A stretch of DNA of 64,000 bases, taken from assembly GCA_944332525.1 (NCBI GenBank), contig CALVKD010000070.1, positions 4,014 to 68,013 of the forward strand. The letters run 5' to 3'. Positions 1-64,000 of this stretch are shown here, one piece after another; the first letter of the stretch is position 1, and the number at the start of each line of letters is the position of its first letter. The position numbers were made by a program, and so were the translations under genes. Below the pieces are notes generated by a model that did no database searches, was not told the origin of the DNA, and was given only the letters and a program-made list of their open reading frames with translations. Source of the stretch: an uncultured Bacilli bacterium (GTDB taxonomy: Bacteria; Bacillota_I; Bacilli_A; RFN20; CAG-449).

Positions 1-1239
1 TCTGAATATTCTTTGTTTGATGATAACTATTCAAACTTCTTTACTTTTTTAAGCATTGATGATTTTGAAAAATCCGGCGATGCGTATGTTCTTTCTGAGG
101 AAGCTAAAGCTGCTGTCTCTCCATACATCATCACCCAGCTTTATGGCAATCCTGGTTTTGAACTTGATTCACTAACAATTGAAGAGAGAAATGGCTCAAT
201 CTATTTAGTAACTACACCTAAGCCATTTGTTACTTCATCGACAACCTATAACTATATTTTTGAAAGTAAAATAGTCGAATTGGGAAGTGATATTACTATT
301 CCTAAAAGAGCTGAACCATATGCAGAAGTCACCGATGAAAAATTTACCGATATGATTACCTCATTAAGAAGCAAAAATTATAAAATGGTTCAAAAAGACT
401 ATCAAGGCAATCAGTTAGCTGCAACATCAACTTTCATCGTTAACGGCAATCTAACATACCGCGAAAACGAATTTGACGGAGTTAGTTATAAGGTTGCCGC
501 TTATAAAGATGGTGAGAATTATTACGAAGCAAATAAAGAAGGAACAGAATTCATTAAAGCGCGTCAAATCACTGCTGAGGAATTTTCAGCTTTATATTCT
601 TCATTTAACATTAGCCGCGCTTGCTTTGATGAAAGCGATGGAATATATACCGTCAAAGATGATGTTAACGGTGATACATTTGCTTATTCTATTTTCGCAT
701 CACTGGTCAATGAAATTAGCGATTTTAGTATTGAAATAAAAGATGGTTCATATATTTTTACAAACAAAAATGGAACAAATAAAACCGTTGTTGAATTTAC
801 TGATATTGGATCAGCAGATGTCGGATACCAAGTTTCTGATGTTAAAGAACCATCAGCAGAAGTATCTTGGAAAGATATTCTCGACGAATATTCTTTAGCT
901 AATCTCACATCGGTTTTAGGTGAAGAAAAACTCGCTTCTTTCCCAGTTCCAGAAGGATTTAATCTTGAAGGATGGATGGATTTTAGTGAAGAGGAAGGAA
1001 TGTCAATGCTTCTTTATATATCACCTGATCCAGTTGCAGATGAAAGCACATTAGCTGCTTATGAACAAAAATTAATAGCCGCTGGCTATCAAGACATGGG
1101 TGAAACTGACCCAAGTGCATATGATGCAAAGGTATACGCGGATGATTCGACTATCGTTGAAGTAGCATTAGTTCCAGCTGGAGAATTAGGAAGCGAATTT
1201 AATTTCCCAATTCTCATGATTGTCGTAGCAGCAATGTAA
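1..1239 (+). CDS. Hypothetical secreted/surface protein, 5' partial (frame is open to the window start; TTG at 13 is only the first in-window start). The C-terminus is hydrophobic (ILMIVVAAM), a possible membrane anchor.
   Basis: Long ORF with no in-frame stop upstream of position 13. Low-complexity Asp/Glu/Ser-rich surface-protein-like composition. No recognised catalytic motif. Confidence 0.45.
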   Translation, partial: SEYSLFDDNYSNFFTFLSIDDFEKSGDAYVLSEEAKAAVSPYIITQLYGNPGFELDSLTIEERNGSIYLVTTPKPFVTSSTTYNYIFESKIVELGSDITIPKRAEPYAEVTDEKFTDMITSLRSKNYKMVQKDYQGNQLAATSTFIVNGNLTYRENEFDGVSYKVAAYKDGENYYEANKEGTEFIKARQITAEEFSALYSSFNISRACFDESDGIYTVKDDVNGDTFAYSIFASLVNEISDFSIEIKDGSYIFTNKNGTNKTVVEFTDIGSADVGYQVSDVKEPSAEVSWKDILDEYSLANLTSVLGEEKLASFPVPEGFNLEGWMDFSEEEGMSMLLYISPDPVADESTLAAYEQKLIAAGYQDMGETDPSAYDAKVYADDSTIVEVALVPAGELGSEFNFPILMIVVAAM

Positions 1240-1242
1240 AAA

Positions 1243-1274
1243 ATAAAAGCTTAGCGATTTTGCTAAGCTTTTTA
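1243..1274. terminator. Bidirectional rho-independent terminator between two convergent genes
   Basis: 9-bp inverted repeat aagcttagc/gctaagctt with loop gatttt, flanked by an A-run upstream and a T-run downstream. Confidence 0.5.
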
Positions 1275-2030
1275 TATGATTAAATTAAAATATTTTACTA
1301 GGAATTTAGCTACCCCATCTTCATCATTACTATAATCAGAGATAGTTAAATCATTTTCAAAATATTTTGGATTGGCATTTTTCATAATAACTCCGATATT
1401 TGATATTTTTAGCATTCCAATATCGCCAGCATCATCGCCAAAAGAAATAACATCTTTAACATCACGTTTTAACATTTTCAATAAATTGAGCAATCCTTTA
1501 TCTTTTCCCGTATCGAAATGACGAAAAACTTTATAAGTAGAATCATAGTATGATACATAATCTAAATGATGTTTTTTGGCAATCTTAAATGCATCAATAT
1601 CTTGATTAATGTCACATAAAATTTTATATGCATCATAAGGAAATTCATTTTTAAAATCGAAACGGATAGGATGCTGCTTTAGGAATTTATCTGAATCAGT
1701 ATAAAGATTATCTAGTGTTTGAACAGCAGCAAACTTACTAACGCTTTCAATATCTGCAACGATTGCTGACACATACTGATGTTCAATTGGTTTAAGAAAA
1801 ATATTTTTACCATTTTTATCAACGATTTGCGCTCCGCCATTAACAATAGAATAATCAGGTTTAATAAAATCGATGATATTCATCGCAAAAGGATAGCTGC
1901 GCGCGGTATTCACGACCAAAATATGTCCTTGATTTTTTAGCTTTGTAAGCACCTTTGAAGTATATTGACTTACTTCACCATAATCATTAAGCAATGTTGA
2001 ATCTAAATCGAAAACAATAATTTTATTCAT
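1272..2030 (-). CDS. Cof-type HAD-IIB family hydrolase (sugar-phosphate phosphatase)
   Basis: N-terminal FDLDSTL (HAD motif I DxD), size ~250 aa, and a C-terminal GDxxxD-like motif (FGDDAGD). Confidence 0.7.
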   Translation of the reverse strand: MNKIIVFDLDSTLLNDYGEVSQYTSKVLTKLKNQGHILVVNTARSYPFAMNIIDFIKPDYSIVNGGAQIVDKNGKNIFLKPIEHQYVSAIVADIESVSKFAAVQTLDNLYTDSDKFLKQHPIRFDFKNEFPYDAYKILCDINQDIDAFKIAKKHHLDYVSYYDSTYKVFRHFDTGKDKGLLNLLKMLKRDVKDVISFGDDAGDIGMLKISNIGVIMKNANPKYFENDLTISDYSNDEDGVAKFLVKYFNLII

Positions 2031-2159
2031 AATTTCACCTTTAAAATTATATCTGTTATTCTTTCTTAAGCAAAGAAAAAGAAAATATTAAACCAATTAA
2101 ATAAAAATAAAATGGACGCAAAGCACATTTAATTTGAAAATAGATTATTTATAATCTAT

Positions 2160-2372
2160 AATATGTCAGTAATCCAAGACGAAGCTAAGGAATTTTATCT
2201 TTCTATCAGAGACTGCTAGTTGATGTGAATGCAGAGAAAGCTATTTCCAAGCCACTTCCGAGATTCTAGTTAATCCTAGCGGTGAGGATCCGTTATCCCT
2301 CAAAATCAAGAGCATCAAAAGATGAATCAGGATGGTACCGCGGTAATTCGTTCCTGAAGGTGCTTTTTTTAT
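2160..2372 (+). promoter_or_regulatory. T-box leader (tRNA-Ala specifier) controlling alaS
   Basis: Conserved T-box sequence aatcaGGATGGTACCGCGG at 2325-2343. Upstream stem I carries an AGAGA bulge and a specifier loop CUGCUAguuga (GCU = Ala codon at 2214-2216). T-run at 2363-2370 lies immediately before the alaS RBS (aaaaggag). Confidence 0.65.
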
Positions 2373-2390
2373 TGTTTAAAAGGAGAAAAC

Positions 2391-5012
2391 ATGCGTAATT
2401 TAAAAAGTTATGAAATCCGTAATATGTGGCTGAACTTTTTCAAAAGCAAAGGTCACTACATCGAGCCAAGCGCTAATTTGATTCCGCAAAACGATCCAAC
2501 TCTTCTTTGGATCAATTCCGGCGTTGCCGCTTTAAAGAAATACTTTGATGGCTCTGAAGTACCTCCATATACAAGAATTACCAACGCTCAAAAATCCATT
2601 AGAACCAACGATATTGAAAACGTTGGTAAAACTGCTCGTCACCACACATTTTTTGAAATGCTCGGTAATTTCTCTATCGGAGATTATTTCCGTAATGAAG
2701 TTATTCCTTGGGCTTTTGAGCTTTTAACTAGTGAAAAATATTTTGGTATTCCACTAGAAAAACTCTATATTACCTATCACCCAAGCGATAAAGATACCTA
2801 CAATCTTTGGATTAAGATGGGTGTAATACCTTCTCACTTAGTTCCAAGTGAACACAATTTCTGGGAAATCGGTGAAGGACCATGCGGACCGAACACTGAA
2901 ATGTATTATGACCGCGGAGAAAAATATGATCCTGAGCATTTAGGTGAAAAATTAATTTTTGAAGATTTGGAAAATGATCGTTATATCGAATTATGGAATA
3001 TCGTCTTTTCCCAATATAATGCTGAAATTGGCAAAAAGAGAGAAGAATACAAAGAGCTTCCTCATAAAAACATTGATACCGGTGCAGGTCTAGAAAGATT
3101 ATGCTGCATTTTCCAAGATACTGAAACAAACTTTGAAACCGACTTATTCTATCCTTATATCGAAGAAGTTGCTAAATATGCTTCTCATCCATATGAAGGT
3201 GAATATAAAATGGCTTACCGCGTTATTGCTGATCACATTAGAGCTTGTACATTTGCTTTATCTGATGGAGCAACCTTCTCTAATGAAGGACGCGGATATG
3301 TCCTAAGAAGATTACTTAGAAGAGCTTCTAGATATTTAAGAAAACTCGGGATTACTAAACCATTCTTATACACATTGGTCCACTTAGTTACTTTAGTTAT
3401 GGAGGACTACTATCCAGAATTAAAAGAAAGCGAAGAAAAAGTTGCTAAAATGATTAAATTTGAAGAAGAGAAATTCCAAAAGACCCTTTCTTCAGGCGAA
3501 GCAATTTTAAATGAATTTATTTCAGAAGCTAAAAAGAATAACTCAACAATGCTAAGCGGTAAAGAAGTTTTCAAACTTTATGATACCTATGGTTTCCCAT
3601 TTGAATTAACCAAAGAAATCGCTTCAGAAAATAATCTAGAAGTTGATGAAAAAGGCTTTGAAGAAGAAATGGAAAAGCAAAAAGAAAGAGCCCGTGCATC
3701 TAGAGGAAATCTTCAATCAATGTCTAGCCAGATGATTGATTTAATGAACTTTAAAGAACCATCGGAATTTACTTATGATGAAGCTCCATTAAAAGCAAAA
3801 GTCATCGGTTTATTCAAAGACGGAGTTAAAGTTTCATCTCTTGATGAAGACGGAGAAGTTATCTTTGATAAAACCAACTTCTACGCGACAAGCGGCGGAC
3901 AAGAGCACGATGAAGGCGTTATTGAGAACTCAACAACTCGTGCATTAGTTAATAACGTTATCAAATCAGTTAATAAACAACATCTCCATTTCGTCCATGT
4001 CGAATATGGTGAAATTAAAGTCGGTGATGAATTCACCTTATCAATTGACACAAAGAGACGTGACATGACTAAGAGAAATCACTCTTGCACACACTTATTA
4101 CAAAAAGCTCTGCAAGTTGTTCTCGGCGATGATGTTCACCAAGAAGGTTCTTATAACTGCGCTGATTATCTCCGCTTTGACTTCAACTATCAAGGTAAGA
4201 TATCCGAGCAAATGCTTAATCAAATCGAATTATTAGTTAATCAATATATCGAAGAAGGTTTACCTTGCAATATTGCTTACTATAGTAAAGAAGAAGCATC
4301 TAAGCTCAACGCGATGCACTTATTTAATGAAAAATATGGTTCAACTATTAGAGTTGTTTCCTTCGGTGATGTTTCAAGTGAATTCTGTGCTGGCGCCCAT
4401 GTTACTTCAAGTAAAGATATCGGTGTCTTCACCATCACAAGCGAACAAGCCATCGCAGCCGGTATTAGAAGAATTGAAGGTAAAACATCTTTCAAGGCTT
4501 ATGAAGAATTAAAGAAAAAAGCAATCGCTCTTTCTGAAGCAAGCGATAAATTAAAAGCTGGATCATTAAGTGACGTCAATAAAAAGATTGATGAATTGTT
4601 AAATAAAGAAAGTTCTTTAAGAAAAGAAATCACTGCTTTACAAGAGAAAATTGCTGCCTATAAGAGTAAAGAATTAAAAGAAAACTTTATCGATTGCGGT
4701 GATCATCATTTATTAGTCTATCGCTTCGATAATATTGATAACAAAGCTTTCATGGCTACCTTTGATACCTTAAAGAATGTCCACGATGATTACGTCATTC
4801 TCTTAGCTAATGCTAATAATGATAAAATATCCTTTGTTTCTGGTGTTGCTAGCAAATTAACTGATAAATACCAAGCAGGAAATATCGTTAAGAGAGCTGC
4901 TTCATTAACTAATGGCTCTGGCGGAGGACGTAAAGAAATGGCTCAAGGCGGAGGAAAAGATATTTCCAAGCTCGATGAATGCTTAAAATTTATAGCCGAG
5001 GAATTAAAGTAA
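2391..5012 (+). CDS. alaS: Alanine--tRNA ligase
   Basis: 873 aa; class II aaRS motifs. Zn-binding editing domain HxxxH...CxxxH (HSCTHLL...CAGAHV). C-terminal DHHA1-like GGGR/GGGK motifs. Confidence 0.95.
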   Translation: MRNLKSYEIRNMWLNFFKSKGHYIEPSANLIPQNDPTLLWINSGVAALKKYFDGSEVPPYTRITNAQKSIRTNDIENVGKTARHHTFFEMLGNFSIGDYFRNEVIPWAFELLTSEKYFGIPLEKLYITYHPSDKDTYNLWIKMGVIPSHLVPSEHNFWEIGEGPCGPNTEMYYDRGEKYDPEHLGEKLIFEDLENDRYIELWNIVFSQYNAEIGKKREEYKELPHKNIDTGAGLERLCCIFQDTETNFETDLFYPYIEEVAKYASHPYEGEYKMAYRVIADHIRACTFALSDGATFSNEGRGYVLRRLLRRASRYLRKLGITKPFLYTLVHLVTLVMEDYYPELKESEEKVAKMIKFEEEKFQKTLSSGEAILNEFISEAKKNNSTMLSGKEVFKLYDTYGFPFELTKEIASENNLEVDEKGFEEEMEKQKERARASRGNLQSMSSQMIDLMNFKEPSEFTYDEAPLKAKVIGLFKDGVKVSSLDEDGEVIFDKTNFYATSGGQEHDEGVIENSTTRALVNNVIKSVNKQHLHFVHVEYGEIKVGDEFTLSIDTKRRDMTKRNHSCTHLLQKALQVVLGDDVHQEGSYNCADYLRFDFNYQGKISEQMLNQIELLVNQYIEEGLPCNIAYYSKEEASKLNAMHLFNEKYGSTIRVVSFGDVSSEFCAGAHVTSSKDIGVFTITSEQAIAAGIRRIEGKTSFKAYEELKKKAIALSEASDKLKAGSLSDVNKKIDELLNKESSLRKEITALQEKIAAYKSKELKENFIDCGDHHLLVYRFDNIDNKAFMATFDTLKNVHDDYVILLANANNDKISFVSGVASKLTDKYQAGNIVKRAASLTNGSGGGRKEMAQGGGKDISKLDECLKFIAEELK

Positions 5013-5428
5013 TGAAATGTCTCGGTTTAGACTTAGGTGAAAAAACCTTAGGCATTGCTGAATCTGACGAACTCGGAATCATCGCCTCTGGATTAGAAAA
5101 TTTCCGTTTTGAAGAAAAAGACTATCAAAAAGCTCTTGAAAGAACTTTATATTATATCGACCGCGATCACATTAAAGAAGTCGCATTAGGATTGCCTCTT
5201 CATATGTCAGGCGAAGAATCTGAGCATTCATTATTAGCCCGCGAATTTAAAAAGATGATTGAAAACGAAAGAAAAGATGTTAAAGTAGTCTTAGTTGATG
5301 AACGCTGGACTACTAAACAAGCGACACGTTTTCTTCTCGAAGCTGATTTATCTCGCAAAAAAAGAAAAAAAGTCATTGATAAGATGGCCGCGGTTGTTAT
5401 ACTAGAAACATACTTAAAGATGAGGTAA
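5012..5428 (+). CDS. ruvX: Putative pre-16S rRNA nuclease / Holliday-junction resolvase-like YqgF
   Basis: N-terminal GLDLGEKTLGIA (RNase H-like YqgF signature). ATG overlaps the alaS stop by 1 nt (taATG). The listed ORF start at 4979 is probably upstream read-through. Confidence 0.85.
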   Translation: MKCLGLDLGEKTLGIAESDELGIIASGLENFRFEEKDYQKALERTLYYIDRDHIKEVALGLPLHMSGEESEHSLLAREFKKMIENERKDVKVVLVDERWTTKQATRFLLEADLSRKKRKKVIDKMAAVVILETYLKMR

Positions 5429-5431
5429 ACT

Positions 5432-5692
5432 ATGGAAAAAGAAGGAAATAAAGTTTATTTTACCGATGAAAAAGGACAAACAACAGTCCTTAATATCCTC
5501 TTTACTTACGACAACAAAGAAAGAAATAAAGAATACGTTTTCTTTTATAGCGAAGAGGAACCAGATAATATCATCGTTGGCTATCTCGGAGATAACGGGG
5601 AAATTCTTGATATCTACGATGATGAAGAATATGATGAATTAGAAGACGTTCTCGCCCATTACGAGAAAGATCAAGAGAAAAAGGAAGGATAA
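5432..5692 (+). CDS. DUF1292-family small acidic protein (conserved partner of ruvX in Firmicutes)
   Basis: 86 aa, Asp/Glu-rich, positioned between ruvX and greA as in many Firmicutes. Confidence 0.65.
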   Translation: MEKEGNKVYFTDEKGQTTVLNILFTYDNKERNKEYVFFYSEEEPDNIIVGYLGDNGEILDIYDDEEYDELEDVLAHYEKDQEKKEG

Positions 5693-5694
5693 AT

Positions 5695-6165
5695 ATGGCT
5701 AATCAAGAAGAAATCAAATTAACTAAAGAAGGTATTGAAAAGTTCCAACAAGAATTACGTCACCTTATCGATGTCGAAAGACCAAAGGTTACAAGAGAAA
5801 TCAAAGAAGCTAAAGAGCAAGGCGACTTATCAGAAAACTCTGATTACGATGCCGCGAGAACACGTCAAAGCGAAATTGAAGCAAGAATCGCTTATCTCCA
5901 AAACGCATTAATTCACGCTACAGAGATTAAAGCTACTGATAGCAGCGTTGTTGGACTTGGTTCAACTGTCGTTGTTAAAATGCTTGATATCGATGTTGAA
6001 GAAACTTATAAAATTGTCGGACCTGCTGAAGCTGATCCAGAAAACGGAAAAATTTCTAATGCTTGCGTTTTAGCAACAGCCATTATGGGTCACAAGGTTG
6101 GCGAACGCGTTCACGTTAAAGCCAGTGAACCTTACGATGTTGAAATCGTAAAAATCGGTAAATAG
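5695..6165 (+). CDS. greA: Transcription elongation factor GreA
   Basis: 156 aa; N-terminal coiled coil with conserved acidic DxxE-like tip (EQGDLSENSDYD); C-terminal FKBP-like domain. Confidence 0.9.
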   Translation: MANQEEIKLTKEGIEKFQQELRHLIDVERPKVTREIKEAKEQGDLSENSDYDAARTRQSEIEARIAYLQNALIHATEIKATDSSVVGLGSTVVVKMLDIDVEETYKIVGPAEADPENGKISNACVLATAIMGHKVGERVHVKASEPYDVEIVKIGK

Positions 6166-6219
6166 TTATTTTGCGAAGAAAATAGCAATATTTACGAATT
6201 GCAAATAAATTATAGAAAA

Positions 6220-6250
6220 TCTCTCTTAATAATAAAAGAGAGGTTTTTTT
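6220..6250 (+). terminator. Rho-independent terminator after greA whose 3' arm doubles as the RBS of the next gene
   Basis: Inverted repeat ctctctt/aagagag (loop aataataa) followed by gttttttt, then ATG at 6251. Confidence 0.5.
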
Positions 6251-7270
6251 ATGATAAAAAATATTTATTTAATGATGTTATTTCCTTTTGTCTTAGTATC
6301 TTGTAGTAACCAACAAGCACCAGAACATAGTTTAATTTTAAAAGAGAATACACTTTGCAAATCTCATATCCAAAATTATTATGAATGCAGTAAATGCCAT
6401 AAATTTTTTTTGGATTCTAATGCTGAACAAGAATTAACAATCAAAGACATTGATCATAATTATATTTACTCATTTTCTGATACTGATGATGGTGGTCAAA
6501 AAAATGGAACCTGTCAGTATTGTGAAAATAATTATTCTTCTAGAGATTTGCCTATGTTTAATAAAAAAACGTATGTTACTGATTCAGAAATAGCAATACC
6601 ATATCGCGAATACGTTCCAATAAATATTCACGAAAAAGTTCCTTTGATTTTATTTTTACATGGATCAGGAGAAAGAGGAAATGACAATGTATCGCAATTA
6701 AAGAATTGTATTAAAGAGCCATTTAAACAAGGAAATCAAGACTTTTTCAATTCAATTGTAATTGCTCCTCAATGTCCATCAGCACCTTCGCAGTGGGTAA
6801 ATTGGGATTGGTCTAATGGAAATTACAATTTAAAAGACATATCAGAATCTAAAGTTTTAGATGGTGTTTTTAATTTAATTAAAAACTATTCAAAAAAAAG
6901 TATTGTAGATACTTCGCGTATTTATATTATTGGTTTATCAATGGGTGGAATCGGCGTTTGGGATTTAATCGCTCGCCATCAAGACTTTTTTGCTGCTGCA
7001 GTGCCAATTTGCGGAGGTGGAGCTCTCGACTGTATTGAAATTTATAAGCAAATTCCTATTTATTGTTTTCATGGAGAAGACGATTCTACAGTTCCATATG
7101 AAAAGTCAACCAAGATTATGTACGAAAAAATTAAATCTGCTGGGGGCAATTTAATTAAATTCGTTTCATTTCCAAATCAGGGACATGGGATATGGAACAA
7201 TGCAATTACTTTTTCAGGAGATAATAATAATCCTCCTTTATCAGAATGGTTATTTTCTCAATCTAGGTAA
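6251..7270 (+). CDS. Lipoprotein alpha/beta-hydrolase (esterase / polymer-depolymerase family) with an N-terminal Cys-rich CxxC...CxxC module
   Basis: Signal peptide plus lipobox (LVSC). GLSMGG nucleophile elbow (GxSxG). HG oxyanion-hole motif (LHGSGERG). Two CxxC pairs near the N-terminus. Confidence 0.6.
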   Translation: MIKNIYLMMLFPFVLVSCSNQQAPEHSLILKENTLCKSHIQNYYECSKCHKFFLDSNAEQELTIKDIDHNYIYSFSDTDDGGQKNGTCQYCENNYSSRDLPMFNKKTYVTDSEIAIPYREYVPINIHEKVPLILFLHGSGERGNDNVSQLKNCIKEPFKQGNQDFFNSIVIAPQCPSAPSQWVNWDWSNGNYNLKDISESKVLDGVFNLIKNYSKKSIVDTSRIYIIGLSMGGIGVWDLIARHQDFFAAAVPICGGGALDCIEIYKQIPIYCFHGEDDSTVPYEKSTKIMYEKIKSAGGNLIKFVSFPNQGHGIWNNAITFSGDNNNPPLSEWLFSQSR

Positions 7271-7470
7271 GCGCTTACGTAATAGATTTAGGCATATACG
7301 AAATACTAAAAACTTTTTATATGCCAAATTTTATCATCTAATTACAAAATATGAACCTGTTTGGTGAAAACGGACTCGTAAATAAAAAGCACATCAGATT
7401 ACAAAATCATAATGTGCTTCTTTATAAACGGTCCGAATTAATCAAACACGTTCTATAGTGAGGTTTTATT

Positions 7471-7611
7471 ATGGAAAGAAAAAAATATACTACTCCCGAA
7501 ATAAGCGTTTGCAATTTAATTCTTGATGATATAATTGCTGTATCTTCAGTAGATACCGAAAAAGACATTTTTGATTTTGATGATGCTTTTGAAGATGTAT
7601 TCACCAAATAA
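7471..7611 (+). CDS. Small acidic peptide (46 aa) MERKKYTTPEISVCNLILDDIIAVSSVDTEKDIFDFDDAFEDVFTK; candidate signalling/precursor peptide
   Basis: Not in the supplied ORF track (below the size cutoff). RBS tgagg 8 nt upstream of ATG. Single Cys followed by four hydrophobic residues (C-NLIL), then an acidic tail. Lies 17 nt upstream of the first CBM-repeat protein gene. Confidence 0.35.
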   Translation: MERKKYTTPEISVCNLILDDIIAVSSVDTEKDIFDFDDAFEDVFTK

Positions 7612-7627
7612 TGATCGGAGATAATTT

Positions 7628-9628
7628 ATGAAAAAATCAAATTTATTATTATCCTTTTTAGCCTTATCGTCAATTTTTTGCCTATCCTCTTCAATCATCT
7701 ATAATTCATCCAATGCTAATAATATTTCGTTTACGGAGAAATATCTCAAAGAAGGCCCTACTGATTTATTTAATTCTGAAGAAGCCACAAAAATTTCGCA
7801 AATCAGTGAGTATGACAAATTAGATGCTAGTAAAATTTATACTCAATTTGCCTTTAATTCAAACGATAATTGTTATTATTTACGTTTTGCAGTTGCAGTA
7901 AAAGGAAACATACAAAAAATAATATTCACGCGAAGTATAACTTATAATGATCAAACTGCTAAAAAAGACTTTGAAGTTTCAACCATTTACGCCGGAATAA
8001 AAGCTAATGGCACAACTACCTATTATGATGGTTCAAATATTACAAGCGACGAGAATTATCGGGGTGATTATTATTGGGCATGCTACACAGCAAAATACAC
8101 TAGTTCCGAATTAATGAATGTTGATTTAAATGTTTCGGTAACTATTAATGAATCAGAATACTTTGATTCCAAAGTTATTTCACTTTTTGATGTTGTTAGT
8201 CAAACAGCCTATTTAATGGAAAATGAAAGTATAAAATACGAAGCCGAAGACATGATTAACGAAACCATTGTTGGTAAAATCGAATCTAGTAATGATGCAT
8301 CTAATGGAAAATTAATAGGTTCTTTGCAAGGATCTGATACATTGCAGTTTAATCATGTATCAGAGGCAAACAAAAAATATGTCATGAAAATTGCCGCAAC
8401 AACAAAAGGCAATATATCAGAAAACGCTTTTACAGCTTTTGCAAATAACAAAGAAATCGGTACAATCTCTATTGATAATAGGAACAATTGGACTGGAAAT
8501 TTTTATGAATATTACGCAGGTACAATTTCTATTAACAATGGTGATAACTCCATTAAAATTCAAAGAAACAACACCGGAAATCTTGATTATTTTACGCTTG
8601 ACAGCTATCTTGAATTGCCGTCAGAAAAAACATCTAGTCAAGTATATGAAGTTCATTCATTTACTTATCAAAATGTTTTATTGAAATTAAATGGTCATTC
8701 AAATGATTCATCAACTACAATATTAGAAGTCAATGGAGAAAGTACAACTGATGGTTCGCTGATTAATCTGAAACCTGGTCTCAATGAAATTTCCATAATT
8801 ACCGGTAATGAAAATATAGATTCAATTTCACTGACACATTATAATTCTCAGCAAAACTATGATAAAAACAAACTCATCATCGAAGCAGAAGATGGAATAA
8901 CAACATCTAAAGTTACTCCGCATAATAATTATTCAGGTACATTAGGACTTGATAGTTATAACGGAACAACATACCTTCCAATTAATTTAGATGATACTTC
9001 TTATTCAAAAATTTCAATTCTATATTCTTGTTATAATTCTATTGATGAATCACAAGATTACCTCGACTTATATATTAATAATACATTAGTTGATTCTTCT
9101 ACTGTGTTGAATATTGGTACTTGGGATTATACATCAATCCTTTCTATCGACAATATTAAAGAATATCTTCATAATGGTGACAATGTTATTGCTATAAAAG
9201 CTAAAAAAAATAATATTTTTAATCTTGATGCTGTGCTTCTATCTGAACCAACGACATTTCAAGGAGCAATTAGCGAAACATATTCTGTTCTTGATGCTAC
9301 TTTAGCTAAAGGGAGATTGACGACCGGATTTACGAGAATAGAAAATATCAGCGGTAATATACAATACAATATCAATAGCATAGCGACACAAGCTGAAATA
9401 CAAATCAATTATGCAGCTAATGGCGATAAATTTGAAGGATACCAAATTATTGTTAATGATGAAATAATTGCTTCAGTTGATGTAGTTTCTACTGGCGGAT
9501 GGGGCACTTTCAAATCTTCACCATCATTTAAAATTAATCTTAAAGAAGGAAATAACACAATAATTATAAAATATATAAATGGCGGTTATAATTTTCAAGA
9601 TTTAACAATTAATCCTCTTGCAGCCTAA
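7628..9628 (+). CDS. Secreted protein with tandem CBM6/CBM35-like beta-sandwich modules
   Basis: N-terminal signal peptide. Repeated module starts (KYEAEDM..., IIEAEDG...) and ends (LDYFTLDSY, NGGYNFQDLTINP) matching the IEAE...NxDYI pattern typical of CBM6/35-type modules. Confidence 0.6.
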   Translation: MKKSNLLLSFLALSSIFCLSSSIIYNSSNANNISFTEKYLKEGPTDLFNSEEATKISQISEYDKLDASKIYTQFAFNSNDNCYYLRFAVAVKGNIQKIIFTRSITYNDQTAKKDFEVSTIYAGIKANGTTTYYDGSNITSDENYRGDYYWACYTAKYTSSELMNVDLNVSVTINESEYFDSKVISLFDVVSQTAYLMENESIKYEAEDMINETIVGKIESSNDASNGKLIGSLQGSDTLQFNHVSEANKKYVMKIAATTKGNISENAFTAFANNKEIGTISIDNRNNWTGNFYEYYAGTISINNGDNSIKIQRNNTGNLDYFTLDSYLELPSEKTSSQVYEVHSFTYQNVLLKLNGHSNDSSTTILEVNGESTTDGSLINLKPGLNEISIITGNENIDSISLTHYNSQQNYDKNKLIIEAEDGITTSKVTPHNNYSGTLGLDSYNGTTYLPINLDDTSYSKISILYSCYNSIDESQDYLDLYINNTLVDSSTVLNIGTWDYTSILSIDNIKEYLHNGDNVIAIKAKKNNIFNLDAVLLSEPTTFQGAISETYSVLDATLAKGRLTTGFTRIENISGNIQYNINSIATQAEIQINYAANGDKFEGYQIIVNDEIIASVDVVSTGGWGTFKSSPSFKINLKEGNNTIIIKYINGGYNFQDLTINPLAA

Positions 9629-9636
9629 TAATTTGA

Positions 9637-9672
9637 AGATAGCTACATATATAGCTATCTTCTTATTTATTT
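9637..9672 (+). terminator. Rho-independent terminator
   Basis: Perfect 9-bp inverted repeat agatagcta/tagctatct (loop catata) followed by tcttatttattt. Confidence 0.55.
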
Positions 9673-9711
9673 AATTGATATCCTAGAATACGATAAGTAT
9701 AATGAGGTATA

Positions 9712-10413
9712 GTGTTTATGATACGTATTATAGTACTTGACGATGATTATGAAGCATACAATACTTTAAAGATATTTATTGACCAGTTTTCAAAAGAAAA
9801 CAACATTGGTTTTGAAATCAATTATTTTTCTAATCCATTAAGTTTTCTAGATGATTATACACCTGCAGATTTAATTTTAATGGATATTGATATGCCATAT
9901 CTAAATGGAATAGAAACCGCAGAAAAATTAAGGAGTAAAGACCCTAATGTTCTTTTGATATTCATTACAAACTATGTACAATATGCCATTAAAGGCTACT
10001 CAGTAAACGCAATTGATTATGTTTTGAAGCCAGTAAAATATGCACGTTTTTCTTCACTAATGTCTCGAGTTCTTAAAATGATAATTGCCTCTAAAAATGA
10101 CAATATCATTATTAAAACAACAGATGGTACAATAAAAATAAATGCTTTTTTGATTATCTCTGTTGAGGTTAGTGATCACCTATTAATTTATCATACAGAT
10201 TCTAAAGAATATGAGGCTTGGGGCAGTTTAAAAGAGACAGCTTTGATGCTTCCTAGTTATTTTGAGCGTTGCAATCATTCTGTCATTGTAAACTTAAAGA
10301 AAGTGATAAGACTTGATAAAAACGAAATTACATTAACTGATGGAAATAAATATTTAATTTCTCAAAAGAAAAAAAGTGATTTCATTTCAAAGTTAAATAG
10401 GTTTTTAAAATAG
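9712..10413 (+). CDS. LytTR-family response regulator (AgrA/ComE-like)
   Basis: N-terminal receiver domain (IIVLDDD...LMDIDMP...K). C-terminal LytTR DNA-binding domain (~100 aa). The true start is probably MIRII at 9718. Confidence 0.85.
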   Translation: MFMIRIIVLDDDYEAYNTLKIFIDQFSKENNIGFEINYFSNPLSFLDDYTPADLILMDIDMPYLNGIETAEKLRSKDPNVLLIFITNYVQYAIKGYSVNAIDYVLKPVKYARFSSLMSRVLKMIIASKNDNIIIKTTDGTIKINAFLIISVEVSDHLLIYHTDSKEYEAWGSLKETALMLPSYFERCNHSVIVNLKKVIRLDKNEITLTDGNKYLISQKKKSDFISKLNRFLK

Positions 10414-10414
10414 T

Positions 10415-11734
10415 ATGCTTATTTTATTTTTGCAATATTTTATAAAATATTTTATCCAAGGGTCTGGATTGCTTGTGATAACAACTTTATCATGCTCCCA
10501 ATTACAAAAAAAGCGGCATTTCCAATTTATATTTTTTATATATTTAATTATATTAATTTTAGCAACTTGCATTATCGCGTATATAAGAATAGATTCTGTT
10601 GGTGGAGATGAGAACGTTTTTGATGTAATTTTCTTAATTTGCAATTATCTATTAATATTATCTTGGTCATTTATCGCTTATAAAAGCGAGGCACAGGTCA
10701 TAACTTGTTTTTTAATTATTTCTTTTCCCGCATTTTATATAGCATTGAAACTATCTGATGGACTATTATTCATTTTAAAAAATAATAATATTATCACTAG
10801 TTTTTATGTGGATCTTTCTATTCTTTTTATAGTTCAATTAATAGTATATTCACTATCATATTTTCTCATTATGAGAACTTATAAAAAAGACTCCCTAATG
10901 ATTGAAAATAATTCAACAATAATTATGTTTTCTCTTTTTTCAATTATCACAATAATTTTAGGTATAATTGAAATTTTCTTAAAAAATTATGGTTATTCTT
11001 ATTTGTTTTTTCTTTCACTCATTGAAGTATTATATGGAATTATAACACTTGCTACGTCATACGCTGTGATACAAAAAGAAGAATCACAAGTTGAATTAGC
11101 TATTTTAAAAAAACTTTGGGATGAAGATAAAAAACAATATTCTCTGTTAAAGGAAAATATTGAAATAATTAATTTGAAATGTCATGATTTAAAGCATCAA
11201 TTTTATGCGTTGAAAAACAATCAAGCACTTGATGAAAAATTGACAAAAGAAATAGAAGAATCCATAGATATCTACAACTCAAAAATAAAAACTGAAAATG
11301 AAGTTCTTGATATAATTTTGACTGATTATAATCTTCGTTCTATAAACAATTCAATTGAACTAACCTGTATGGCTGATGGTAAACTTTTAAATTTTATGGA
11401 AGAAACTGATCTTTATTCTTTATTCGGAAATATGTTGTCCAATGCTTTTGAATATGAATTGAAAGTCAGTTTAGACAAAAGATTTATTTCATTGACGATA
11501 ACTCAAAAAGGAAAATATGTCTCAATTCATTGTGAAAATTATTACGATGGTGGTGAACTGAAAAAAAATGACGGAAAAGTAATTTCAAGCAAAAAAGATC
11601 CTTTCGGGCATGGTTTCGGTATGATTTCGATGCAAAGAATTGTTGCAAAATATTCAGGTGAATTTCAATATATAATATCTGATAATATGTTTCAAATTGA
11701 TATTGAGATACCTATAGGAGAGCATTATGAATAA
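10415..11734 (+). CDS. HPK10-family sensor histidine kinase (AgrC/ComD/VirS-like), polytopic membrane sensor
   Basis: About 6 N-terminal TM helices. H-box CHDLKHQF. GHKL ATPase G-box GHGFGMISMQ. Start is 2 nt after the RR stop. Confidence 0.8.
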   Translation: MLILFLQYFIKYFIQGSGLLVITTLSCSQLQKKRHFQFIFFIYLIILILATCIIAYIRIDSVGGDENVFDVIFLICNYLLILSWSFIAYKSEAQVITCFLIISFPAFYIALKLSDGLLFILKNNNIITSFYVDLSILFIVQLIVYSLSYFLIMRTYKKDSLMIENNSTIIMFSLFSIITIILGIIEIFLKNYGYSYLFFLSLIEVLYGIITLATSYAVIQKEESQVELAILKKLWDEDKKQYSLLKENIEIINLKCHDLKHQFYALKNNQALDEKLTKEIEESIDIYNSKIKTENEVLDIILTDYNLRSINNSIELTCMADGKLLNFMEETDLYSLFGNMLSNAFEYELKVSLDKRFISLTITQKGKYVSIHCENYYDGGELKKNDGKVISSKKDPFGHGFGMISMQRIVAKYSGEFQYIISDNMFQIDIEIPIGEHYE

Positions 11735-13574
11735 AATAAAAACTAATAATTATTTGATATTATCAATAATAAGCTCATTTATGGTGATGCTATTAGTTTC
11801 ACTGGTCGTAGTTATTGCAATAACATCGACCAACAATAATGCTACTATTAATTTTCCACATTATGATTATAGCGACTATATTGATCGAAGCGATAATAAA
11901 TTTTTTGCAGCAAACGCTGGTTCGCAATTGTATCAAGCTGAATCTGCTTCTATTACTGGTAATGGTGAAATAGTGAGTAATATTGGAGCATCAGATGGCT
12001 TATGTGTAAATAACCTAACTAATTACTCATCGTTATCGTATACAATAGTTAGTGATGAGGATTGTTTTGTAGAATTAAAATTATCTCTAAATTATACTGA
12101 TTCTTTTAATAGACCAATATTAGCAAACAATCTATTTACACTAACATTAAATCGCAAAGAAGTATCGCTAAATAACATTTTTATCAATTCGTCTGCATCT
12201 AATTATGATTTTATAGAAAATAATATCGGTACCATAAGTCTACAAAAAGGCAACAATTTATTACAATTAATATCAACATCACCTAATTATCAAATAGATT
12301 ATATGGTATTAACTTCACCATTTGAACGATCAACTCAACTTAAAAGTATCGGTCATATTTATTATCCATTTTATTATCAGGAAAATAAGCAGATTTTTGA
12401 GGCTGAAAATTCAGAAAGACACAATTCCGTAATTTTTGATTCATCGTTAGCTTCGCAAGGATATTATCTTTTATTTTCTCAAAATCAAGATAAGTCCATC
12501 TTCTATATAAATTCTGATTTAGATTTTTCAAGTGTCCTATCCGCATGCGTAAAGCCTATATCTATCAATCAAAAATTCGCGTTTTCTGTTTATGTCAATG
12601 GAAATCTAATTGATAATTACCAATTTATTGAAAACAGCAATGTATTTTTTGAACAAACACTGACCCGTATAAACCTAAAAAGTGGTAATAATATTATTGA
12701 AATAATTCATTTAGAAGGAACTTTTAATTTTGATTACATTTCATTAAATGGAGACATTAATTATTCATTGGTTGAGGATACGCAACGGTATGAGTGTGAA
12801 AAAGCTGAAATTGATAACGCGGCAATAATTTCAGATATAAATGCTTCTGCTAATAATTCCGTACTTTTTTATTCAAATTCTGTTTTAAATCAACGTTTAA
12901 TTTCTTTAGTGGACGACAATAATTATTTGTCGCTGAGAATAAAAAACCTATCAAGCGAAACAGAATTATCAAAAATGATGAAGATAATGGTTAATAATCG
13001 TATTTTAGATCTAACTTATATTGATTGTCCGGATAATGAAAAATATCACGATATTTTTATTGGATCAATTAACATAATCTCTGGTTCTAATTTAATTAGA
13101 ATCTCATCTGTTAATGATAATTTTCTTATTGATTGTATTACTTTGATCAAGACTACAATCAATGACAATTTTGATGCTATGCGCTTTGAGGGTGAAAACG
13201 CATTATTATCTGGCAATTGCGGAATTGAATATAATGTAACTGCTTCACAAGGGAAAAATGTTGGATACATAAAAAAGGATAGTTCATTGACTTTCGTATT
13301 TTACTCTAGTATTGCAATAAAAGCTAATTTAATAATTTCTTTATCAAACTCATTTAAAGAAAATGATTATTTAAAACATTTTTTGCAGATTGATATTAAC
13401 AGCAATGTTTTGCCAATTGAAAGTATAGTTTTTGTTGCAGGAAATGGTTGGAAATATTTCTTTGAAATTAATATAGGAAATATTAGTATAAATCCAGGCA
13501 TTAACACCATTTCAATAAAATGTCTAAATGATTCTTCATATAACTTAGACTATATAGAATTACATCATATTTGA
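11727..13574 (+). CDS. Membrane-anchored/secreted protein with four CBM6/CBM35-like modules
   Basis: N-terminal signal anchor. Four repeats starting YQAESAS, IFEAENS, YECEKAEI, MRFEGENA and ending IDYMVLTSP, FDYISLNG, IDCITLIK, LDYIELHHI. Start overlaps the HK stop (co-transcribed). Confidence 0.6.
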   Translation: MNKIKTNNYLILSIISSFMVMLLVSLVVVIAITSTNNNATINFPHYDYSDYIDRSDNKFFAANAGSQLYQAESASITGNGEIVSNIGASDGLCVNNLTNYSSLSYTIVSDEDCFVELKLSLNYTDSFNRPILANNLFTLTLNRKEVSLNNIFINSSASNYDFIENNIGTISLQKGNNLLQLISTSPNYQIDYMVLTSPFERSTQLKSIGHIYYPFYYQENKQIFEAENSERHNSVIFDSSLASQGYYLLFSQNQDKSIFYINSDLDFSSVLSACVKPISINQKFAFSVYVNGNLIDNYQFIENSNVFFEQTLTRINLKSGNNIIEIIHLEGTFNFDYISLNGDINYSLVEDTQRYECEKAEIDNAAIISDINASANNSVLFYSNSVLNQRLISLVDDNNYLSLRIKNLSSETELSKMMKIMVNNRILDLTYIDCPDNEKYHDIFIGSINIISGSNLIRISSVNDNFLIDCITLIKTTINDNFDAMRFEGENALLSGNCGIEYNVTASQGKNVGYIKKDSSLTFVFYSSIAIKANLIISLSNSFKENDYLKHFLQIDINSNVLPIESIVFVAGNGWKYFFEINIGNISINPGINTISIKCLNDSSYNLDYIELHHI

Positions 13575-13676
13575 AAGCCCTTACGTAAGAATTTTCCTCG
13601 CTTACGTAAAATAGAAAATGATTGATATTTCTCATAATAACATATAATTATAAAATTTTGCTTTTAGGAGGTAATT

Positions 13677-16600
13677 ATGAATAAAAAAGTATTTTCAGTA
13701 ATTATGGCTTCTGCTACGGCATTGCTAGCTGGAATTATGATTACTGGTAATATTCTCGGATTTAAAACATATTCAAGTTTTTTAACCACATATTTTGGCA
13801 TGGAAGGAACAACAGAAACAAATATTGATGATAATCAATATTTTCCGCGCATTCTAAAATCTGCTGAAGAAGCTTCAAAAAAGTCTGCTGAAATATGTGA
13901 ACAAGTAGAAGAGGAAGGCGCAGTTTTATTAACTAACCACAATAATTCTTTGCCACTTAATAAATCCAGTAATGTTAGCGTTTTTTCTCAATCTTCAGTC
14001 GATTTTGTCATTGGATCTACCGGAGGATCTGGCGAGATATCTGCTTCGGAATTAACGTTGCAATCAGCATTAGAAAATGTTGGAATAAACGTTAATCCGA
14101 CACTAATAAATTTTTATAAAAGTATGAATTATCATCGAAAAATTGGTGGATTAGCTCAAGGAACTAGCAAAGATCCTTTTTTATGGTCTATTAATGAAAT
14201 TCCATATAGTAAATATACTGATGAAGTAAAAAATTCATATAAAAATTATAATGATGCAGCTATCGTTGTCATTTCGCGTACCGGTGCTGAAAATGCCGAT
14301 TTGCCTACAGATATGGCCTCTGCAGATTCAAGAAACAAACGTGGTTCTACATCTATTTTAGAACTTGATACTGATGAAAAAGAACTTCTTAAAAATGTTA
14401 CAAATAATTTTGATAAAGTAATCGTATTGCTTAATACTACTAATGCTTTTGAATGTGGATTTCTCGATGACTATGATATTGATGCATGTCTATGGGTCGG
14501 TGGTGCTGGTCAATATGGTTTAAATGCTATAGCTAGACTTTTAGTTGGTGATAGCAATCCATCTGGTCATTTGGCAGATACTTATGCATATGATGTTTTT
14601 TCATCTCCAGCAATGCAAAATTGGGGTAATTTTGCTTATGTCGATGATTCGGGAAAAGAAACAGGACATCATTACGTAACATATGCCGAAGGAATATATG
14701 TCGGCTATAAATACTATGAAACGCGCTACGAAGATAAAATTATGAATCAGGGGAACGCTGGTGAATATGATTATGATAGTGTTGTTCAGTTTCCATTCGG
14801 ATATGGACTATCGTATACCGAGTTTACTTGGTCTAATTTTGATTATGCTTTGGACGATAAAACAATTAATATTAAAGTTACAGTCACAAATACGGGTGAA
14901 AAAGCAGGTAAAGAAGTAGTTCAATTTTATACGCAATCCCCATATACTCAATATGATATCGACAACCAAATAGAAAAATCCGCTGTTAATTTGATGGGTT
15001 TTGCTAAAACAGGCATATTAGATCCAAATCAAAGCGAAACAGTAAAAATTTCTATTCCACTTGAACGATTAAAATCATACGATGCAAATGGTTTAGGGAC
15101 ATATCTTCTTGAAAAAGGTGATTATTATTTTACTGTAGCGGAAAATTCACATGAGGCGATAAATAATATTCTCAAAGTAAAAGGGTATAATGTAAATGGT
15201 AACGAAAATTTATGTGAAAAAGATACCCTAGAAGAAATAATTTATAATAAAGATACGACCACCAACACTGAGATTGTTAATCAGTTTGAAGATGCTAATG
15301 GTGATAAAAAGTATCTAAGCCGTCATGATTGGTCATCAATGAATAATAATGGTTTAAGGGATGGCACAAACGAAAATAATCGCTATGACAATGATGGTTA
15401 TATTTATGAGCAAAAAATAACACCTGAATTAAAAGAAACATTAGAAAAAACGGGATATGAAGCCGCTAATGCGCCAGAACAAGAATATTCTGATCCAACA
15501 TTCAATGCTAATAATAAAAAAGTTTTAATCGACATGAAAGGAAAAGAGTTTAATGACCCTGAATGGGATCCACTTCTTGATCAATTACGTATTAAAGAAC
15601 TTGAGCAGATGGTTACATCATCTGGGCATAAAACATATGCAATTCCTTCTGTTGGAAAACCATATGCAACTGATTCTGATGGAACATCAGCATGGAAATC
15701 ATTTATTGGTGATGGTGTAAATGCAGGTGGAATGCCTAATGAAACTGTACAAGCATCCACTTTTAATACCGAATTAGAATACGAAGTTGGACAAATAATG
15801 GGTGAATTGGCACTTTGGGCAAAAGTTACTGCCTCAGCTCAAACCACAAATTTGACTGGTTGGTATGCACCTGCAATGAATTTGCATCGCACACCTTTCG
15901 GCGGTCGTAATTTTGAATACTATTCCGAGTGTCCGATGTTATCTGGAATTATCGGTTCATCTGTTGTCAAGGGAGCTACCGATAAAGGGGTCATAACATA
16001 TATCAAACATTTTGCCTTTAATGAACAAGAAACAAATAGAATGACCAACAATGTAACTTGGTCGACTGAACAAGCATTACGTGAGACTTATCTTTTGCCT
16101 TTTGAAATGTCAGTTAAAGAAGGTGGATCACTTGGTGTGATGACTGCTTATCCCCGTGTTGGAACAACTTGGACCGGAGGTAGTTATGCGCTTATTACTA
16201 ACGTTTTAAGAAAAGAATGGGGATTCAATGGTTTTGTAATCACTGATTATATGGATGGTGATTATGAAAATTGTGACCAAATGTTAGCTGCTGGTGGTGA
16301 TGCCGCACTTTGTTTAGAGGAACAATATGTTACTACAGAAGGCGCACGAGCACATACGTATCTCAGAAATGCAGCACATCATCTTTTATACTCATTTGTA
16401 AATTCTAATGGTATGAACGGAATTGATGCTAACAGTTTAATTGTCGGGGGTACTCCTGTTTATTACAGAATTATGATTTTTTTCAATATAACCTTTGGAA
16501 CATTAATTCTTCTAACAATATTTTTAACAATCTTAGGAATTATTCAACAAAGAAAAATTAAAGCATTATCTGGAGGAAATTCAGGAAATTTTAATAATGA

Positions 16601-19526
16601 TAGCGAATTAAAAAATGATAATACTGTCGATAACAAATCGAAAACATCAAAAGAATTAACTGAAAAACAAATTCAAAAACAAGTAGCTTTGCCATTAAAA
16701 ATTAAAATCATTATCGGTGGTATTGTCATTGCTATTATAGTCTCATCTGGATTAATACTATACTTTACTAGAGAGAAAAGCGATTCTAAAACGTCAACAA
16801 GTCTTCCAGAAATCGTTAATCCTCTTGATCCAAATACAGACTTAATGAACAAATATGGACAAATTACAAAAAAGAATTTATTATCCGGAAGCAAATTTGA
16901 TCAAAACAATCAAAAATATATGTTTTTTGATGATTTATCAGCTGGATATTATTATGAAGCTGAAGATGCTACACTATCGTCAAAACCACAAATTCAAGAA
17001 AGTTTAATTACTTCTGGCGGAAAATTTGTTAGCCACTATCAAGTTGGAGAAACTATTTCCTTCACAATTCAATCTACAGTCGAAACATCAGCCTTGCTGA
17101 TTCTATCAACAGCTTGTTGGGATAATTCACCTAGACTAATATCTGACCTTCTCTTTGGTCAATTTGGTACTAATCCGAATTCTCTTGATTTCTATATGGA
17201 TTTTAGCGATAGAACAATTCAAGGTCAAAACAATTGGAATATATTTTCTGAAAGTTATATATGTGAAGTGTATCTTTACGAAGGAGAAAATACTATTGAA
17301 TTTTCAGCTTATGAAGATTTAAATCTTGATTATATGTGTTTAGTCAATCCTGGAGCAGGTTTAAATCTACCTTCTCAAGAAAATGATCCAACTGACTACA
17401 ATGCAAAATATGGTCATCCTGATAAAAGAATACTGACTAAAGGAACATCAACATTTTCTATAAACGAAAGAGGATATTATTATGAAGCTGAAGAAGCAGA
17501 ATTATCTAGCAATATCCGTATTGATAATAATGGGGCTGCTTCCGGTCAAAAAAATATTTCATATTTTAACCCTGGCGAATACATGAAATTAGTTATAACA
17601 TCTGACGATGATGCTTCAGTAATGTTAAGTGTCTCAGCTAGTGAATACAATTCTAAAGATTTCTTAGTTGAAAATGTATTAATGGTCAAATATGGTAATG
17701 ATGAAAACAATTTAACAGAGCTAGATACATATCAAAATATAATTCACACTACTGGTGGATGGAACAATTTCAGCGAATCTATAATTGGTGAGATTCATCT
17801 AAAAAAAGGACAAAATATTATATATTTAATTTCCAAAGCTGCTCTGAATTACGATTATATTACTTTAGTAAATGTATGGGATGGAACGCCTGATCCAGTT
17901 TTACCTCCTGACGAGGAAACCCCACCATCTGATATTAATTATGAAGAAAAATATGGATTACCAACTAAACAAGTGCTTAGTGATGGCTCAGCAATGAAAT
18001 TTGATAATTCTGTTCGTGGATATTTCTACGAGGCTGAACAAGCTTATTTGTCAGAAGGAATTAATATCAGCGATAATGTTGCTGCTTCCGGAGGAAAAAC
18101 AATTGATCATTTCCAAAATGGTCGATATATGGAATTTACTATAACTAGTTCTATCGAATCAGATGTTTTACTTCTTTTATCCGGTGCAAAATATGAAAAA
18201 GGCGATTATTCAATCGGTTCAATCATGAACGTTACTTATCATTTGGAAGGCGAAGAATCTAAATCTCTAGTACCGTCACCTAAACCATTCTCTCCTATTG
18301 GTGATAGTTGGGATACTTATAAAGAATTTGTCGCCGGAGAAATACATCTTAAAGAAGGTAAAAATATTATTCGTATTACATCAACCAATATTCCTGTAAA
18401 CTATGATTATATTATGCTTGCATCTCCATATTCAGGAGAAGAACCTGAAAAAGATGATTATAGCAACAAATATGGCAATCATGAATTCAGCGAATATCTA
18501 AACGGAACAGAAAATATGATTTTTTCTAACTCCGCATGTGGATATTTTTATGAAGCTGAATCTGATTTAGTGAAAAAAACTGGAGATATTCAGAATGAAA
18601 ATGTTGCAGAGGGTGTTACGGCTTCGGGAAATGCTTTTATAAATCGTTTTAGAAGAAATGCTACAATGACTTTAACCATTACATCAGAAATAGAAAGTGA
18701 TGTCTTAGTTCGCTTTTCTGGTTGCACAGGAAGCGCAAATGAAGCCTTACCTGTTGCATCTTATATATTACTTTCGTACGGAACTACTGAAGATAATCTT
18801 ACAAAAGTAGATAATAGTTCTTTGACGTTCTCGTCAAAGGGCTCTTGGAACAAGTTCACTGAATTTACCATAGGAGAAATCCATTTGAAAAAAGGAATAA
18901 ATTATATTGTTCTAACTGGAATTGAAAATAATGGTGTTAATTGTGATTATATAGCCTTAATTAATCCAAAAAATGAAACTGAAGATACTCCGGCTTATCC
19001 AACGCTAGAGGAAAAATATGGCGATCCAAATTTTTCTGAATACGTATTAGGTACCGGAGATATTGATACTTCATCACGCGGATACTATTATGAAGCTGAA
19101 TCTGATATTATTTCAAAAAATGGTGATATTCAAATTGAAAATGCTGCAGAAGGAGTAAATGCTTCCGGTAATGCATTTATAAATCGCTTCAGAAGGAATG
19201 CGACAATGACATTAAAAATAAGTGTTTCCGAAGAAATGACTATGCTTGTTAGGTTTTCCGGCTGTATTGATAAAAAAGCAGAAAATCTTCAAGTAGCAGA
19301 TTATATTTCTGTAAAATATGGAACATCTCTTGATTCTTTACTATCATCTGATAATTCATCTTTACTCTTCTCTTCATTGGGTGATTGGAATAAATTTAAT
19401 GAATTCTCTATCGGAGAAATTCGTCTTATGCCAGGCGATAATTATTTAGTTTTGACAGGTGTAGAATACAATGGAATAAATTGCGATTATATAGCCTTAG
19501 TAAACGCCTTAAATTTGGTGCAATAA
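13677..19526 (+). CDS. Giant surface glycoside hydrolase family 3 (beta-glucosidase/xylosidase-like) with permuted domain order, an internal 2-TM hairpin and five C-terminal CBM6/35-like repeats
   Basis: Signal peptide. GH3 C-terminal-type domain motifs (VLLTNHNNSLPL, VVVISRTGAENADLP). Fn3-like module (EVVQFYTQSPY). GH3 catalytic (beta/alpha)8 domain with nucleophile motif GFVITDYMDG. Hydrophobic helices at about aa 925-950 and 1010-1035. Five ~178-aa repeats, each starting KYG...GY(Y/F)YEAE and ending N(Y/C)DYI(T/A/M)L. Confidence 0.8.
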   Translation: MNKKVFSVIMASATALLAGIMITGNILGFKTYSSFLTTYFGMEGTTETNIDDNQYFPRILKSAEEASKKSAEICEQVEEEGAVLLTNHNNSLPLNKSSNVSVFSQSSVDFVIGSTGGSGEISASELTLQSALENVGINVNPTLINFYKSMNYHRKIGGLAQGTSKDPFLWSINEIPYSKYTDEVKNSYKNYNDAAIVVISRTGAENADLPTDMASADSRNKRGSTSILELDTDEKELLKNVTNNFDKVIVLLNTTNAFECGFLDDYDIDACLWVGGAGQYGLNAIARLLVGDSNPSGHLADTYAYDVFSSPAMQNWGNFAYVDDSGKETGHHYVTYAEGIYVGYKYYETRYEDKIMNQGNAGEYDYDSVVQFPFGYGLSYTEFTWSNFDYALDDKTINIKVTVTNTGEKAGKEVVQFYTQSPYTQYDIDNQIEKSAVNLMGFAKTGILDPNQSETVKISIPLERLKSYDANGLGTYLLEKGDYYFTVAENSHEAINNILKVKGYNVNGNENLCEKDTLEEIIYNKDTTTNTEIVNQFEDANGDKKYLSRHDWSSMNNNGLRDGTNENNRYDNDGYIYEQKITPELKETLEKTGYEAANAPEQEYSDPTFNANNKKVLIDMKGKEFNDPEWDPLLDQLRIKELEQMVTSSGHKTYAIPSVGKPYATDSDGTSAWKSFIGDGVNAGGMPNETVQASTFNTELEYEVGQIMGELALWAKVTASAQTTNLTGWYAPAMNLHRTPFGGRNFEYYSECPMLSGIIGSSVVKGATDKGVITYIKHFAFNEQETNRMTNNVTWSTEQALRETYLLPFEMSVKEGGSLGVMTAYPRVGTTWTGGSYALITNVLRKEWGFNGFVITDYMDGDYENCDQMLAAGGDAALCLEEQYVTTEGARAHTYLRNAAHHLLYSFVNSNGMNGIDANSLIVGGTPVYYRIMIFFNITFGTLILLTIFLTILGIIQQRKIKALSGGNSGNFNNDSELKNDNTVDNKSKTSKELTEKQIQKQVALPLKIKIIIGGIVIAIIVSSGLILYFTREKSDSKTSTSLPEIVNPLDPNTDLMNKYGQITKKNLLSGSKFDQNNQKYMFFDDLSAGYYYEAEDATLSSKPQIQESLITSGGKFVSHYQVGETISFTIQSTVETSALLILSTACWDNSPRLISDLLFGQFGTNPNSLDFYMDFSDRTIQGQNNWNIFSESYICEVYLYEGENTIEFSAYEDLNLDYMCLVNPGAGLNLPSQENDPTDYNAKYGHPDKRILTKGTSTFSINERGYYYEAEEAELSSNIRIDNNGAASGQKNISYFNPGEYMKLVITSDDDASVMLSVSASEYNSKDFLVENVLMVKYGNDENNLTELDTYQNIIHTTGGWNNFSESIIGEIHLKKGQNIIYLISKAALNYDYITLVNVWDGTPDPVLPPDEETPPSDINYEEKYGLPTKQVLSDGSAMKFDNSVRGYFYEAEQAYLSEGINISDNVAASGGKTIDHFQNGRYMEFTITSSIESDVLLLLSGAKYEKGDYSIGSIMNVTYHLEGEESKSLVPSPKPFSPIGDSWDTYKEFVAGEIHLKEGKNIIRITSTNIPVNYDYIMLASPYSGEEPEKDDYSNKYGNHEFSEYLNGTENMIFSNSACGYFYEAESDLVKKTGDIQNENVAEGVTASGNAFINRFRRNATMTLTITSEIESDVLVRFSGCTGSANEALPVASYILLSYGTTEDNLTKVDNSSLTFSSKGSWNKFTEFTIGEIHLKKGINYIVLTGIENNGVNCDYIALINPKNETEDTPAYPTLEEKYGDPNFSEYVLGTGDIDTSSRGYYYEAESDIISKNGDIQIENAAEGVNASGNAFINRFRRNATMTLKISVSEEMTMLVRFSGCIDKKAENLQVADYISVKYGTSLDSLLSSDNSSLLFSSLGDWNKFNEFSIGEIRLMPGDNYLVLTGVEYNGINCDYIALVNALNLVQ
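16900..19526 (+). repeat. Five tandem ~535-bp intragenic coding repeats (CBM-like modules) inside the GH3 gene
   Basis: The YYYEAE motif recurs at approximately 16950, 17480, 18020, 18550 and 19090. The two 3'-most copies are most similar to each other (ASGNAFINRFRRNATMTL in both). Confidence 0.6.
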
Positions 19527-19735
19527 TGAAAAAAACACTTCTTACAATCATATTTTGTTTTATGGTTATGACTTCCTGTAAAACAACCAATATTACGGAA
19601 CACTCTGAATTGAGTTCTTCATTTCCATCAATAGCTACTGCATCTCAGCCAGTTAACTCTTTGGATACAGAAATTAATCAAATTTCAAAAGAAGAATATA
19701 TATCAGATAACATGAATTTTGGAAGTCTAATATAA
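19526..19735 (+). CDS. Small lipoprotein (69 aa)
   Basis: ATG overlaps the GH3 stop by 1 nt. Signal peptide plus lipobox MKKTLLTIIFCFMVMTSC. The listed 84-aa ORF (19481) is upstream read-through. Confidence 0.45.
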   Translation: MKKTLLTIIFCFMVMTSCKTTNITEHSELSSSFPSIATASQPVNSLDTEINQISKEEYISDNMNFGSLI

Positions 19736-19760
19736 AAACGGGGATTACCCCGTTTTTTTA
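19735..19760. terminator. Bidirectional terminator between the convergent lipoprotein gene (+) and ribF (-)
   Basis: aaaacgggg-atta-ccccgttttttt hairpin with flanking A- and T-runs. Confidence 0.6.
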
Positions 19761-21380
19761 ATGCACAGATTTTAACTTCTTTTGAAAGTATTCTAATGTT
19801 TCACTAATAAGAGATACTTCATCCGTGACATAGTCTTCATATTTTTTGACACCGATAAGATAATAATTGTTGATGACATCAGAGAGTTTAGCTAACGAAG
19901 CATATGGTAATGTATGAATAAATTCATGTGTTAATGAGACATCGTTAAGGAAAGCGTTAATTAGATCTTCTTTACCAAGATTACCTTTTTCATATTCTTT
20001 ATACACACTTTCGATTAATCTTAAACGAGTTAAATCAATCTTTTCTCTTTCTTCATCAAAGAAAATCATCTTATCAAAGAAATCGTGGTCATAAAGCGAA
20101 ATAGCAAAGATTTTGCTCTCGTTAACCATCAATGAGTAGCCGTGCAGAGAAAGATAGACACCTTCAAGTGAGGTCTTAATTAATGCACGATCAATTTTTT
20201 TAGCTTCATCGAGACTCATTCCGTTACGAATTCCGTTAAATAAAGCAAAATCAGAGGAAAAATAATCGATTTCCATTAATTCATCAACTTCCGAAAATAA
20301 CAGATAAGCATCGTCTAATTTTAAAAGCTTAGTCACTTCATCGCATTCATAGGTTGGACCTTGTTTTAACAAATCTTTTTCTGTTTTACTAAATTTAACT
20401 AAAATTTCAGATGCTTTCTGTCTAAAATGATACTCTTTAACTCCAAGATATGGGATTAAATATTCATTGCAGTCATAAAAGCGTTTTAAATCATTTTTGA
20501 TATGTTCTTCATCTAAATCTAATTGCTTTTTTAAATCATCAACTGAAGAAAATTTCTTCTCATCGCGAATAAAACTGATAAATGAAACCTCAATTTCTTT
20601 ATTATAAATATTTCCATTAAAATCAAAGAGATTAACTTCTAAAATTGGAGTTTGAAGTTCATTGATAGTTGGATGCACGCCAATATTTGCCATGCCCATA
20701 TAATAACAATCATCAACCCTAACTAAGACGCTATAAACGCCGAAACGCGGAATGACATAATTACCCATCTCGACATTCGCGGTTGGATAAAGAGAAACGG
20801 ATCCGACGTGGAAACCCTTTTCAACTTCGCCCCGTATCACATAAAACCGTGATAATAAACTATTCGCATGGTCAATCTCGCCGTTTTCAATATATTTAAT
20901 AATCTCTCTTGTTGAAATTTTCTTCTCACCATCAAGAATTTCTTTAACTTCAACAACTTGATAACGACCTCTGGATAATTTTGCAAGAAGTTCATTGTTA
21001 CCTTGAGCTTGATAGCCAAATGAGTAATCCTTTCCGACTATTAATTCTTTAGGATTAAGTTTTATTAAAAGTTCTTCAACGAAATCATCAGAGGAAAGAT
21101 GTTTTATCTCTTCAGTAAATTTTAAGACGATTAAATATTCTACACCTAAGCGTTCAAGAATATTTTTCTTATCTTCGATGGTTAAAATATTTTTTTTGTT
21201 TTTTAATCCGATATCACTAGAGAATTCTAAAGTTAAAACAGCTGAATGATATTTAGATTTTAATGCGCGTTTAATTAGTTCTAGGTGTCCAAGATGCAAA
21301 CCATCAAAATACCCTAAACATAGAGATAATTCGTCTTTTATTTTTTTTATATTATCAAGTGAAATATTAATTACTTCCAT
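19758..21380 (-). CDS. ribF: Bifunctional riboflavin kinase / FAD synthetase with an extra ~240-aa C-terminal domain of unknown function
   Basis: N-terminal nucleotidyltransferase GYFDGLHLGH (HxGH). Riboflavin kinase domain (RGEVEKGFHVGS...PTAN). Canonical RibF is ~310 aa; this ORF is 540 aa. Confidence 0.8.
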   Translation of the reverse strand: MEVINISLDNIKKIKDELSLCLGYFDGLHLGHLELIKRALKSKYHSAVLTLEFSSDIGLKNKKNILTIEDKKNILERLGVEYLIVLKFTEEIKHLSSDDFVEELLIKLNPKELIVGKDYSFGYQAQGNNELLAKLSRGRYQVVEVKEILDGEKKISTREIIKYIENGEIDHANSLLSRFYVIRGEVEKGFHVGSVSLYPTANVEMGNYVIPRFGVYSVLVRVDDCYYMGMANIGVHPTINELQTPILEVNLFDFNGNIYNKEIEVSFISFIRDEKKFSSVDDLKKQLDLDEEHIKNDLKRFYDCNEYLIPYLGVKEYHFRQKASEILVKFSKTEKDLLKQGPTYECDEVTKLLKLDDAYLLFSEVDELMEIDYFSSDFALFNGIRNGMSLDEAKKIDRALIKTSLEGVYLSLHGYSLMVNESKIFAISLYDHDFFDKMIFFDEEREKIDLTRLRLIESVYKEYEKGNLGKEDLINAFLNDVSLTHEFIHTLPYASLAKLSDVINNYYLIGVKKYEDYVTDEVSLISETLEYFQKKLKSVH

Positions 21381-22237
21381 TAAAATAAACCTCTTTTCAT
21401 CTTATAGATATTGTCTACGTATTCATAAATTGCTAACGCTTCATCACCATTCATCAATAAAATCCGATTGCCTTGATAAGGCAAGAATAATTGTTTTCCA
21501 TTTTTGATATCTTTAACCATCTTTTCATCAGCAGCAACTTTAGGATATTTAATAAAATTTTCGATTGGCAATAAATCATTAATAGTCAAATCTTCAATCT
21601 TTTTACTCTCATCGAGACAATGAGTTCCTATTCTGGTTCTAGTTAAAGATTTTAAATGACCGACAGTATTTAAAGCTAAGGCGATATCATAGCCTAATGA
21701 CCTAATATATGTACCTTTACTAACCGATGCAAAGAAAGTAATTTCATTATCATTAAAACTCTTCAACTCTAATTTGCTAATATAGACTTTACGAGATGGT
21801 ATTTCAACATCAATATTTTTTCTGGCATATTCATAAAGAGGGATTCCATTTTTCTTTAAAGCAGAATATTTAGGTGGTGTCTGAGCGATTTCACCAAGAA
21901 ATTTTTTAAATGTGTTTTCAACATCGTCTTTTGAGATATTTCCCACTTCTTTTTCATTGATGATTTTGCCATCTAAATCTAAAGTATCTGTTTCTTTTCC
22001 TAAGCTAAGAACGGCTAAATAATCTTTATCATCATCTTCAAGAAACGGGATGGCCTTTGTCGCTTTGCCAAGACAAACAATTAATAATCCTTCGGCAAAT
22101 GGATCAAGAGTGCCAGTATGCCCCATCTTTTTTTCAGAAAACTTTCTTTTTAAAGTTCTAATAACATCAAAAGATGAGCAGCCTTTTTCTTTATTAATTA
22201 AAAATATACCGTCCATAAGTTGCAAATCACCTAGCAA
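21380..22237 (-). CDS. truB: tRNA pseudouridine(55) synthase
   Basis: GxLDPxAxGLL catalytic Asp motif (HTGTLDPFAEGLL). The true start is probably MDGIFLINKEKG at 22216. Confidence 0.9.
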   Translation of the reverse strand: MLGDLQLMDGIFLINKEKGCSSFDVIRTLKRKFSEKKMGHTGTLDPFAEGLLIVCLGKATKAIPFLEDDDKDYLAVLSLGKETDTLDLDGKIINEKEVGNISKDDVENTFKKFLGEIAQTPPKYSALKKNGIPLYEYARKNIDVEIPSRKVYISKLELKSFNDNEITFFASVSKGTYIRSLGYDIALALNTVGHLKSLTRTRIGTHCLDESKKIEDLTINDLLPIENFIKYPKVAADEKMVKDIKNGKQLFLPYQGNRILLMNGDEALAIYEYVDNIYKMKRGLF

Positions 22238-22261
22238 TAATTATAATAAATAAAGGTAAAA

Positions 22262-23407
22262 ATGAAAATGATTAACTCACTTAAACATATCCTTTCTCTT
22301 GTCAGCAAAGCTGATTACGAATTCTCGCTTATTGATGACGGCGATAAAATTGCCGTTGGAGTTTCTGGAGGTAAAGATTCAATGCTCATGCTCAAAGCAT
22401 TAAAACTTTACTCTTTATTTCCAAGCAAAAATTTTACTTTTTATGCTGTATTTCTTGATTTAGGATTTGGAAACGTCGATCAAGAAACATTAAAAACTTT
22501 CTGCGAAAAAGAAAATATTCCATTGCATATTGAAAATTCAACTGATGTCTATCAAATACTAAAATGCCATAAAAACAAAAATGGACATTTACCATGCTCA
22601 ATTTGTTCAAGAATGAAAAAAGCTGCGATTAACAAGGTCGCTCATGAACTAAACTGCAATAAGGTTGCTTTCGCTCATCACTATGATGACGCTTTAGAAA
22701 CTCTTTTAATGAACTCTATCTATGGAGGAAGGCTTGCAACTTTTGCCCCGAAAATGCATTTAGAAACAACGGATTTAACTTTTATTAGGCCGTTTATTTT
22801 AGTGAGGGAAAAATATATTATCTCCGCGGTTAAAGCTAATCAAATTCCAGTTATAAAATCCGCTTGCCCAAACGACCACATCACTATGCGCGAAGAGGCA
22901 AAGCAAATGTTATCATCACTTTATCAAAAATATCCTGAATCATATCAAAACTACTTTAATTTATTACTTGATGATGAACATTTTGATTTATGGTTTGATA
23001 AAAAAATGTTCCCATTAGGAAATCATTTAACCGCGATTAAAGCGCGTACTCAAGAAGACATTTTAGCTTGCTATTACTTATTTAAATCAGTCGTTGATGA
23101 AAATAGCCTCAATCAAAATACCCTTCTTTATCTAGTTAGAAAAGAAGGTAACCCATATTTGGCTTGCGAAATAAGAAAGATTGCTGAAAAAGAATATCTA
23201 ATAACTAAGGTTTCTAGTGAATGCCTAGACATGCAAAATCTTCTTTCATACATTGAATATGATCTTGCAAAAAAGAGTAATCCGTTAATATTTCATCTCT
23301 CAGATAATCTAAATGACGATTTCTTTGAAAGAAACGGCTATGATAAAATTACAAAAACAAAGGTTATTAATTATGTAATGCGTTATCGCCAATCGCTAAA
23401 CAAATAA
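22262..23407 (+). CDS. PP-loop ATP-pyrophosphatase of the TtcA/TilS type (tRNA thiolation/modification) with a ~150-aa C-terminal extension
   Basis: SGGKDS PP-loop. CxxC (CSIC) plus a downstream Cys typical of TtcA Fe-S ligands. 381 aa versus ~300 for TtcA. Confidence 0.65.
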   Translation: MKMINSLKHILSLVSKADYEFSLIDDGDKIAVGVSGGKDSMLMLKALKLYSLFPSKNFTFYAVFLDLGFGNVDQETLKTFCEKENIPLHIENSTDVYQILKCHKNKNGHLPCSICSRMKKAAINKVAHELNCNKVAFAHHYDDALETLLMNSIYGGRLATFAPKMHLETTDLTFIRPFILVREKYIISAVKANQIPVIKSACPNDHITMREEAKQMLSSLYQKYPESYQNYFNLLLDDEHFDLWFDKKMFPLGNHLTAIKARTQEDILACYYLFKSVVDENSLNQNTLLYLVRKEGNPYLACEIRKIAEKEYLITKVSSECLDMQNLLSYIEYDLAKKSNPLIFHLSDNLNDDFFERNGYDKITKTKVINYVMRYRQSLNK

Positions 23408-23435
23408 AAAATGAAGGTGTAAGCCTTCATTTTTC
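23406..23435. terminator. Bidirectional terminator between the convergent PP-loop gene and rbfA
   Basis: aaaaa-ATGAAGG-tgtaag-CCTTCAT-ttttt. Confidence 0.55.
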
Positions 23436-23771
23436 ATCATCATTAATATCTTTGAGAATCTTATCAATTCTTTCGTAACGATCAATTAAATCATCCTTGA
23501 AAAAGGCGATTTCCGGAACTTTATAAATATCCATCTTCTTAGCTAAAGAACTTCTAATAAAACCTTTAATATGATTAAGTTCATTTAAGGCTTGATCTGT
23601 TTTGTCCTTTTCTAAATGCGAAACATATATTTTAGCTAAAGAATTATCTTTGTTAACAACAACATCATTAACCGAGACTAATTTCATCATAGGATCTTTT
23701 AATTCAAAGAGAATGATATCTGAGATATTTTTTTTAATGAGCATTGCAATGCGCGGACCTTTTTTCGCCAT
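23427..23771 (-). CDS. rbfA: Ribosome-binding factor A
   Basis: ~114 aa KH-like RbfA, in the conserved position downstream of infB. Confidence 0.85.
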   Translation of the reverse strand: MAKKGPRIAMLIKKNISDIILFELKDPMMKLVSVNDVVVNKDNSLAKIYVSHLEKDKTDQALNELNHIKGFIRSSLAKKMDIYKVPEIAFFKDDLIDRYERIDKILKDINDDEK

Positions 23772-23773
23772 AA

Positions 23774-25627
23774 TTATTGCCTCTCAACAAGACGAACTTC
23801 GAAGGCTTCAATAATGTCTTCTTCTTTTTCGTCATTATAATTTTCGATAGTAATTCCGCATTCAAAGCCTTTCTTGACTTCACTAGCATCATCTTTTTCT
23901 CTTCTTAAGGATTTAATTTTCGAAGTATAAATAACAACACCATTTCTAATTATCCGGCATTGAGCACCTCTTTTAACCGAACCTTCTGTGACATAGCAAC
24001 CAGCGATGGTACCTACTTTACTAAATGTGAAAATCTGTCTAACTTCAGCTTGTCCTAAAATAGTTTCTTGCTCAACTGGTTTCATCATGCCTTTCATCGC
24101 ATTTTCGATTTCTTCAGTCAATGCATAGATGATATCGTGAAGATGGATTTCAACCTTTTCTTCTTGAGCCTTTTGTCTAATCGCAGCATTAGGACGGATA
24201 TTGAATCCGTAAATAAGTGCCTTTGATGCTGAAGCTAAAGCGATATCGGATTCAGTAATGGTTCCAGTTTGGGCATGGATAATATTGATTTTTACTCCAT
24301 CGACTTGAATTTTATTAAGAGAAGATTTTAAAGCTTCAACTGAGCCAGTAGTATCAGCTTTTAAGATAATATTAACATTCTTGATGTCACCATCTTGAAT
24401 TTGTTTAAATAATTCATCAAGAGAAGCAGCAGGGCCTTTATTTAAAGTCTTATCTCTTTCGCGAAGCTGACGTTTATCTGCGATTTCACGAGCTTCTTTC
24501 TCTGATGAGAACGCCATAAAGTGGTCACCAGCTGATGGAACATTTTCAATACCAGTAACGACAACCGGTGTAGAAGGAAGAGCAGTGGAAATGTTTTGAC
24601 GATATTCATTTACCATTCTTCTAACTTTACAATAATAGTTTCCGATAACTAAGGAGTCACCGACTTTTAATGTACCATTTTGAATTAATAACGTAGCCTT
24701 AGGACCTTCGTTACGGTCAAGAGAAGCTTCAATAACCGAACCTAAAGCATAACGGTTTGGATTAGCTTTTAACTCTTTTAATTCAGCAACAACCAAGATT
24801 GTTTCAAGTAAGTTGTCAATACCGATTTTCTTCTTTGCTGAAACTTTAACAAAGATTGTACTTCCTCCCCATTCTTCAGGGATTAATTCATATTGAGCGA
24901 GTTCATCATAGACTCTTTCAATATTTGCAGTCGGTTTATCAATCTTATTGATAACGACAATGATTGTAACATTTGCGGCTTTTGCGTGATTGATAGCTTC
25001 AACAGTTTGCGGCATGACCCCGTCATCAGCAGCGACAATGATTAAGGCAATATCAGTAACAGCAGCTCCGCGGGCACGCATCTGCGTGAAGGCTTCATGA
25101 CCAGGAGTATCTAAGAAAGTGATTTTCTTGCCGTTAATTTCTTTTTGGTAAGCACCGATTTGTTGAGTGATTAAACCTGCTTCCTTATCGGCGACATGGC
25201 TATCGCGGATTGCATCGATTAAGGTAGTTTTACCGTGGTCGACGTGACCCATAACACAGACTACAGGTGGACGTTCGACTAGGTCTTTTTCGTCATCATG
25301 AATAACGATATTTTCAAAATCTTCCTTATCAACAGCTTCCTCTTTTTGGAAATCATATCCATATTCGACACAAATTTCCGCAATCAAATCATCGCTTAAT
25401 GTTTGATTAATATTGACCATTTTCTTCTGTAAGAAAAGGAAACGGATAATATCAGTCGGGTTGAGATTTAATTGTTTTGCTAATTCTCCGACTGTAACAT
25501 CTCCGGTATATTTAAAAACGCCTCCGTTGACTTTACTTTTATTAGTCGGAACTTTTTTATTTTTATCGAAGGTAGGGACATTGCTGGCCCGGGCTTGACT
25601 TTTATTATTCGGTTTTTTATTTCCCAT
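23774..25627 (-). CDS. infB: Translation initiation factor IF-2 (short-N-terminus form)
   Basis: GTPase motifs GHVDHGKT, DTPGH, NKID. C-terminal beta-barrel domains. 617 aa. Confidence 0.95.
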   Translation of the reverse strand: MGNKKPNNKSQARASNVPTFDKNKKVPTNKSKVNGGVFKYTGDVTVGELAKQLNLNPTDIIRFLFLQKKMVNINQTLSDDLIAEICVEYGYDFQKEEAVDKEDFENIVIHDDEKDLVERPPVVCVMGHVDHGKTTLIDAIRDSHVADKEAGLITQQIGAYQKEINGKKITFLDTPGHEAFTQMRARGAAVTDIALIIVAADDGVMPQTVEAINHAKAANVTIIVVINKIDKPTANIERVYDELAQYELIPEEWGGSTIFVKVSAKKKIGIDNLLETILVVAELKELKANPNRYALGSVIEASLDRNEGPKATLLIQNGTLKVGDSLVIGNYYCKVRRMVNEYRQNISTALPSTPVVVTGIENVPSAGDHFMAFSSEKEAREIADKRQLRERDKTLNKGPAASLDELFKQIQDGDIKNVNIILKADTTGSVEALKSSLNKIQVDGVKINIIHAQTGTITESDIALASASKALIYGFNIRPNAAIRQKAQEEKVEIHLHDIIYALTEEIENAMKGMMKPVEQETILGQAEVRQIFTFSKVGTIAGCYVTEGSVKRGAQCRIIRNGVVIYTSKIKSLRREKDDASEVKKGFECGITIENYNDEKEEDIIEAFEVRLVERQ

Positions 25628-25679
25628 ACAAATCTCTCCTTTCTTAATATAAATGTCAGTTGTGTGATAGAAAAGATAA

Positions 25680-26015
25680 CTATTGATTATCTTCGCTAAG
25701 TTTTTTTATTTGTGAAGCGATGTTATGATCCATAACACCGACGCAAACTACTTCATTTTTACTAAATAGTTCACCAAGTTCACTTTTAGAAAATACTGTA
25801 ACTGTCGGAACTTGATAATAAGCTGCTTTTTGTCGATATTTTTTATCTTGATTCTGCGCAATATCGGAAGCCAAAACTAAAATATCGACTTTATTAACCA
25901 TCATTTTCACAATGGCGCTTTCACCAAAGCACAATTTTCTCGCAGCATAAGCAAATTGAATTAGACTGGCGATTTTATTTTGTAATGAGTTCATATAATT
26001 CCTCATAGATTTCAT
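25680..26015 (-). CDS. ylxQ: L7Ae-family RNA-binding protein (YlxQ)
   Basis: ~100-aa L7Ae/L30e-fold protein in the conserved position between ylxR and infB. Confidence 0.7.
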   Translation of the reverse strand: MKSMRNYMNSLQNKIASLIQFAYAARKLCFGESAIVKMMVNKVDILVLASDIAQNQDKKYRQKAAYYQVPTVTVFSKSELGELFSKNEVVCVGVMDHNIASQIKKLSEDNQ

Positions 26016-26235
26016 TTGGGACTTGCATCTTAAATGCTTTGTCTAGCAAATGATTCTTTTTACACTTATCGATTGCTTCTTGAGATTTAGAAAGATATGC
26101 GCCACGACCATTTTTCTTTCCAGTCAAATCGATAGAGATTTCACCTGATTTATTTTTGACAATTCTGATGAGTGAATTTTTATCGAGCATCTCATTAGTT
26201 GCGATGCAACGCCGTAAAATAGGATCTTTAGCCAT
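25975..26235 (-). CDS. ylxR: YlxR/DUF448 RNA-binding protein
   Basis: RRCIAT...GRGAY motif (RRCIATNE...GRGAYL), in the conserved position after nusA. Confidence 0.75.
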   Translation of the reverse strand: MAKDPILRRCIATNEMLDKNSLIRIVKNKSGEISIDLTGKKNGRGAYLSKSQEAIDKCKKNHLLDKAFKMQVPNEIYEELYELITK

Positions 26236-27914
26236 TATTTATCGTCGTAGTATTGATCGAATTGATCGTAATCAATCTCATCATCATCGTCATAATCTTC
26301 TTCAGCTTCTTCAGCTTCAAGTTCAGCGAGTTCATCCTCAGTATACATATCTTTTCTAGGAGTGAATCTCTCTTCTTTCTTTTCTTCTTTTTCGTCTTTT
26401 TCCTCTTCAGGTTTTTTCTTCTTTTTGGAAACAGGTGCTTGAGCTTTTTGTTTCTTTTCTTCATCGATTTGTTTTTCTAAATCTGAAAGAGAAACATGGT
26501 CTTGTAAGATGACAGGTTTGAATTCTACAGGTGTTTCTTCAACCTTAACTTCTTCTTTTTCACTTTCATTAGCAGGAGCTGCTTCTTCTACTGGAGTATC
26601 TAAAGTTTCTTCTTCTGATGAAGTTTCATTTTCCAGTGATTCATCATCTTCATATTCTTCATCGTCTTCAATATCATCAGCTGATGCAGTAAGAGAAGCT
26701 AAAGTCTGTTTACGCTTTTCTTCATCTTCCTTGCTCTTTTCAATCATCGCAAGTCTCTTCTTTTCCTTGACGAGTTCATCGTTTTGTTTCTTAAGTTCTT
26801 CAACTGGTACAAAATCAATATTTTCTTCAACAGCTTCAGAATACTCTTTAATGTCAATCTTACCACCGGCTAATTTAACAGCTAATCTAGCATTGACACC
26901 TTTTTTACCAATTGCAACTTTTAATTCACCATCTTTTACAACTGCAATATAACTTCCATCTCCGTTATCCTTGACTCCAACGACGTGGGCTGGTTGTAAA
27001 CATTCAGAAATAAATAATCCCTTGAGATCATAATATTGAATAATATCAATTTTTTCATGGTTTAATTGAGCGCAGATCTTTTGAATCTTGCTTCCGCCTG
27101 GCCCAATACAAGCTCCGACAGGATCAACATTAAAGTCATTTGACATAACGGAGACTTTACTTCTCTCACCGGCTACTCTAGCGATATCTTTAATAATAAC
27201 TGTTCCGTCATAAACATCGCGGATTTCTTCTTCAAATAATCTTTTTAAGAAACCTGGGCAAGCACGAGAAACAACAATTCCTTGTTCAGAATTACCAATA
27301 CCTGATAAATAAACTTTTAATTGTTGACCTGGACGAATAGTTTCAATTTCATCACCAATCATCTCTTTGCGAGGTAAGGTGACAAAGGTTCTGCCAATAT
27401 TAACAGAAACGAAACGTTTTCCTGGATCGATGTTATCAACCGTTCCAGTGATAAGTTCATCGATTTTATCTTTATAAATCGCGTAAATAGCAGCTTTTTG
27501 AGCTTCTTTAATTTTTTGAACGAAAACAGTTTTTAATTTTTTTACTTCTGGAACACCAAAATCAGTTAAAGGAACTGCAAATTCCATAATATCACCGATT
27601 TTAGCATCAGGTTTAATTTCTTTAGCATCCTCAAGAGAGATTTCAATTGCATCATCTTCAACATCTTCAACGACATTTTTAAGATTAAAAACTGAAATAT
27701 CCCCGCTATCGATATCAATATTGACTTTAACCATCAAATCAGGTAAGCCTTCAACATGTTTCTTTTTAACAACTGTTTCAATAGATTCAGCCAAGAGACG
27801 GGCGATTTCTTCTCTAGAAATACCATATTCTTCTTCGAAAGCTTCAAAGGCTTCTAACATGCTCTTGACATCAATTCCGTTGATTCGGTTATTTGATTTC
27901 TTTCTTGCTGGCAT
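26235..27914 (-). CDS. nusA: Transcription termination/antitermination factor NusA with a ~190-aa highly acidic/Lys-rich low-complexity C-terminal tail
   Basis: NTD, S1 and tandem KH domains (GxxG: IGPGGSKI, IGKKGVNA), followed by a long E/D/K-rich tail. Confidence 0.9.
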   Translation of the reverse strand: MPARKKSNNRINGIDVKSMLEAFEAFEEEYGISREEIARLLAESIETVVKKKHVEGLPDLMVKVNIDIDSGDISVFNLKNVVEDVEDDAIEISLEDAKEIKPDAKIGDIMEFAVPLTDFGVPEVKKLKTVFVQKIKEAQKAAIYAIYKDKIDELITGTVDNIDPGKRFVSVNIGRTFVTLPRKEMIGDEIETIRPGQQLKVYLSGIGNSEQGIVVSRACPGFLKRLFEEEIRDVYDGTVIIKDIARVAGERSKVSVMSNDFNVDPVGACIGPGGSKIQKICAQLNHEKIDIIQYYDLKGLFISECLQPAHVVGVKDNGDGSYIAVVKDGELKVAIGKKGVNARLAVKLAGGKIDIKEYSEAVEENIDFVPVEELKKQNDELVKEKKRLAMIEKSKEDEEKRKQTLASLTASADDIEDDEEYEDDESLENETSSEEETLDTPVEEAAPANESEKEEVKVEETPVEFKPVILQDHVSLSDLEKQIDEEKKQKAQAPVSKKKKKPEEEKDEKEEKKEERFTPRKDMYTEDELAELEAEEAEEDYDDDDEIDYDQFDQYYDDK

Positions 27915-27934
27915 AGTATTTTTTCTAACTCCTT

Positions 27935-28450
27935 TTAAATTTTTACAGTCAGTTTAGCTTTAGCGATATTGCTAGTCTCGATTTGTACTGTTTTTTCTCT
28001 AGTTTTAACGCGGTAAGTCAAAGTAATAGTTTCACCATTGACTTCTTTTAAATATCCATAATAGATATTTTCTCCGTCGACAGGATTAATCAAACGCATT
28101 TCAAAATAACGATCGATTAATTTTGGAAGATAGGATAAATCCTTGATTTCTTTTTCTGCACCTGAAGTTGAAACATCAAGCGAGTAATTATCTTGAATTA
28201 AATCTGCCTCATCGAGCTTTTTGCTAATCTCATCTGAAATAAGGCAGATATCATCTAATGTCATGGAAGAAAAATCATCGCGTTCGACATAGATAGTTAA
28301 GATATTTTCTTTACCTTTTCTTTTATAAGAAAGTAAATCGATATGACAACCTCTTTTACTAAGCAAAGGGGCAATCAATCCGCTTAAGGCATTCTCTAAT
28401 TCACTCAAAACCAACACCTCCCTTTTCAAAATAAAAAGTGGGAATCCCAC
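27935..28450 (-). CDS. rimP: Ribosome maturation factor RimP
   Basis: ~170 aa, in the conserved position upstream of nusA. Confidence 0.8.
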   Translation of the reverse strand: MGFPLFILKREVLVLSELENALSGLIAPLLSKRGCHIDLLSYKRKGKENILTIYVERDDFSSMTLDDICLISDEISKKLDEADLIQDNYSLDVSTSGAEKEIKDLSYLPKLIDRYFEMRLINPVDGENIYYGYLKEVNGETITLTYRVKTREKTVQIETSNIAKAKLTVKI

Positions 28451-28571
28451 TTCTTACATTTGTATAAATGAATCGAAGACATAACAATCACTTGTTACGC
28501 ACCTATAATACTATTTTTTAAAATTCTTTGCACCACTTTTTTTATTAGAATAAACTTTTCTATTTCAAGGC

Positions 28572-28608
28572 AAGAAAAAAGCCTAGAAAAAGGGGAAAAT
28601 CTAGGCTA
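28572..28608 (-). terminator. Terminator downstream of tRNA-Thr
   Basis: agcctag/ctaggct 7-bp stem with 14-nt loop, followed by a U6 run on the minus strand. Confidence 0.45.
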
Positions 28609-28618
28609 ATTTTCATAA

Positions 28619-28692
28619 TGGTGCCCCCTCGCAGAGTCGAACCACGCACGGATCCTTACCATGGATCTGTTATACCGATTAACTAAGGGGGC
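28619..28692 (-). tRNA. tRNA-Thr (anticodon GGT), CCA encoded
   Basis: Hand-folded cloverleaf: acceptor GCCCCCT/AGGGGGC; D-arm GTTA/TAAC; anticodon stem GATCC/GGATC with loop AUGGUAA (U33, GGU, A37); T-loop TTCGACT; discriminator A; CCA. Confidence 0.85.
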
Positions 28693-28794
28693 AACAAGCA
28701 GTCCGATTTCGCACTGCCTTTATATACTAACAAACACCTATCATGTCTGTCAATAAGAAATTTTAGTTTTTTAACGTTTTTTTATTTAATTTTT

Positions 28795-30084
28795 TTATTT
28801 AACTATTTCGCCAAATAAATCATAGCTTTCCGCGTCAATAATTTTAAATTTTACCATTGAAGCTATTTCTAAAGGGTGATCAGAATAAACATAAATTTTT
28901 CCATCAATATCATCAGGAGCATTGAATTCATTACGGATTAAATAGGCTTTTCTCTCTTCATCAAATCCGATAATCAACCCATCAGTAACAACACCAATGC
29001 GCTTTTGATTATTTTCATAAGAAATTTTTTCTTGAGCTTTCATAACTCTCTGATAGCGTTTTTGCTTAACTTTTTCCGGAATTTGATTAGGCAAAGTAGC
29101 TCCGACAGTTCCATCTTCTGGTGAATAAGTAAAGCAACCGAGATGATCAAAGCGAACTTCTTTCATAAAGTCGATTAATTCATCGATATCATCTTCCGTT
29201 TCACCCGGATAGCCAACAATTAATGTTGTTCTCAATAAGCAATGCGGAACTCTCTGGCGAATCTTTTTAAACAAAGAAACCAAGAAAGCTTTATCTCCGC
29301 GACGGTTCATCGACTTTAAAAGATGATCGGAACAGTGCTGAATAGGAATATCAAAATATGGGGTAAGACGTTTTTCGCTGCCGATTAAGTCAATTAATTC
29401 ATCGCTAATCTCATCAGGATAGAGATATAGTAAGCGAATATATTCAAACTCTTGGATTTTCAATAATTCTTTTAACAAAGAAACGATATTAACATCTTTT
29501 AAATCTTCTCCGTAACGCGTTGTATCTTGAGAAATAACGACAAGTTCTTTAACTCCTTTTGAAGCAATATCTTTTGCTTGCTTCAACAAATCTTCTGGGA
29601 GATAAGAATGGAAACGACCTCTAATTAACGGAATCGCGCAATAATGGCAGCAATTGTTACATCCTTCAGATATTTTTAAATATGCAGTATATGGAGGGGT
29701 TGATAAAACGCGGTTAACAAAAGTAAAGTCACCTTTGAATTCTTGTTGCTTTAATGCCTCGCGAACTTTTTCAGCAAAATGCGGATATTCATCAATACTA
29801 ATAAATAGATTGACTTCTGGAAGTGCTTCTTCAAGTTCTTTTTGATAACGTTCAACTAAGCAACCGGTAACAATTAAAAACTTATGGTAGGACGCCATTT
29901 CTAAAATTGTATCAATGGATTCTTTTTTTGCATCAAGAATAAATCCGCAGGTATTAACTAAAATAATATCAGCATCTTGAACATCATTAACAATCTCAAT
30001 ATCGTTACTTTGAAAAAGATACGCTATAGCTTCTGAATCGACGCGGTTTTTCGCGCAGCCTAAGGAAACGATACCTATTTTCAT
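28795..30084 (-). CDS. rimO: Ribosomal protein S12 methylthiotransferase RimO (radical SAM MTTase)
   Basis: N-terminal MTTase domain with Cys triad (SLGCAKN...NTCGF). Radical SAM CxxxCxxC (CNNCCHYC). C-terminal TRAM domain. Confidence 0.85.
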   Translation of the reverse strand: MKIGIVSLGCAKNRVDSEAIAYLFQSNDIEIVNDVQDADIILVNTCGFILDAKKESIDTILEMASYHKFLIVTGCLVERYQKELEEALPEVNLFISIDEYPHFAEKVREALKQQEFKGDFTFVNRVLSTPPYTAYLKISEGCNNCCHYCAIPLIRGRFHSYLPEDLLKQAKDIASKGVKELVVISQDTTRYGEDLKDVNIVSLLKELLKIQEFEYIRLLYLYPDEISDELIDLIGSEKRLTPYFDIPIQHCSDHLLKSMNRRGDKAFLVSLFKKIRQRVPHCLLRTTLIVGYPGETEDDIDELIDFMKEVRFDHLGCFTYSPEDGTVGATLPNQIPEKVKQKRYQRVMKAQEKISYENNQKRIGVVTDGLIIGFDEERKAYLIRNEFNAPDDIDGKIYVYSDHPLEIASMVKFKIIDAESYDLFGEIVK

Positions 30085-30581
30085 TTTTCTTCCTCCAAAC
30101 TATCAATAATCACCTTTTCGCGGCGATAGATAATTTTACTAATTTTATTTTCCGGATTAGCGAGAATTGTTTTAACTTCATCAAGTGGAATAAAAGCCAT
30201 GTCTTTAATGAAATCATTTTCATAAGCCTCGCGATGAAAATTTCCCTTACCAATAACCTTGCATAAAAAATAATGCGAAATATTATGTCTCAATAAGAGA
30301 TTATAATCGTCTTCAACTAAACCTAAGTATTTTATTACTTCAATTTTTAATCCGCATTCTTCTTCTACTTCTCTTCTTACGCATGAGATAAGATCTTCGC
30401 CTTCATTTACTCCACCGCCAGGTGTTTCAATATAACTAGCTTGACCAAACATATCATCTCGATAGATTTTTTCAAAAAAAATTTTATTATCATCAATGAT
30501 AATCGCCCTAGCGATTAGACGATTGACAAAGCTATCTTTAACCAATGGGTATTGATCATCTTTAAAATTTCCGTAAGCCAT
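30081..30581 (-). CDS. NUDIX hydrolase
   Basis: Nudix box GGGVNEGEDLISCVRREVEEECG. Confidence 0.75.
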   Translation of the reverse strand: MAYGNFKDDQYPLVKDSFVNRLIARAIIIDDNKIFFEKIYRDDMFGQASYIETPGGGVNEGEDLISCVRREVEEECGLKIEVIKYLGLVEDDYNLLLRHNISHYFLCKVIGKGNFHREAYENDFIKDMAFIPLDEVKTILANPENKISKIIYRREKVIIDSLEEEK

Positions 30582-31735
30582 TATTCTTCCTCTAAAAAAG
30601 TTGTATGCTTTCTTTTACCGCGATAGTAAATTTCTTCAATAATTCCGCCGCCTAAGCATCTATCGCCATCATAAAACACCGCAGCTTGCCCAGGAGTGAC
30701 ACTTTTTAACGGAGTTGAAGAAATTATTTCAACCGTATCATCAGAAACAAACCGGTATTGAACCATATTATCTTTTTGACGGTACCGGAATTTGACCCCG
30801 GCTTTAGTAAATTCAGTCGGTTTTGTCTCACCGAGGAAGTTCATTTCTTTCACTATTACTCGATCAGAAAGCAAATATTCATTCATTTCGCCTTGCGAAA
30901 CATAAAGAATATTCTTCTTTACATCCTTGGCTACGACAAACCACGATCCGCTTTGCTGGCCATGAATTCCGCCGATACCTAAACCTTTTCTTTGACCTAA
31001 CGTATAATAGAGAACTCCTTCATGCTTGCCGATTACTTTATGAGTATTAACATCGACGATATCGCCTTCTTTGGCTGGAAGATAATTATTCAAAAATTCT
31101 TTAAAATTTCTTTCTCCAATAAAACAAATCCCGGTCGAATCCTTTTTATCAGCAACTGGCAAATCTAATTCATGAGCAATTTTTCTAACTTCGTCTTTTG
31201 TAATATCGCCAAGAGGAAATAAACTATCTTTAAGCTGTTCAAGCGAAACCTGCGATAAAAAATATGTTTGATCTTTATTTAAATCTTTCGCTTTATAAAG
31301 ATAAGCCTTTCCGTTATCATCGATTTTTTTTGCGTAATGTCCCATTGCAATACAATCAAAGCCTTTTTCAAAAGCAAATTTTCTAAAGGTTTCAAATTTA
31401 ATAAATTTATTGCAAAAGATGTCCGGATTAGGTGTTCTACCCTTTTCATATTCTTTCAAGAAATAAGTGAAAACATAGTCCCAATACTCTTTGACAAAAT
31501 CAATTCGATAAAGAGGAATATTCAGTTTTTCAGCAACCTTTTTAGCATCTTGATAATCCTTTTCCTGAGGACATATATCATCATTAATTGTCGGATTGCC
31601 AAGGTAATCATTATTAAGTAAACTATCCCAGTTACGCATAAAACCGCCGGCCACCTCATAACCTTGTTTTTTTAATAAGTAAGCAGCAACCGCAGAATCA
31701 ACGCCTCCTGAGAGACCGATTAACACTTTTTTCAT
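30581..31735 (-). CDS. mnmA: tRNA-specific 2-thiouridylase MnmA
   Basis: PP-loop SGGVDS. Catalytic Cys residues. Size 384 aa. Confidence 0.9.
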   Translation of the reverse strand: MKKVLIGLSGGVDSAVAAYLLKKQGYEVAGGFMRNWDSLLNNDYLGNPTINDDICPQEKDYQDAKKVAEKLNIPLYRIDFVKEYWDYVFTYFLKEYEKGRTPNPDIFCNKFIKFETFRKFAFEKGFDCIAMGHYAKKIDDNGKAYLYKAKDLNKDQTYFLSQVSLEQLKDSLFPLGDITKDEVRKIAHELDLPVADKKDSTGICFIGERNFKEFLNNYLPAKEGDIVDVNTHKVIGKHEGVLYYTLGQRKGLGIGGIHGQQSGSWFVVAKDVKKNILYVSQGEMNEYLLSDRVIVKEMNFLGETKPTEFTKAGVKFRYRQKDNMVQYRFVSDDTVEIISSTPLKSVTPGQAAVFYDGDRCLGGGIIEEIYYRGKRKHTTFLEEE

Positions 31736-32184
31736 CCTAACAAAACCTCACTATCTATCATTATCGTCGTTGGCCCATCATTAATTAAATGGACTTTCAT
31801 ATCCGCTCCGAAAACACCCGTAGAAACTTTATAACCCTTACTTTTTACATAGCTAACCGCATACTCATAAAGGCTTTTTGCTTTTTCACCTTTAAGCGCT
31901 GTATTAAATGATGGTCTTCGACCTTTTTTATAATCAGCATATAAAGTAAATTGACTAACTAACATTACTTCGCCTTGACAATCGTCAAGCGAAAGATTTA
32001 TTTTTCCATTTTCATCAGCGAATAAGCGCAAAGATAAAGCTTTATCTAAACATTTTTCAACAATAGAAGAATTATCGCCTTCTTGCAATCCAATAAGCAA
32101 CAAAAAGCCTTTTCCAATCTTGGAAAAGACTTTCTGATCAATTTCAACTTGGGAAGATTTCACTACCTGCAATAAGATTCTCAT
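31732..32184 (-). CDS. dtd: D-aminoacyl-tRNA deacylase
   Basis: 150 aa. SQFTL motif. C-terminal GPxT (NDGPTT). Confidence 0.9.
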   Translation of the reverse strand: MRILLQVVKSSQVEIDQKVFSKIGKGFLLLIGLQEGDNSSIVEKCLDKALSLRLFADENGKINLSLDDCQGEVMLVSQFTLYADYKKGRRPSFNTALKGEKAKSLYEYAVSYVKSKGYKVSTGVFGADMKVHLINDGPTTIMIDSEVLLG

Positions 32185-32225
32185 AACGTAATCATTATAA
32201 TGAGATATCTCTTGCCGGGCAATGT

Positions 32226-32807
32226 TTATCTCATAACCGGGTAGATTTTATTTAATCTAGCTAATGGATAATATAAAACCAATAAAATAATTAAGTCGAT
32301 AAAATATGTCGGAGCAATATAGGTGATATTATAAGCAAATGAGCCAGCCCAAGGTGTATCATAAGCTAAAGTACCAGAAACGACATGTGATAAATAACGA
32401 ATAACAAATACTAAAGTTACTGATAGAATGATATAAATATATGGATCAGCTGAATGAACAACGCCATCACCTTCATCGGTAAAAATAAATTTTCTAAATA
32501 ATCCTGCTAAACCAATTGCCCCAAACGGAATAATATAGTCAAAGAAGGCTGAAATCGCACCATATTGGAAAATATATCCGTCATAAAGCCCTTGAGCTAA
32601 ACCATAAATAATTCCGCCGCAGATAAATCCTTTAATCGCACCGTGGCGATATGCGATGAAGAATAACGGGACCATAGCAAAGCCAATTGATCCGCCGTTA
32701 GCGCCAACCTTTATTTCGCAGAACATGCCAAGAACAATAGCAAGAGCTGTGAAAATAGCCATCTCGCACATATCATAAACCGAGATGAGTTTTTTCTTTT
32801 TTGTCAT
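32226..32807 (-). CDS. thiT: ECF-transporter S component, thiamine-specific (ThiT-like)
   Basis: ~190-aa 6-TM protein, directly downstream of a TPP riboswitch. Confidence 0.7.
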   Translation of the reverse strand: MTKKKKLISVYDMCEMAIFTALAIVLGMFCEIKVGANGGSIGFAMVPLFFIAYRHGAIKGFICGGIIYGLAQGLYDGYIFQYGAISAFFDYIIPFGAIGLAGLFRKFIFTDEGDGVVHSADPYIYIILSVTLVFVIRYLSHVVSGTLAYDTPWAGSFAYNITYIAPTYFIDLIILLVLYYPLARLNKIYPVMR

Positions 32808-32821
32808 AATTTAATTCCTCT

Positions 32822-32955
32822 CTAAGAAAAAAGCTTTCCTAGGTAAAGGAAAGCAAAAAGTTCAAAAGTATTCCTTTCGCTAGCATTACCTAGATCAAGT
32901 TTGGTCGAATCACTATCTAGATTCCTCTCAGCCCAGTTATACTGAGCTCCCGTAA
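32822..32955 (-). promoter_or_regulatory. TPP (THI-box) riboswitch with terminator-type expression platform
   Basis: Minus-strand RNA contains GGGCUGAGAGGAAUC...GACCAAACUUGAUCUAGGUAAUGCUAGCGAAAGGAAUA (match to THI-box CUGAGA and ACCUGAUCUGGAUAAUGCCAGCG-AGGGAA). Then GCUUUCCU-uuaccu-AGGAAAGC hairpin plus U6, about 15 nt before the thiT start. Confidence 0.8.
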
Positions 32956-32993
32956 ATATAGTAAACGATATCGTTTCTTATGTAAATATCAAC

Positions 32994-33476
32994 CTAACGG
33001 AAGATAAAGATTTTTCTGCCTAGATAATTAATTACTAACCCGATAATGGTCATAATAATTCTTGCGACAATATAAGGCACTGGAAGCAAATCGCTCAAGA
33101 GATAAATACCTAAATAAGATAGTAATAAAACAAATACTCCAATTAAGGTAAATACTAAAAAGTCGCGGACGCTTTTACCCTCTTTTTCATCTTTTTTATT
33201 TTTATAAACAAAAATAACAGATAATATATAATTGATAATTAAGCCAACAATAAAACCAAAGGTTGTCGCTAAAGCTTTTTCAATATGCCAGTTTCCGAGA
33301 ATAATCTCCGGTAATAAGTATTCTTCGGAAATAAAACTGACCGCCCAGTCAACTAACGTCGCTAATCCGCCAACAATCAAGAAACGAAAGATTTCCCAAA
33401 TTAAATCGCGATGTTTTAAATACAATTCTTTTAACTTCATGCCTAAAATCTTACTCCCATAATTTGAAATAGTCAA
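32994..33476 (-). CDS. GtrA-family small polytopic membrane protein
   Basis: 160 aa, 4 predicted TM helices, GtrA-like organisation. Lies 36 nt downstream of the nucleotidyltransferase gene. Confidence 0.55.
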   Translation of the reverse strand: MTISNYGSKILGMKLKELYLKHRDLIWEIFRFLIVGGLATLVDWAVSFISEEYLLPEIILGNWHIEKALATTFGFIVGLIINYILSVIFVYKNKKDEKEGKSVRDFLVFTLIGVFVLLLSYLGIYLLSDLLPVPYIVARIIMTIIGLVINYLGRKIFIFR

Positions 33477-33511
33477 TTGAAGATTTTCAAAGATAACAAT
33501 TGTCTAAAATA

Positions 33512-34609
33512 TTATTCAATTCCGAATTTAATTAAACCATCATCTTTGCTTTCAACGCTTAAAACTTTATTTAGTTTATCCCTTTTTGTAAAAAGCAAGC
33601 TAATAAAATGATGGATATAGGCAAAAGGAATCAAAATAATAGAACGAGAATAAGGATATTTTTCAAATAGCAGATGCAAAGGGATAAAAACCTTTTTTAG
33701 CAAATAGACAAACTTGTTATCCTTTGAATGGGCAAATTTGCTTTTATTGATATCATTTTCCTTTCCAAAACCATGTATTCCTGAACGCAAAGAATAATTA
33801 ATCAATTCTTCAATGTCATCGCGTTTATAGTATTTCATTCCGCATTGAATTAGCTGCTCTGGATTATATTCAAAAATATATTCTAATTCATTAATAATCG
33901 TATTAAAAAAATCACTAATCTCTAATTCATTAACATATGAGAGAATTTTTTGATAGTTCATTTTTTTCTTAGTCAGCATTAAATAAACATCTCCGAGTTC
34001 ACGTACTCCCGCTCCGGATTTTAAATGTTTATGGTAATGCATCAATAAAAAAACAAAATGATATTCATCTTCTAGATGGCAGCGATAGCCCTCACAGCTT
34101 TTAATATATTTGAAAGGATTATGGAAAAATTTATCGCCTTTTTCACCTTCTTCTAAAAGTTGATGATGAAGTTCGGCATAAGATTTATCGTAAACATATT
34201 CCGCGTGGTGTTTAGCTATCGAATCGAGAACAAAAGAGTTTTCTTCTAATAGTTTCCGAGCTTTTAGATAATCTTTGCCGTCAACGCAAAAATCAATATC
34301 GCCAGATAAGCGAAGATTTCTATCATCATATAAAGGAAATAGTTCATAACCTTTAAAGAAGAAATATCTAATTTGATTCGCCGAGAAAATATCAGCAATT
34401 TTTTCAGCTATTTCGTCGTATTTTTCATGTAAAACAAACGAAGAAAGATAATATTTCTTAAAACGCGAGTCATTAGATACTTTATATAAATAAGGCAAAA
34501 AAGTTTGCTCAGAAATAATTCTCATCTGATTTTTTAATTCTTCATCAGAAGGAAGTGTTATTTTTCTATTTTGAATGCCCGCCGAAAATAAATTTAAAAT
34601 AAAATTCAT
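33512..34609 (-). CDS. Nucleotidyltransferase-fold protein (PF14907-like 'uncharacterised nucleotidyltransferase', as found tailoring lasso peptides)
   Basis: hG[GS]...DhD motif LRLSGDIDFCV about 100 aa from the N-terminus; 365 aa; start overlaps the ABC gene stop. Confidence 0.55.
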   Translation of the reverse strand: MNFILNLFSAGIQNRKITLPSDEELKNQMRIISEQTFLPYLYKVSNDSRFKKYYLSSFVLHEKYDEIAEKIADIFSANQIRYFFFKGYELFPLYDDRNLRLSGDIDFCVDGKDYLKARKLLEENSFVLDSIAKHHAEYVYDKSYAELHHQLLEEGEKGDKFFHNPFKYIKSCEGYRCHLEDEYHFVFLLMHYHKHLKSGAGVRELGDVYLMLTKKKMNYQKILSYVNELEISDFFNTIINELEYIFEYNPEQLIQCGMKYYKRDDIEELINYSLRSGIHGFGKENDINKSKFAHSKDNKFVYLLKKVFIPLHLLFEKYPYSRSIILIPFAYIHHFISLLFTKRDKLNKVLSVESKDDGLIKFGIE

Positions 34610-36174
34610 AATTCACCTAAATCTAAAATTTTTACATCGCTTGGTAAAATTAAATCATGATGAGTAATAATCATCTTTGATTTATTTATCGCAAGTAAAT
34701 TATTAACAATCTGATTTTCAGTATTTTTATCAAGAGAAGAAGTAAATTCATCAAGGAGTAAAATTTCTTTATCAAGAAGCAAATTAATCGCTAAAAGTAT
34801 TCTTTGAATTTGTCCGAGAGAAAGCCCACCGCCTCTTTCATAAAGAGGTGTATCTAATCCTTTTTCTTTTTGCATTAATTCATCATAAATACAGGCAGTT
34901 TTTAATGCCTCAACAATTTTTTCTTCATTCGCGTCATTCACGAATAAGGCAATATTTTCTCTAACTGTTCCAGAGAATAAAATATTATCTTGAACAACAT
35001 ATGAAAACAAACCATACACGTTGGATAATGGATATTTCTTTCCATTAGATATCACATCAAGTTCTCCACTTTTTGGTTTTAAAAATCCTAAAAGTAAATT
35101 AAATAATGTCGATTTACCGCGTCCAGATGGTCCTTTAATAATCAATGTCTCGCCTTTATAAAAAGTAAATGACAAATTTTTAAAAATCGGATAATCAAAA
35201 TCAAAGCAAAGGTCTTTTACTTCAATTTTTTCAAAATCGCTTATTTCAATTCTTTGGTAATCATTAGGAAGCGACAATAATTTATCAACTCTAGCTTTAC
35301 TTACTTTATAAGCATTGTAACGCGATAACAATGATCCAAATCCGGAAATAGGGCCTTCAAAATAAGAAACGAGCATCGTAAGTGTCGTTAATTCGCCAAA
35401 AGATATTTTATCATTAGAGATAAGATAAGCTCCAAAAATTACGGCTAATGCTGATATCAAATTTAAAAATAGTGAAAATCCCCCACTTCCAATAATTGAA
35501 AGAAAGTTACGTTTATTTTTAATTCGATAGTTATCAAGCATTTTTTGATCGAGCAATTTAGAAAAATTCGTCTCGGCATCATTAGCCTTTATCATCTTGA
35601 TATTTTCATAACTTTCCTGCATAAAAGCATTAACTTTTCCATCGCTTTCCAATGCTGCTTTATGAAATTTTTTTAAATAGGAAGAATAGATTCTTGAAAG
35701 AAGAAATGCAATGACTGCAATTGCTAACAAAACTAATAAAATCTGATAAGAAATAATTGCAATCGCAGCAATAGCTAATACAAACCGCGAACCATAAAGA
35801 AAAAGTGAAGGTATAATTTCACTGACACCGGCGTTAATATTATTAACATCATTAAGATAAATATTCGAAAGTTCTCCGCTATGATAAGCGCGTAATGATG
35901 TAAGATCTTTTTTTAAAAGATTATCATATATCTCTTTCTTCAGATGAACTTCAACTCTTAATGATAATTTATTTCTAATCATCAAAGCGACAATAGAAAT
36001 AGCGATTAAAACAATGATAATGGAGAGAAATAGAATAACTAACCAAACCAAGGGCTTTTTTGCGACTGCATTATCAATTAAATAGCGAGCCAAAAATGCC
36101 TCAGCAATTAAAAGCGAGGAACGAATAACGTTGATTATTGATAAAATAGTTAATGATAATTTAAGATTTTTCAT
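34606..36174 (-). CDS. ABC exporter, fused permease-ATPase half-transporter (no C39 peptidase domain)
   Basis: Six N-terminal TM helices. Walker A GPSGRGKST. ABC signature LSLGQIQR. Walker B ILLLDEFTS. H-loop. Confidence 0.85.
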   Translation of the reverse strand: MKNLKLSLTILSIINVIRSSLLIAEAFLARYLIDNAVAKKPLVWLVILFLSIIIVLIAISIVALMIRNKLSLRVEVHLKKEIYDNLLKKDLTSLRAYHSGELSNIYLNDVNNINAGVSEIIPSLFLYGSRFVLAIAAIAIISYQILLVLLAIAVIAFLLSRIYSSYLKKFHKAALESDGKVNAFMQESYENIKMIKANDAETNFSKLLDQKMLDNYRIKNKRNFLSIIGSGGFSLFLNLISALAVIFGAYLISNDKISFGELTTLTMLVSYFEGPISGFGSLLSRYNAYKVSKARVDKLLSLPNDYQRIEISDFEKIEVKDLCFDFDYPIFKNLSFTFYKGETLIIKGPSGRGKSTLFNLLLGFLKPKSGELDVISNGKKYPLSNVYGLFSYVVQDNILFSGTVRENIALFVNDANEEKIVEALKTACIYDELMQKEKGLDTPLYERGGGLSLGQIQRILLAINLLLDKEILLLDEFTSSLDKNTENQIVNNLLAINKSKMIITHHDLILPSDVKILDLGEL

Positions 36175-36593
36175 TAAATTTTCCTCAATTTAATTATTAA
36201 GTAACGAAGAAAGCGAAAACGCCAAAAGAAAAGATAGATGCGATATTTTTTATCTGAAAACAAAACTTTCTTTTCGTTAATAATAACATAGATAGCTTTG
36301 GCAAGAATCTGATCTTCACGAATATTTTTTTCAATTTTTGTTTGATGGTCACCGAGAAGAAAGAACTTATTCTTCTTCACTTTAAAAATTCTATGCAATA
36401 CGTATTGTCCGTTATCGCGAAGATAAAAAACAATATCATTTTTCTTTAAGGCAAATGGTTTGCTTAATGCAACTAAATCACCCGTATGAAGGAATGGCTG
36501 CATCGAAGTCCCGTTGATCGGCATAATAAAGACTTTATCTTGTTCGAGAGTCTCTTTTAAACCATCAACAAAAAAATTAATCTCCATAAACAA
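36174..36593 (-). CDS. Soluble S26/S24-family (signal-peptidase I / LexA-type) Ser-Lys peptidase
   Basis: GTSMQP (S26 box B, catalytic Ser), with a downstream Lys. 139 aa; no TM segment. Confidence 0.55.
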   Translation of the reverse strand: MFMEINFFVDGLKETLEQDKVFIMPINGTSMQPFLHTGDLVALSKPFALKKNDIVFYLRDNGQYVLHRIFKVKKNKFFLLGDHQTKIEKNIREDQILAKAIYVIINEKKVLFSDKKYRIYLFFWRFRFLRYLIIKLRKI

Positions 36594-36852
36594 TATTAAG
36601 TGTCTTCAGCTGATTAATTGTCACGATGATGTCTTGTTTGGCTTTTTCTTTGCTAACATCATATTCTGCAACCATCTTTTCAGTTATATCATCAATGGAA
36701 AGATTATTCATAACACCTTCGACTATCAAAAGGGATGTCGGGTTTAAAGTAATGACTTTTGAATAATCGACACTTTTTTTACTTTGGCGAACTAGCAATG
36801 CTTCATCACCAACTTTTTTAATCACATAATCTGTATTAAATTTCATAATCAT
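36577..36852 (-). CDS. PqqD-like small protein (RiPP recognition element-like)
   Basis: 91 aa. Composition and pattern are PqqD-like: a hydrophobic beta-strand start (YVIKKVGDEALLV) followed by helical segments (LLIVEGV...IDDITEKMVAEY...). Tight overlaps with both neighbours. Confidence 0.5.
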   Translation of the reverse strand: MIMKFNTDYVIKKVGDEALLVRQSKKSVDYSKVITLNPTSLLIVEGVMNNLSIDDITEKMVAEYDVSKEKAKQDIIVTINQLKTLNIVYGD

Positions 36853-37669
36853 CCTCCAAAACTTTCTTTAATGTTAGCACCGCTTCTTGAGAAATGTCAC
36901 AGGATAAAGCATAAAAGTTTACTGAAGAGAGAATCTTATCAGTTACTTCATCCCAAATTTCCTTTGCTAACATAAATGAGGTATTAAGAATATGCGGAAG
37001 CAACTTAATAAAACCATCTTTTGGTTTTACTTTAGAAGCGACATTTTTACCTCTACTTAATAAAACTATACCTTTTAAAGGGACAATTAAATTATTGTCA
37101 ATTAAAGATTTTCCAGAAAAAGGATTTGGGTAAATAAGCAATTGATTATCTTTAAGCAAGATTAAATTCTTATCATCATTTATCGTCGTAACATTACAAT
37201 ACTTCCGCCATAAATCAGCATGCGTAGATTTTCCTGTTCCTGAGGAAGCTACGAGTAAATATCCATTACCTTGATAAGCAAATGATGAAGAATGGATGAG
37301 TATACCTTTTTTTCTTTTAAAAATAAAATAGAGAAAAGCATATTCGCACATTAAATATTCACTAGCGAATGTTTTGAATTTTTCATCAATATAAATCGTC
37401 GCAGTGTTTTCGCGATAAACGATAATTCCTAAGTTTTGTTTATCAGCAGTCATTTGCTTTTGATAGAGACATTCTCCTTGATATATTTCATAAAAAGCTG
37501 ATGAAATAATTTTTTCATTAGGTAAAGAAGGTAATGTTGAAGTAAACACCACTTCGATAACAACATCACCCTCTGCTTCACTTTGATATTTTTGGAGCTG
37601 AGAAATCATTTTTAGGGAATGGACAAGAAATTGAAAATTTACCTCGCCAATCAAGCAATTTATAATCAT
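36836..37669 (-). CDS. HPr-kinase C-terminal-domain-like P-loop kinase (HprK-related)
   Basis: P-loop LLVASSGTGKST. Overall size and arrangement resemble the HPrK/P C-domain and the lasso-peptide kinases. Its ATG overlaps the pdp stop as ATGA. Confidence 0.55.
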   Translation of the reverse strand: MIINCLIGEVNFQFLVHSLKMISQLQKYQSEAEGDVVIEVVFTSTLPSLPNEKIISSAFYEIYQGECLYQKQMTADKQNLGIIVYRENTATIYIDEKFKTFASEYLMCEYAFLYFIFKRKKGILIHSSSFAYQGNGYLLVASSGTGKSTHADLWRKYCNVTTINDDKNLILLKDNQLLIYPNPFSGKSLIDNNLIVPLKGIVLLSRGKNVASKVKPKDGFIKLLPHILNTSFMLAKEIWDEVTDKILSSVNFYALSCDISQEAVLTLKKVLEDDYEI

Positions 37670-38967
37670 TCAATAACCTCGTAAATGAGTTTTGATGGTT
37701 CAACTACTTCATCGCTAAAAGCGTAGGAATCATGAATAAGTTGCTCCGCTTCGGCAAATTTTTCAAAGTTTGTATACAGATAAGCTAAAATATCGCCTTT
37801 TTTTACCACATCACCAACTTTTTTTGTCAAAGTAATGCCGCTAGCATAATCAATCGAATCTTCTTTTTTAGCTCTGCCAGCACCTAAAAGCATCGCACCT
37901 TCGCCAATTTTTAAAGCGTCGATAGCTTTAATATAGCCATCATGCTTTGAAATAAGCGGTTTAACTATTTTTGCCTTAGGGAACTTATCAAGATCATCAA
38001 TATAAGTAGAATCGCCACCCTGTGCTTTGACCATCTCTTTTAATTTAGCTAAGCCCTCACCGGAAGCAATATGCTCTTTAATAAGTTTTTCCCCTTCAGT
38101 TACTGTTTTACAAATATTTGCTTGGGTTAAAATAATTCCGCCTAATCTCACGCATAAGGTCTCAAAGTCTTTTGGACCATGTCCTTTTAAAGTATTAACC
38201 GCCTCAATAACTTCTAAAGCATTACCGATATTATTACCAAGCGGTTCGTTCATATCGGTGATAACCGCTTTGGTGTTTTTATTGAAGGCTTTGCCAATTT
38301 CAACCATCAATGAAGCGAGTTTTTTTCCGTCCTCTAATGTTTTCATGAAAGCTCCATTACCAAACTTAACATCGAGAAGAATAGTATCTGCATTAGCCGC
38401 GAGTTTTTTTGACATAATTGATGAAGCGATTAACGGAAGGGAATCGACTGTCGCAGTAACATCTCTTAAAGCATAAAGTTTTTTATCAGCAGGAACTAAA
38501 TTTTGGCTTTGACCAATAATAGCAATATTAATATCATTAACCTGTTTGATAAATTCTTCACTGGTAAGATTAATTCTCATTCCCTTAATTGATTCAAGTT
38601 TATCGAGAGTTCCTCCGGTATGTCCTAATCCTCGTCCGGACATCTTTGCTACCTTAACTCCGCAGCTTGCAACCAAAGGGAGTAATGCTAACGAAGTTTT
38701 ATCACCTACTCCACCCGTGGAATGTTTATCAATTTTTACACCTTTTATTTTACTTAAATCAATTACATCACCTGAATGTAACATCGCTTCCGTCAGAGCA
38801 AAGGTTTCTTCTTTGGTCATCGAATTAAAACAGATGGCCATTAATAAAGCCGAAACTTGATAATCCGGTATTTCATTATTGACGTAACCTTTAATAAAAA
38901 AATTGATTTCTTCCTTGCTTAAAGGAAGATTAAGTTTCTTTTTTTCGATAATTTCTGTCATTAGCAT
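37666..38967 (-). CDS. pdp: Pyrimidine-nucleoside phosphorylase
   Basis: 433 aa. Glycosyl-transferase family 3 motifs (DKHSTGGVGDK, SGRGLGHTGGTLDKLE). Confidence 0.9.
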   Translation of the reverse strand: MLMTEIIEKKKLNLPLSKEEINFFIKGYVNNEIPDYQVSALLMAICFNSMTKEETFALTEAMLHSGDVIDLSKIKGVKIDKHSTGGVGDKTSLALLPLVASCGVKVAKMSGRGLGHTGGTLDKLESIKGMRINLTSEEFIKQVNDINIAIIGQSQNLVPADKKLYALRDVTATVDSLPLIASSIMSKKLAANADTILLDVKFGNGAFMKTLEDGKKLASLMVEIGKAFNKNTKAVITDMNEPLGNNIGNALEVIEAVNTLKGHGPKDFETLCVRLGGIILTQANICKTVTEGEKLIKEHIASGEGLAKLKEMVKAQGGDSTYIDDLDKFPKAKIVKPLISKHDGYIKAIDALKIGEGAMLLGAGRAKKEDSIDYASGITLTKKVGDVVKKGDILAYLYTNFEKFAEAEQLIHDSYAFSDEVVEPSKLIYEVIE

Positions 38968-39027
38968 AATTAATCTCTCTCTTTCTAGTACATTATAGCA
39001 AAGAAAAGAATGAAAAAAAACCAGACA

Positions 39028-39663
39028 TTAATGTCTGGTTTCATTTAAATGGCGAGATAAGATAACTAATGATGAAGCCATATTCTCATTTTGAACAATA
39101 ATATCCTTATTAACATTTAATTTAGTAGGGGCAAAATTCCAAATAGCCTTCACTCCGCTTCGGACGAGATTATCGCAGGCTTCTTGCGCATGGACGGCCG
39201 GAACAGTGATAATTCCAACATGTATTTCATGTTTCTTACAAAAAGAAGGTAATTCCGCTAACGATTTAATCGTATATCGTCCAACTTTTTGATTTATTTT
39301 ATCAGGATTCTTATCAAAAGCTGCAACAATTTCTAATCCATACTCAGCAAATCCTTGATAATTAAGCAAAGCTGTACCTAGCGAACCGACACCGATTAAA
39401 ACTGATTTATTATTATTCTTCATTCCTAAAAATAATGAAATATCCGTCAAAAGCTCATCGATTTCATAACCGACTTTCGGCTTGCCACCAGTACGTGAAA
39501 TCAAAGCTAAATCTTTTCTGACTTGAACATCATTTAACTCTAAGCTTTTAGCAATTGCTGTTGATGAGAGATATACTTCTCCCTGAGCTTTCATCTTTTT
39601 CAGATAATCCAAATAAAAAGGAATTCTCTTAAGTGTGTTTTGTGAAATATATACTTTTCCCAT
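39028..39663 (-). CDS. rex: Redox-sensing transcriptional repressor Rex
   Basis: N-terminal wHTH plus Rossmann GxGxxG (GVGSLG). 211 aa. Confidence 0.85.
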   Translation of the reverse strand: MGKVYISQNTLKRIPFYLDYLKKMKAQGEVYLSSTAIAKSLELNDVQVRKDLALISRTGGKPKVGYEIDELLTDISLFLGMKNNNKSVLIGVGSLGTALLNYQGFAEYGLEIVAAFDKNPDKINQKVGRYTIKSLAELPSFCKKHEIHVGIITVPAVHAQEACDNLVRSGVKAIWNFAPTKLNVNKDIIVQNENMASSLVILSRHLNETRH

Positions 39664-39713
39664 ATCTTTATTTTAAATCTTTTAATACTTCTCTTTCAAT
39701 ACTTTTATATCGA

Positions 39714-40352
39714 TTAGATAGAGACTATATCAATTAATTCATCAAAAGAGGAAATACAATATTTTGCCATTGAATTGGCTTTTTGAGAGAGAAGGCAAGT
39801 ATCAAATCCCCCATTAATTCCGCTTTCAATACCGACTAAGGAATCTTCAACGACGAGTAAATCTTTTTTTGGTAAATCGATTTTTTCTGAGGCAATTAAA
39901 AAGACTTCTGGATCTGGTTTAGGTTCTTTGATATCCTTACCGCTAACAACTACTGAAAAATATTTCTTCATGTTAGTTTGCTCTAATAATTCCTCAGCGT
40001 GCCTACTTGAAGAAGCAATCGCCATTTTTACTCCTGCAGCCTGCATTTTATTTAAAACTCTAGTAACTTTAACTGAAACAAAATTTTCATCAATATTTTT
40101 TAAATATTGCTCATAATAGAAATCTTTCTCTTCTATTAGCCGTTTTTGATTATTTTCATCAAGAGTAATTTTTGCGTGTTCAAGAATCTTTTTTAAAGCT
40201 TCTTTTTTTGATATACCCAAAGTTTCTTCAAACATTAAATCATATAAAAAGATGTGCTCATTAAAGCATACTTTCTTCCAAGCTAAATAATGAAGTTTAT
40301 CACTTGGTAAAATTACGCCATCTAAATCGAAGAGCACACCTTTATATTTCAT
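39714..40352 (-). CDS. HAD-IA hydrolase (beta-phosphoglucomutase/phosphatase-like)
   Basis: DLDGV motif I. C-terminal EDS/GxxxG motif. 212 aa. Confidence 0.7.
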   Translation of the reverse strand: MKYKGVLFDLDGVILPSDKLHYLAWKKVCFNEHIFLYDLMFEETLGISKKEALKKILEHAKITLDENNQKRLIEEKDFYYEQYLKNIDENFVSVKVTRVLNKMQAAGVKMAIASSSRHAEELLEQTNMKKYFSVVVSGKDIKEPKPDPEVFLIASEKIDLPKKDLLVVEDSLVGIESGINGGFDTCLLSQKANSMAKYCISSFDELIDIVSI

Positions 40353-40399
40353 CCTATCACCTTATATCAATTATATAATTTAAGGTGAATAAGATAAAG

Positions 40400-41203
40400 T
40401 TAATCAATAATTCCGTGACGGAAATCAATCTTAAACGCTTTAGCTAAGGTTAATAATTGTTCATTTGTAATGGATTGTAAACGAGGTTTATCGCAAATTT
40501 TCATATAAATTTCTGCAGCTTTTTCAATTGTTTCGATTAATCCGAAGACTTCATCAAGAGTCTTTCCGGTGCAGAATAAACCATGTTGAGCCCAAACAAC
40601 TGAACGATATTCCTTCATCTTTTCAGCAGTAGCAATACCGATTTCTTCGCCTCCGCAGAGAATCCATGGTAATACTGCAATTCCTTCTGGGAAAACAACG
40701 ATTGATTCTGTTTGCATCTTCCAAAGATCTTCAGTCCAATGATTAGAATCTAAATCATGAATATGGGTCATGCAGATAACATTTGTTGGATGGCAGTGGC
40801 AAACCAAACGATGTTTTGGATCAACTTTTAATCTTTCGATATGACATTTTAAATGAGTTGGTGCCTCTGAAGTTGGTGCACCACCATCTTTGTAACCCCA
40901 AAGTAAACCGAGAGTATGATTATCAATAACTTTAAGAATTCCTAAATTAGTTTCAGGATCTTTGAGGCAGTTTTTAAAATACTTTCCGGTTCCGGTAATA
41001 ATAAAATATTTACCGACAATTGATGACATATCAAAGTTATAAGTAAATGTTCTTTTAACTTTGTCAGTATCACAAACCGATTCTACTTCTTCTTCAGTTA
41101 AGATATAAGAAAGGTTACCACCATTTCTTTCATCCCAGCCATGCTTATATAATAAATCAAGAATTTCTGTTACTTCTTCAATGCATTTGTATCCCATTTT
41201 CAT
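40400..41203 (-). CDS. rhaD: Rhamnulose-1-phosphate aldolase
   Basis: GWDERNGGNL signature shared with E. coli RhaD. Class II aldolase His residues. Confidence 0.8.
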   Translation of the reverse strand: MKMGYKCIEEVTEILDLLYKHGWDERNGGNLSYILTEEEVESVCDTDKVKRTFTYNFDMSSIVGKYFIITGTGKYFKNCLKDPETNLGILKVIDNHTLGLLWGYKDGGAPTSEAPTHLKCHIERLKVDPKHRLVCHCHPTNVICMTHIHDLDSNHWTEDLWKMQTESIVVFPEGIAVLPWILCGGEEIGIATAEKMKEYRSVVWAQHGLFCTGKTLDEVFGLIETIEKAAEIYMKICDKPRLQSITNEQLLTLAKAFKIDFRHGIID

Positions 41204-42444
41204 TAATCTCCTCTTTTAAGTAAAACTTCTTTTTCATATTTTTTGATTTCATCAAACCAAGATTTATCACCGACAACATTTTGTCTCTTGCAATACTCTT
41301 GCCATACTTCATCAAACGGTAAATCTTTAATTTCTTCTTGCATAACCATTAATTCGGTAAACTTAGCTTCATCTTGTAATTTTGCAAAAGTTTCCCAAGG
41401 TGTTAATAGAGCTTTAAGAAGTGCTTTTTCCATGTTTCTGCTACCAATAATTAAAGCAGCAACTCTATTAATTGAAGCATCAAAATAATCAAGGCCGATA
41501 TAAGCTCTATCAAGAGCATTGCATTTAACTAATTCATTAGCGACATCTTGTAAATCATCGTTTAATCTTAAAACGTGATCAGAATCCCATCTAACTGGTC
41601 TTGAAACGTGGAAAGCTAAACGCGGAGAGAACAATAGTAGCGATGAAATTTTATCAGCGACATTTTCAGTTGGATGGAAATGGCCGGTATCAAGCAAGCA
41701 AAGAACATTATTCTTCATCGCATATGAAAGGTAGAATTCATGTGATCCGGTTGTATATGATTCAACACCGATTCCAAATACCTTGCTTTCAACAGCATCA
41801 TCTTCGTATTCGCGGTCAACCCTAACGCTAAAGATTTCATCAAGAGATTCTTTTAATCTTCTTCTTGGTCCTTGTCTATCAGCAGGAACATCTTTTAATC
41901 CATCAGGAATCCAAATGTTACAAAGTGATCTTTGTTTTAATTCCTTACCAAAATATTCAGCAATTTTTCTAGAATTGATACAGTGCCGAATCCAGTAATC
42001 GCGAACTTCTTTCTTTGGTGAAGATAAAGTTAAATTATCAACAACCATCGGTGAAGAGAACATCGTTGGGTTAAAATCTAATCCTAAATTTCTCTTTTTA
42101 GCATATTCGACCCAAGCTGCAAAATCTTCTGGTTGAATATCCGCGCGGTCGACATCTCTGTCAGTGACTAAATATGTAGCATGCAAATTAATTTTTTTCT
42201 TGCCAGGAATAAATTTTAAAGCTTCATCAAGATCTCTTGTCAATTCTTCAAAATTTCTTGCTCTTCCCGGATAATTACCAGTTGTTTGAATACCACCAGA
42301 TAATGGTCCAGCATGCTTTTCAAATCCGATGACATCATCGAGCTGCCAGCAATGAATAGAAATAGCGACATCTTTTAATGTATCAAGAGCCTTTTCGACA
42401 TCGACACCATAGCTCTTATAAAGGTCAATAACTTCTTTTTTCAT
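41203..42444 (-). CDS. rhaA: L-rhamnose isomerase
   Basis: 413 aa; N-terminal ...ISIHCWQ motif typical of RhaA. Confidence 0.85.
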   Translation of the reverse strand: MKKEVIDLYKSYGVDVEKALDTLKDVAISIHCWQLDDVIGFEKHAGPLSGGIQTTGNYPGRARNFEELTRDLDEALKFIPGKKKINLHATYLVTDRDVDRADIQPEDFAAWVEYAKKRNLGLDFNPTMFSSPMVVDNLTLSSPKKEVRDYWIRHCINSRKIAEYFGKELKQRSLCNIWIPDGLKDVPADRQGPRRRLKESLDEIFSVRVDREYEDDAVESKVFGIGVESYTTGSHEFYLSYAMKNNVLCLLDTGHFHPTENVADKISSLLLFSPRLAFHVSRPVRWDSDHVLRLNDDLQDVANELVKCNALDRAYIGLDYFDASINRVAALIIGSRNMEKALLKALLTPWETFAKLQDEAKFTELMVMQEEIKDLPFDEVWQEYCKRQNVVGDKSWFDEIKKYEKEVLLKRGD

Positions 42445-43824
42445 TTAAACCTCCTTAATTTCAAAAGAATCTTTGACTAATTTTCTTGCTTGTTTAATAT
42501 CTTTAATTTTATGATCAGCAATCAACTGAACTAAAATATTACCTATTGAGGTAGCTTCAGTCGGTCCAACAAAAACCTTTTTTCCAAGATAATTTTTCGT
42601 AAGTGTAGAAAGATGTAAATCTTGTGATCCTCCACCGATAATATAGAGTTCATCGTACTGCTTACCGGTAATTTCCTCAATTTCGGTAAAAGCGCGCCTA
42701 TATTCATTAGCCAATGAATGATAGATAACGCTTAAGACATCCTTTAACTCAAGAGGCTGATCAAAACAGGAATTAACTGCATCTATCATCGATTTTGGAG
42801 CTAAGAATTTATCATCGTTTACATCAATAATTCTTTCAAACGATGATGTCTTAGCTAAAGCGATTAACTCTGGGAAGGAAACCTTTCTTCCTTCCTTTGC
42901 TGAAACTTCTCTTCTAACGTTTTGAAGCATCCATAAACCCATAATATTCTTTAAAAAGCGATAGGTTTTGTAAGCTCCACCTTCATTGGTAAAGTTGTGT
43001 TCCATACTAATTTTTGAAAGAATAGGTTTTCTATTTTCTGTACCGATTAATGACCAAGTCCCTGATGATAGATATACTTCATCTTTCTCGGAAGGGTAAG
43101 ATAAGACAGCAGAAGCTGTATCATGCGAGGCGCAGAGAATTACTTTGCAATCAAATCCAACTTCTGAAGCGATTGCTTTGCTAAAATGTCCTAATAACGT
43201 TCCCGGTTCAACAATCTCAGTAAAAAGAGATTTGTTTAAACCAAGGCTTTCAATTGCATCAAAATTCCAACTTTTAGTTTCTGCATTAAGCAATCCAGTT
43301 GTAGAGATATTTGAATATTCATGTCCTTTTTTACCAGTTAAGACGAAACTTAAATATTCTGGAATCATCAAAAATGTACTTGCTTTGTCAAGTCTACCTT
43401 TTTTCTTATCAGCATAGAATTGGTAGATTGTGTTAAATTTTTGAAATTGAATACCGCTATGAGAATAAAGCTTATCAAATGGATAAATCTTATGCACTTC
43501 ATCAATAACATCTTCTGTTCTACTATCGCGATAAGCATAAACCGGATAAATAATTTGATCTTGTTTATCAAGCAAAACGTAATCAACTGCCCAAGTATCA
43601 ATTGCCAAAGTGGTAGGTATTTTGTTAATTTCATGGCACTTTTTAATACCGTTGATAACCTCTCGACGAAGATGGTCAATATCCCATGTTAAATGATTAT
43701 CCTTATTACTGACATTATTCTCGAATCGGTATATTTCCTCAAGTACAAGTTTTCCGTCGACAATTGAGCCAAGAATATGACGACCCGAGGAAGCACCAAT
43801 ATCGATAGCTAAGTAGTATTCCAT
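42445..43824 (-). CDS. rhaB: Rhamnulokinase (FGGY sugar kinase)
   Basis: FGGY N-terminus (AIDIGASSGR). 459 aa. Position in the rha operon. Confidence 0.85.
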   Translation of the reverse strand: MEYYLAIDIGASSGRHILGSIVDGKLVLEEIYRFENNVSNKDNHLTWDIDHLRREVINGIKKCHEINKIPTTLAIDTWAVDYVLLDKQDQIIYPVYAYRDSRTEDVIDEVHKIYPFDKLYSHSGIQFQKFNTIYQFYADKKKGRLDKASTFLMIPEYLSFVLTGKKGHEYSNISTTGLLNAETKSWNFDAIESLGLNKSLFTEIVEPGTLLGHFSKAIASEVGFDCKVILCASHDTASAVLSYPSEKDEVYLSSGTWSLIGTENRKPILSKISMEHNFTNEGGAYKTYRFLKNIMGLWMLQNVRREVSAKEGRKVSFPELIALAKTSSFERIIDVNDDKFLAPKSMIDAVNSCFDQPLELKDVLSVIYHSLANEYRRAFTEIEEITGKQYDELYIIGGGSQDLHLSTLTKNYLGKKVFVGPTEATSIGNILVQLIADHKIKDIKQARKLVKDSFEIKEV

Positions 43825-43922
43825 AATAACCTCCTTATCTTCGCCTTTATTTTATCAAAAAATGTAAGCGTTATTATATAACTATCTTGCACTCATTTAT
43901 AATTATTTTGTAAAATACAATT

Positions 43923-44771
43923 ATGCATAATCGTTTTCCTTTATTTTCTGATCAAAGCAATCTTCTCTACATTTCTGAGACGATTATCGATAAAGAATTT
44001 TACTCTTCTATGCATTCGCATCCGAATCTAGAAGTTCTCTTTTTTATCGACGGAGAAGGATTTATTCGTTCAAGTGAAGAAAAAATAAAAGTTAGTAAGC
44101 ATGATATCGTCATTATTAACGCTAATACCATGCATTACGAGGACACTACTAATCTCGTACATTTTTACGCTATTGGAATCAACGCTTCGGAAATATTTCT
44201 TCATGAAACATTCAAGAAGCAAATAATCCACATCAGACCAGAAAAAAATAATGGCAATGAAATAGAACTAATATACCGAATGATTTACCAAGAAGCTTCA
44301 TTAAAAGTGGAGTCATCATTAGATATTATTACTTCTCTTTATAAGATACTGCAGACTCTTTTATCAAGGACAAAACCCCTATTCTTTTATACAAAACAAA
44401 CAGATAAATATTCCTCAGTCGTAGCTTCTACGATGAATATCATCGATAACTATTTTTATTCTGATTTGAAACTAGAGGAGATAGCCGCGCGTTTTTCAAT
44501 TTCTGTTTCCTCTCTTTGCCATCAATTCAAAAATGAAACCAATACTTCTTTAATCGACTATAAGCTAAATTGTCAAATAAATGAAGCTAAGAACTTATTA
44601 AGAGTAACTGACATGTCAATGACGCAAATTTCATCAGCAATCGGATTTAATTCATCATCGTATTTTGCAAAAATTTTTAAATTAAAAACCGGTATGACAC
44701 CAAGCCAATACCGGAATAATGCGAAGAATAAAAATTACAATATTTCCTCAACTTCAACATCATCGCACTGA
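43923..44771 (+). CDS. AraC-family transcriptional activator (RhaR/RhaS-like), divergent from the rha operon
   Basis: N-terminal cupin sugar-binding domain; C-terminal double HTH. Confidence 0.8.
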   Translation: MHNRFPLFSDQSNLLYISETIIDKEFYSSMHSHPNLEVLFFIDGEGFIRSSEEKIKVSKHDIVIINANTMHYEDTTNLVHFYAIGINASEIFLHETFKKQIIHIRPEKNNGNEIELIYRMIYQEASLKVESSLDIITSLYKILQTLLSRTKPLFFYTKQTDKYSSVVASTMNIIDNYFYSDLKLEEIAARFSISVSSLCHQFKNETNTSLIDYKLNCQINEAKNLLRVTDMSMTQISSAIGFNSSSYFAKIFKLKTGMTPSQYRNNAKNKNYNISSTSTSSH

Positions 44772-45073
44772 ATTGCTAACGCATCATCAATTTTAAAAAT
44801 ACCATCGACAAATGTTGTTTTCGATGCAATATATGGATTGCGAAAACGCGATATAATTTTATTTAACGAAGAAAAATAATCATCGCTTAACGACTTCAAA
44901 TTATGAAAAACAAAATGGAAAGATAATCCTTTAAACTCATTGGTAACACCATCATTATCCATAGAAACAATCTCGCAATCGAGATGAAGAGAATTACCAA
45001 CCAAACGGAGATATGTTACCCTCGCATCCTTGAAGTCAAAATATTCAGCAAATTTTTCTAAAGTTAACACCAT
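44735..45073 (-). CDS. Hypothetical protein (112 aa)
   Basis: ORF with no recognised motif. Its 3' end overlaps the convergent AraC gene by 37 nt. Confidence 0.35.
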   Translation of the reverse strand: MVLTLEKFAEYFDFKDARVTYLRLVGNSLHLDCEIVSMDNDGVTNEFKGLSFHFVFHNLKSLSDDYFSSLNKIISRFRNPYIASKTTFVDGIFKIDDALAIQCDDVEVEEIL

Positions 45074-45167
45074 ATAATCACCTTTATTTCATTATAAAGG
45101 AAAATTTTCAACAATAAAAGATAAAGGACGCAACACTTTTATAAAATAGAAAAAGTAAGGCAAAACC

Positions 45168-46595
45168 TTACTTTTTTCCAATCTTCGTAATTGAGCGAAG
45201 CATTTTTAATTTCTTTGCTGTATATGGAGGATATTTAGTTTGGACTTCCATTCTTCCCTTTTCATAAACAGCTTTTTCATGTGAGAAAATTCTAAATGAA
45301 TACTTTCCGTGATAGGAATTAAATCCTGAGTTTCCAATGCCTCCAAATGGTAAATGATGGTTGGTCAACATCATAATGCAATCATTAATTCCCAAAGATC
45401 CAGCTGCGACATTCTCTTCAAAATAAGTAATTTCTTTTTTATCAGAAGAGAAAATATAGCTTGCTAACGGGCGATCCATTTTTCTAATAACCTCGACAGC
45501 ATCATGGAAATTATCATATTCAATAATTGGTAATAATGGTCCAAATATTTCTTCTTGCATTATTTTATCGTCAAAAGCGACATTATCAATAACTGTCGGT
45601 TCTAAATATAAACCTTCGTTTTTGCCTCCGAAGACAACTTTGCTCTGATCAATTAATCCTAATAAGCGATTAAGTTGTTTTTCGTTGACGACATGAACAA
45701 AATCTTTGCTAAGCACATCACCATCAAAATATCCTTTGCGAATTTCAGCAATAATTTTTTTAATTAATTGATCCTTTACTTTTTTATCAACATAGACATA
45801 ATCAACTGCAACACAAGTTTGCCCGGCATTTAAAAATTTTGCCCAAGTGATACGATGAGCTGCGATATCTAAATCTGCAGTAGCCGTAACAACGCAAGGC
45901 GATTTGCCACCTAATTCTAATGTTAATGGAGTCAAATGATGACTTGCTTTTTCCATTACGATACGTCCAACATTTGTTGAACCTGTAAAGAAAATATAAT
46001 CAAAAGGTAAATCTAATAATTCTTGATTTTCTTTTATTCCGCCAGTAACTACTGATAAAAGTCCATCTTCAAAATAATCGGAAATTACTTTTAATACTTC
46101 TGCCACCTTTGGCGCGTATTCACTAGGTTTGAGTATTACAGTGTTTCCAGCTGCCAAAGCACCAATTGCAGGGACTAAGGCTAATTGCAAAGGGTAATTC
46201 CAAGGAGCAATTACTAAAGTTACACCATATGGTTCATAGTAAAGATGATTTTTTGATGGAAAATTAAGCAAATTTGTTCCAACTTTTTTGCGTTTACTTA
46301 ATGATTTCAGATGTTTTAAGAAATAGTCAATTTCCATTATACACATCGATAATTCCGAGGCATCAACTTCAAATTCCGATTTATTTAAATCGTCCTTGAA
46401 TGCTTTATAAATGTCTAAGCGGTGGTCATTGAGAGCTTTTTTTAATGTTTTCAAGTTCTCTTTACGAGTATTTATGTCTTTAGTGCATGATGCAGCAAAA
46501 TACTGTTGCTGTAAAGAAAATAATTCTGGTATTATCATAACTACCTCCAATCTATTTTTTTGTAGTAACCATCTATTAACGAATAAAGGTAACAT
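45168..46595 (-). CDS. NAD-dependent aldehyde dehydrogenase (lactaldehyde dehydrogenase candidate for the rhamnose pathway)
   Basis: ALDH catalytic motifs ELGGKSP and Cys (GQTCVA). Confidence 0.85.
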   Translation of the reverse strand: MLPLFVNRWLLQKNRLEVVMIIPELFSLQQQYFAASCTKDINTRKENLKTLKKALNDHRLDIYKAFKDDLNKSEFEVDASELSMCIMEIDYFLKHLKSLSKRKKVGTNLLNFPSKNHLYYEPYGVTLVIAPWNYPLQLALVPAIGALAAGNTVILKPSEYAPKVAEVLKVISDYFEDGLLSVVTGGIKENQELLDLPFDYIFFTGSTNVGRIVMEKASHHLTPLTLELGGKSPCVVTATADLDIAAHRITWAKFLNAGQTCVAVDYVYVDKKVKDQLIKKIIAEIRKGYFDGDVLSKDFVHVVNEKQLNRLLGLIDQSKVVFGGKNEGLYLEPTVIDNVAFDDKIMQEEIFGPLLPIIEYDNFHDAVEVIRKMDRPLASYIFSSDKKEITYFEENVAAGSLGINDCIMMLTNHHLPFGGIGNSGFNSYHGKYSFRIFSHEKAVYEKGRMEVQTKYPPYTAKKLKMLRSITKIGKK

Positions 46596-49552
46596 CTAGA
46601 ATCTTTATTTAGCACTCTTAAAATATAATCATGATATACCTTCAATTGTTTTAGATAGGCAGCATCGTCAAGATGCTTTAATTTGTAGTCTATTATAATG
46701 CAATTATCATTGTCAACAATCAACAAATCAATACTACCCGAAGCGATTTCATCTGAAAATTGATACTCCTTATAAAAATGAGGGTTTTTCAGATTTTTTA
46801 TGATATATGACGAAAGAAACTTTTCAATATAACTACGATATTCTGCTTCGATTAAATTAAAATCCGGATTTGTAAAATCAATCAATTCAAGATAAAAATG
46901 TAACTTTTCTCCTAAATTCAATAATCTATCATCAGAAGCGAAAGAAAGTTGTTTGCTCGCGCGAACATCGTCTACTTTTGTTCTATTAATATCAATTTTA
47001 TCTAAGCGAATGGATTTTTGAGAAATTGAAACATTCTTTTGATTAAACATTCCACCTTTAATTTCTTTTTCTTCAATTTGAAAATAATCTTTATCAGCTA
47101 AGAGAAGACTCCCTAAACAATTAAATTGACCAGTAATGTATTCTTTTTCGAGAAGTTTCTTTGGCAGAAGAAAATAGAGTTTTTCTTTTGCCCTAGTAAG
47201 TTCAACATATAATAGTCTTATTTTTTCAGAGCGATCAGCTAATTTATCGTTTTTCATCAATTCATCACCCAAATATGATTTGCTTAAATCATGTTTAGGG
47301 AAACTAGCCATTCCATTACTAGAAATATAGAAGGTTTCTTTAGCATCAACATCATTAAATTTGCTAGATAGTCCAACGCAATAGACGATAGGAAATTCTA
47401 ATCCTTTCGATTTAAAAATATTCATGATTTTAACTGCTTCAAAAGATGTTGATGAAGAAGGAACCTCTAACTTTAGTTCATATTCGCGAATTTTATCAAA
47501 ATACGTTATAAACTCATCTAAAGTATATCCATTTTCACATAGGCTCTTAATCAGTGATAAGAAATAGTCGAGATACTTTTCTGACGCAGTAATATCACCG
47601 AGATTGACTAACTTTGAATAGAATCCAAGCTTTTCGACTAAAGCAATAATTAGTTCATAAAATGATAAATATCCATGTTTTACAATATTATTAATTTTAT
47701 CGGTGACTAGATGATAATCATTATTTTTTAAAGAATTGAAAAGCGCTTCATCACTTAATGAAAAAAGATAACTTCTTCCTAACGAAAGATATGCATGCTT
47801 GAAGACATTTGAAGAACAATCTTTTTCAAATAAACACTTAATCATTTTAAGCAATGACGAAAATACCATTATCAAATGATTATCGATAATATTTTCGTTG
47901 CTTTCCATAAATAATGGAATTTGATAGCTAGCAAATACTTTTTGGAATGTAACAAATTCGGTTCCGCGATCGGCAAGAATACAGAAATCAGATAATTTTG
48001 CCTTTCTTAAAACCGGCTTATTATTCACGTACTCCATGGCTTCAAAGCCAGAATTTATCTTAGAAATTATATCTTCACAAATCAATGAAGCTTCTATTTC
48101 ACTCTTTTTTAAATGGCGAGATTGATATTTTTCTTGGTCATAACTAATTATTAAGCTATGATACGAAAAATCGCTGTATTTACAATTTGCATAATCTTGA
48201 TTTCCAGTATTAATATGATGATCTTTTAGATAATTAGCTCCGCCCATTTCTAAAGTCATAATCTTTTCGAAAAGATGATTAATATCTTTTAATACTTCAT
48301 CGCGAGAACGAAAATTATCGCTTAAGGAAATTAACTCACCTCCGATGTGCTCTGAATATCGAGCAAACTTATCTATAAAGATTTCTGGAGTTGCATTTCG
48401 GAAACGATATATACTTTGTTTTACATCACCGACTTGATAGACATTATTATTACTAATTAAAGCTATAAAATTTTCTTGTAATGACGAGGTATCTTGATAT
48501 TCATCAATCATGATGGTTTTAAAATTATTTCTTAACTCAGAAGCGATTTCCGGATGCGTTTTAAGCAAAGCAATACCTTTTTTAGCTATATCCGAAAATG
48601 AATAGAGATGTTGTTTATTTTTGTATTCTTCTAATCTTCTTTTTAATTCTTTACATGTCTTTACAAGGAAGGCAGCAAATACTCTGTTATCATTGTTTTC
48701 CCGATAAACATCTTCTTCTAATTGATAATTTTTAAGCATTACCATTATTTCATTTTTTAAGGCTTTTATCTGTTCAATTAATGTTTTGTCTTCGACATTA
48801 TTTGAAGATGGCAAGCGAAAATTTATCGAAGCAACTTTTTCATCAAGCGTTGAACTAGAAAAATATTGATTTAAACTTTTTTGCATTGATAAAGCATATT
48901 TTTCATCACCGGTTTCACTTGCTAAAGTCAAAAGATCTGAGATTTTTTCATCCAATAAATCTGAGTAATTTTTTATTCTGTCAAGAATAGTTTCCTTGCT
49001 GAAACTATTGAGAAAATTATCGTAAAACGCCTCTTCATCATCACAAGCATCAGCTTTTTTAAGAATTTTTAAAACTAACGAAGAGAGAGTCTTATCATCT
49101 CGATAGCAGAATACTTCAACCATTTTTTTGAATGTTTCATCGGTTTGATAAAGATTGGCGAACATGTTTTCGATTTCTAATTTTAAAAAGATTTCTAAAA
49201 CATTACTATCGATGATATTTATCTCATTTTCCATATTTAAGAGATAATGATATTTTTTCACAACTGCATAAGAAAATGAATCAAATGTTGAGATATAAGC
49301 ATTATCGACTTTCATCGCCTCTTCCTTATTAATTGATAATAATTTCTTTTTAATACGCGCTTTCATTTCATTGGCAGCCAATTTAGTAAAAGTCAATATT
49401 AAAAAATCTTCGATATGGTATCCTTTTTCTTCAATTAAATAACGGACTCTTTCTGAAAGGACTTGCGTCTTACCAGATCCCGCTCCTGCTGACACAAGGC
49501 AGTCTGATGATGAAAACTGATAAGCTTTTTCTTGATCTTTAGTAAAATTCAT
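46541..49552 (-). CDS. addA: ATP-dependent helicase/nuclease subunit A (AddA/RexA), compact 1003-aa form
   Basis: UvrD-like Walker A GAGSGKTQV. C-terminal RecB-type nuclease motif (IDLLIVD...IIDYK). Confidence 0.8.
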   Translation of the reverse strand: MNFTKDQEKAYQFSSSDCLVSAGAGSGKTQVLSERVRYLIEEKGYHIEDFLILTFTKLAANEMKARIKKKLLSINKEEAMKVDNAYISTFDSFSYAVVKKYHYLLNMENEINIIDSNVLEIFLKLEIENMFANLYQTDETFKKMVEVFCYRDDKTLSSLVLKILKKADACDDEEAFYDNFLNSFSKETILDRIKNYSDLLDEKISDLLTLASETGDEKYALSMQKSLNQYFSSSTLDEKVASINFRLPSSNNVEDKTLIEQIKALKNEIMVMLKNYQLEEDVYRENNDNRVFAAFLVKTCKELKRRLEEYKNKQHLYSFSDIAKKGIALLKTHPEIASELRNNFKTIMIDEYQDTSSLQENFIALISNNNVYQVGDVKQSIYRFRNATPEIFIDKFARYSEHIGGELISLSDNFRSRDEVLKDINHLFEKIMTLEMGGANYLKDHHINTGNQDYANCKYSDFSYHSLIISYDQEKYQSRHLKKSEIEASLICEDIISKINSGFEAMEYVNNKPVLRKAKLSDFCILADRGTEFVTFQKVFASYQIPLFMESNENIIDNHLIMVFSSLLKMIKCLFEKDCSSNVFKHAYLSLGRSYLFSLSDEALFNSLKNNDYHLVTDKINNIVKHGYLSFYELIIALVEKLGFYSKLVNLGDITASEKYLDYFLSLIKSLCENGYTLDEFITYFDKIREYELKLEVPSSSTSFEAVKIMNIFKSKGLEFPIVYCVGLSSKFNDVDAKETFYISSNGMASFPKHDLSKSYLGDELMKNDKLADRSEKIRLLYVELTRAKEKLYFLLPKKLLEKEYITGQFNCLGSLLLADKDYFQIEEKEIKGGMFNQKNVSISQKSIRLDKIDINRTKVDDVRASKQLSFASDDRLLNLGEKLHFYLELIDFTNPDFNLIEAEYRSYIEKFLSSYIIKNLKNPHFYKEYQFSDEIASGSIDLLIVDNDNCIIIDYKLKHLDDAAYLKQLKVYHDYILRVLNKDSRCYLYSLIDGYYKKIDWR

Positions 49553-51759
49553 TCTTCATCATCCTCCTCTTCTTCAGGTGTAAGGTAAATATTATCTCCA
49601 TAATCGTGATAACAAATATCTTTAAATGCGCAATATTCACAGGAAATATTATTATTTTTTAAAATTTTTGGGTTAATAGTAAATTCACCTTTTTCAATTA
49701 AGTTAACACATTCATTTAATTTTTTCTTAGCGATATCAATATATGACAAAAATTCATCTTTTCCGGTAATAGCTACTTCTTTTTTCCTGCCTTTTCTCTT
49801 AATAAAGGCTGCATCACCTTCAATTATCGCTGGATCGTCTAAGGTTATTCCATTTAGAAGCAAGTAATCATAATCATCTTTCTTATAATCTCTCGAAAGA
49901 ATGCGTTTTATATAAAGACCAGAGAGCTCACTAGATTTAAAAGAAGAATTTTGAGTTAGCAAATAATATAGAGGTAACTGCAAAGACAAACCAAATTCTA
50001 ATTGATTTTTATCAAAGACAAAGTCACTGGTTTTATAGTCTGTAATAATATAGTGATTATTACCTGCGCAAATTAAATCTATTTTGCCGATTAAAAGCGA
50101 TTTATCATCAATCTGATAACTATATGACCCCTTCTCCGCATAGTGATATTTAAGCGGTGATTTTTCAAAAAATAATTTTTGTTGTTCAACAGCCTTGACT
50201 AAAGGTGTTTCTAGCATACTGATTAAGAAATAATCGCGCGGAGAAAGATTATTGACCAAATAAGATAAAAATGGTTTGACTTCATCTTTAACTAAATCCT
50301 CCATCATTTGGTGAGCAATTGTACCAATCACCGAAAAAATAGTATCTTCATGATCATCAATTTTTAAAATATTCGAAAGATAATAATGGAAAGCGCAATG
50401 AAAGAATAAATCAATTGAGGTATAGGAAAGAATAATTTTATCAATTGAAAAAGGAAATTTTTGGAAGGCATGTTGATAATTGCGATATTGATAATCTTTT
50501 TCATCTAAGTCAGCAACATATGGTGAAATATAAGAAAATTTCTTTTTATCATCAAAATGTTTACCTAAAAAATAATTAATATGTTCCTTTGAGAAAAAAA
50601 TATCCTTAAATTGATATTTTTCTTTCTTAATTGATAGAATTTCAATTAATGGTGAAACGTAATATTGTTCTTGATAGTTCTTTTCTGAAAAAGAAAGATA
50701 AACATGTTCAAGAGAAAATAAAATATGTTTAATCTTTTCTAATTCTAAAATCATATTTTCATGTGAAGTCAATCTACCTAACGCCGTTTTTTCTTTATCA
50801 GAGAGAAAATCATCATCTTTGCTATTAGACGGATATTTTTCTAATCGAAAATCAGGGATAAGAATATAGTCATCAAAATTTGTTTCATCAAGAGAAACGC
50901 AAGCAATATCACCGTCTAAGGCAAATGACATTTTTTTGGCAAAAAAGCTCAGAAAAGGCAATATTTCATCAGCATTAAGGTAGTTTTTTTGTTTAAGATA
51001 CTTAGCAATTAATTGATTGAATAAATCTGAATTTTTAATATCTGCAATAACTTGTTTATAAGTAGTTTCAACATCACCGGAATATTCTTTCAAAAATAAC
51101 TGAAAATCATCGCTATAATAATATTTTTCAAAATTATTACTAAAAAATGTAAAAGGTAATAATGAATTATACTTGAGAAGCGACAAAAAATAATTACTAT
51201 CACAAACAACTTTTATTTTGCTTGTAGGAATACCCTTTTTTAAAAGTTCGCCGATTCTTTCAATCAAATAACGAATTTCATCTTCGCGCGACTCAAAAGA
51301 ATAATACGATAAAGAATTTGCATTATTTTCTTCATAAAAATTATAAGAAAGATTATGCAAATCAAGAAGTTTAAGCAGTTCTTTATTATATTTTTGATAT
51401 TTTGGAAGATAGATATTTCCACGCTTTAGAAATTCGACATATGGTTGATTAACATTAATACATCCTTCGTTAATTAATTTTTCTCGGATTGATAATAATT
51501 CATCAATATGCTGACTTACATTAGATTTCAAAAAGAACAAATTGTCATTTATTTCTGAAGCATTTGCAAACGAACGGGTCAAACGATAAAGAGCAATTAA
51601 ACTATCATCATTACCATAGTAGGAAAGATTAGAAAAAAGCTCTTTTTCAGTTAGAGCTTTAAAATCTTTTATAGGATTTTTATTTCTATGGTCGAGTAAA
51701 ATGTTTTTATCAAAAGACGAAACAATATAATAATCCTTATTCATCCTTTTTAACCTCAT
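49549..51759 (-). CDS. addB: ATP-dependent helicase/nuclease subunit B (AddB/RexB), compact 736-aa form
   Basis: Translationally coupled to addA. C-terminal nuclease region with Cys cluster (CEYCAFKDIC) typical of the AddB Fe-S nuclease domain. Confidence 0.7.
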   Translation of the reverse strand: MRLKRMNKDYYIVSSFDKNILLDHRNKNPIKDFKALTEKELFSNLSYYGNDDSLIALYRLTRSFANASEINDNLFFLKSNVSQHIDELLSIREKLINEGCINVNQPYVEFLKRGNIYLPKYQKYNKELLKLLDLHNLSYNFYEENNANSLSYYSFESREDEIRYLIERIGELLKKGIPTSKIKVVCDSNYFLSLLKYNSLLPFTFFSNNFEKYYYSDDFQLFLKEYSGDVETTYKQVIADIKNSDLFNQLIAKYLKQKNYLNADEILPFLSFFAKKMSFALDGDIACVSLDETNFDDYILIPDFRLEKYPSNSKDDDFLSDKEKTALGRLTSHENMILELEKIKHILFSLEHVYLSFSEKNYQEQYYVSPLIEILSIKKEKYQFKDIFFSKEHINYFLGKHFDDKKKFSYISPYVADLDEKDYQYRNYQHAFQKFPFSIDKIILSYTSIDLFFHCAFHYYLSNILKIDDHEDTIFSVIGTIAHQMMEDLVKDEVKPFLSYLVNNLSPRDYFLISMLETPLVKAVEQQKLFFEKSPLKYHYAEKGSYSYQIDDKSLLIGKIDLICAGNNHYIITDYKTSDFVFDKNQLEFGLSLQLPLYYLLTQNSSFKSSELSGLYIKRILSRDYKKDDYDYLLLNGITLDDPAIIEGDAAFIKRKGRKKEVAITGKDEFLSYIDIAKKKLNECVNLIEKGEFTINPKILKNNNISCEYCAFKDICYHDYGDNIYLTPEEEEDDEE

Positions 51760-52534
51760 AATTGAAATGTAGATATGGCGTATTTTCTGGATAAAATTCT
51801 TCTAAAGTTTTTTTCATTGCTTCGAAAGAACTTTTAGAAAGCATCTTTTCGTTTTCTTTACGGTCTAAATTTTTATCTGGATAAATAGGATCTAACACTT
51901 TAATGACCGGGTAGACATGGTTTTTTAAAATACGACCTTTTCTAAACATTACAGTCATAGGAATGACCGGTTTATTGCTTCTACTCGCAAAGCGAAATGC
52001 ACCTTCGTAAAACGGACGTAATCCTGGATAATAAGGCCATAAAAAACCTTCAGGAGCTACAGCGATAAAGCCGTTATTATCTAAAATATCATCAATAGTT
52101 TTTAGAAAATTTTTATGAGCTTTAAAAGATGTCGGAATTGGAACGCAATTAACGTATTTCATAAAAAAGCGAGCGATTGGCACACCAAAAGATTCTTCTA
52201 AAGTTAATATTTTAATAAAAGAAAATCGCGTAATCAAAGCATCAATCATTACAATATCCATAAAATTGACATGATTAAATATGACGACTCCACCTTCTTT
52301 TTTTATTTTTTTAAATTTCTTTTTGTCAATAATTTTCACATGCTGAAAAACATAAAAATAAAAAGTAAAAACGACGCATGCGATGAATAAAATCGTATAA
52401 GAAAATGCTTTTTGAAAAAAGCCTTTTGGAATAAATTGATATTTTTCATCGCACTTAAAACCCTTGCCGGTATTAACTTGGGCAATATGTTGAGCAAAAT
52501 TATCTTCCGGATAGGATGTGTGCTTATTTTTCAT
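51737..52534 (-). CDS. plsC: 1-acyl-sn-glycerol-3-phosphate acyltransferase family (PlsC-like)
   Basis: NHxxxxD motif (NHVNFMD) and PEG motif. N-terminal TM helix. Overlaps the addB start by 23 nt. Confidence 0.7.
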   Translation of the reverse strand: MKNKHTSYPEDNFAQHIAQVNTGKGFKCDEKYQFIPKGFFQKAFSYTILFIACVVFTFYFYVFQHVKIIDKKKFKKIKKEGGVVIFNHVNFMDIVMIDALITRFSFIKILTLEESFGVPIARFFMKYVNCVPIPTSFKAHKNFLKTIDDILDNNGFIAVAPEGFLWPYYPGLRPFYEGAFRFASRSNKPVIPMTVMFRKGRILKNHVYPVIKVLDPIYPDKNLDRKENEKMLSKSSFEAMKKTLEEFYPENTPYLHFNYEVKKDE

Positions 52535-52539
52535 AAAAA

Positions 52540-53565
52540 TTATTTAGCTTTACGGGTCGAATTTCTTTCAATAATTGATGAATAGAATGGGTATACTCTT
52601 GTTTGCAATGATTTAGAAAGAAGTTTAGTTAACATTCTCATCGCAATTGAGCCAACTTCATACATATCGACATCAAAAATAGTCAATGATGGTCTAACAA
52701 TTTGAGAATATTTTGTACCGATAATTGAGATGATTTGTACCTCTTCTGGAACATTAATATTCGAATCACGAGCAGCATTTAATACTCCGCATGCAATAGA
52801 GTCACGCGGGCTAATATAGAACCCAAAATTATTTCTATTCTTAAAAATATCTAAGAATTGCTGATAGGTTTTTGTATAAGAATCTTGAATGTCTAATACT
52901 TCGAAAAAATCACTTTTTCCAATTTTTTCACATTCATTTTTGGCTACATCAACTAACGAATTCATCAAGGCGCCATTACCATCGGTCATCTTTAAAAAGA
53001 CTACCTTTTCTTGTCCTCTTTCAAAATGCATACGAATAGTTTCTCTTAAAGTTTCTTCATATTTCAAAGGAATTGAAGCAACATTTTCACCAGTTAAATC
53101 TCTGCCGATAACAGCAACTGGCACCTGATAGGACGCAAATTTAGCAATATCAGCTTCGGTCAATTGGTCATCAAAAATAACAACCCCATCAACATTAGAA
53201 GAAATAACTCTTTCAACAACTTCAGAAGCCTGTTCTTGAATTGGCGATGTGACAAATAAAGTTGTACGATATCCATAAATCTTAGCAATATCTGTCATAC
53301 CTGATAACATATTAGCGACATATGAATACATCGCTGATGGAATAACAATGCCAACGTTAGTAGTAAAAGATTTTGCTAATCCTTGAGCAATGGCGCTCGG
53401 TTTATAGCCGAGTCTCTCAATTGTTTCAAGAACTTTTCTCTTAGTTTCCTCAGTGACATTATCTTTATTATTAATAACTCTTGATACTGTAGCTAAAGAA
53501 TAGCCTGATTCACGTGCAACCTGATAAATGGTCACTCTTTTTTTCATATAATCTTCCTGACTCAT
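52540..53565 (-). CDS. LacI-family transcriptional regulator
   Basis: N-terminal HTH (VTIYQVARESGYSLATVSRVIN) plus periplasmic-binding-protein-like domain. Confidence 0.8.
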   Translation of the reverse strand: MSQEDYMKKRVTIYQVARESGYSLATVSRVINNKDNVTEETKRKVLETIERLGYKPSAIAQGLAKSFTTNVGIVIPSAMYSYVANMLSGMTDIAKIYGYRTTLFVTSPIQEQASEVVERVISSNVDGVVIFDDQLTEADIAKFASYQVPVAVIGRDLTGENVASIPLKYEETLRETIRMHFERGQEKVVFLKMTDGNGALMNSLVDVAKNECEKIGKSDFFEVLDIQDSYTKTYQQFLDIFKNRNNFGFYISPRDSIACGVLNAARDSNINVPEEVQIISIIGTKYSQIVRPSLTIFDVDMYEVGSIAMRMLTKLLSKSLQTRVYPFYSSIIERNSTRKAK

Positions 53566-53657
53566 AAGTCCTCCTAATCAGCAATAGCTCAAATAATTTT
53601 TGGAAATATGTGTTGAGGTGAAATAAATTCAAATACGGATAAAATCACTTATTTTTT

Positions 53658-54299
53658 TTAATCTTCCATGATTTTGACACCAGCAGAAGCACCAATTCTT
53701 GTAGCACCTGCTTCAATCATAGCTAAGAATGTTTCTTTATCACGAATTCCACCTGAAGCTTTAACTTGTGCTTTATCACCAACTGTTTGTTTCATTAAAC
53801 GAACATCGCTAACAGTTGCTCCGCCCTTACTAAATCCAGTAGAAGTCTTAACAAAATCAGCTTTTGCTTTAACAGCTAAAAGACAAGCACGAACTTTTTC
53901 TTCATCAGTTAAAAGGCAAGTTTCAAGAATTACTTTAAGAACTTTGTCATGGCAAACCTCTTTTAAAGCCTTAATTTCTTCATAGACAGCATCATCATTG
54001 CCATCTTTTAAATCACCAATAGAGATGACCATGTCAATTTCATCGGCACCATCAAGAAGAGCTTCTTTAGCTTCAGCTACTTTACTTGCTTCAGATGTGG
54101 CACCTAAAGGAAAGCCAATAACAGTACAGACATTGACATCGCTGTCTTTCAATAAAGATGCGCAAAGCGAAACATAACGCGGATTGATGCAAACAGAAGC
54201 AAAATCATATTCCATTGCCTCGTTGCAAAGTTTAATGATATCTTCCTTTGTTGCCTCAGGTTTTAATAAAGTATGATCGATAAATTTATTGTAATTCAT
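53658..54299 (-). CDS. deoC: Deoxyribose-phosphate aldolase
   Basis: 213 aa. Schiff-base Lys motif (VKTSTGF). Class I DERA pattern. Confidence 0.9.
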
Positions 54300-54422
54300 A
54301 AGTGAATCCTTTCTTTAATATTATAAGATAAATATTTATAATAAGTAAAGAGCGATAGAGATTTCATGAAAAAAATTTTCATAGTTTTCTTTACAAAAAA
54401 TAAATTAACCTGGAGAACATAA

Positions 54423-54959
54423 ATGCAATTGAATAATATTACTTTCAAACAAGTTTCTAAAAAAGAATTACCAGCCTATGTAAAAAAAGTTAAATCAGCT
54501 TTCGCGCCTGCTTTGAAAAAGAGTTTTGGTGAAGGCGTCTATATTCCTTCTGATAATGAATTTCTTGAATCATGTCGGTTAGACGGTGCGGAAACATTTT
54601 TTATTTATTTAGATAATAAAGAAATCGGAGGCGCTACTATTATTGTTAGACCAATTAACATTAATTCTCTTGAATTATTTTATATTTTACCCCTTCACGA
54701 AAATAAAGGATTAGGAACTCTAGTTTGGAAAGCTATTGAAAAGCGATATCCAAAAACGATTATTTGGAGAACCATAACTCCATATTTTGAAGAACGCAAT
54801 ATTAATTTTTATATAAATAAATGCGGATTCAAAATTATCGAATTTTTTAATAAGTGGCATAAAGAAAAAAATCTTCAACAAAGCGATGAAACAATAACTA
54901 TTGATAAAGGTAAAGAAAAGTATTTTTTATTTGAAAAAATAATGAAAAATGTGCAATAA
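54423..54959 (+). CDS. GNAT-family N-acetyltransferase
   Basis: 178 aa. Acetyl-CoA-binding motif (ENKGLGTLV). Confidence 0.55.
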   Translation: MQLNNITFKQVSKKELPAYVKKVKSAFAPALKKSFGEGVYIPSDNEFLESCRLDGAETFFIYLDNKEIGGATIIVRPININSLELFYILPLHENKGLGTLVWKAIEKRYPKTIIWRTITPYFEERNINFYINKCGFKIIEFFNKWHKEKNLQQSDETITIDKGKEKYFLFEKIMKNVQ

Positions 54960-55064
54960 AAAAAACGGATATTCCGTATCCGCCTTTTACACAACCTGTT
55001 TGCAGCACCTTTTTATTATGCTAATACATTAATGTACTGCAAATTCAGGCGCTTTTTTAATCAA

Positions 55065-55238
55065 TTACTTGCTAACGACTTGTTTGCCGCCATAATAACC
55101 ACATTTAGGGCAAACGCGGTGTGCCGTGATTGTTGCTCCGCAGTGGCTGCAGGTTGTTAATCCTGTAACAGCGAGGCTTAAATGTGATCTACGCATTCTC
55201 TTCGCGGTTTTTGATGTTCTTCTAAATGGAACTGCCAT
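55065..55238 (-). CDS. rpmF: 50S ribosomal protein L32
   Basis: Not in the ORF track (57 aa): [57 protein letters not shown]. CxxC...CxxC zinc ribbon. GGAGGTG RBS. Confidence 0.85.
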
Positions 55239-55374
55239 TGATACACACCTCCTAGATATCTTAAGACACGAGTATTATATTACCCTAGCAAAATAACTAA
55301 GTCAATATAATTATTTCGATTTAAAAATATTTTTAATTAATATAAGTTTTCATATCATAATATAGGAAACAAAT

Positions 55375-56802
55375 ATGCATAAAATACCGATAATTCCTTT
55401 TATATTGATATTATTTTGTTTCATGGTAAAATTAAAAAAGAAAGAAACGGTCGATATTATGTGGCATGAATATATTTGGGAAATCCTTAACATTGTGAAC
55501 AATGTTCTTTTAACGTGCATAGGTATTCCTTTTACTTTGCAGCTACTTTACATGTTATTGTTTTGGGTAAAAAAGACAAAATTTTCAAAGAGTGAAAAAA
55601 AAGCTAATGTCTGCTATATTATCCCTGCTCATAATGAAGAAGACGTAATTTATTCTACTGTTAGCAGTCTTATAGAAAAACAAAAATATCCAAAAGACAA
55701 ATTATCTGTTTATGTCGTCTGCCATAACTGCGATGACAAAACTGCTGAACTAGCAAAAAAAGCTGGAGCTAATATTTTAATTTACAATGATGACAATCCA
55801 AAACATAAGATGGTTGCTTATCCGCTTAACTACGCTTTTGAACAACTCAGAAAATTAAAAAAATACGACTTCTATTTAAGGTTAGATGCTGATAATCATG
55901 TTAATGATGAGTTTACCTCTTTAATGAATGACGCCTTCCAAAACGGAATTGAATTCGCTAGAGGATATGAATCAGCTTTGAATATGACGCAAAATAGTTT
56001 TACTAAAGCATGCGGCCTTTACTATACGTTTGATTCACGTTTTTCTTCTAGAGTTAGAGAAAGATTCAATATCGCCGCTCACATCAATGGTCCTGGTATG
56101 ATGATTTCTTCTAAGCTTCTTGAAGAAATGAATGGATACAATTGCTTCTCGATAGCAGAAGATGCCGAATTTAACTTTAATGTTATGCTCAAGGGAAAAA
56201 AAGGTCACTTTGTTGAAGACGCTGTCGTCTATGAAGATTTACCTTCAACTTTTGCCGATACCTATAAGCGCAATAAAAGAATTGCTGCTGGTTCACGGAC
56301 GATGTTTGCCCACCAACTCGGAAAGATGTTCTTTAAATTCTTTACAACATTACGCTTTTCATATCTAGAGATGGTATTAACCTATTTCTTTAATATCATC
56401 TGCGTCTTGCTCTGCACTTGGATACCACTTTACTACATTTATGATTTTATATATTTGATGGTTGTTAGAACTGGCGATATAACTCTAACTTTACACGATG
56501 CCGCTTTTTATAATAGCACTTTGATTACTACATTAATCGTAGCCGCCTTAGCGATAGGTATCCTCTTCTTCGTCTGCGGATTACTGCAAGGGTTCATTTT
56601 GATTTTATTAGATTATAAAAAAATGGGAGCAAAAAAAAGAAGAGATCTCTTCTCAGGAGCTTTACTCTTCCCATTCTTTACAGTTATTTATTGTATCACT
56701 ATCTGTTTGGGTTATTTTTCTAAAGCAACTTGGGGCAAGGTTTCTAGAAATGTTAACAAACAAAAAATTACTTCTGATACTCAAGACAAAGAATCTGATT
56801 AA
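55375..56802 (+). CDS. Membrane-integrated family-2 glycosyltransferase (processive synthase-like)
   Basis: GT2 motifs: ...IIPAHNEE..., DxD (LDADN), TED-like (IAEDAEF). N- and C-terminal TM helices. Confidence 0.65.
   Translation: MHKIPIIPFILILFCFMVKLKKKETVDIMWHEYIWEILNIVNNVLLTCIGIPFTLQLLYMLLFWVKKTKFSKSEKKANVCYIIPAHNEEDVIYSTVSSLIEKQKYPKDKLSVYVVCHNCDDKTAELAKKAGANILIYNDDNPKHKMVAYPLNYAFEQLRKLKKYDFYLRLDADNHVNDEFTSLMNDAFQNGIEFARGYESALNMTQNSFTKACGLYYTFDSRFSSRVRERFNIAAHINGPGMMISSKLLEEMNGYNCFSIAEDAEFNFNVMLKGKKGHFVEDAVVYEDLPSTFADTYKRNKRIAAGSRTMFAHQLGKMFFKFFTTLRFSYLEMVLTYFFNIICVLLCTWIPLYYIYDFIYLMVVRTGDITLTLHDAAFYNSTLITTLIVAALAIGILFFVCGLLQGFILILLDYKKMGAKKRRDLFSGALLFPFFTVIYCITICLGYFSKATWGKVSRNVNKQKITSDTQDKESD

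Positions 56803-64000: not shown

Follow-up and report, generated by a model that had tools for sequence, protein, structure and literature searches.

What does a two-component system of a class usually annotated as 'quorum sensing' respond to when it lies among genes for glycan-binding and glycan-degrading surface proteins? The question was raised by a locus in a stretch of 64,000 nucleotides of DNA, hereafter the window, from a gut bacterium that is uncultured and low in GC. On balance, we favor the answer that the locus is a substrate-responsive regulon for glycan capture and degradation, run by a three-gene sensory module of response regulator (RR), histidine kinase (HK), and CBM35 protein. 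Dedication of the two-component system to a carbohydrate capture and degradation apparatus, as put forward in the original prediction, agrees with the recurrence of this triad and a nearby GH3 gene in about 12 lineages and with an operator of LytTR geometry at the promoters of secreted proteins. All ORFs predicted for the block at 6251-19760 were found on the + strand where they had been placed, and the gene at 19526-19735 is an addition:

6251..7270, + strand, lipoprotein esterase of 339 aa (lipobox LVSC, Cys18; PHB-depolymerase/esterase family)
7471..7611, + strand, gene for an acidic 46-aa peptide, pI 4.1 (GTGAGG Shine-Dalgarno sequence upstream; orthologues)
7628..9628, + strand, secreted 666-aa protein (module HMM; orthologues)
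9712..10413, + strand, RR, likely start ATG at 9718 (receiver and LytTR DNA-binding domain in Pfam)
10415..11734, + strand, HK (HATPase_c_5 in Pfam, E 1e-19; DHp with H257; hydropathy)
11727..13574, + strand, 615-aa single-pass membrane protein (TM helix, juxtamembrane motif, four CBM35 modules)
13677..19526, + strand, predicted 1949-aa surface enzyme (Pfam, module HMM, hydropathy, PDB match)
19526..19735, + strand, 69-aa lipoprotein gene (lipobox MTSC; start overlapping the GH3 stop, TAATG)

The block had also been described as an AT-rich accessory island. Comparison of GC content and GC3 gave small differences in the expected direction, with 30.3% GC in the block and 32.7% in the rest of the window (a deficit of 2.4 points), GC3 of 0.17-0.22 compared to 0.23-0.29 in the flanking genes, and the lowest GC at the exact start of the block among the 13.5-kb segments tested. 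The AT-richness is real and modest; the island is a weak proposition, the cassette occupying the same greA/ribF site in a sister species. In more distant relatives, it has other neighbors.

The domain identities of the original prediction were borne out for the LytTR regulator, the polytopic HATPase_c_5 kinase, the CBM6/35 modules, and GH3. The RR matched the Pfam models Response_reg (E 2e-14) and LytTR (E 2e-13) and carries the receiver residues D8/D9, D56, and K104. Its best NCBIfam matches were BtsR, LytR, and AgrA, all far below the cut-offs; the top match of the receiver, BtsR, scored 64 bits against a cut-off of 246. Within residues 1-219 of the HK, hydropathy gave 6-7 hydrophobic segments with short loops only, and the H-box HDLKHQF was located at residues 257-263, both in agreement with the 6-TM kinase expected, followed by the N-box at 336-346 and the G-box at 398-403. 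HATPase_c_5 and HATPase_c were its only Pfam domains; none of the LytS-type domains (5TM-Lyt sensor, GAF, and His_kinase PF06580) was reported in the Pfam scan, and no match was obtained to PDB sequences.

The start of the 615-aa gene overlaps the HK stop by 8 nt. The encoded protein consists of a short cytoplasmic tail, a TM helix at about residues 9-35, an invariant juxtamembrane motif (FPxYxYxxYxDRS...GxQLYExE), and four CBM35 modules. The juxtamembrane segment is its most conserved part, with 29% invariant residues compared to 3% in the TM helix and 9-22% in the modules.

Word-indexed searches returned few homologues of the 615-aa and 666-aa proteins (three and six proteins, respectively), and the module alignment was therefore built from the window's own 12 repeats. 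Single modules matched Pfam families at 20-26 bits, all below the gathering cut-offs. An iterated HMM located four modules in the 615-aa protein, three and a remnant in the 666-aa protein, and five in the GH3 protein. Against solved chains, the profile of the 12 modules matched 2w47/2w1w best (E 8e-11), with E values of 8e-11 to 1e-7 for CBM35 and 6e-5 for CBM6. The AF2 model of module 1 of the 615-aa protein (pLDDT 94.9) aligned with the CBM35 structure 2w1w in Foldseek at TM-scores of 0.78-0.80, and the best 50 PDB matches of the module model were nearly all CBM35 or CBM6 (0.7-0.8). Profile, iterated HMM, and structure model agree and confirm the assignment of the 12 tandem modules of the three proteins to CBM35/CBM6, by which sugar binding is predicted. 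In 10/12 modules, the N-x-D-Y motif, which aligns with PNVDY of 2w47, retains its Asn; modules 1 and 3 of the 615-aa protein lack this residue, which counts against the reading that we favor.

In the 1949-aa enzyme, a signal/anchor (residues 4-27) is followed by GH3_C (83-344), an Fn3-like domain (413-491), and GH3_N (684-888), and then by a TM helix (930-958), a basic loop, a second TM helix (1002-1033), and five CBM35/6 modules (1090-1941), giving a predicted topology of GH3(out)-TM-loop-TM-CBM35x5(out). The two internal TM helices had previously gone unnoticed. By Pfam order, the GH3 is permuted, GH3_C and the Fn3-like domain preceding the GH3_N TIM-barrel; the best solved relative was 5k6l (E 2e-82), 5wug was also found, and residues 72-493 were matched first. 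In the relatives, the GH3 protein ends with its C-terminal TM helix and a separate CBM protein then follows. The 69-aa lipoprotein gene, likewise overlooked before, is conserved in L001, where the product has 76 aa and the C-terminal FGSLI is common to both.

The lipobox and the esterase-family matches support the lipoprotein esterase of the original prediction. A Cys-rich N-terminal segment precedes its alpha/beta-hydrolase domain, which matched Peptidase_S9/DLH/Abhydrolase_2 in Pfam and esterase_phb in NCBIfam (59 bits, below the cut-off). In L003/L012/L013, the cassette begins with an orthologue of 53% identity, and the gene is absent in L021 and L005. The 666-aa protein has a conserved N-terminal beta-sandwich (about 45-190), CBM35-like modules at 204-324, 419-538, and 577-656, and a remnant at 377-402. 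The N-terminal domain was modeled by AF2 with pLDDT 65 (core about 80) and retrieved only generic Ig-like sandwiches with Foldseek (E 2e-3, TM-score 0.36). The peptide is recognizable by N-terminal KKYxxPE[IV] and conserved KDIF(D/E)FDD motifs, and its orthologues in two other lineages (P0121 with 63% identity and an L005 ORF with 46%) substantiate the earlier view that it is a real gene. A double-glycine leader was considered for it and rejected, DGG being present in one orthologue only.

The transcriptional signals of the cassette are as follows:

6169..6200, + strand, putative RR operator upstream of the esterase gene, TTTTGCGAAGA-N10-ATTTACGAATT, 21-bp period (13/16 match, alone not significant)
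7273..7304, + strand, putative RR operator of the peptide/666-aa operon, GCTTACGTAAT-N10-ATATACGAAAT (-10 box TATCAT at 7332-7337)
7388..7424, + strand, strong hairpin in the 5' leader of the peptide operon (dG -14.6 kcal/mol, z -4.8; absent in L021)
9635..9662, + strand, intrinsic terminator after the 666-aa gene (11-bp stem and T-run; dG -15.5, z -5.5)
9675..9703, + strand, sigma-70-type promoter TTGATA-17-TATAAT of the RR-HK-615 operon (11/12 match, best in the region)
13579..13610, + strand, putative RR operator of the GH3 gene, CCTTACGTAAG-N10-GCTTACGTAAA (16/16; -10 candidates TAACAT at 13638-13643 or TATAAT at 13643-13648)
19738..19759, bidirectional, terminator ACGGGG-ATTA-CCCCGT with T-run, read from the sequence and common to the convergent ribF

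The proposal that the genes share one transcript is not supported: the terminator and the promoter precede the RR gene, the GH3 gene has an RR-type promoter of its own, and the arrangement recurs in relatives. Neither element ahead of the RR gene had been noted before. Hairpins equivalent to the terminator are present in L021, L005, L008, L010, and L019, and L005, L008, L010, and L019 have TTGACA-17-(TG)TAnAAT promoters in the corresponding position, L018 a comparable element; in the relatives, too, the RR gene follows a terminator and a repeat-free consensus sigma-70 promoter. Among the upstream regions in which LytTR repeats had been anticipated, those of the 46-aa ORF and the GH3 gene carry them and that of the RR gene does not, holding only an ACGATAA fragment inside the promoter spacer. 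Judged from these signals and the overlapping frames, RR, HK, and the 615-aa protein are encoded in one translationally coupled operon with its own sigma-70 promoter behind a terminator, and this operon does not appear to be autoinduced through an RR-dependent promoter.

Exact copies of CTTACGTAA occurred four times in the window compared to 0.32 expected, all in intergenic regions of the cassette, and paired half-sites matching at least 15/16 also four times compared to 0.19 expected, only at 7273-7304 and 13581; the pair enrichment was confined to the 21-bp period. The direct repeat TTACG(A/T)AA was found at orthologous promoters in 11 loci, wider clade included, and in the alignment of 30 half-sites G7, A9, and A10 were each present in 30/30. 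A -10-like hexamer starts exactly +32 from the proximal half-site in 11/17 promoters (background rate 0.10), and the proximal half-site occupies the position of the -35 box in the repeat-bearing promoters. Such geometry, with two direct imperfect repeats of about 9 bp placed 12-13 bp apart by the -35 region, is LytTR-like, and binding of the RR is predicted from it. L021 and L005 retain the peptide-operon site ahead of their peptide genes, and sites equivalent to 13579-13610 precede the GH3 gene in L003, L005, L008, L010, and L019 and in L024, L025, and L029 of the wider clade. The esterase gene is probably under an RR operator as well: its upstream site keeps the canonical +32 spacing of the family to the -10 box, and the orthologous gene of L003 has a clear operator site upstream; the -10-like AATAAT (6228-6233) lies within the loop of the greA terminator hairpin (6221-6243). 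The repeats belong to the promoters of the peptide/666-aa and GH3/lipoprotein operons and probably to that of the esterase gene. The hairpin at 7388-7424 could be an attenuator or the esterase terminator, and the only Rfam matches within 6-20 kb, at E up to 1, were chance ones to microRNA or plastid hairpins.

Across about 12 lineages of uncultured Bacilli and Clostridia, the invariant core comprises the RR, the HK, and the overlapping single-TM CBM35 protein, together with the same repeat motif and, close by, a permuted GH3 anchored by a TM helix. The position of the GH3 gene varies, as do the esterase, the peptide, and the 666-aa protein. Among named relatives, MAGs of 'uncultured Bacilli', 'uncultured Firmicutes', and 'Clostridiales' are the closest. 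A 615-type gene directly follows the HK gene in 13/13 metagenome loci with upstream sequence and in 9/9 genome loci, and in the window, L003, L005, L008, L010, and L021 it begins before the HK frame ends.

This strict adjacency with overlapping frames, found in all of the approximately 12 lineages of the sub-clade, argues against the strongest competing explanation, in which the kinase senses the product without any co-sensor. There, the HK itself would bind a small sugar or oligosaccharide released by basal GH3 activity, and the 615-aa protein would merely tether substrate near the cell, its co-expression with the sensor keeping some capture capacity always present. We regard this as rather unlikely, if still worth serious attention. 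The wider HK clade (31-41% identity; L024 and L025) keeps the RR, the HK, the TM-anchored GH3, and the operator and has no 615-type gene, so the kinase family can work without such a protein; together with the unconserved sequence of the 615-aa TM helix, this fits direct product sensing and speaks against a role of the 615-aa protein as co-sensor. The nutrient-sensing BtsR as the top NCBIfam match of the RR, far below the cut-off, also points that way; the LytS-type BtsS senses pyruvate. The juxtamembrane motif of the 615-aa protein, however, is invariant, yet missing from L008_457, a paralogous anchored CBM protein. In 11 orthologues, the cytoplasmic part of the HK is highly conserved and the TM part hypervariable, and a TM domain almost without conservation would be odd for a shared small-molecule pocket.

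True peptide quorum sensing is improbable in our view. It would make the 46-aa ORF a pheromone or RiPP precursor with the AgrC-like kinase as its sensor and with maturation and export genes at another place, the glycan genes being controlled by cell density, and candidate maturation genes would be the PqqD/RRE-like, S24/S26 peptidase, ABC exporter, and NTP_transf_5 cluster at 33.5-37.7 kb. The peptide is conserved at the protein level and comes first behind an RR-type promoter in three lineages, a positive-feedback architecture as in autoinducing circuits and a point against the glycan-sensing reading. It is also the window's only intergenic small ORF with an N-terminal YxxPx[LIV] motif, which we take to be a tie between the peptide and an RRE/PqqD-type cluster, and the RRE-containing cluster of the window has no adjacent precursor. 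That assumed motif is, however, the sole link between the two, and no relatives of the PqqD/S24/ABC/NTP_transf_5 cluster were found in the loci of related cassettes. The signaling role once suggested for the peptide is a weak proposition: within the cassette family, the peptide occurs only in the window, L021, and L005-L007 (three lineages), and most lineages with triad and operator lack it (L003, L008, L010, L015-L019, L023-L025, and L029). It has no signal peptide, TM segment, or conserved Cys; in Pfam and NCBIfam, none of the three orthologues matched any family up to E 10, AgrD included, and exhaustive phmmer against 1.84 billion representatives gave a single match. The operon of the two-component system is itself free of repeats. 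As the original prediction had it, genes for Agr- or Com-type processing and export are missing: no AgrB, AgrD, or C39-ABC transporter was found among ORFs of at least 150 aa within the 64-kb window, and neither an AgrB peptidase nor a C39 peptidase-ABC exporter was present in the related loci.

Assignment of the repeats to a different regulator, such as a dimeric factor on the 8-bp palindrome TTACGTAA, with the two-component system answering envelope or surface-protein load, is very improbable: the core is palindromic in three half-sites of the window, a point against our reading too, and intramembrane-sensing kinases of the LiaS/BceS type often monitor the envelope state, but most half-sites of the relatives are non-palindromic (TTACGAAA and TTATGAAA) and always direct, at a period of exactly 21 bp and a constant distance from the -10 box, the motif still accompanies the RR/HK pair where gene order is inverted, and the cassette holds no other conserved regulator gene.

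In the preferred reading, a regulon responding to glycan substrate, the 615-aa CBM35 protein would act as extracellular glycan receptor or co-sensor and relay the stimulus to the kinase by way of its TM helix and conserved juxtamembrane segment. The polytopic kinase, apparently without an extracellular domain, would be triggered by carbohydrate and not by an Agr-type peptide, and the phosphorylated LytTR regulator would bind the repeats as a dimer and activate the repeat-bearing promoters. The first hydrolysis products may come from GH3 enzyme expressed by basal read-through out of the sensor operon. More tentatively, and with doubt outweighing confidence, an AgrC-like family of peptide-type polytopic kinases may have been converted to polysaccharide sensing, with a tandem-CBM35 membrane protein, dedicated and translationally coupled to the kinase, as extracellular receptor, and the larger LytTR family to which it belongs, one of gut and rumen Firmicutes may drive membrane-anchored GH3 enzymes via a TTACGAAA-N13-TTACGAAA operator. 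One related kinase cluster has 2,890 member sequences.

The locus shares with Agr (AgrC/AgrA with AgrB/AgrD), ComDE, PlnBCD, and Fsr the LytTR regulator and the polytopic, short-loop HATPase_c_5 kinase, and with Agr-type circuits the operator of two direct 9-bp-type repeats about 12 bp apart that abut or replace the -35 box. In contrast to Agr, it lacks AgrB, AgrD, and the C39 exporter, the AgrA model reached 37 bits against a 400-bit cut-off, and the HK had no NCBIfam match to AgrC. Its sensor operon is predicted to be constitutive and not autoinduced, its regulon consists of glycan-binding and glycan-degrading surface proteins, and an additional CBM35 membrane protein is encoded in the operon. 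BtsS/BtsR and YpdA/YpdB of Escherichia coli respond to an extracellular nutrient, and their LytTR regulators act on direct repeats to activate genes for nutrient acquisition; the HK of the window differs by the lack of a LytS-type domain in Pfam, and the targets are surface enzymes instead of a transporter.

An anchored CBM protein as glycan detector, as proposed here, has a counterpart in RsgI/SigI of Clostridium thermocellum, where a membrane-anchored protein with an extracellular CBM is proposed to detect insoluble or oligomeric glycan and to switch on glycoside-hydrolase genes. That system differs in working by anti-sigma/sigma release with no histidine kinase and in having CBM3, CBM42, PA14, and other modules within the anti-sigma factor. 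In YycH/YycI-WalK, LiaF-LiaS, and ChvE-VirA, a kinase without its own sensing domain has its input provided or modulated by an accessory membrane or extracytoplasmic protein, whose gene often lies in the operon of the kinase. We know of no accessory protein of the YycH/YycI, LiaF, or ChvE type with CBM modules or an HPK10/LytTR partner. The pairing of the 615-aa protein with the kinase would be similar if the two interact, and the 615-type gene is invariably linked to the HK gene and, by its overlapping frame, predicted to be co-translated. Accessory proteins of histidine kinases have been reviewed (PMC8534201 and PMC12189002).

LytTR regulators are located beside secreted GH3 enzymes with a C-terminal TM helix in PUL7, 21, and 33 of Butyrivibrio proteoclasticus B316 (PMC2914790), and an RR[LytTR] and HK pair is part of the arabinoxylan locus gpPUL Ros-7 of Roseburia (PMC5320581). 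By gene description, these loci show the same association of a LytTR regulator with a membrane-anchored GH3 in a Firmicute polysaccharide locus, and the wider clade L023-L025 resembles their arrangement. The remarks in both papers (PMC2914790 and PMC5320581) are at the level of annotation and describe no operator, signal, or third component. In comparison, the present sub-clade adds the CBM35 anchor protein and the GH3-CBM fusions.

Glycan sensing in Gram-positive gut and rumen bacteria is far less understood than the SusR, HTCS, and ECF-sigma systems of Bacteroides, and the locus offers a compact, testable circuit in which the operator is defined and the promoter geometry constant, with a sensor operon and a candidate for the extracellular receptor. 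Should the CBM35 protein prove to be this receptor, an intramembrane kinase would receive its extracellular carbohydrate input in a novel manner, and the protein, as co-receptor, would be the first CBM-based one of a two-component system. The motif would then predict the regulons of many unannotated LytTR systems beside GH3 genes, and caution would be due in taking metagenomic AgrCA-like pairs as evidence of peptide signaling.

The regulatory genes of the cassette form a tightly coupled unit. All seven reading frames of the original prediction (7/7) were present in place on the + strand, and a further gene, absent from that list, encodes a 69-aa lipoprotein. The cassette and its control regions comprise the following features (window coordinates):

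6169-6200, weaker candidate operator before the esterase gene (-10 at 6228-6233)
6251-7270, + strand, esterase
7273-7304, operator
7388-7424, hairpin between an A-run and a weak U-run, dG -14.6 kcal/mol, z -4.8
7471, + strand, 46-aa peptide reading frame
9635-9662, terminator after the 666-aa gene, z -5.5
9675-9703, sigma-70 promoter, 11/12 match, downstream of this terminator
9712/9718-10413, + strand, response regulator, receiver and LytTR domains
10415-11734, + strand, histidine kinase, HATPase_c_5 domain of the type usual for AgrC/ComD-type kinases
13677-19526, + strand, GH3 protein, permuted domain order
19526-19735, 69-aa lipoprotein (MKKTLLTIIFCFMVMTSCK...NFGSLI), its ATG overlapping the GH3 stop codon (TAATG)

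Domain matches, H-box and hydrophobic segments agreed with the predicted pairing of a LytTR regulator with a polytopic HATPase_c_5 kinase. The H-box HDLKHQF occupied residues 257-263, and residues 1-219 contained 6-7 hydrophobic segments with loops that were all short. In kinase orthologues the cytoplasmic half was strongly conserved and the transmembrane (TM) half almost without conserved residues. The regulator and kinase genes were separated by 1 nt, and the kinase gene overlapped the 615-aa gene by 8 nt. The proteins of the 615-aa family have a short tail in the cytoplasm and cross the membrane once, by a TM helix, after which come an invariant juxtamembrane motif (FPxYxYxxYxDRS...GxQLYExE) and 2-4 CBM35 modules; the juxtamembrane segment was the best-conserved region of the family, with 29% invariant positions.

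Scans with the 615-aa family detected 9 loci in species-representative genomes and 14 in metagenomes. The order regulator, kinase, 615-type gene was kept in every locus with enough sequence, with a permuted GH3 in the neighbourhood, and kinase homologues at 67%, 50%, 40%, 39% and 41% identity were all located within related cassettes. The remaining content was variable: the esterase occurred in the window and L003, the 666-aa family in the window, the sister-species locus L021, L003 and L005, and the 46-aa peptide was confined to the window, L021 and L005, while additional GH3, GH5, GH2, GH88 and transporter genes were found elsewhere among the loci.

The single transcript proposed for the whole locus did not hold, being interrupted by the strong terminator at 9635-9662 and the 11/12 sigma-70 promoter at 9675-9703. 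Terminator and promoter pairs were likewise found at the equivalent position in L021, L005, L008 and L010, with kinases 39-67% identical, and also in L019. The search for LytTR repeats suggested in the original prediction revealed them in cassette intergenic regions, and none of this operator type was present upstream of the regulator gene. Exact CTTACGTAA occurred in 4 copies in the 64 kb against 0.32 expected, all (4/4) within two cassette intergenic regions. Pairs of TTAYGWAA with a 21-bp period, at a threshold of at least 15/16, were detected only at 7275 and 13581/13588 (expected 0.19), and other periods gave 0-2 matches. The direct repeat recurred with identical period at the corresponding promoters in L021, L003, L005, L008, L010, L016, L018 and L019, and also in the wider-clade loci L024, L025 and L029, in which it points toward a divergently transcribed GH3 gene.

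The half-site consensus (n=30) was (G/A)(C/G)TTACGAAA(T/A), with G7, A9 and A10 invariant. A -10-like hexamer began exactly 32 nt past the G of the proximal, promoter-side half-site in 11/17 promoters, against a background of 0.10, and started at 30-33 nt in 13/17. With this fixed spacing the proximal half-site occupies the position of the -35 box, and by sequence the operator promoters have the geometry of an activator-dependent promoter. The candidate at 6169-6200 is probably real, since it fits the -10 spacing and a clear site precedes the orthologous L003 esterase. In the greA terminator hairpin (6221-6243), the esterase Shine-Dalgarno sequence lies in the 3' arm and a -10-like AATAAT in the loop; a putative regulator-dependent esterase transcript would start inside the greA stem and hence escape the terminator. 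The hairpin at 7388-7424, between the operator and the 46-aa reading frame, may serve as an attenuator or terminate the esterase transcript; it is missing in L021, whose leader is shorter.

The predicted CBM6/CBM35-like modules needed support other than Pfam, because all Pfam CBM matches were below the gathering score. Iterated HMM searches delineated 12 full modules, 4 in the 615-aa protein, 3 plus a remnant in the 666-aa protein and 5 in the GH3 protein. The profile built from them matched solved structures of CBM35 (E 8e-11) and CBM6 (E 6e-5). For the first module of the 615-aa protein, AF2 gave a model (pLDDT 94.9) that superposed on CBM35 2w1w with TM 0.78-0.80, and its top structural matches were nearly all CBM35 or CBM6, which together upheld the assignment.

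The nearest solved relatives of the GH3 protein were the permuted beta-glucosidases 5k6l and 5wug. Past the catalytic region it carries a TM helix (930-958), a basic loop, a second TM helix (1002-1033) and then its five CBMs; these two internal helices ruled out a simple secreted enzyme. In relatives, one C-terminal TM helix closes the GH3 protein, which is followed by a separate CBM protein; in L008 and L010 the pair is encoded by two distinct genes that overlap, the downstream CBM protein being lipoprotein-like. The internal helix pair, compared with this separate arrangement, suggests that the window protein is a fusion of a C-terminally anchored GH3 and an N-terminally anchored CBM35 protein, and both halves look as if displayed outside the membrane. 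In the sister-species locus L001, the GH3 gene is followed by that of a 76-aa orthologue of the small lipoprotein, which has the identical C-terminal FGSLI. By its lipobox (LVSC) the esterase is a lipoprotein, and it belongs to the PHB-depolymerase/esterase type. Different cassette proteins share a Cys-rich extracellular motif in their N-terminal part, seen as YYECSKCHKFF in the esterase (residues ~36-95) and as YYVCGGCKKWF in a 945-aa protein of L008 (6328-9165).

Several related loci with TM-anchored GH3 genes, though not the window, carry a 4-TM protein of 130-156 aa, which might be a further membrane partner of GH3 or kinase:

L023, 3522-3914
L024, 3450-3848 and 15803-16198
L010, 5323-5793

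The best-supported reading of these sequences is a carbohydrate-responsive regulon, in line with the central idea of the original interpretation. The sensor operon would be produced constitutively, and from the conserved architecture we infer that phosphorylated regulator would bind the repeats and activate the peptide/666-aa operon, the GH3/lipoprotein operon and probably the esterase. As to the signal, the CBM35 anchor protein is favoured as a putative extracellular receptor for a kinase without ectodomain, because its gene is in every case translationally coupled to that of the kinase and its membrane-proximal segment is conserved. By comparison, direct recognition of a hydrolysis product by the kinase is unlikely and still a serious rival, since the kinase family is able to work without the 615-type protein: a wider clade at 31-41% identity (one cluster of 2,890 members) kept regulator, kinase, TM-anchored GH3 and operator without this gene.

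Quorum sensing through the 46-aa peptide, in the three peptide-bearing lineages, is very unlikely, as the peptide cannot serve as the general signal of this two-component family, even though its gene is the first behind a regulator-type promoter and the window holds a RiPP-like cluster without adjacent precursor (33.5-37.7 kb). The peptide's N-terminal YxxPx[IV] is reminiscent of RRE-binding leaders, and among the window's intergenic small reading frames only this one, ~26 kb from the cluster, had a leader-like YxxPx[LIV] N-terminus. The cluster (32994-37669, - strand, ~29% GC) encodes:

a 277-aa HprK/ScmC-like P-loop protein
a 91-aa PqqD-family (RRE-like) protein
a 139-aa S24/S26 signal-peptidase-like protein
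an ABC exporter without C39 domain
an NTP_transf_5 nucleotidyltransferase
a GtrA-like protein

The block was AT-rich as predicted, with 30.3% GC against 32.7% in the rest; no other 13.5-kb stretch of the window had less GC, and its GC3 was below that of flanking genes. The stretches at 33-36 kb and 46-52 kb came close to it in AT content. The sister species has the cassette at the identical greA/ribF site, and in L003 and L005 its neighbours are unrelated and in part resemble mobile elements. "Accessory cassette" is a reasonable description; a recent island is unsupported. L005 and L006/L007 contain the same cassette with identical kinase and different upstream neighbours by sample, a serine recombinase and small genes in L005 (5098-6723) and a tRNA methyltransferase at that place in L006 and L007. 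A type II Cas9 gene is directly downstream in L005 and L006.

The organism also has conventional sugar regulators, an AraC regulator divergent from a rhamnose catabolism cluster (39714-44771; rhaB-like FGGY kinase, rhaA, class II aldolase, HAD hydrolase) and a LacI regulator near deoC (52.5-54.3 kb). At the DNA end the system resembles Agr/Com/Pln circuits in its LytTR regulator and in its direct repeats with a 12-bp-type spacer, but the features that define Agr are lacking: neither AgrD nor AgrB was found in the 64-kb window, and by sequence the sensor operon would not be autoinduced. The logic of BtsSR/YpdAB is alike, from nutrient through LytTR regulator to acquisition genes, whereas the kinase architecture differs. 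The proposed receptor recalls RsgI/SigI, where a membrane-anchored CBM reports on polysaccharide. The genome paper on Butyrivibrio proteoclasticus (PMC2914790) remarks on LytTR regulators that lie beside GH3 enzymes with a TM helix at the C-terminus, and a LytTR response regulator and histidine kinase are listed in a Roseburia arabinoxylan locus (PMC5320581). The literature search found no paper on the operator, the sensor-operon structure or the CBM-bearing third component. The original observation holds, and its interpretation does so in part: the cassette is a probable case of LytTR two-component control of a glycan locus in Firmicutes, to which a defined operator and a conserved membrane partner with CBM35 modules are added.

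Follow-up and report, generated by a model that had tools for sequence, protein, structure and literature searches.

The 64-kb stretch of DNA analysed here (hereafter the window) encodes, on its minus strand, a five-gene cassette that probably forms a self-contained, leader-guided pathway for phosphorylating, decorating, cleaving and exporting a short linear peptide, and that would have descended from, or be sister to, the machinery of phosphorylated lasso peptides, without its macrolactam cyclase and transglutaminase-type leader protease. By analogy with lasso systems, the PqqD-family protein would bind the YxxPx[LMI] motif of the leader, as lasso B1 proteins do, and the HprK-like kinase that it recruits would phosphorylate a near-invariant Ser at Tyr+19 (Ser25 in the candidate precursor of the window). 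The PF14907 enzyme, where encoded, may then place a sugar or a nucleotide on the Ser phosphate, a soluble, S26-like Ser-His peptidase, tethered to the membrane through its C-terminal helix, would cut off the leader, and the ABC half-transporter would export the modified linear peptide. The sequence-only reading of this locus had described a lasso-like tailoring and export operon with neither cyclase nor B2 protease, a description borne out by our analyses of protein families, conservation and missing cyclase genes. We found no published description of the cassette in the literature.

Layout and distribution of the cassette

The open reading frames, their order and their overlaps were confirmed as previously listed: all seven genes between 32994 and 38967 lie on the minus strand, and five of them form the consecutive, overlapping core of the cassette (33512-37669). 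The transcription unit starts with pdp, encoding pyrimidine-nucleoside phosphorylase (37666..38967, minus strand; TIGR02644, 4e-177), and ends with a gene for a GtrA-family membrane protein (32994..33476, minus strand; PF04138, 6e-24). It is bounded by two terminator-like hairpins on the minus strand, one 5′ of pdp (39017..39042; an 11-bp stem followed by a T-run) and one 3′ of GtrA (32833..32854; an 8-bp stem followed by a T-run). Within the unit, the kinase gene overlaps pdp by 4 nt, the PqqD gene overlaps the kinase gene by 17 nt, and the peptidase, ABC exporter and nucleotidyltransferase genes overlap their upstream neighbours by 17, 1 and 4 nt, respectively. The proposed coupling to pdp therefore exists here, but pdp precedes the cassette only in the close relatives L005 and L214 and the pairing is absent elsewhere; pdp shares the transcription unit yet is no functional part of the cassette. 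GtrA is found 3′ of the cassette in the same two relatives and not in L001, L010, L011 or L216, its synteny being limited to the window's clade. The AT-richness ascribed to the region is real but modest, with a GC content of 0.29-0.31 in the cassette against 0.33-0.36 in the flanks, and the window is equally GC-poor at 39.5-40.5 kb.

Relatives of the kinase form 4,329 clusters at 50% identity (E<=1e-30); more than 593 species-representative genomes encode a kinase relative, and the cassette is widespread in gut bacteria. Of 39 loci with full flanks, 27 encoded PqqD, 25 the S26-like peptidase, 17 the ABC exporter and 8 the nucleotidyltransferase; the complete five-gene set was found in 8 and a kinase without any partner gene in another 8. 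The five-family neighbourhood is thus conserved elsewhere, in favour of the sequence-only reading. The flanking genes are unrelated housekeeping genes, so that the cassette has the character of a mobile, autonomous module. Natural fusions, in the arrangements PqqD+kinase, kinase+PqqD, kinase+peptidase, peptidase+nucleotidyltransferase (L017) and kinase+nucleotidyltransferase (P0049), indicate that these four proteins act together. The peptidase+nucleotidyltransferase fusion parallels the B2+nucleotidyltransferase fusions reported in lasso clusters of Firmicutes (PMC8498205). The gene families neighbouring the cassette each occurred at 6 or fewer of about 80 kinase loci, and none was an Asn-synthetase or a transglutaminase; likewise, no lasso cyclase or B2 protease was found among the scanned ORFs of the window, which included most of those of at least 400 aa. 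Both results agree with the absence of these enzymes noted earlier.

The cassette proteins

The candidate peptide kinase (277 aa; 36836..37669, minus strand) is an HprK/PEPCK-fold P-loop phosphotransferase of the Pfam ScmC family. It had no match in our local copy of Pfam, PF07475 included, and PF27840 'ScmC' is assigned to its homologues of 96% and 89% identity. Foldseek searches with its AF2 model (pLDDT 94.2) retrieved PEPCK (1yvy, 7.5e-8) and HprK/P (1knx and 1kkl, about 3e-6). The protein contains the motif SSGTGKST, and H126, S143-G-T-G-K-S-T-H150, N164-x-D166 and P183-x-x-G-K187 are invariant among 22 homologues, the catalytic residues (H, GxGKS, xDD) being conserved. BsfK, an experimentally proven lasso kinase, scored 36 bits against the profile of the cassette kinase over the H...GxGKST core. 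These results uphold the earlier assignment of the protein as HPrK-like. Its putative leader-binding partner (RRE; 91 aa; 36577..36852, minus strand) belongs to the PqqD family, again as first proposed, with a PF05402 match above the cut-off (E=3e-10). Its sole significant PDB match was the lasso RRE TfuB1 (6jx3, E=0.0035), and the PqqD profile of the cassette gave BsfB1 a score of 36 bits.

The candidate leader peptidase (139 aa; 36174..36593, minus strand) has an S24/S26 fold, with profile matches to Peptidase_S24 (PF00717, E=6.5e-8) and TIGR02228 (E=6.7e-11); its AF2 model (pLDDT 85.7) matched the LexA C-domain, SipA, SpsB and SEC11A in Foldseek. It carries the motif GTSMQP, and across 43 cassette homologues G28, S30, M31, P33 and R68 were invariant, H67 was conserved in 93% and G81-D82 in 98%. 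An S26-type enzyme in the place of a leader peptidase was thus supported, but the catalytic pair is Ser-His (GxSMxP ... LHR ... GD), as in the ER/archaeal/SipW type, and not the Ser-Lys pair originally named. Compared with signal peptidase I of that type (S26B), which has the same fold and the same Ser...His-Arg...Gly-Asp signature, the cassette enzyme is only 139 aa long, has no transmembrane segment by hydropathy, ends in a basic amphipathic helix and is encoded in a RiPP-like cassette.

The remaining two genes encode a half-size ABC exporter (TMD and NBD; 522 aa; 34606..36174, minus strand; ABC_membrane PF00664, 2.1e-34; ABC_tran PF00005, 1.4e-22) and a nucleotidyltransferase-fold protein with the motif LSGDIDF (365 aa; 33512..34609, minus strand; NTP_transf_5 PF14907, E=4.6e-26), both matching their initial annotation. 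The exporter has no C39 peptidase domain, and the NCBIfam families closest to it are exporters for type I secretion and for bacteriocins, aligned from the TMD onward. The nucleotidyltransferase, found in a minority of the full-flank cassettes, was present in 18 of 20 metagenome cassettes that were linked to a peptide gene.

The candidate precursor and its family

A lasso-type leader (YxxPxh...D[VI]I-xx-S; consensus M-K-K-K-Y-x-x-P-E-[MI]-E-[IV]-h-x-F-x-x-x-D-[VI]-I-x-x-S) unites 127 small ORFs into a family that we identified here; at more than 30 loci, its members are encoded 5′ of the kinase and in the same orientation. At 13 loci selected by their kinase, a family member was found 0-2.7 kb 5′ of the kinase gene, on its strand. 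In the reverse test, loci were chosen solely by a DNA pattern of the peptide, which yielded 103 true peptides and 17 false pattern matches; kinase and PqqD were present in 20 of the true-peptide loci and in none of the 17 false ones. The peptide was on the strand of the kinase in 20/20 loci, and 24 of 25 peptide genes were 5′ of it. Where the flanks sufficed, about a third of the peptide loci (14/38) contained the cassette, which, together with the partnerless kinases, indicates that the correspondence is many-to-one and loose, a point against the proposed pathway. The tails after the leader are short (median 15 residues, down to 2 after the Ser), strongly acidic, Gly/Pro-rich and Cys-free. 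In the only unbiased set, 23 peptides found with Tyr+19 left unconstrained, 17 had Ser there; in the metagenome set the Ser was imposed by the search pattern. The cleavage site is ambiguous, as lasso numbering would place it behind Tyr+16 and the signal peptidase -1/-3 rule behind the Ser.

One family member is present in the window, a candidate precursor of 46 aa, MERKKYTTPEISVCNLILDDIIAVSSVDTEKDIFDFDDAFEDVFTK, encoded at 7471..7611 on the plus strand. Its leader reads Y6-x-x-P9-x-I11 ... D20-I-I22, and the conserved Ser of the family follows at Tyr+19 as Ser25. Scored with a leader HMM to which it had not contributed, the peptide reached 26.7 bits (E=6.6e-7 for the window), whereas the second match in the window had 9.0 bits and none of 55,000 reversed decoys exceeded 9.9 bits. 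The ORF is preceded by a ribosome-binding site (GAGG, 7 nt 5′ of the ATG) and is retained at 93% identity in related strains, where it is called as a gene. Judged by its leader, it is probably the substrate of the window's cassette. The link is drawn from family membership and not from adjacency, as about 26 kb separate the ORF from the nearest cassette gene. The sequence-only reading, which saw no precursor, thus holds for the operon itself but not for the window as a whole; similarly, the substrate it envisaged as unlinked or non-ribosomal appears to be unlinked, but as a ribosomal small ORF with a lasso-like leader. It is conceivable, though rather unlikely, that this ORF is processed otherwise or is unexpressed and that the true substrate lies unlinked outside the window. 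That distance would fit such an arrangement, as would the close relatives L011, L214 and L216, in which no family peptide occurs within 10 kb of the cassette. Closer family peptides, 1-5 kb from the cassette, are present in L001 and L010 of the same clade. Against this alternative, the 64 kb contain no second family member, the ORF has all the invariant leader positions (Y6, D20, I22, S25), and its surroundings show no other machinery for leader processing.

Related systems and the role of the product

The closest parallel to the proposed pathway is the bsf cluster of Bradymonas sediminis (BsfA/B1/B2/C/D/K/N), in which BsfK phosphorylates Ser3 of BsfA and is strongly stimulated by BsfB1 (PMC10368454). 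Lasso leaders carry Y(-17)xxP(-14)xL(-12), recognised by B1 (PMC10368454), and Ser3 of BsfA falls at Tyr+19, in the register of the family Ser. Both systems have a discrete PqqD RRE, an HprK-like kinase with H...GxGKS...DD, a predicted nucleotidyltransferase and an ABC exporter, and precursors with YxxPx[LMI], a Ser exactly at Tyr+19 and an Ile close to the leader end. The cassette differs in lacking the Asn-synthetase-like cyclase and transglutaminase-type B2, in having the soluble S26-like Ser-His peptidase instead, in a post-leader region that is not lasso-like and in its hosts, which are gut and rumen Bacillota and not Deltaproteobacteria; moreover, its kinase resembles BsfK in sequence within the catalytic core only. 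The paeninodin and pseudomycoidin systems of Firmicutes share the kinase and nucleotidyltransferase pair, PqqD and the ABC exporter (PMC8498205). However, kinases of that type target a C-terminal Ser, and their clusters include a cyclase (PMC8498205), whereas the family peptides have no C-terminal Ser, a point against the kinase analogy. In the SynChlorMet cassette (ScmC PF27840, TIGR04249), a ScmC-family P-loop protein is likewise paired with a PqqD-like protein, but our cassette lacks radical-SAM/SPASM partners (ScmE/F), and its kinase, at 19 bits, is far below the TIGR04249 equivalog cut-off of 125.

What most often adjoins the peptide genes, more often than the cassette, is a gene for a large surface or adhesin protein directly 5′ (57/103 loci), an adjacency that the pathway model leaves unexplained and that counts against it. 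The cassette might accordingly serve the cell surface instead of producing a free peptide, with the modified peptide as a partner, anchor or maturation factor of the neighbouring surface proteins or with these proteins or wall polymers as targets of the enzymes, which we consider improbable. The surface protein was directly 5′ of the peptide in 56/66 cases, with BspA-LRR, DUF285, GLUG, cohesin, Flg_new or SLH domains and, in many, a common conserved C-terminal module of about 70 aa. In the window, a secreted 666-aa protein with CBM-like repeats (7628..9628, plus strand) starts 16 nt 3′ of the peptide gene; it has a single N-terminal hydrophobic segment and weak DUF7383 and CBM35 matches, and L090-L093 have a peptide and a secreted protein in the same synteny. 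GtrA follows the window's cassette, an LCP gene is 3′ of the kinase in some loci, and SipA, which the peptidase matches structurally, is a signal-peptidase homologue required for pilus assembly. Yet GtrA and LCP are not conserved partners, many cassette loci have no surface-protein genes, and the PqqD RRE, lasso-type leader and ABC exporter indicate a small exported peptide; such a role would in any case concern the product and be compatible with the proposed maturation chemistry.

We regard it as quite improbable that the same maturation yields a bacteriocin-like product, with the small N-anchored membrane protein often encoded 3′ of the peptide conferring immunity: tandem peptide genes with variable tails (L057, L144, L172) and a dedicated exporter would suit this, but the tails, in their brevity, acidity and lack of Cys, are unlike most bacteriocins, and housekeeping genes surround the cassette. 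Finally, it is very improbable that the cassette is a detached part of an ordinary lasso pathway, with cyclase and B2 elsewhere in the genome (of which 64 kb were in view) and a phosphorylated, glycosylated lasso peptide as product, because, although leader motif, RRE, kinase and nucleotidyltransferase are all lasso-associated, neither about 80 kinase loci nor 103 peptide loci show a recurrent family of Asn-synthetases or transglutaminases, the cassette has its own peptidase, in some genomes fused to the kinase or the nucleotidyltransferase, and the post-leader regions have no conserved acidic residue at positions 7-9, often begin with Thr and are in many cases too short.

For the short linear peptide of the proposed pathway, double-glycine export and Agr/Com signalling offer a further comparison, having a small leader peptide, leader removal at the cytoplasmic face and ABC export. 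They differ in that the leader here is lasso-type and not GG, the peptidase is a separate S26-fold protein and not a C39 domain, and the cassette adds RRE, kinase and nucleotidyltransferase; LytTR-type repeats were not found 5′ of the peptide or the cassette in the window, and LytTR genes are close to the cassette in just about 5 of 190 or so loci. As in Agr/Com-type signalling, a LytTR regulator and a multi-TM HATPase_c_5 kinase adjoin the peptide in the window and in L144. In the window these are a response regulator (9712..10413, plus strand; Response_reg 2.2e-14, LytTR 1.7e-13) and an AgrC/ComD-type histidine kinase (10415..11734, plus strand; PF14501, 1.3e-19) with 6-7 TM segments by hydropathy in residues 39-215 ahead of its HATPase_c_5 domain. 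In L144, five tandem peptide genes precede those for the kinase, PqqD and the peptidase; between these genes and a divergent LytTR and histidine kinase pair lies an 18-nt direct repeat with 21-bp spacing. Since such systems adjoin the peptides in both places, our leading guess is that the product of the cassette may be a signalling peptide.

Organization and distribution of the cassette

Between 38967 and 32994, seven genes follow one another on the minus strand, their junctions being overlaps or tiny gaps. The first, pdp (37666-38967), shares 4 nt with the gene for a 277-aa P-loop protein, the kinase (36836-37669), which is followed by genes for a 91-aa PqqD protein (36577-36852; 17-nt overlap with the kinase gene), a 139-aa S24/S26-like protein (36174-36593; 17-nt overlap with the PqqD gene), a 522-aa ABC exporter (34606-36174; 1-nt overlap with the S24/S26-like gene) and a 365-aa PF14907 protein (33512-34609; 4-nt overlap with the ABC gene), with GtrA (32994-33476) 35 nt further on. 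With junctions of 1, 4 and 17 nt, this layout agrees with the sequence-only reading, which had described five coupled genes with overlaps of 1-17 nt that are also coupled to pdp. Since terminator-like hairpins on the minus strand lie directly before pdp (39042-39017) and directly after GtrA (32854-32833, within the 186-nt gap 32807-32994 upstream of the ThiT gene), the run from pdp through GtrA looks like a single transcription unit. An Rfam scan of the whole 64-kb window returned no family at gathering score, and no TPP riboswitch upstream of the ThiT gene; the operon and its immediate surroundings are thus free of riboswitches and other known RNAs. The region had also been thought more AT-rich than its flanks; GC is indeed 0.29-0.31 in the five genes and 0.33-0.36 around them, but the dip is slight and is not the only one in the window.

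We dropped pdp and GtrA as members of the cassette because their synteny is confined to the window's clade: the order pdp-cassette-GtrA-ThiT is retained at the related locus L214 (at 50% identity), whereas at L216 (at 50% identity) the five genes stand in other surroundings, indicating that pdp and GtrA are clade-specific neighbours. Elsewhere the surroundings vary by locus and include LuxS, adenylosuccinate lyase, DUF1846, NAPRTase, GroEL and DegV, among others.

With each species represented by a single genome, a scan found relatives of the kinase in more than 593 genomes, most of which are gut and rumen Clostridia, Bacilli and 'Mollicutes' MAGs, and a HMMER search of 1.84 billion representatives with the kinase gave 4,329 matches at E<=1e-30. 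Among 39 loci with complete flanks, the kinase was accompanied by PqqD in 27, by the S26-like protein in 25, by the ABC exporter in 17 and by PF14907 in 8; the exact five-gene set of the window, whose conservation elsewhere had been proposed as a check, recurs in 8 of these loci, and the kinase stands alone in another 8. Natural fusions join PqqD to the kinase in either order (homologues P0026, PqqD first, and P0113, kinase first), the kinase to the S26-like protein (P0096) or to PF14907 (P0049), and the S26-like protein to PF14907 (locus L017, 4563-6227), and thus tie together four of the five cassette proteins, the exporter being the exception. Two further kinase-family proteins, P0181 (529 aa) and P0063 (536 aa), are enlarged by a second copy of the kinase domain or by a long extension at the N-terminus.

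Properties of the five proteins

The kinase had no match at E<=1 in the local Pfam copy, PF07475 (Hpr_kinase_C) included, and its NCBIfam matches were weak (ScmC, 5e-4; HprK-related kinase A, 4e-3). The Pfam model PF27840 'ScmC', which lies outside the local copy, is precomputed on the close homologues P0001 (96% identical) and P0002 (89%), and a distant homologue, P0018, is assigned both PF07475 and PF27840. An alignment of 22 sequences showed H126, SGTGKSTH, N164-x-D166 and PxxGK to be invariant, with G144-K147-S148 within the P-loop, and the AF2 model (pLDDT 94) matched PEPCK and HPr kinase/phosphorylase in Foldseek. The fold and the His, GxGKS and xDD catalytic residues of HprK/PEPCK-like enzymes are all found in the kinase, so that its suspected kinship with HprK stands on fold and catalytic residues, although not on the PF07475 profile by which it was to be checked. 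It differs from the SynChlorMet cassette (TIGR04248-04251), scoring 19.4 bits on TIGR04249 against a cut-off of 125, and the window operon has no radical-SAM gene corresponding to the ScmE/F partners.

The PqqD protein matched PF05402 (E=3e-10), and its sole significant PDB match was TfuB1 (6jx3), a lasso leader-binding protein; on the lasso-specific NCBIfam models it remained below the cut-offs (29 vs 70). The S24/S26-like protein matched Peptidase_S24 (PF00717, 6.5e-8) above cut-off, while TIGR02228, an archaeal-type signal peptidase model (6.7e-11), and PF10502 were both below theirs. Across 43 cassette homologues it conserves G28-x-S30-M-x-P33, LH67-R68 and G81-D82; the catalytic pair is thus Ser-His, as in ER, archaeal and SipW signal peptidases, and not the Ser-Lys pair first proposed. 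Its AF2 model (pLDDT 86) consists of a LexA/signal-peptidase barrel and a long basic C-terminal helix (residues 115-137), and Foldseek matched it to the LexA C-domain, SipA, SpsB and SEC11A. The protein has no hydrophobic segment and hence no N-terminal membrane anchor, the C-terminal helix being the sole extra element of the model. It therefore shares with signal peptidase I (S26, clan SF) the catalytic Ser, a general base, the GD box and the fold, but lacks the anchor that places the active site of those enzymes outside the cell.

The exporter has clear ABC_membrane and ABC_tran domains and starts at the TMD, its matches to bacteriocin exporters beginning at about model position 150-190; it thus lacks the N-terminal C39 domain that peptidase-containing ABC transporters (PCAT) carry. 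The fifth protein matched NTP_transf_5 (PF14907) at E=4.6e-26, with 92.3 bits against a cut-off of 31.2. The initial identifications of a PqqD protein, a soluble S24/S26-type peptidase, an ABC exporter and a nucleotidyltransferase were therefore all upheld.

Candidate precursor peptides and proposed maturation

The sequence-only reading had found no precursor, and this holds for the operon itself: every ORF of 20-60 aa within 32.8-39.1 kb overlaps the large genes and is unlike the peptide family described here. At several related loci, small ORFs directly upstream of the kinase have a common N-terminus, and a leader HMM made from 12 of them recovered more copies by other cassettes together with one match in the window, a 46-aa candidate precursor on the plus strand at 7471-7611 (MERKKYTTPEISVCNLILDDIIAVSSVDTEKDIFDFDDAFEDVFTK). 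This peptide scored 26.7 bits, compared with 9.0 for the next match in the window and 9.9 for the top-scoring decoy among about 55,000 reversed segments. It has the leader residues Y6, P9 and I11, its ATG is preceded at 7 nt by GAGG, and its ORF is 93% conserved and annotated as a gene in related strains. Upstream of the gene lies a 104-bp insertion (7350-7453), missing from four near-identical loci (L090-L093) and single-copy in the window, that forms a palindrome with 42-nt arms (7353-7394 and 7412-7453; 71% complementary); this insertion, perhaps a small mobile hairpin element, might alter the peptide promoter.

Metagenomes were also scanned with a degenerate DNA pattern, written by hand, that describes only the peptide. 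Of its 120 matches, 103 were true family ORFs and 17 were false; kinase and PqqD genes were present at 20 of the 103 true loci, compared with none of the 17 false ones. At linked loci the peptide was always on the strand of the kinase, and 24 of 25 peptide genes lay 0.1-4.8 kb upstream of it. Where the downstream flank reached 3 kb or more, only 14 of 38 peptide loci were linked to the cassette, indicating that unlinked peptide genes, including that of the window, are common. Within the window's clade, L001 and L010 carry family peptides 1-5 kb from the cassette, and none lies within 10 kb of the closest cassettes (L011, L214 and L216). In L010, a 'Mollicutes' MAG, the stretch beyond the peptide gene and its terminator (16220-20810) contains almost no table-11 ORFs of at least 60 aa, although a start resembling that of a signal peptide can be seen at 16266; a different genetic code or poor assembly there could account for this.

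The family comprises 127 distinct members with the consensus MK[KE][KR]Y[ET][TS]PEMEI[IV]EF[ED]TED[VI]ITTSG, followed by Gly/Asp/Glu/Pro-rich, essentially Cys-free tails (median 15 residues, range 2-43). Motif-anchored peptides have Y in 120/120, P at +3 in 115/120 and M/I/V/L at +5 in 120/120, and NCBIfam models gave no match to the peptides at E<=10. A sub-family of longer peptides (49-66 aa; L012 5058-5207, L014 4839-5024, L061 9399-9599, and L042) has a YxKPxLEV leader and no Ser at Tyr+19, the nineteenth position from the leader Tyr, and is followed by the kinase and then by an SLH-domain surface protein; the 440-560-aa proteins after the kinase in L012, L014 and L061, considered as lasso cyclases, proved to be these SLH-domain proteins. 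At L002-L004, where the cassette has no family-type peptide, a 51-aa ORF (MKKISKVFALILSVFCLAAFAACGGG, MKKISKVFALILSVFCLAAFAACGGGNKNDKNSGGAEGSVNWDDEGWTGNY) lies directly upstream of the kinase (in L002 at 9842-9997, 4 nt from it). It has a signal peptide and a lipobox-like Cys, and was rejected as a family peptide since it does not match the family and resembles a small lipoprotein; it may be an alternative substrate type.

The leader recalls that of lasso precursors: the YxxPxL motif is matched by the family and by the window peptide, and the PqqD-like RRE (B1) of lasso clusters is matched by the window PqqD protein. In the phosphorylated-lasso system of Bradymonas sediminis, Ser3 of the precursor BsfA is the target of BsfK, an HprK-like kinase that phosphorylates it in a reaction greatly speeded by the RRE BsfB1; for catalysis BsfK requires H148, G163, K169, S170, D186 and D187 (PMC10368454). 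Using the sequences from that study, BsfK matched the cassette kinase profile with 36 bits over the H...GxGKST core, and BsfB1 matched the cassette PqqD profile with 36 bits over 78 columns, in further agreement with the PqqD assignment. The phosphorylated Ser3 of BsfA corresponds to Tyr+19, and Ser occupies this position in 17 of 23 peptides found without constraining it, including Ser25 of the window peptide. In pseudomycoidin, the phosphate carries hexoses added by the lasso nucleotidyltransferase, and such enzymes are sometimes fused to the B2 protease (PMC8498205); the fusion of the S26-like protein to the nucleotidyltransferase is the counterpart of that arrangement, which supports a leader-peptidase role for the S26-like enzyme.

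Lasso clusters differ in having an Asn-synthetase-like cyclase (C) and a transglutaminase-type B2 protease, neither of which was found with the cassette. The cyclase was absent from the scanned window ORFs (most of those of at least 400 aa) and from the recurrent neighbours at 103 peptide loci, and the B2 protease from the operon and the recurrent neighbours; among about 80 kinase loci, no further neighbour family turns up at more than 6, and there is neither an Asn-synthetase nor a transglutaminase among these families. The early impression that both enzymes are missing has thus held across the operon, the scanned ORFs and these loci. Furthermore, lasso cores begin with a small residue and have Asp/Glu at 7-9 for ring closure, whereas the peptide family has no conserved acidic position and its tails after the Ser can be as short as 2 residues.

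We propose that PqqD would bind the YxxPx[LMI] leader, that the kinase would phosphorylate the Ser at Tyr+19 and that the PF14907 protein, where present, would decorate the phosphate. The soluble Ser-His peptidase would then cut off the leader at the membrane face, and the ABC half-transporter would export a short linear modified peptide. The point of cleavage is uncertain: lasso numbering would place it after Tyr+16, and the rule of small residues at -1 and -3 that applies to signal peptidases would place it after the Ser.

Possible roles of the product

Gene context offers two leads on the role of the product, one of which is that it may be a signalling peptide. In the window, the span 7471-11734 holds the peptide gene and, after it, genes for a 666-aa secreted protein, a LytTR regulator and a histidine kinase that combines 6-7 TM segments with HATPase_c_5; a peptide gene adjoining a LytTR regulator and a multi-TM kinase with HATPase_c_5 is the arrangement of Agr/Com quorum sensing, and is also found at L144. 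There, five tandem peptide genes lead into kinase-PqqD-S26-like genes, with a divergent LytTR and histidine kinase pair alongside, and between this pair and the peptides is an 18-nt imperfect direct repeat with 21-bp spacing (2205-2243; CTCTTTGGCAGGAATGTC / CTTTCTGGCAGGAACGTC) that has typical LytTR-box geometry. The paired LytTR boxes of Agr/Com peptide promoters are thus matched in L144 but not in the window, where no such direct repeats were found in 7265-7475, 9600-9720 or 38960-39060. Because LytTR genes occur near the cassette at only about 5 of about 190 loci, we dropped a general association and treat it as lineage-specific.

The second lead is that the product may be tied to surface proteins. 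A large secreted protein adjoins the peptide in 57 of 103 loci, directly upstream in 56 of 66 cases, and these proteins have BspA-LRR, DUF285, GLUG or cohesin domains, with Flg_new and SLH in other loci. Many end in a shared, conserved module of about 70 aa (...Y.I.I.NI.A.EL...Y...Y.Y.VL...L...VKALY.Y...A..Y), seen across L094-L211, for example at L094 2638-5853, L153 1975-2484 and L164 5393-7186; a second C-terminal type reads ...Y.RGYMI.....YSD...GSY, and no Pfam family covers either. This adjacency falls outside what the proposed maturation model explains. In the window, the 615-aa protein encoded after the histidine kinase (11727-13574) shares a domain (phmmer 1.3e-16) with a 1,949-aa GH3/CBM6 protein (13677-19526), which places the peptide/LytTR locus among secreted carbohydrate-binding and glycoside-hydrolase genes. 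About 2-5 kb upstream of its cassette, L011 likewise has a GH3 gene, together with a fragment of a truncated response regulator.

We found no open-access text that describes the cassette or the peptide family, and rate the cassette as a putative variant of a RiPP-type pathway. Its parts are known; what appears new is a lasso-type leader and RRE without a cyclase and with a probable leader peptidase of signal-peptidase fold. The most far-reaching reading, which we hold tentatively and at somewhat less than even confidence, is that gut and rumen Bacillota widely use an undescribed class of ribosomal peptides, in which a lasso-type leader and RRE would guide, free of a cyclase, the phosphorylation of a Ser, with optional addition of a sugar or nucleotide. 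A soluble enzyme of signal-peptidase fold would remove the leader, and the short linear phospho-peptides would serve as extracellular signals to Agr-like two-component systems or as partners of the C-terminal module of adhesins. The proposed pathway makes concrete predictions in the form of a 46-aa substrate, its phospho-acceptor Ser and its recognition Tyr and Pro. If correct, it would be a new and very common RiPP-like pathway of the human-gut and rumen microbiota, on a scale of thousands of kinase clusters and at least 100 distinct precursor peptides (well over that number) among the matches listed. The lasso leader/RRE recognition module would then operate outside lasso biosynthesis, and a signal-peptidase-fold enzyme could act as a cytoplasmic RiPP leader peptidase. 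In its hosts, most of them uncultured, the pathway would point to a field of peptide signalling, or of surface-protein biology, that is still unexplored.
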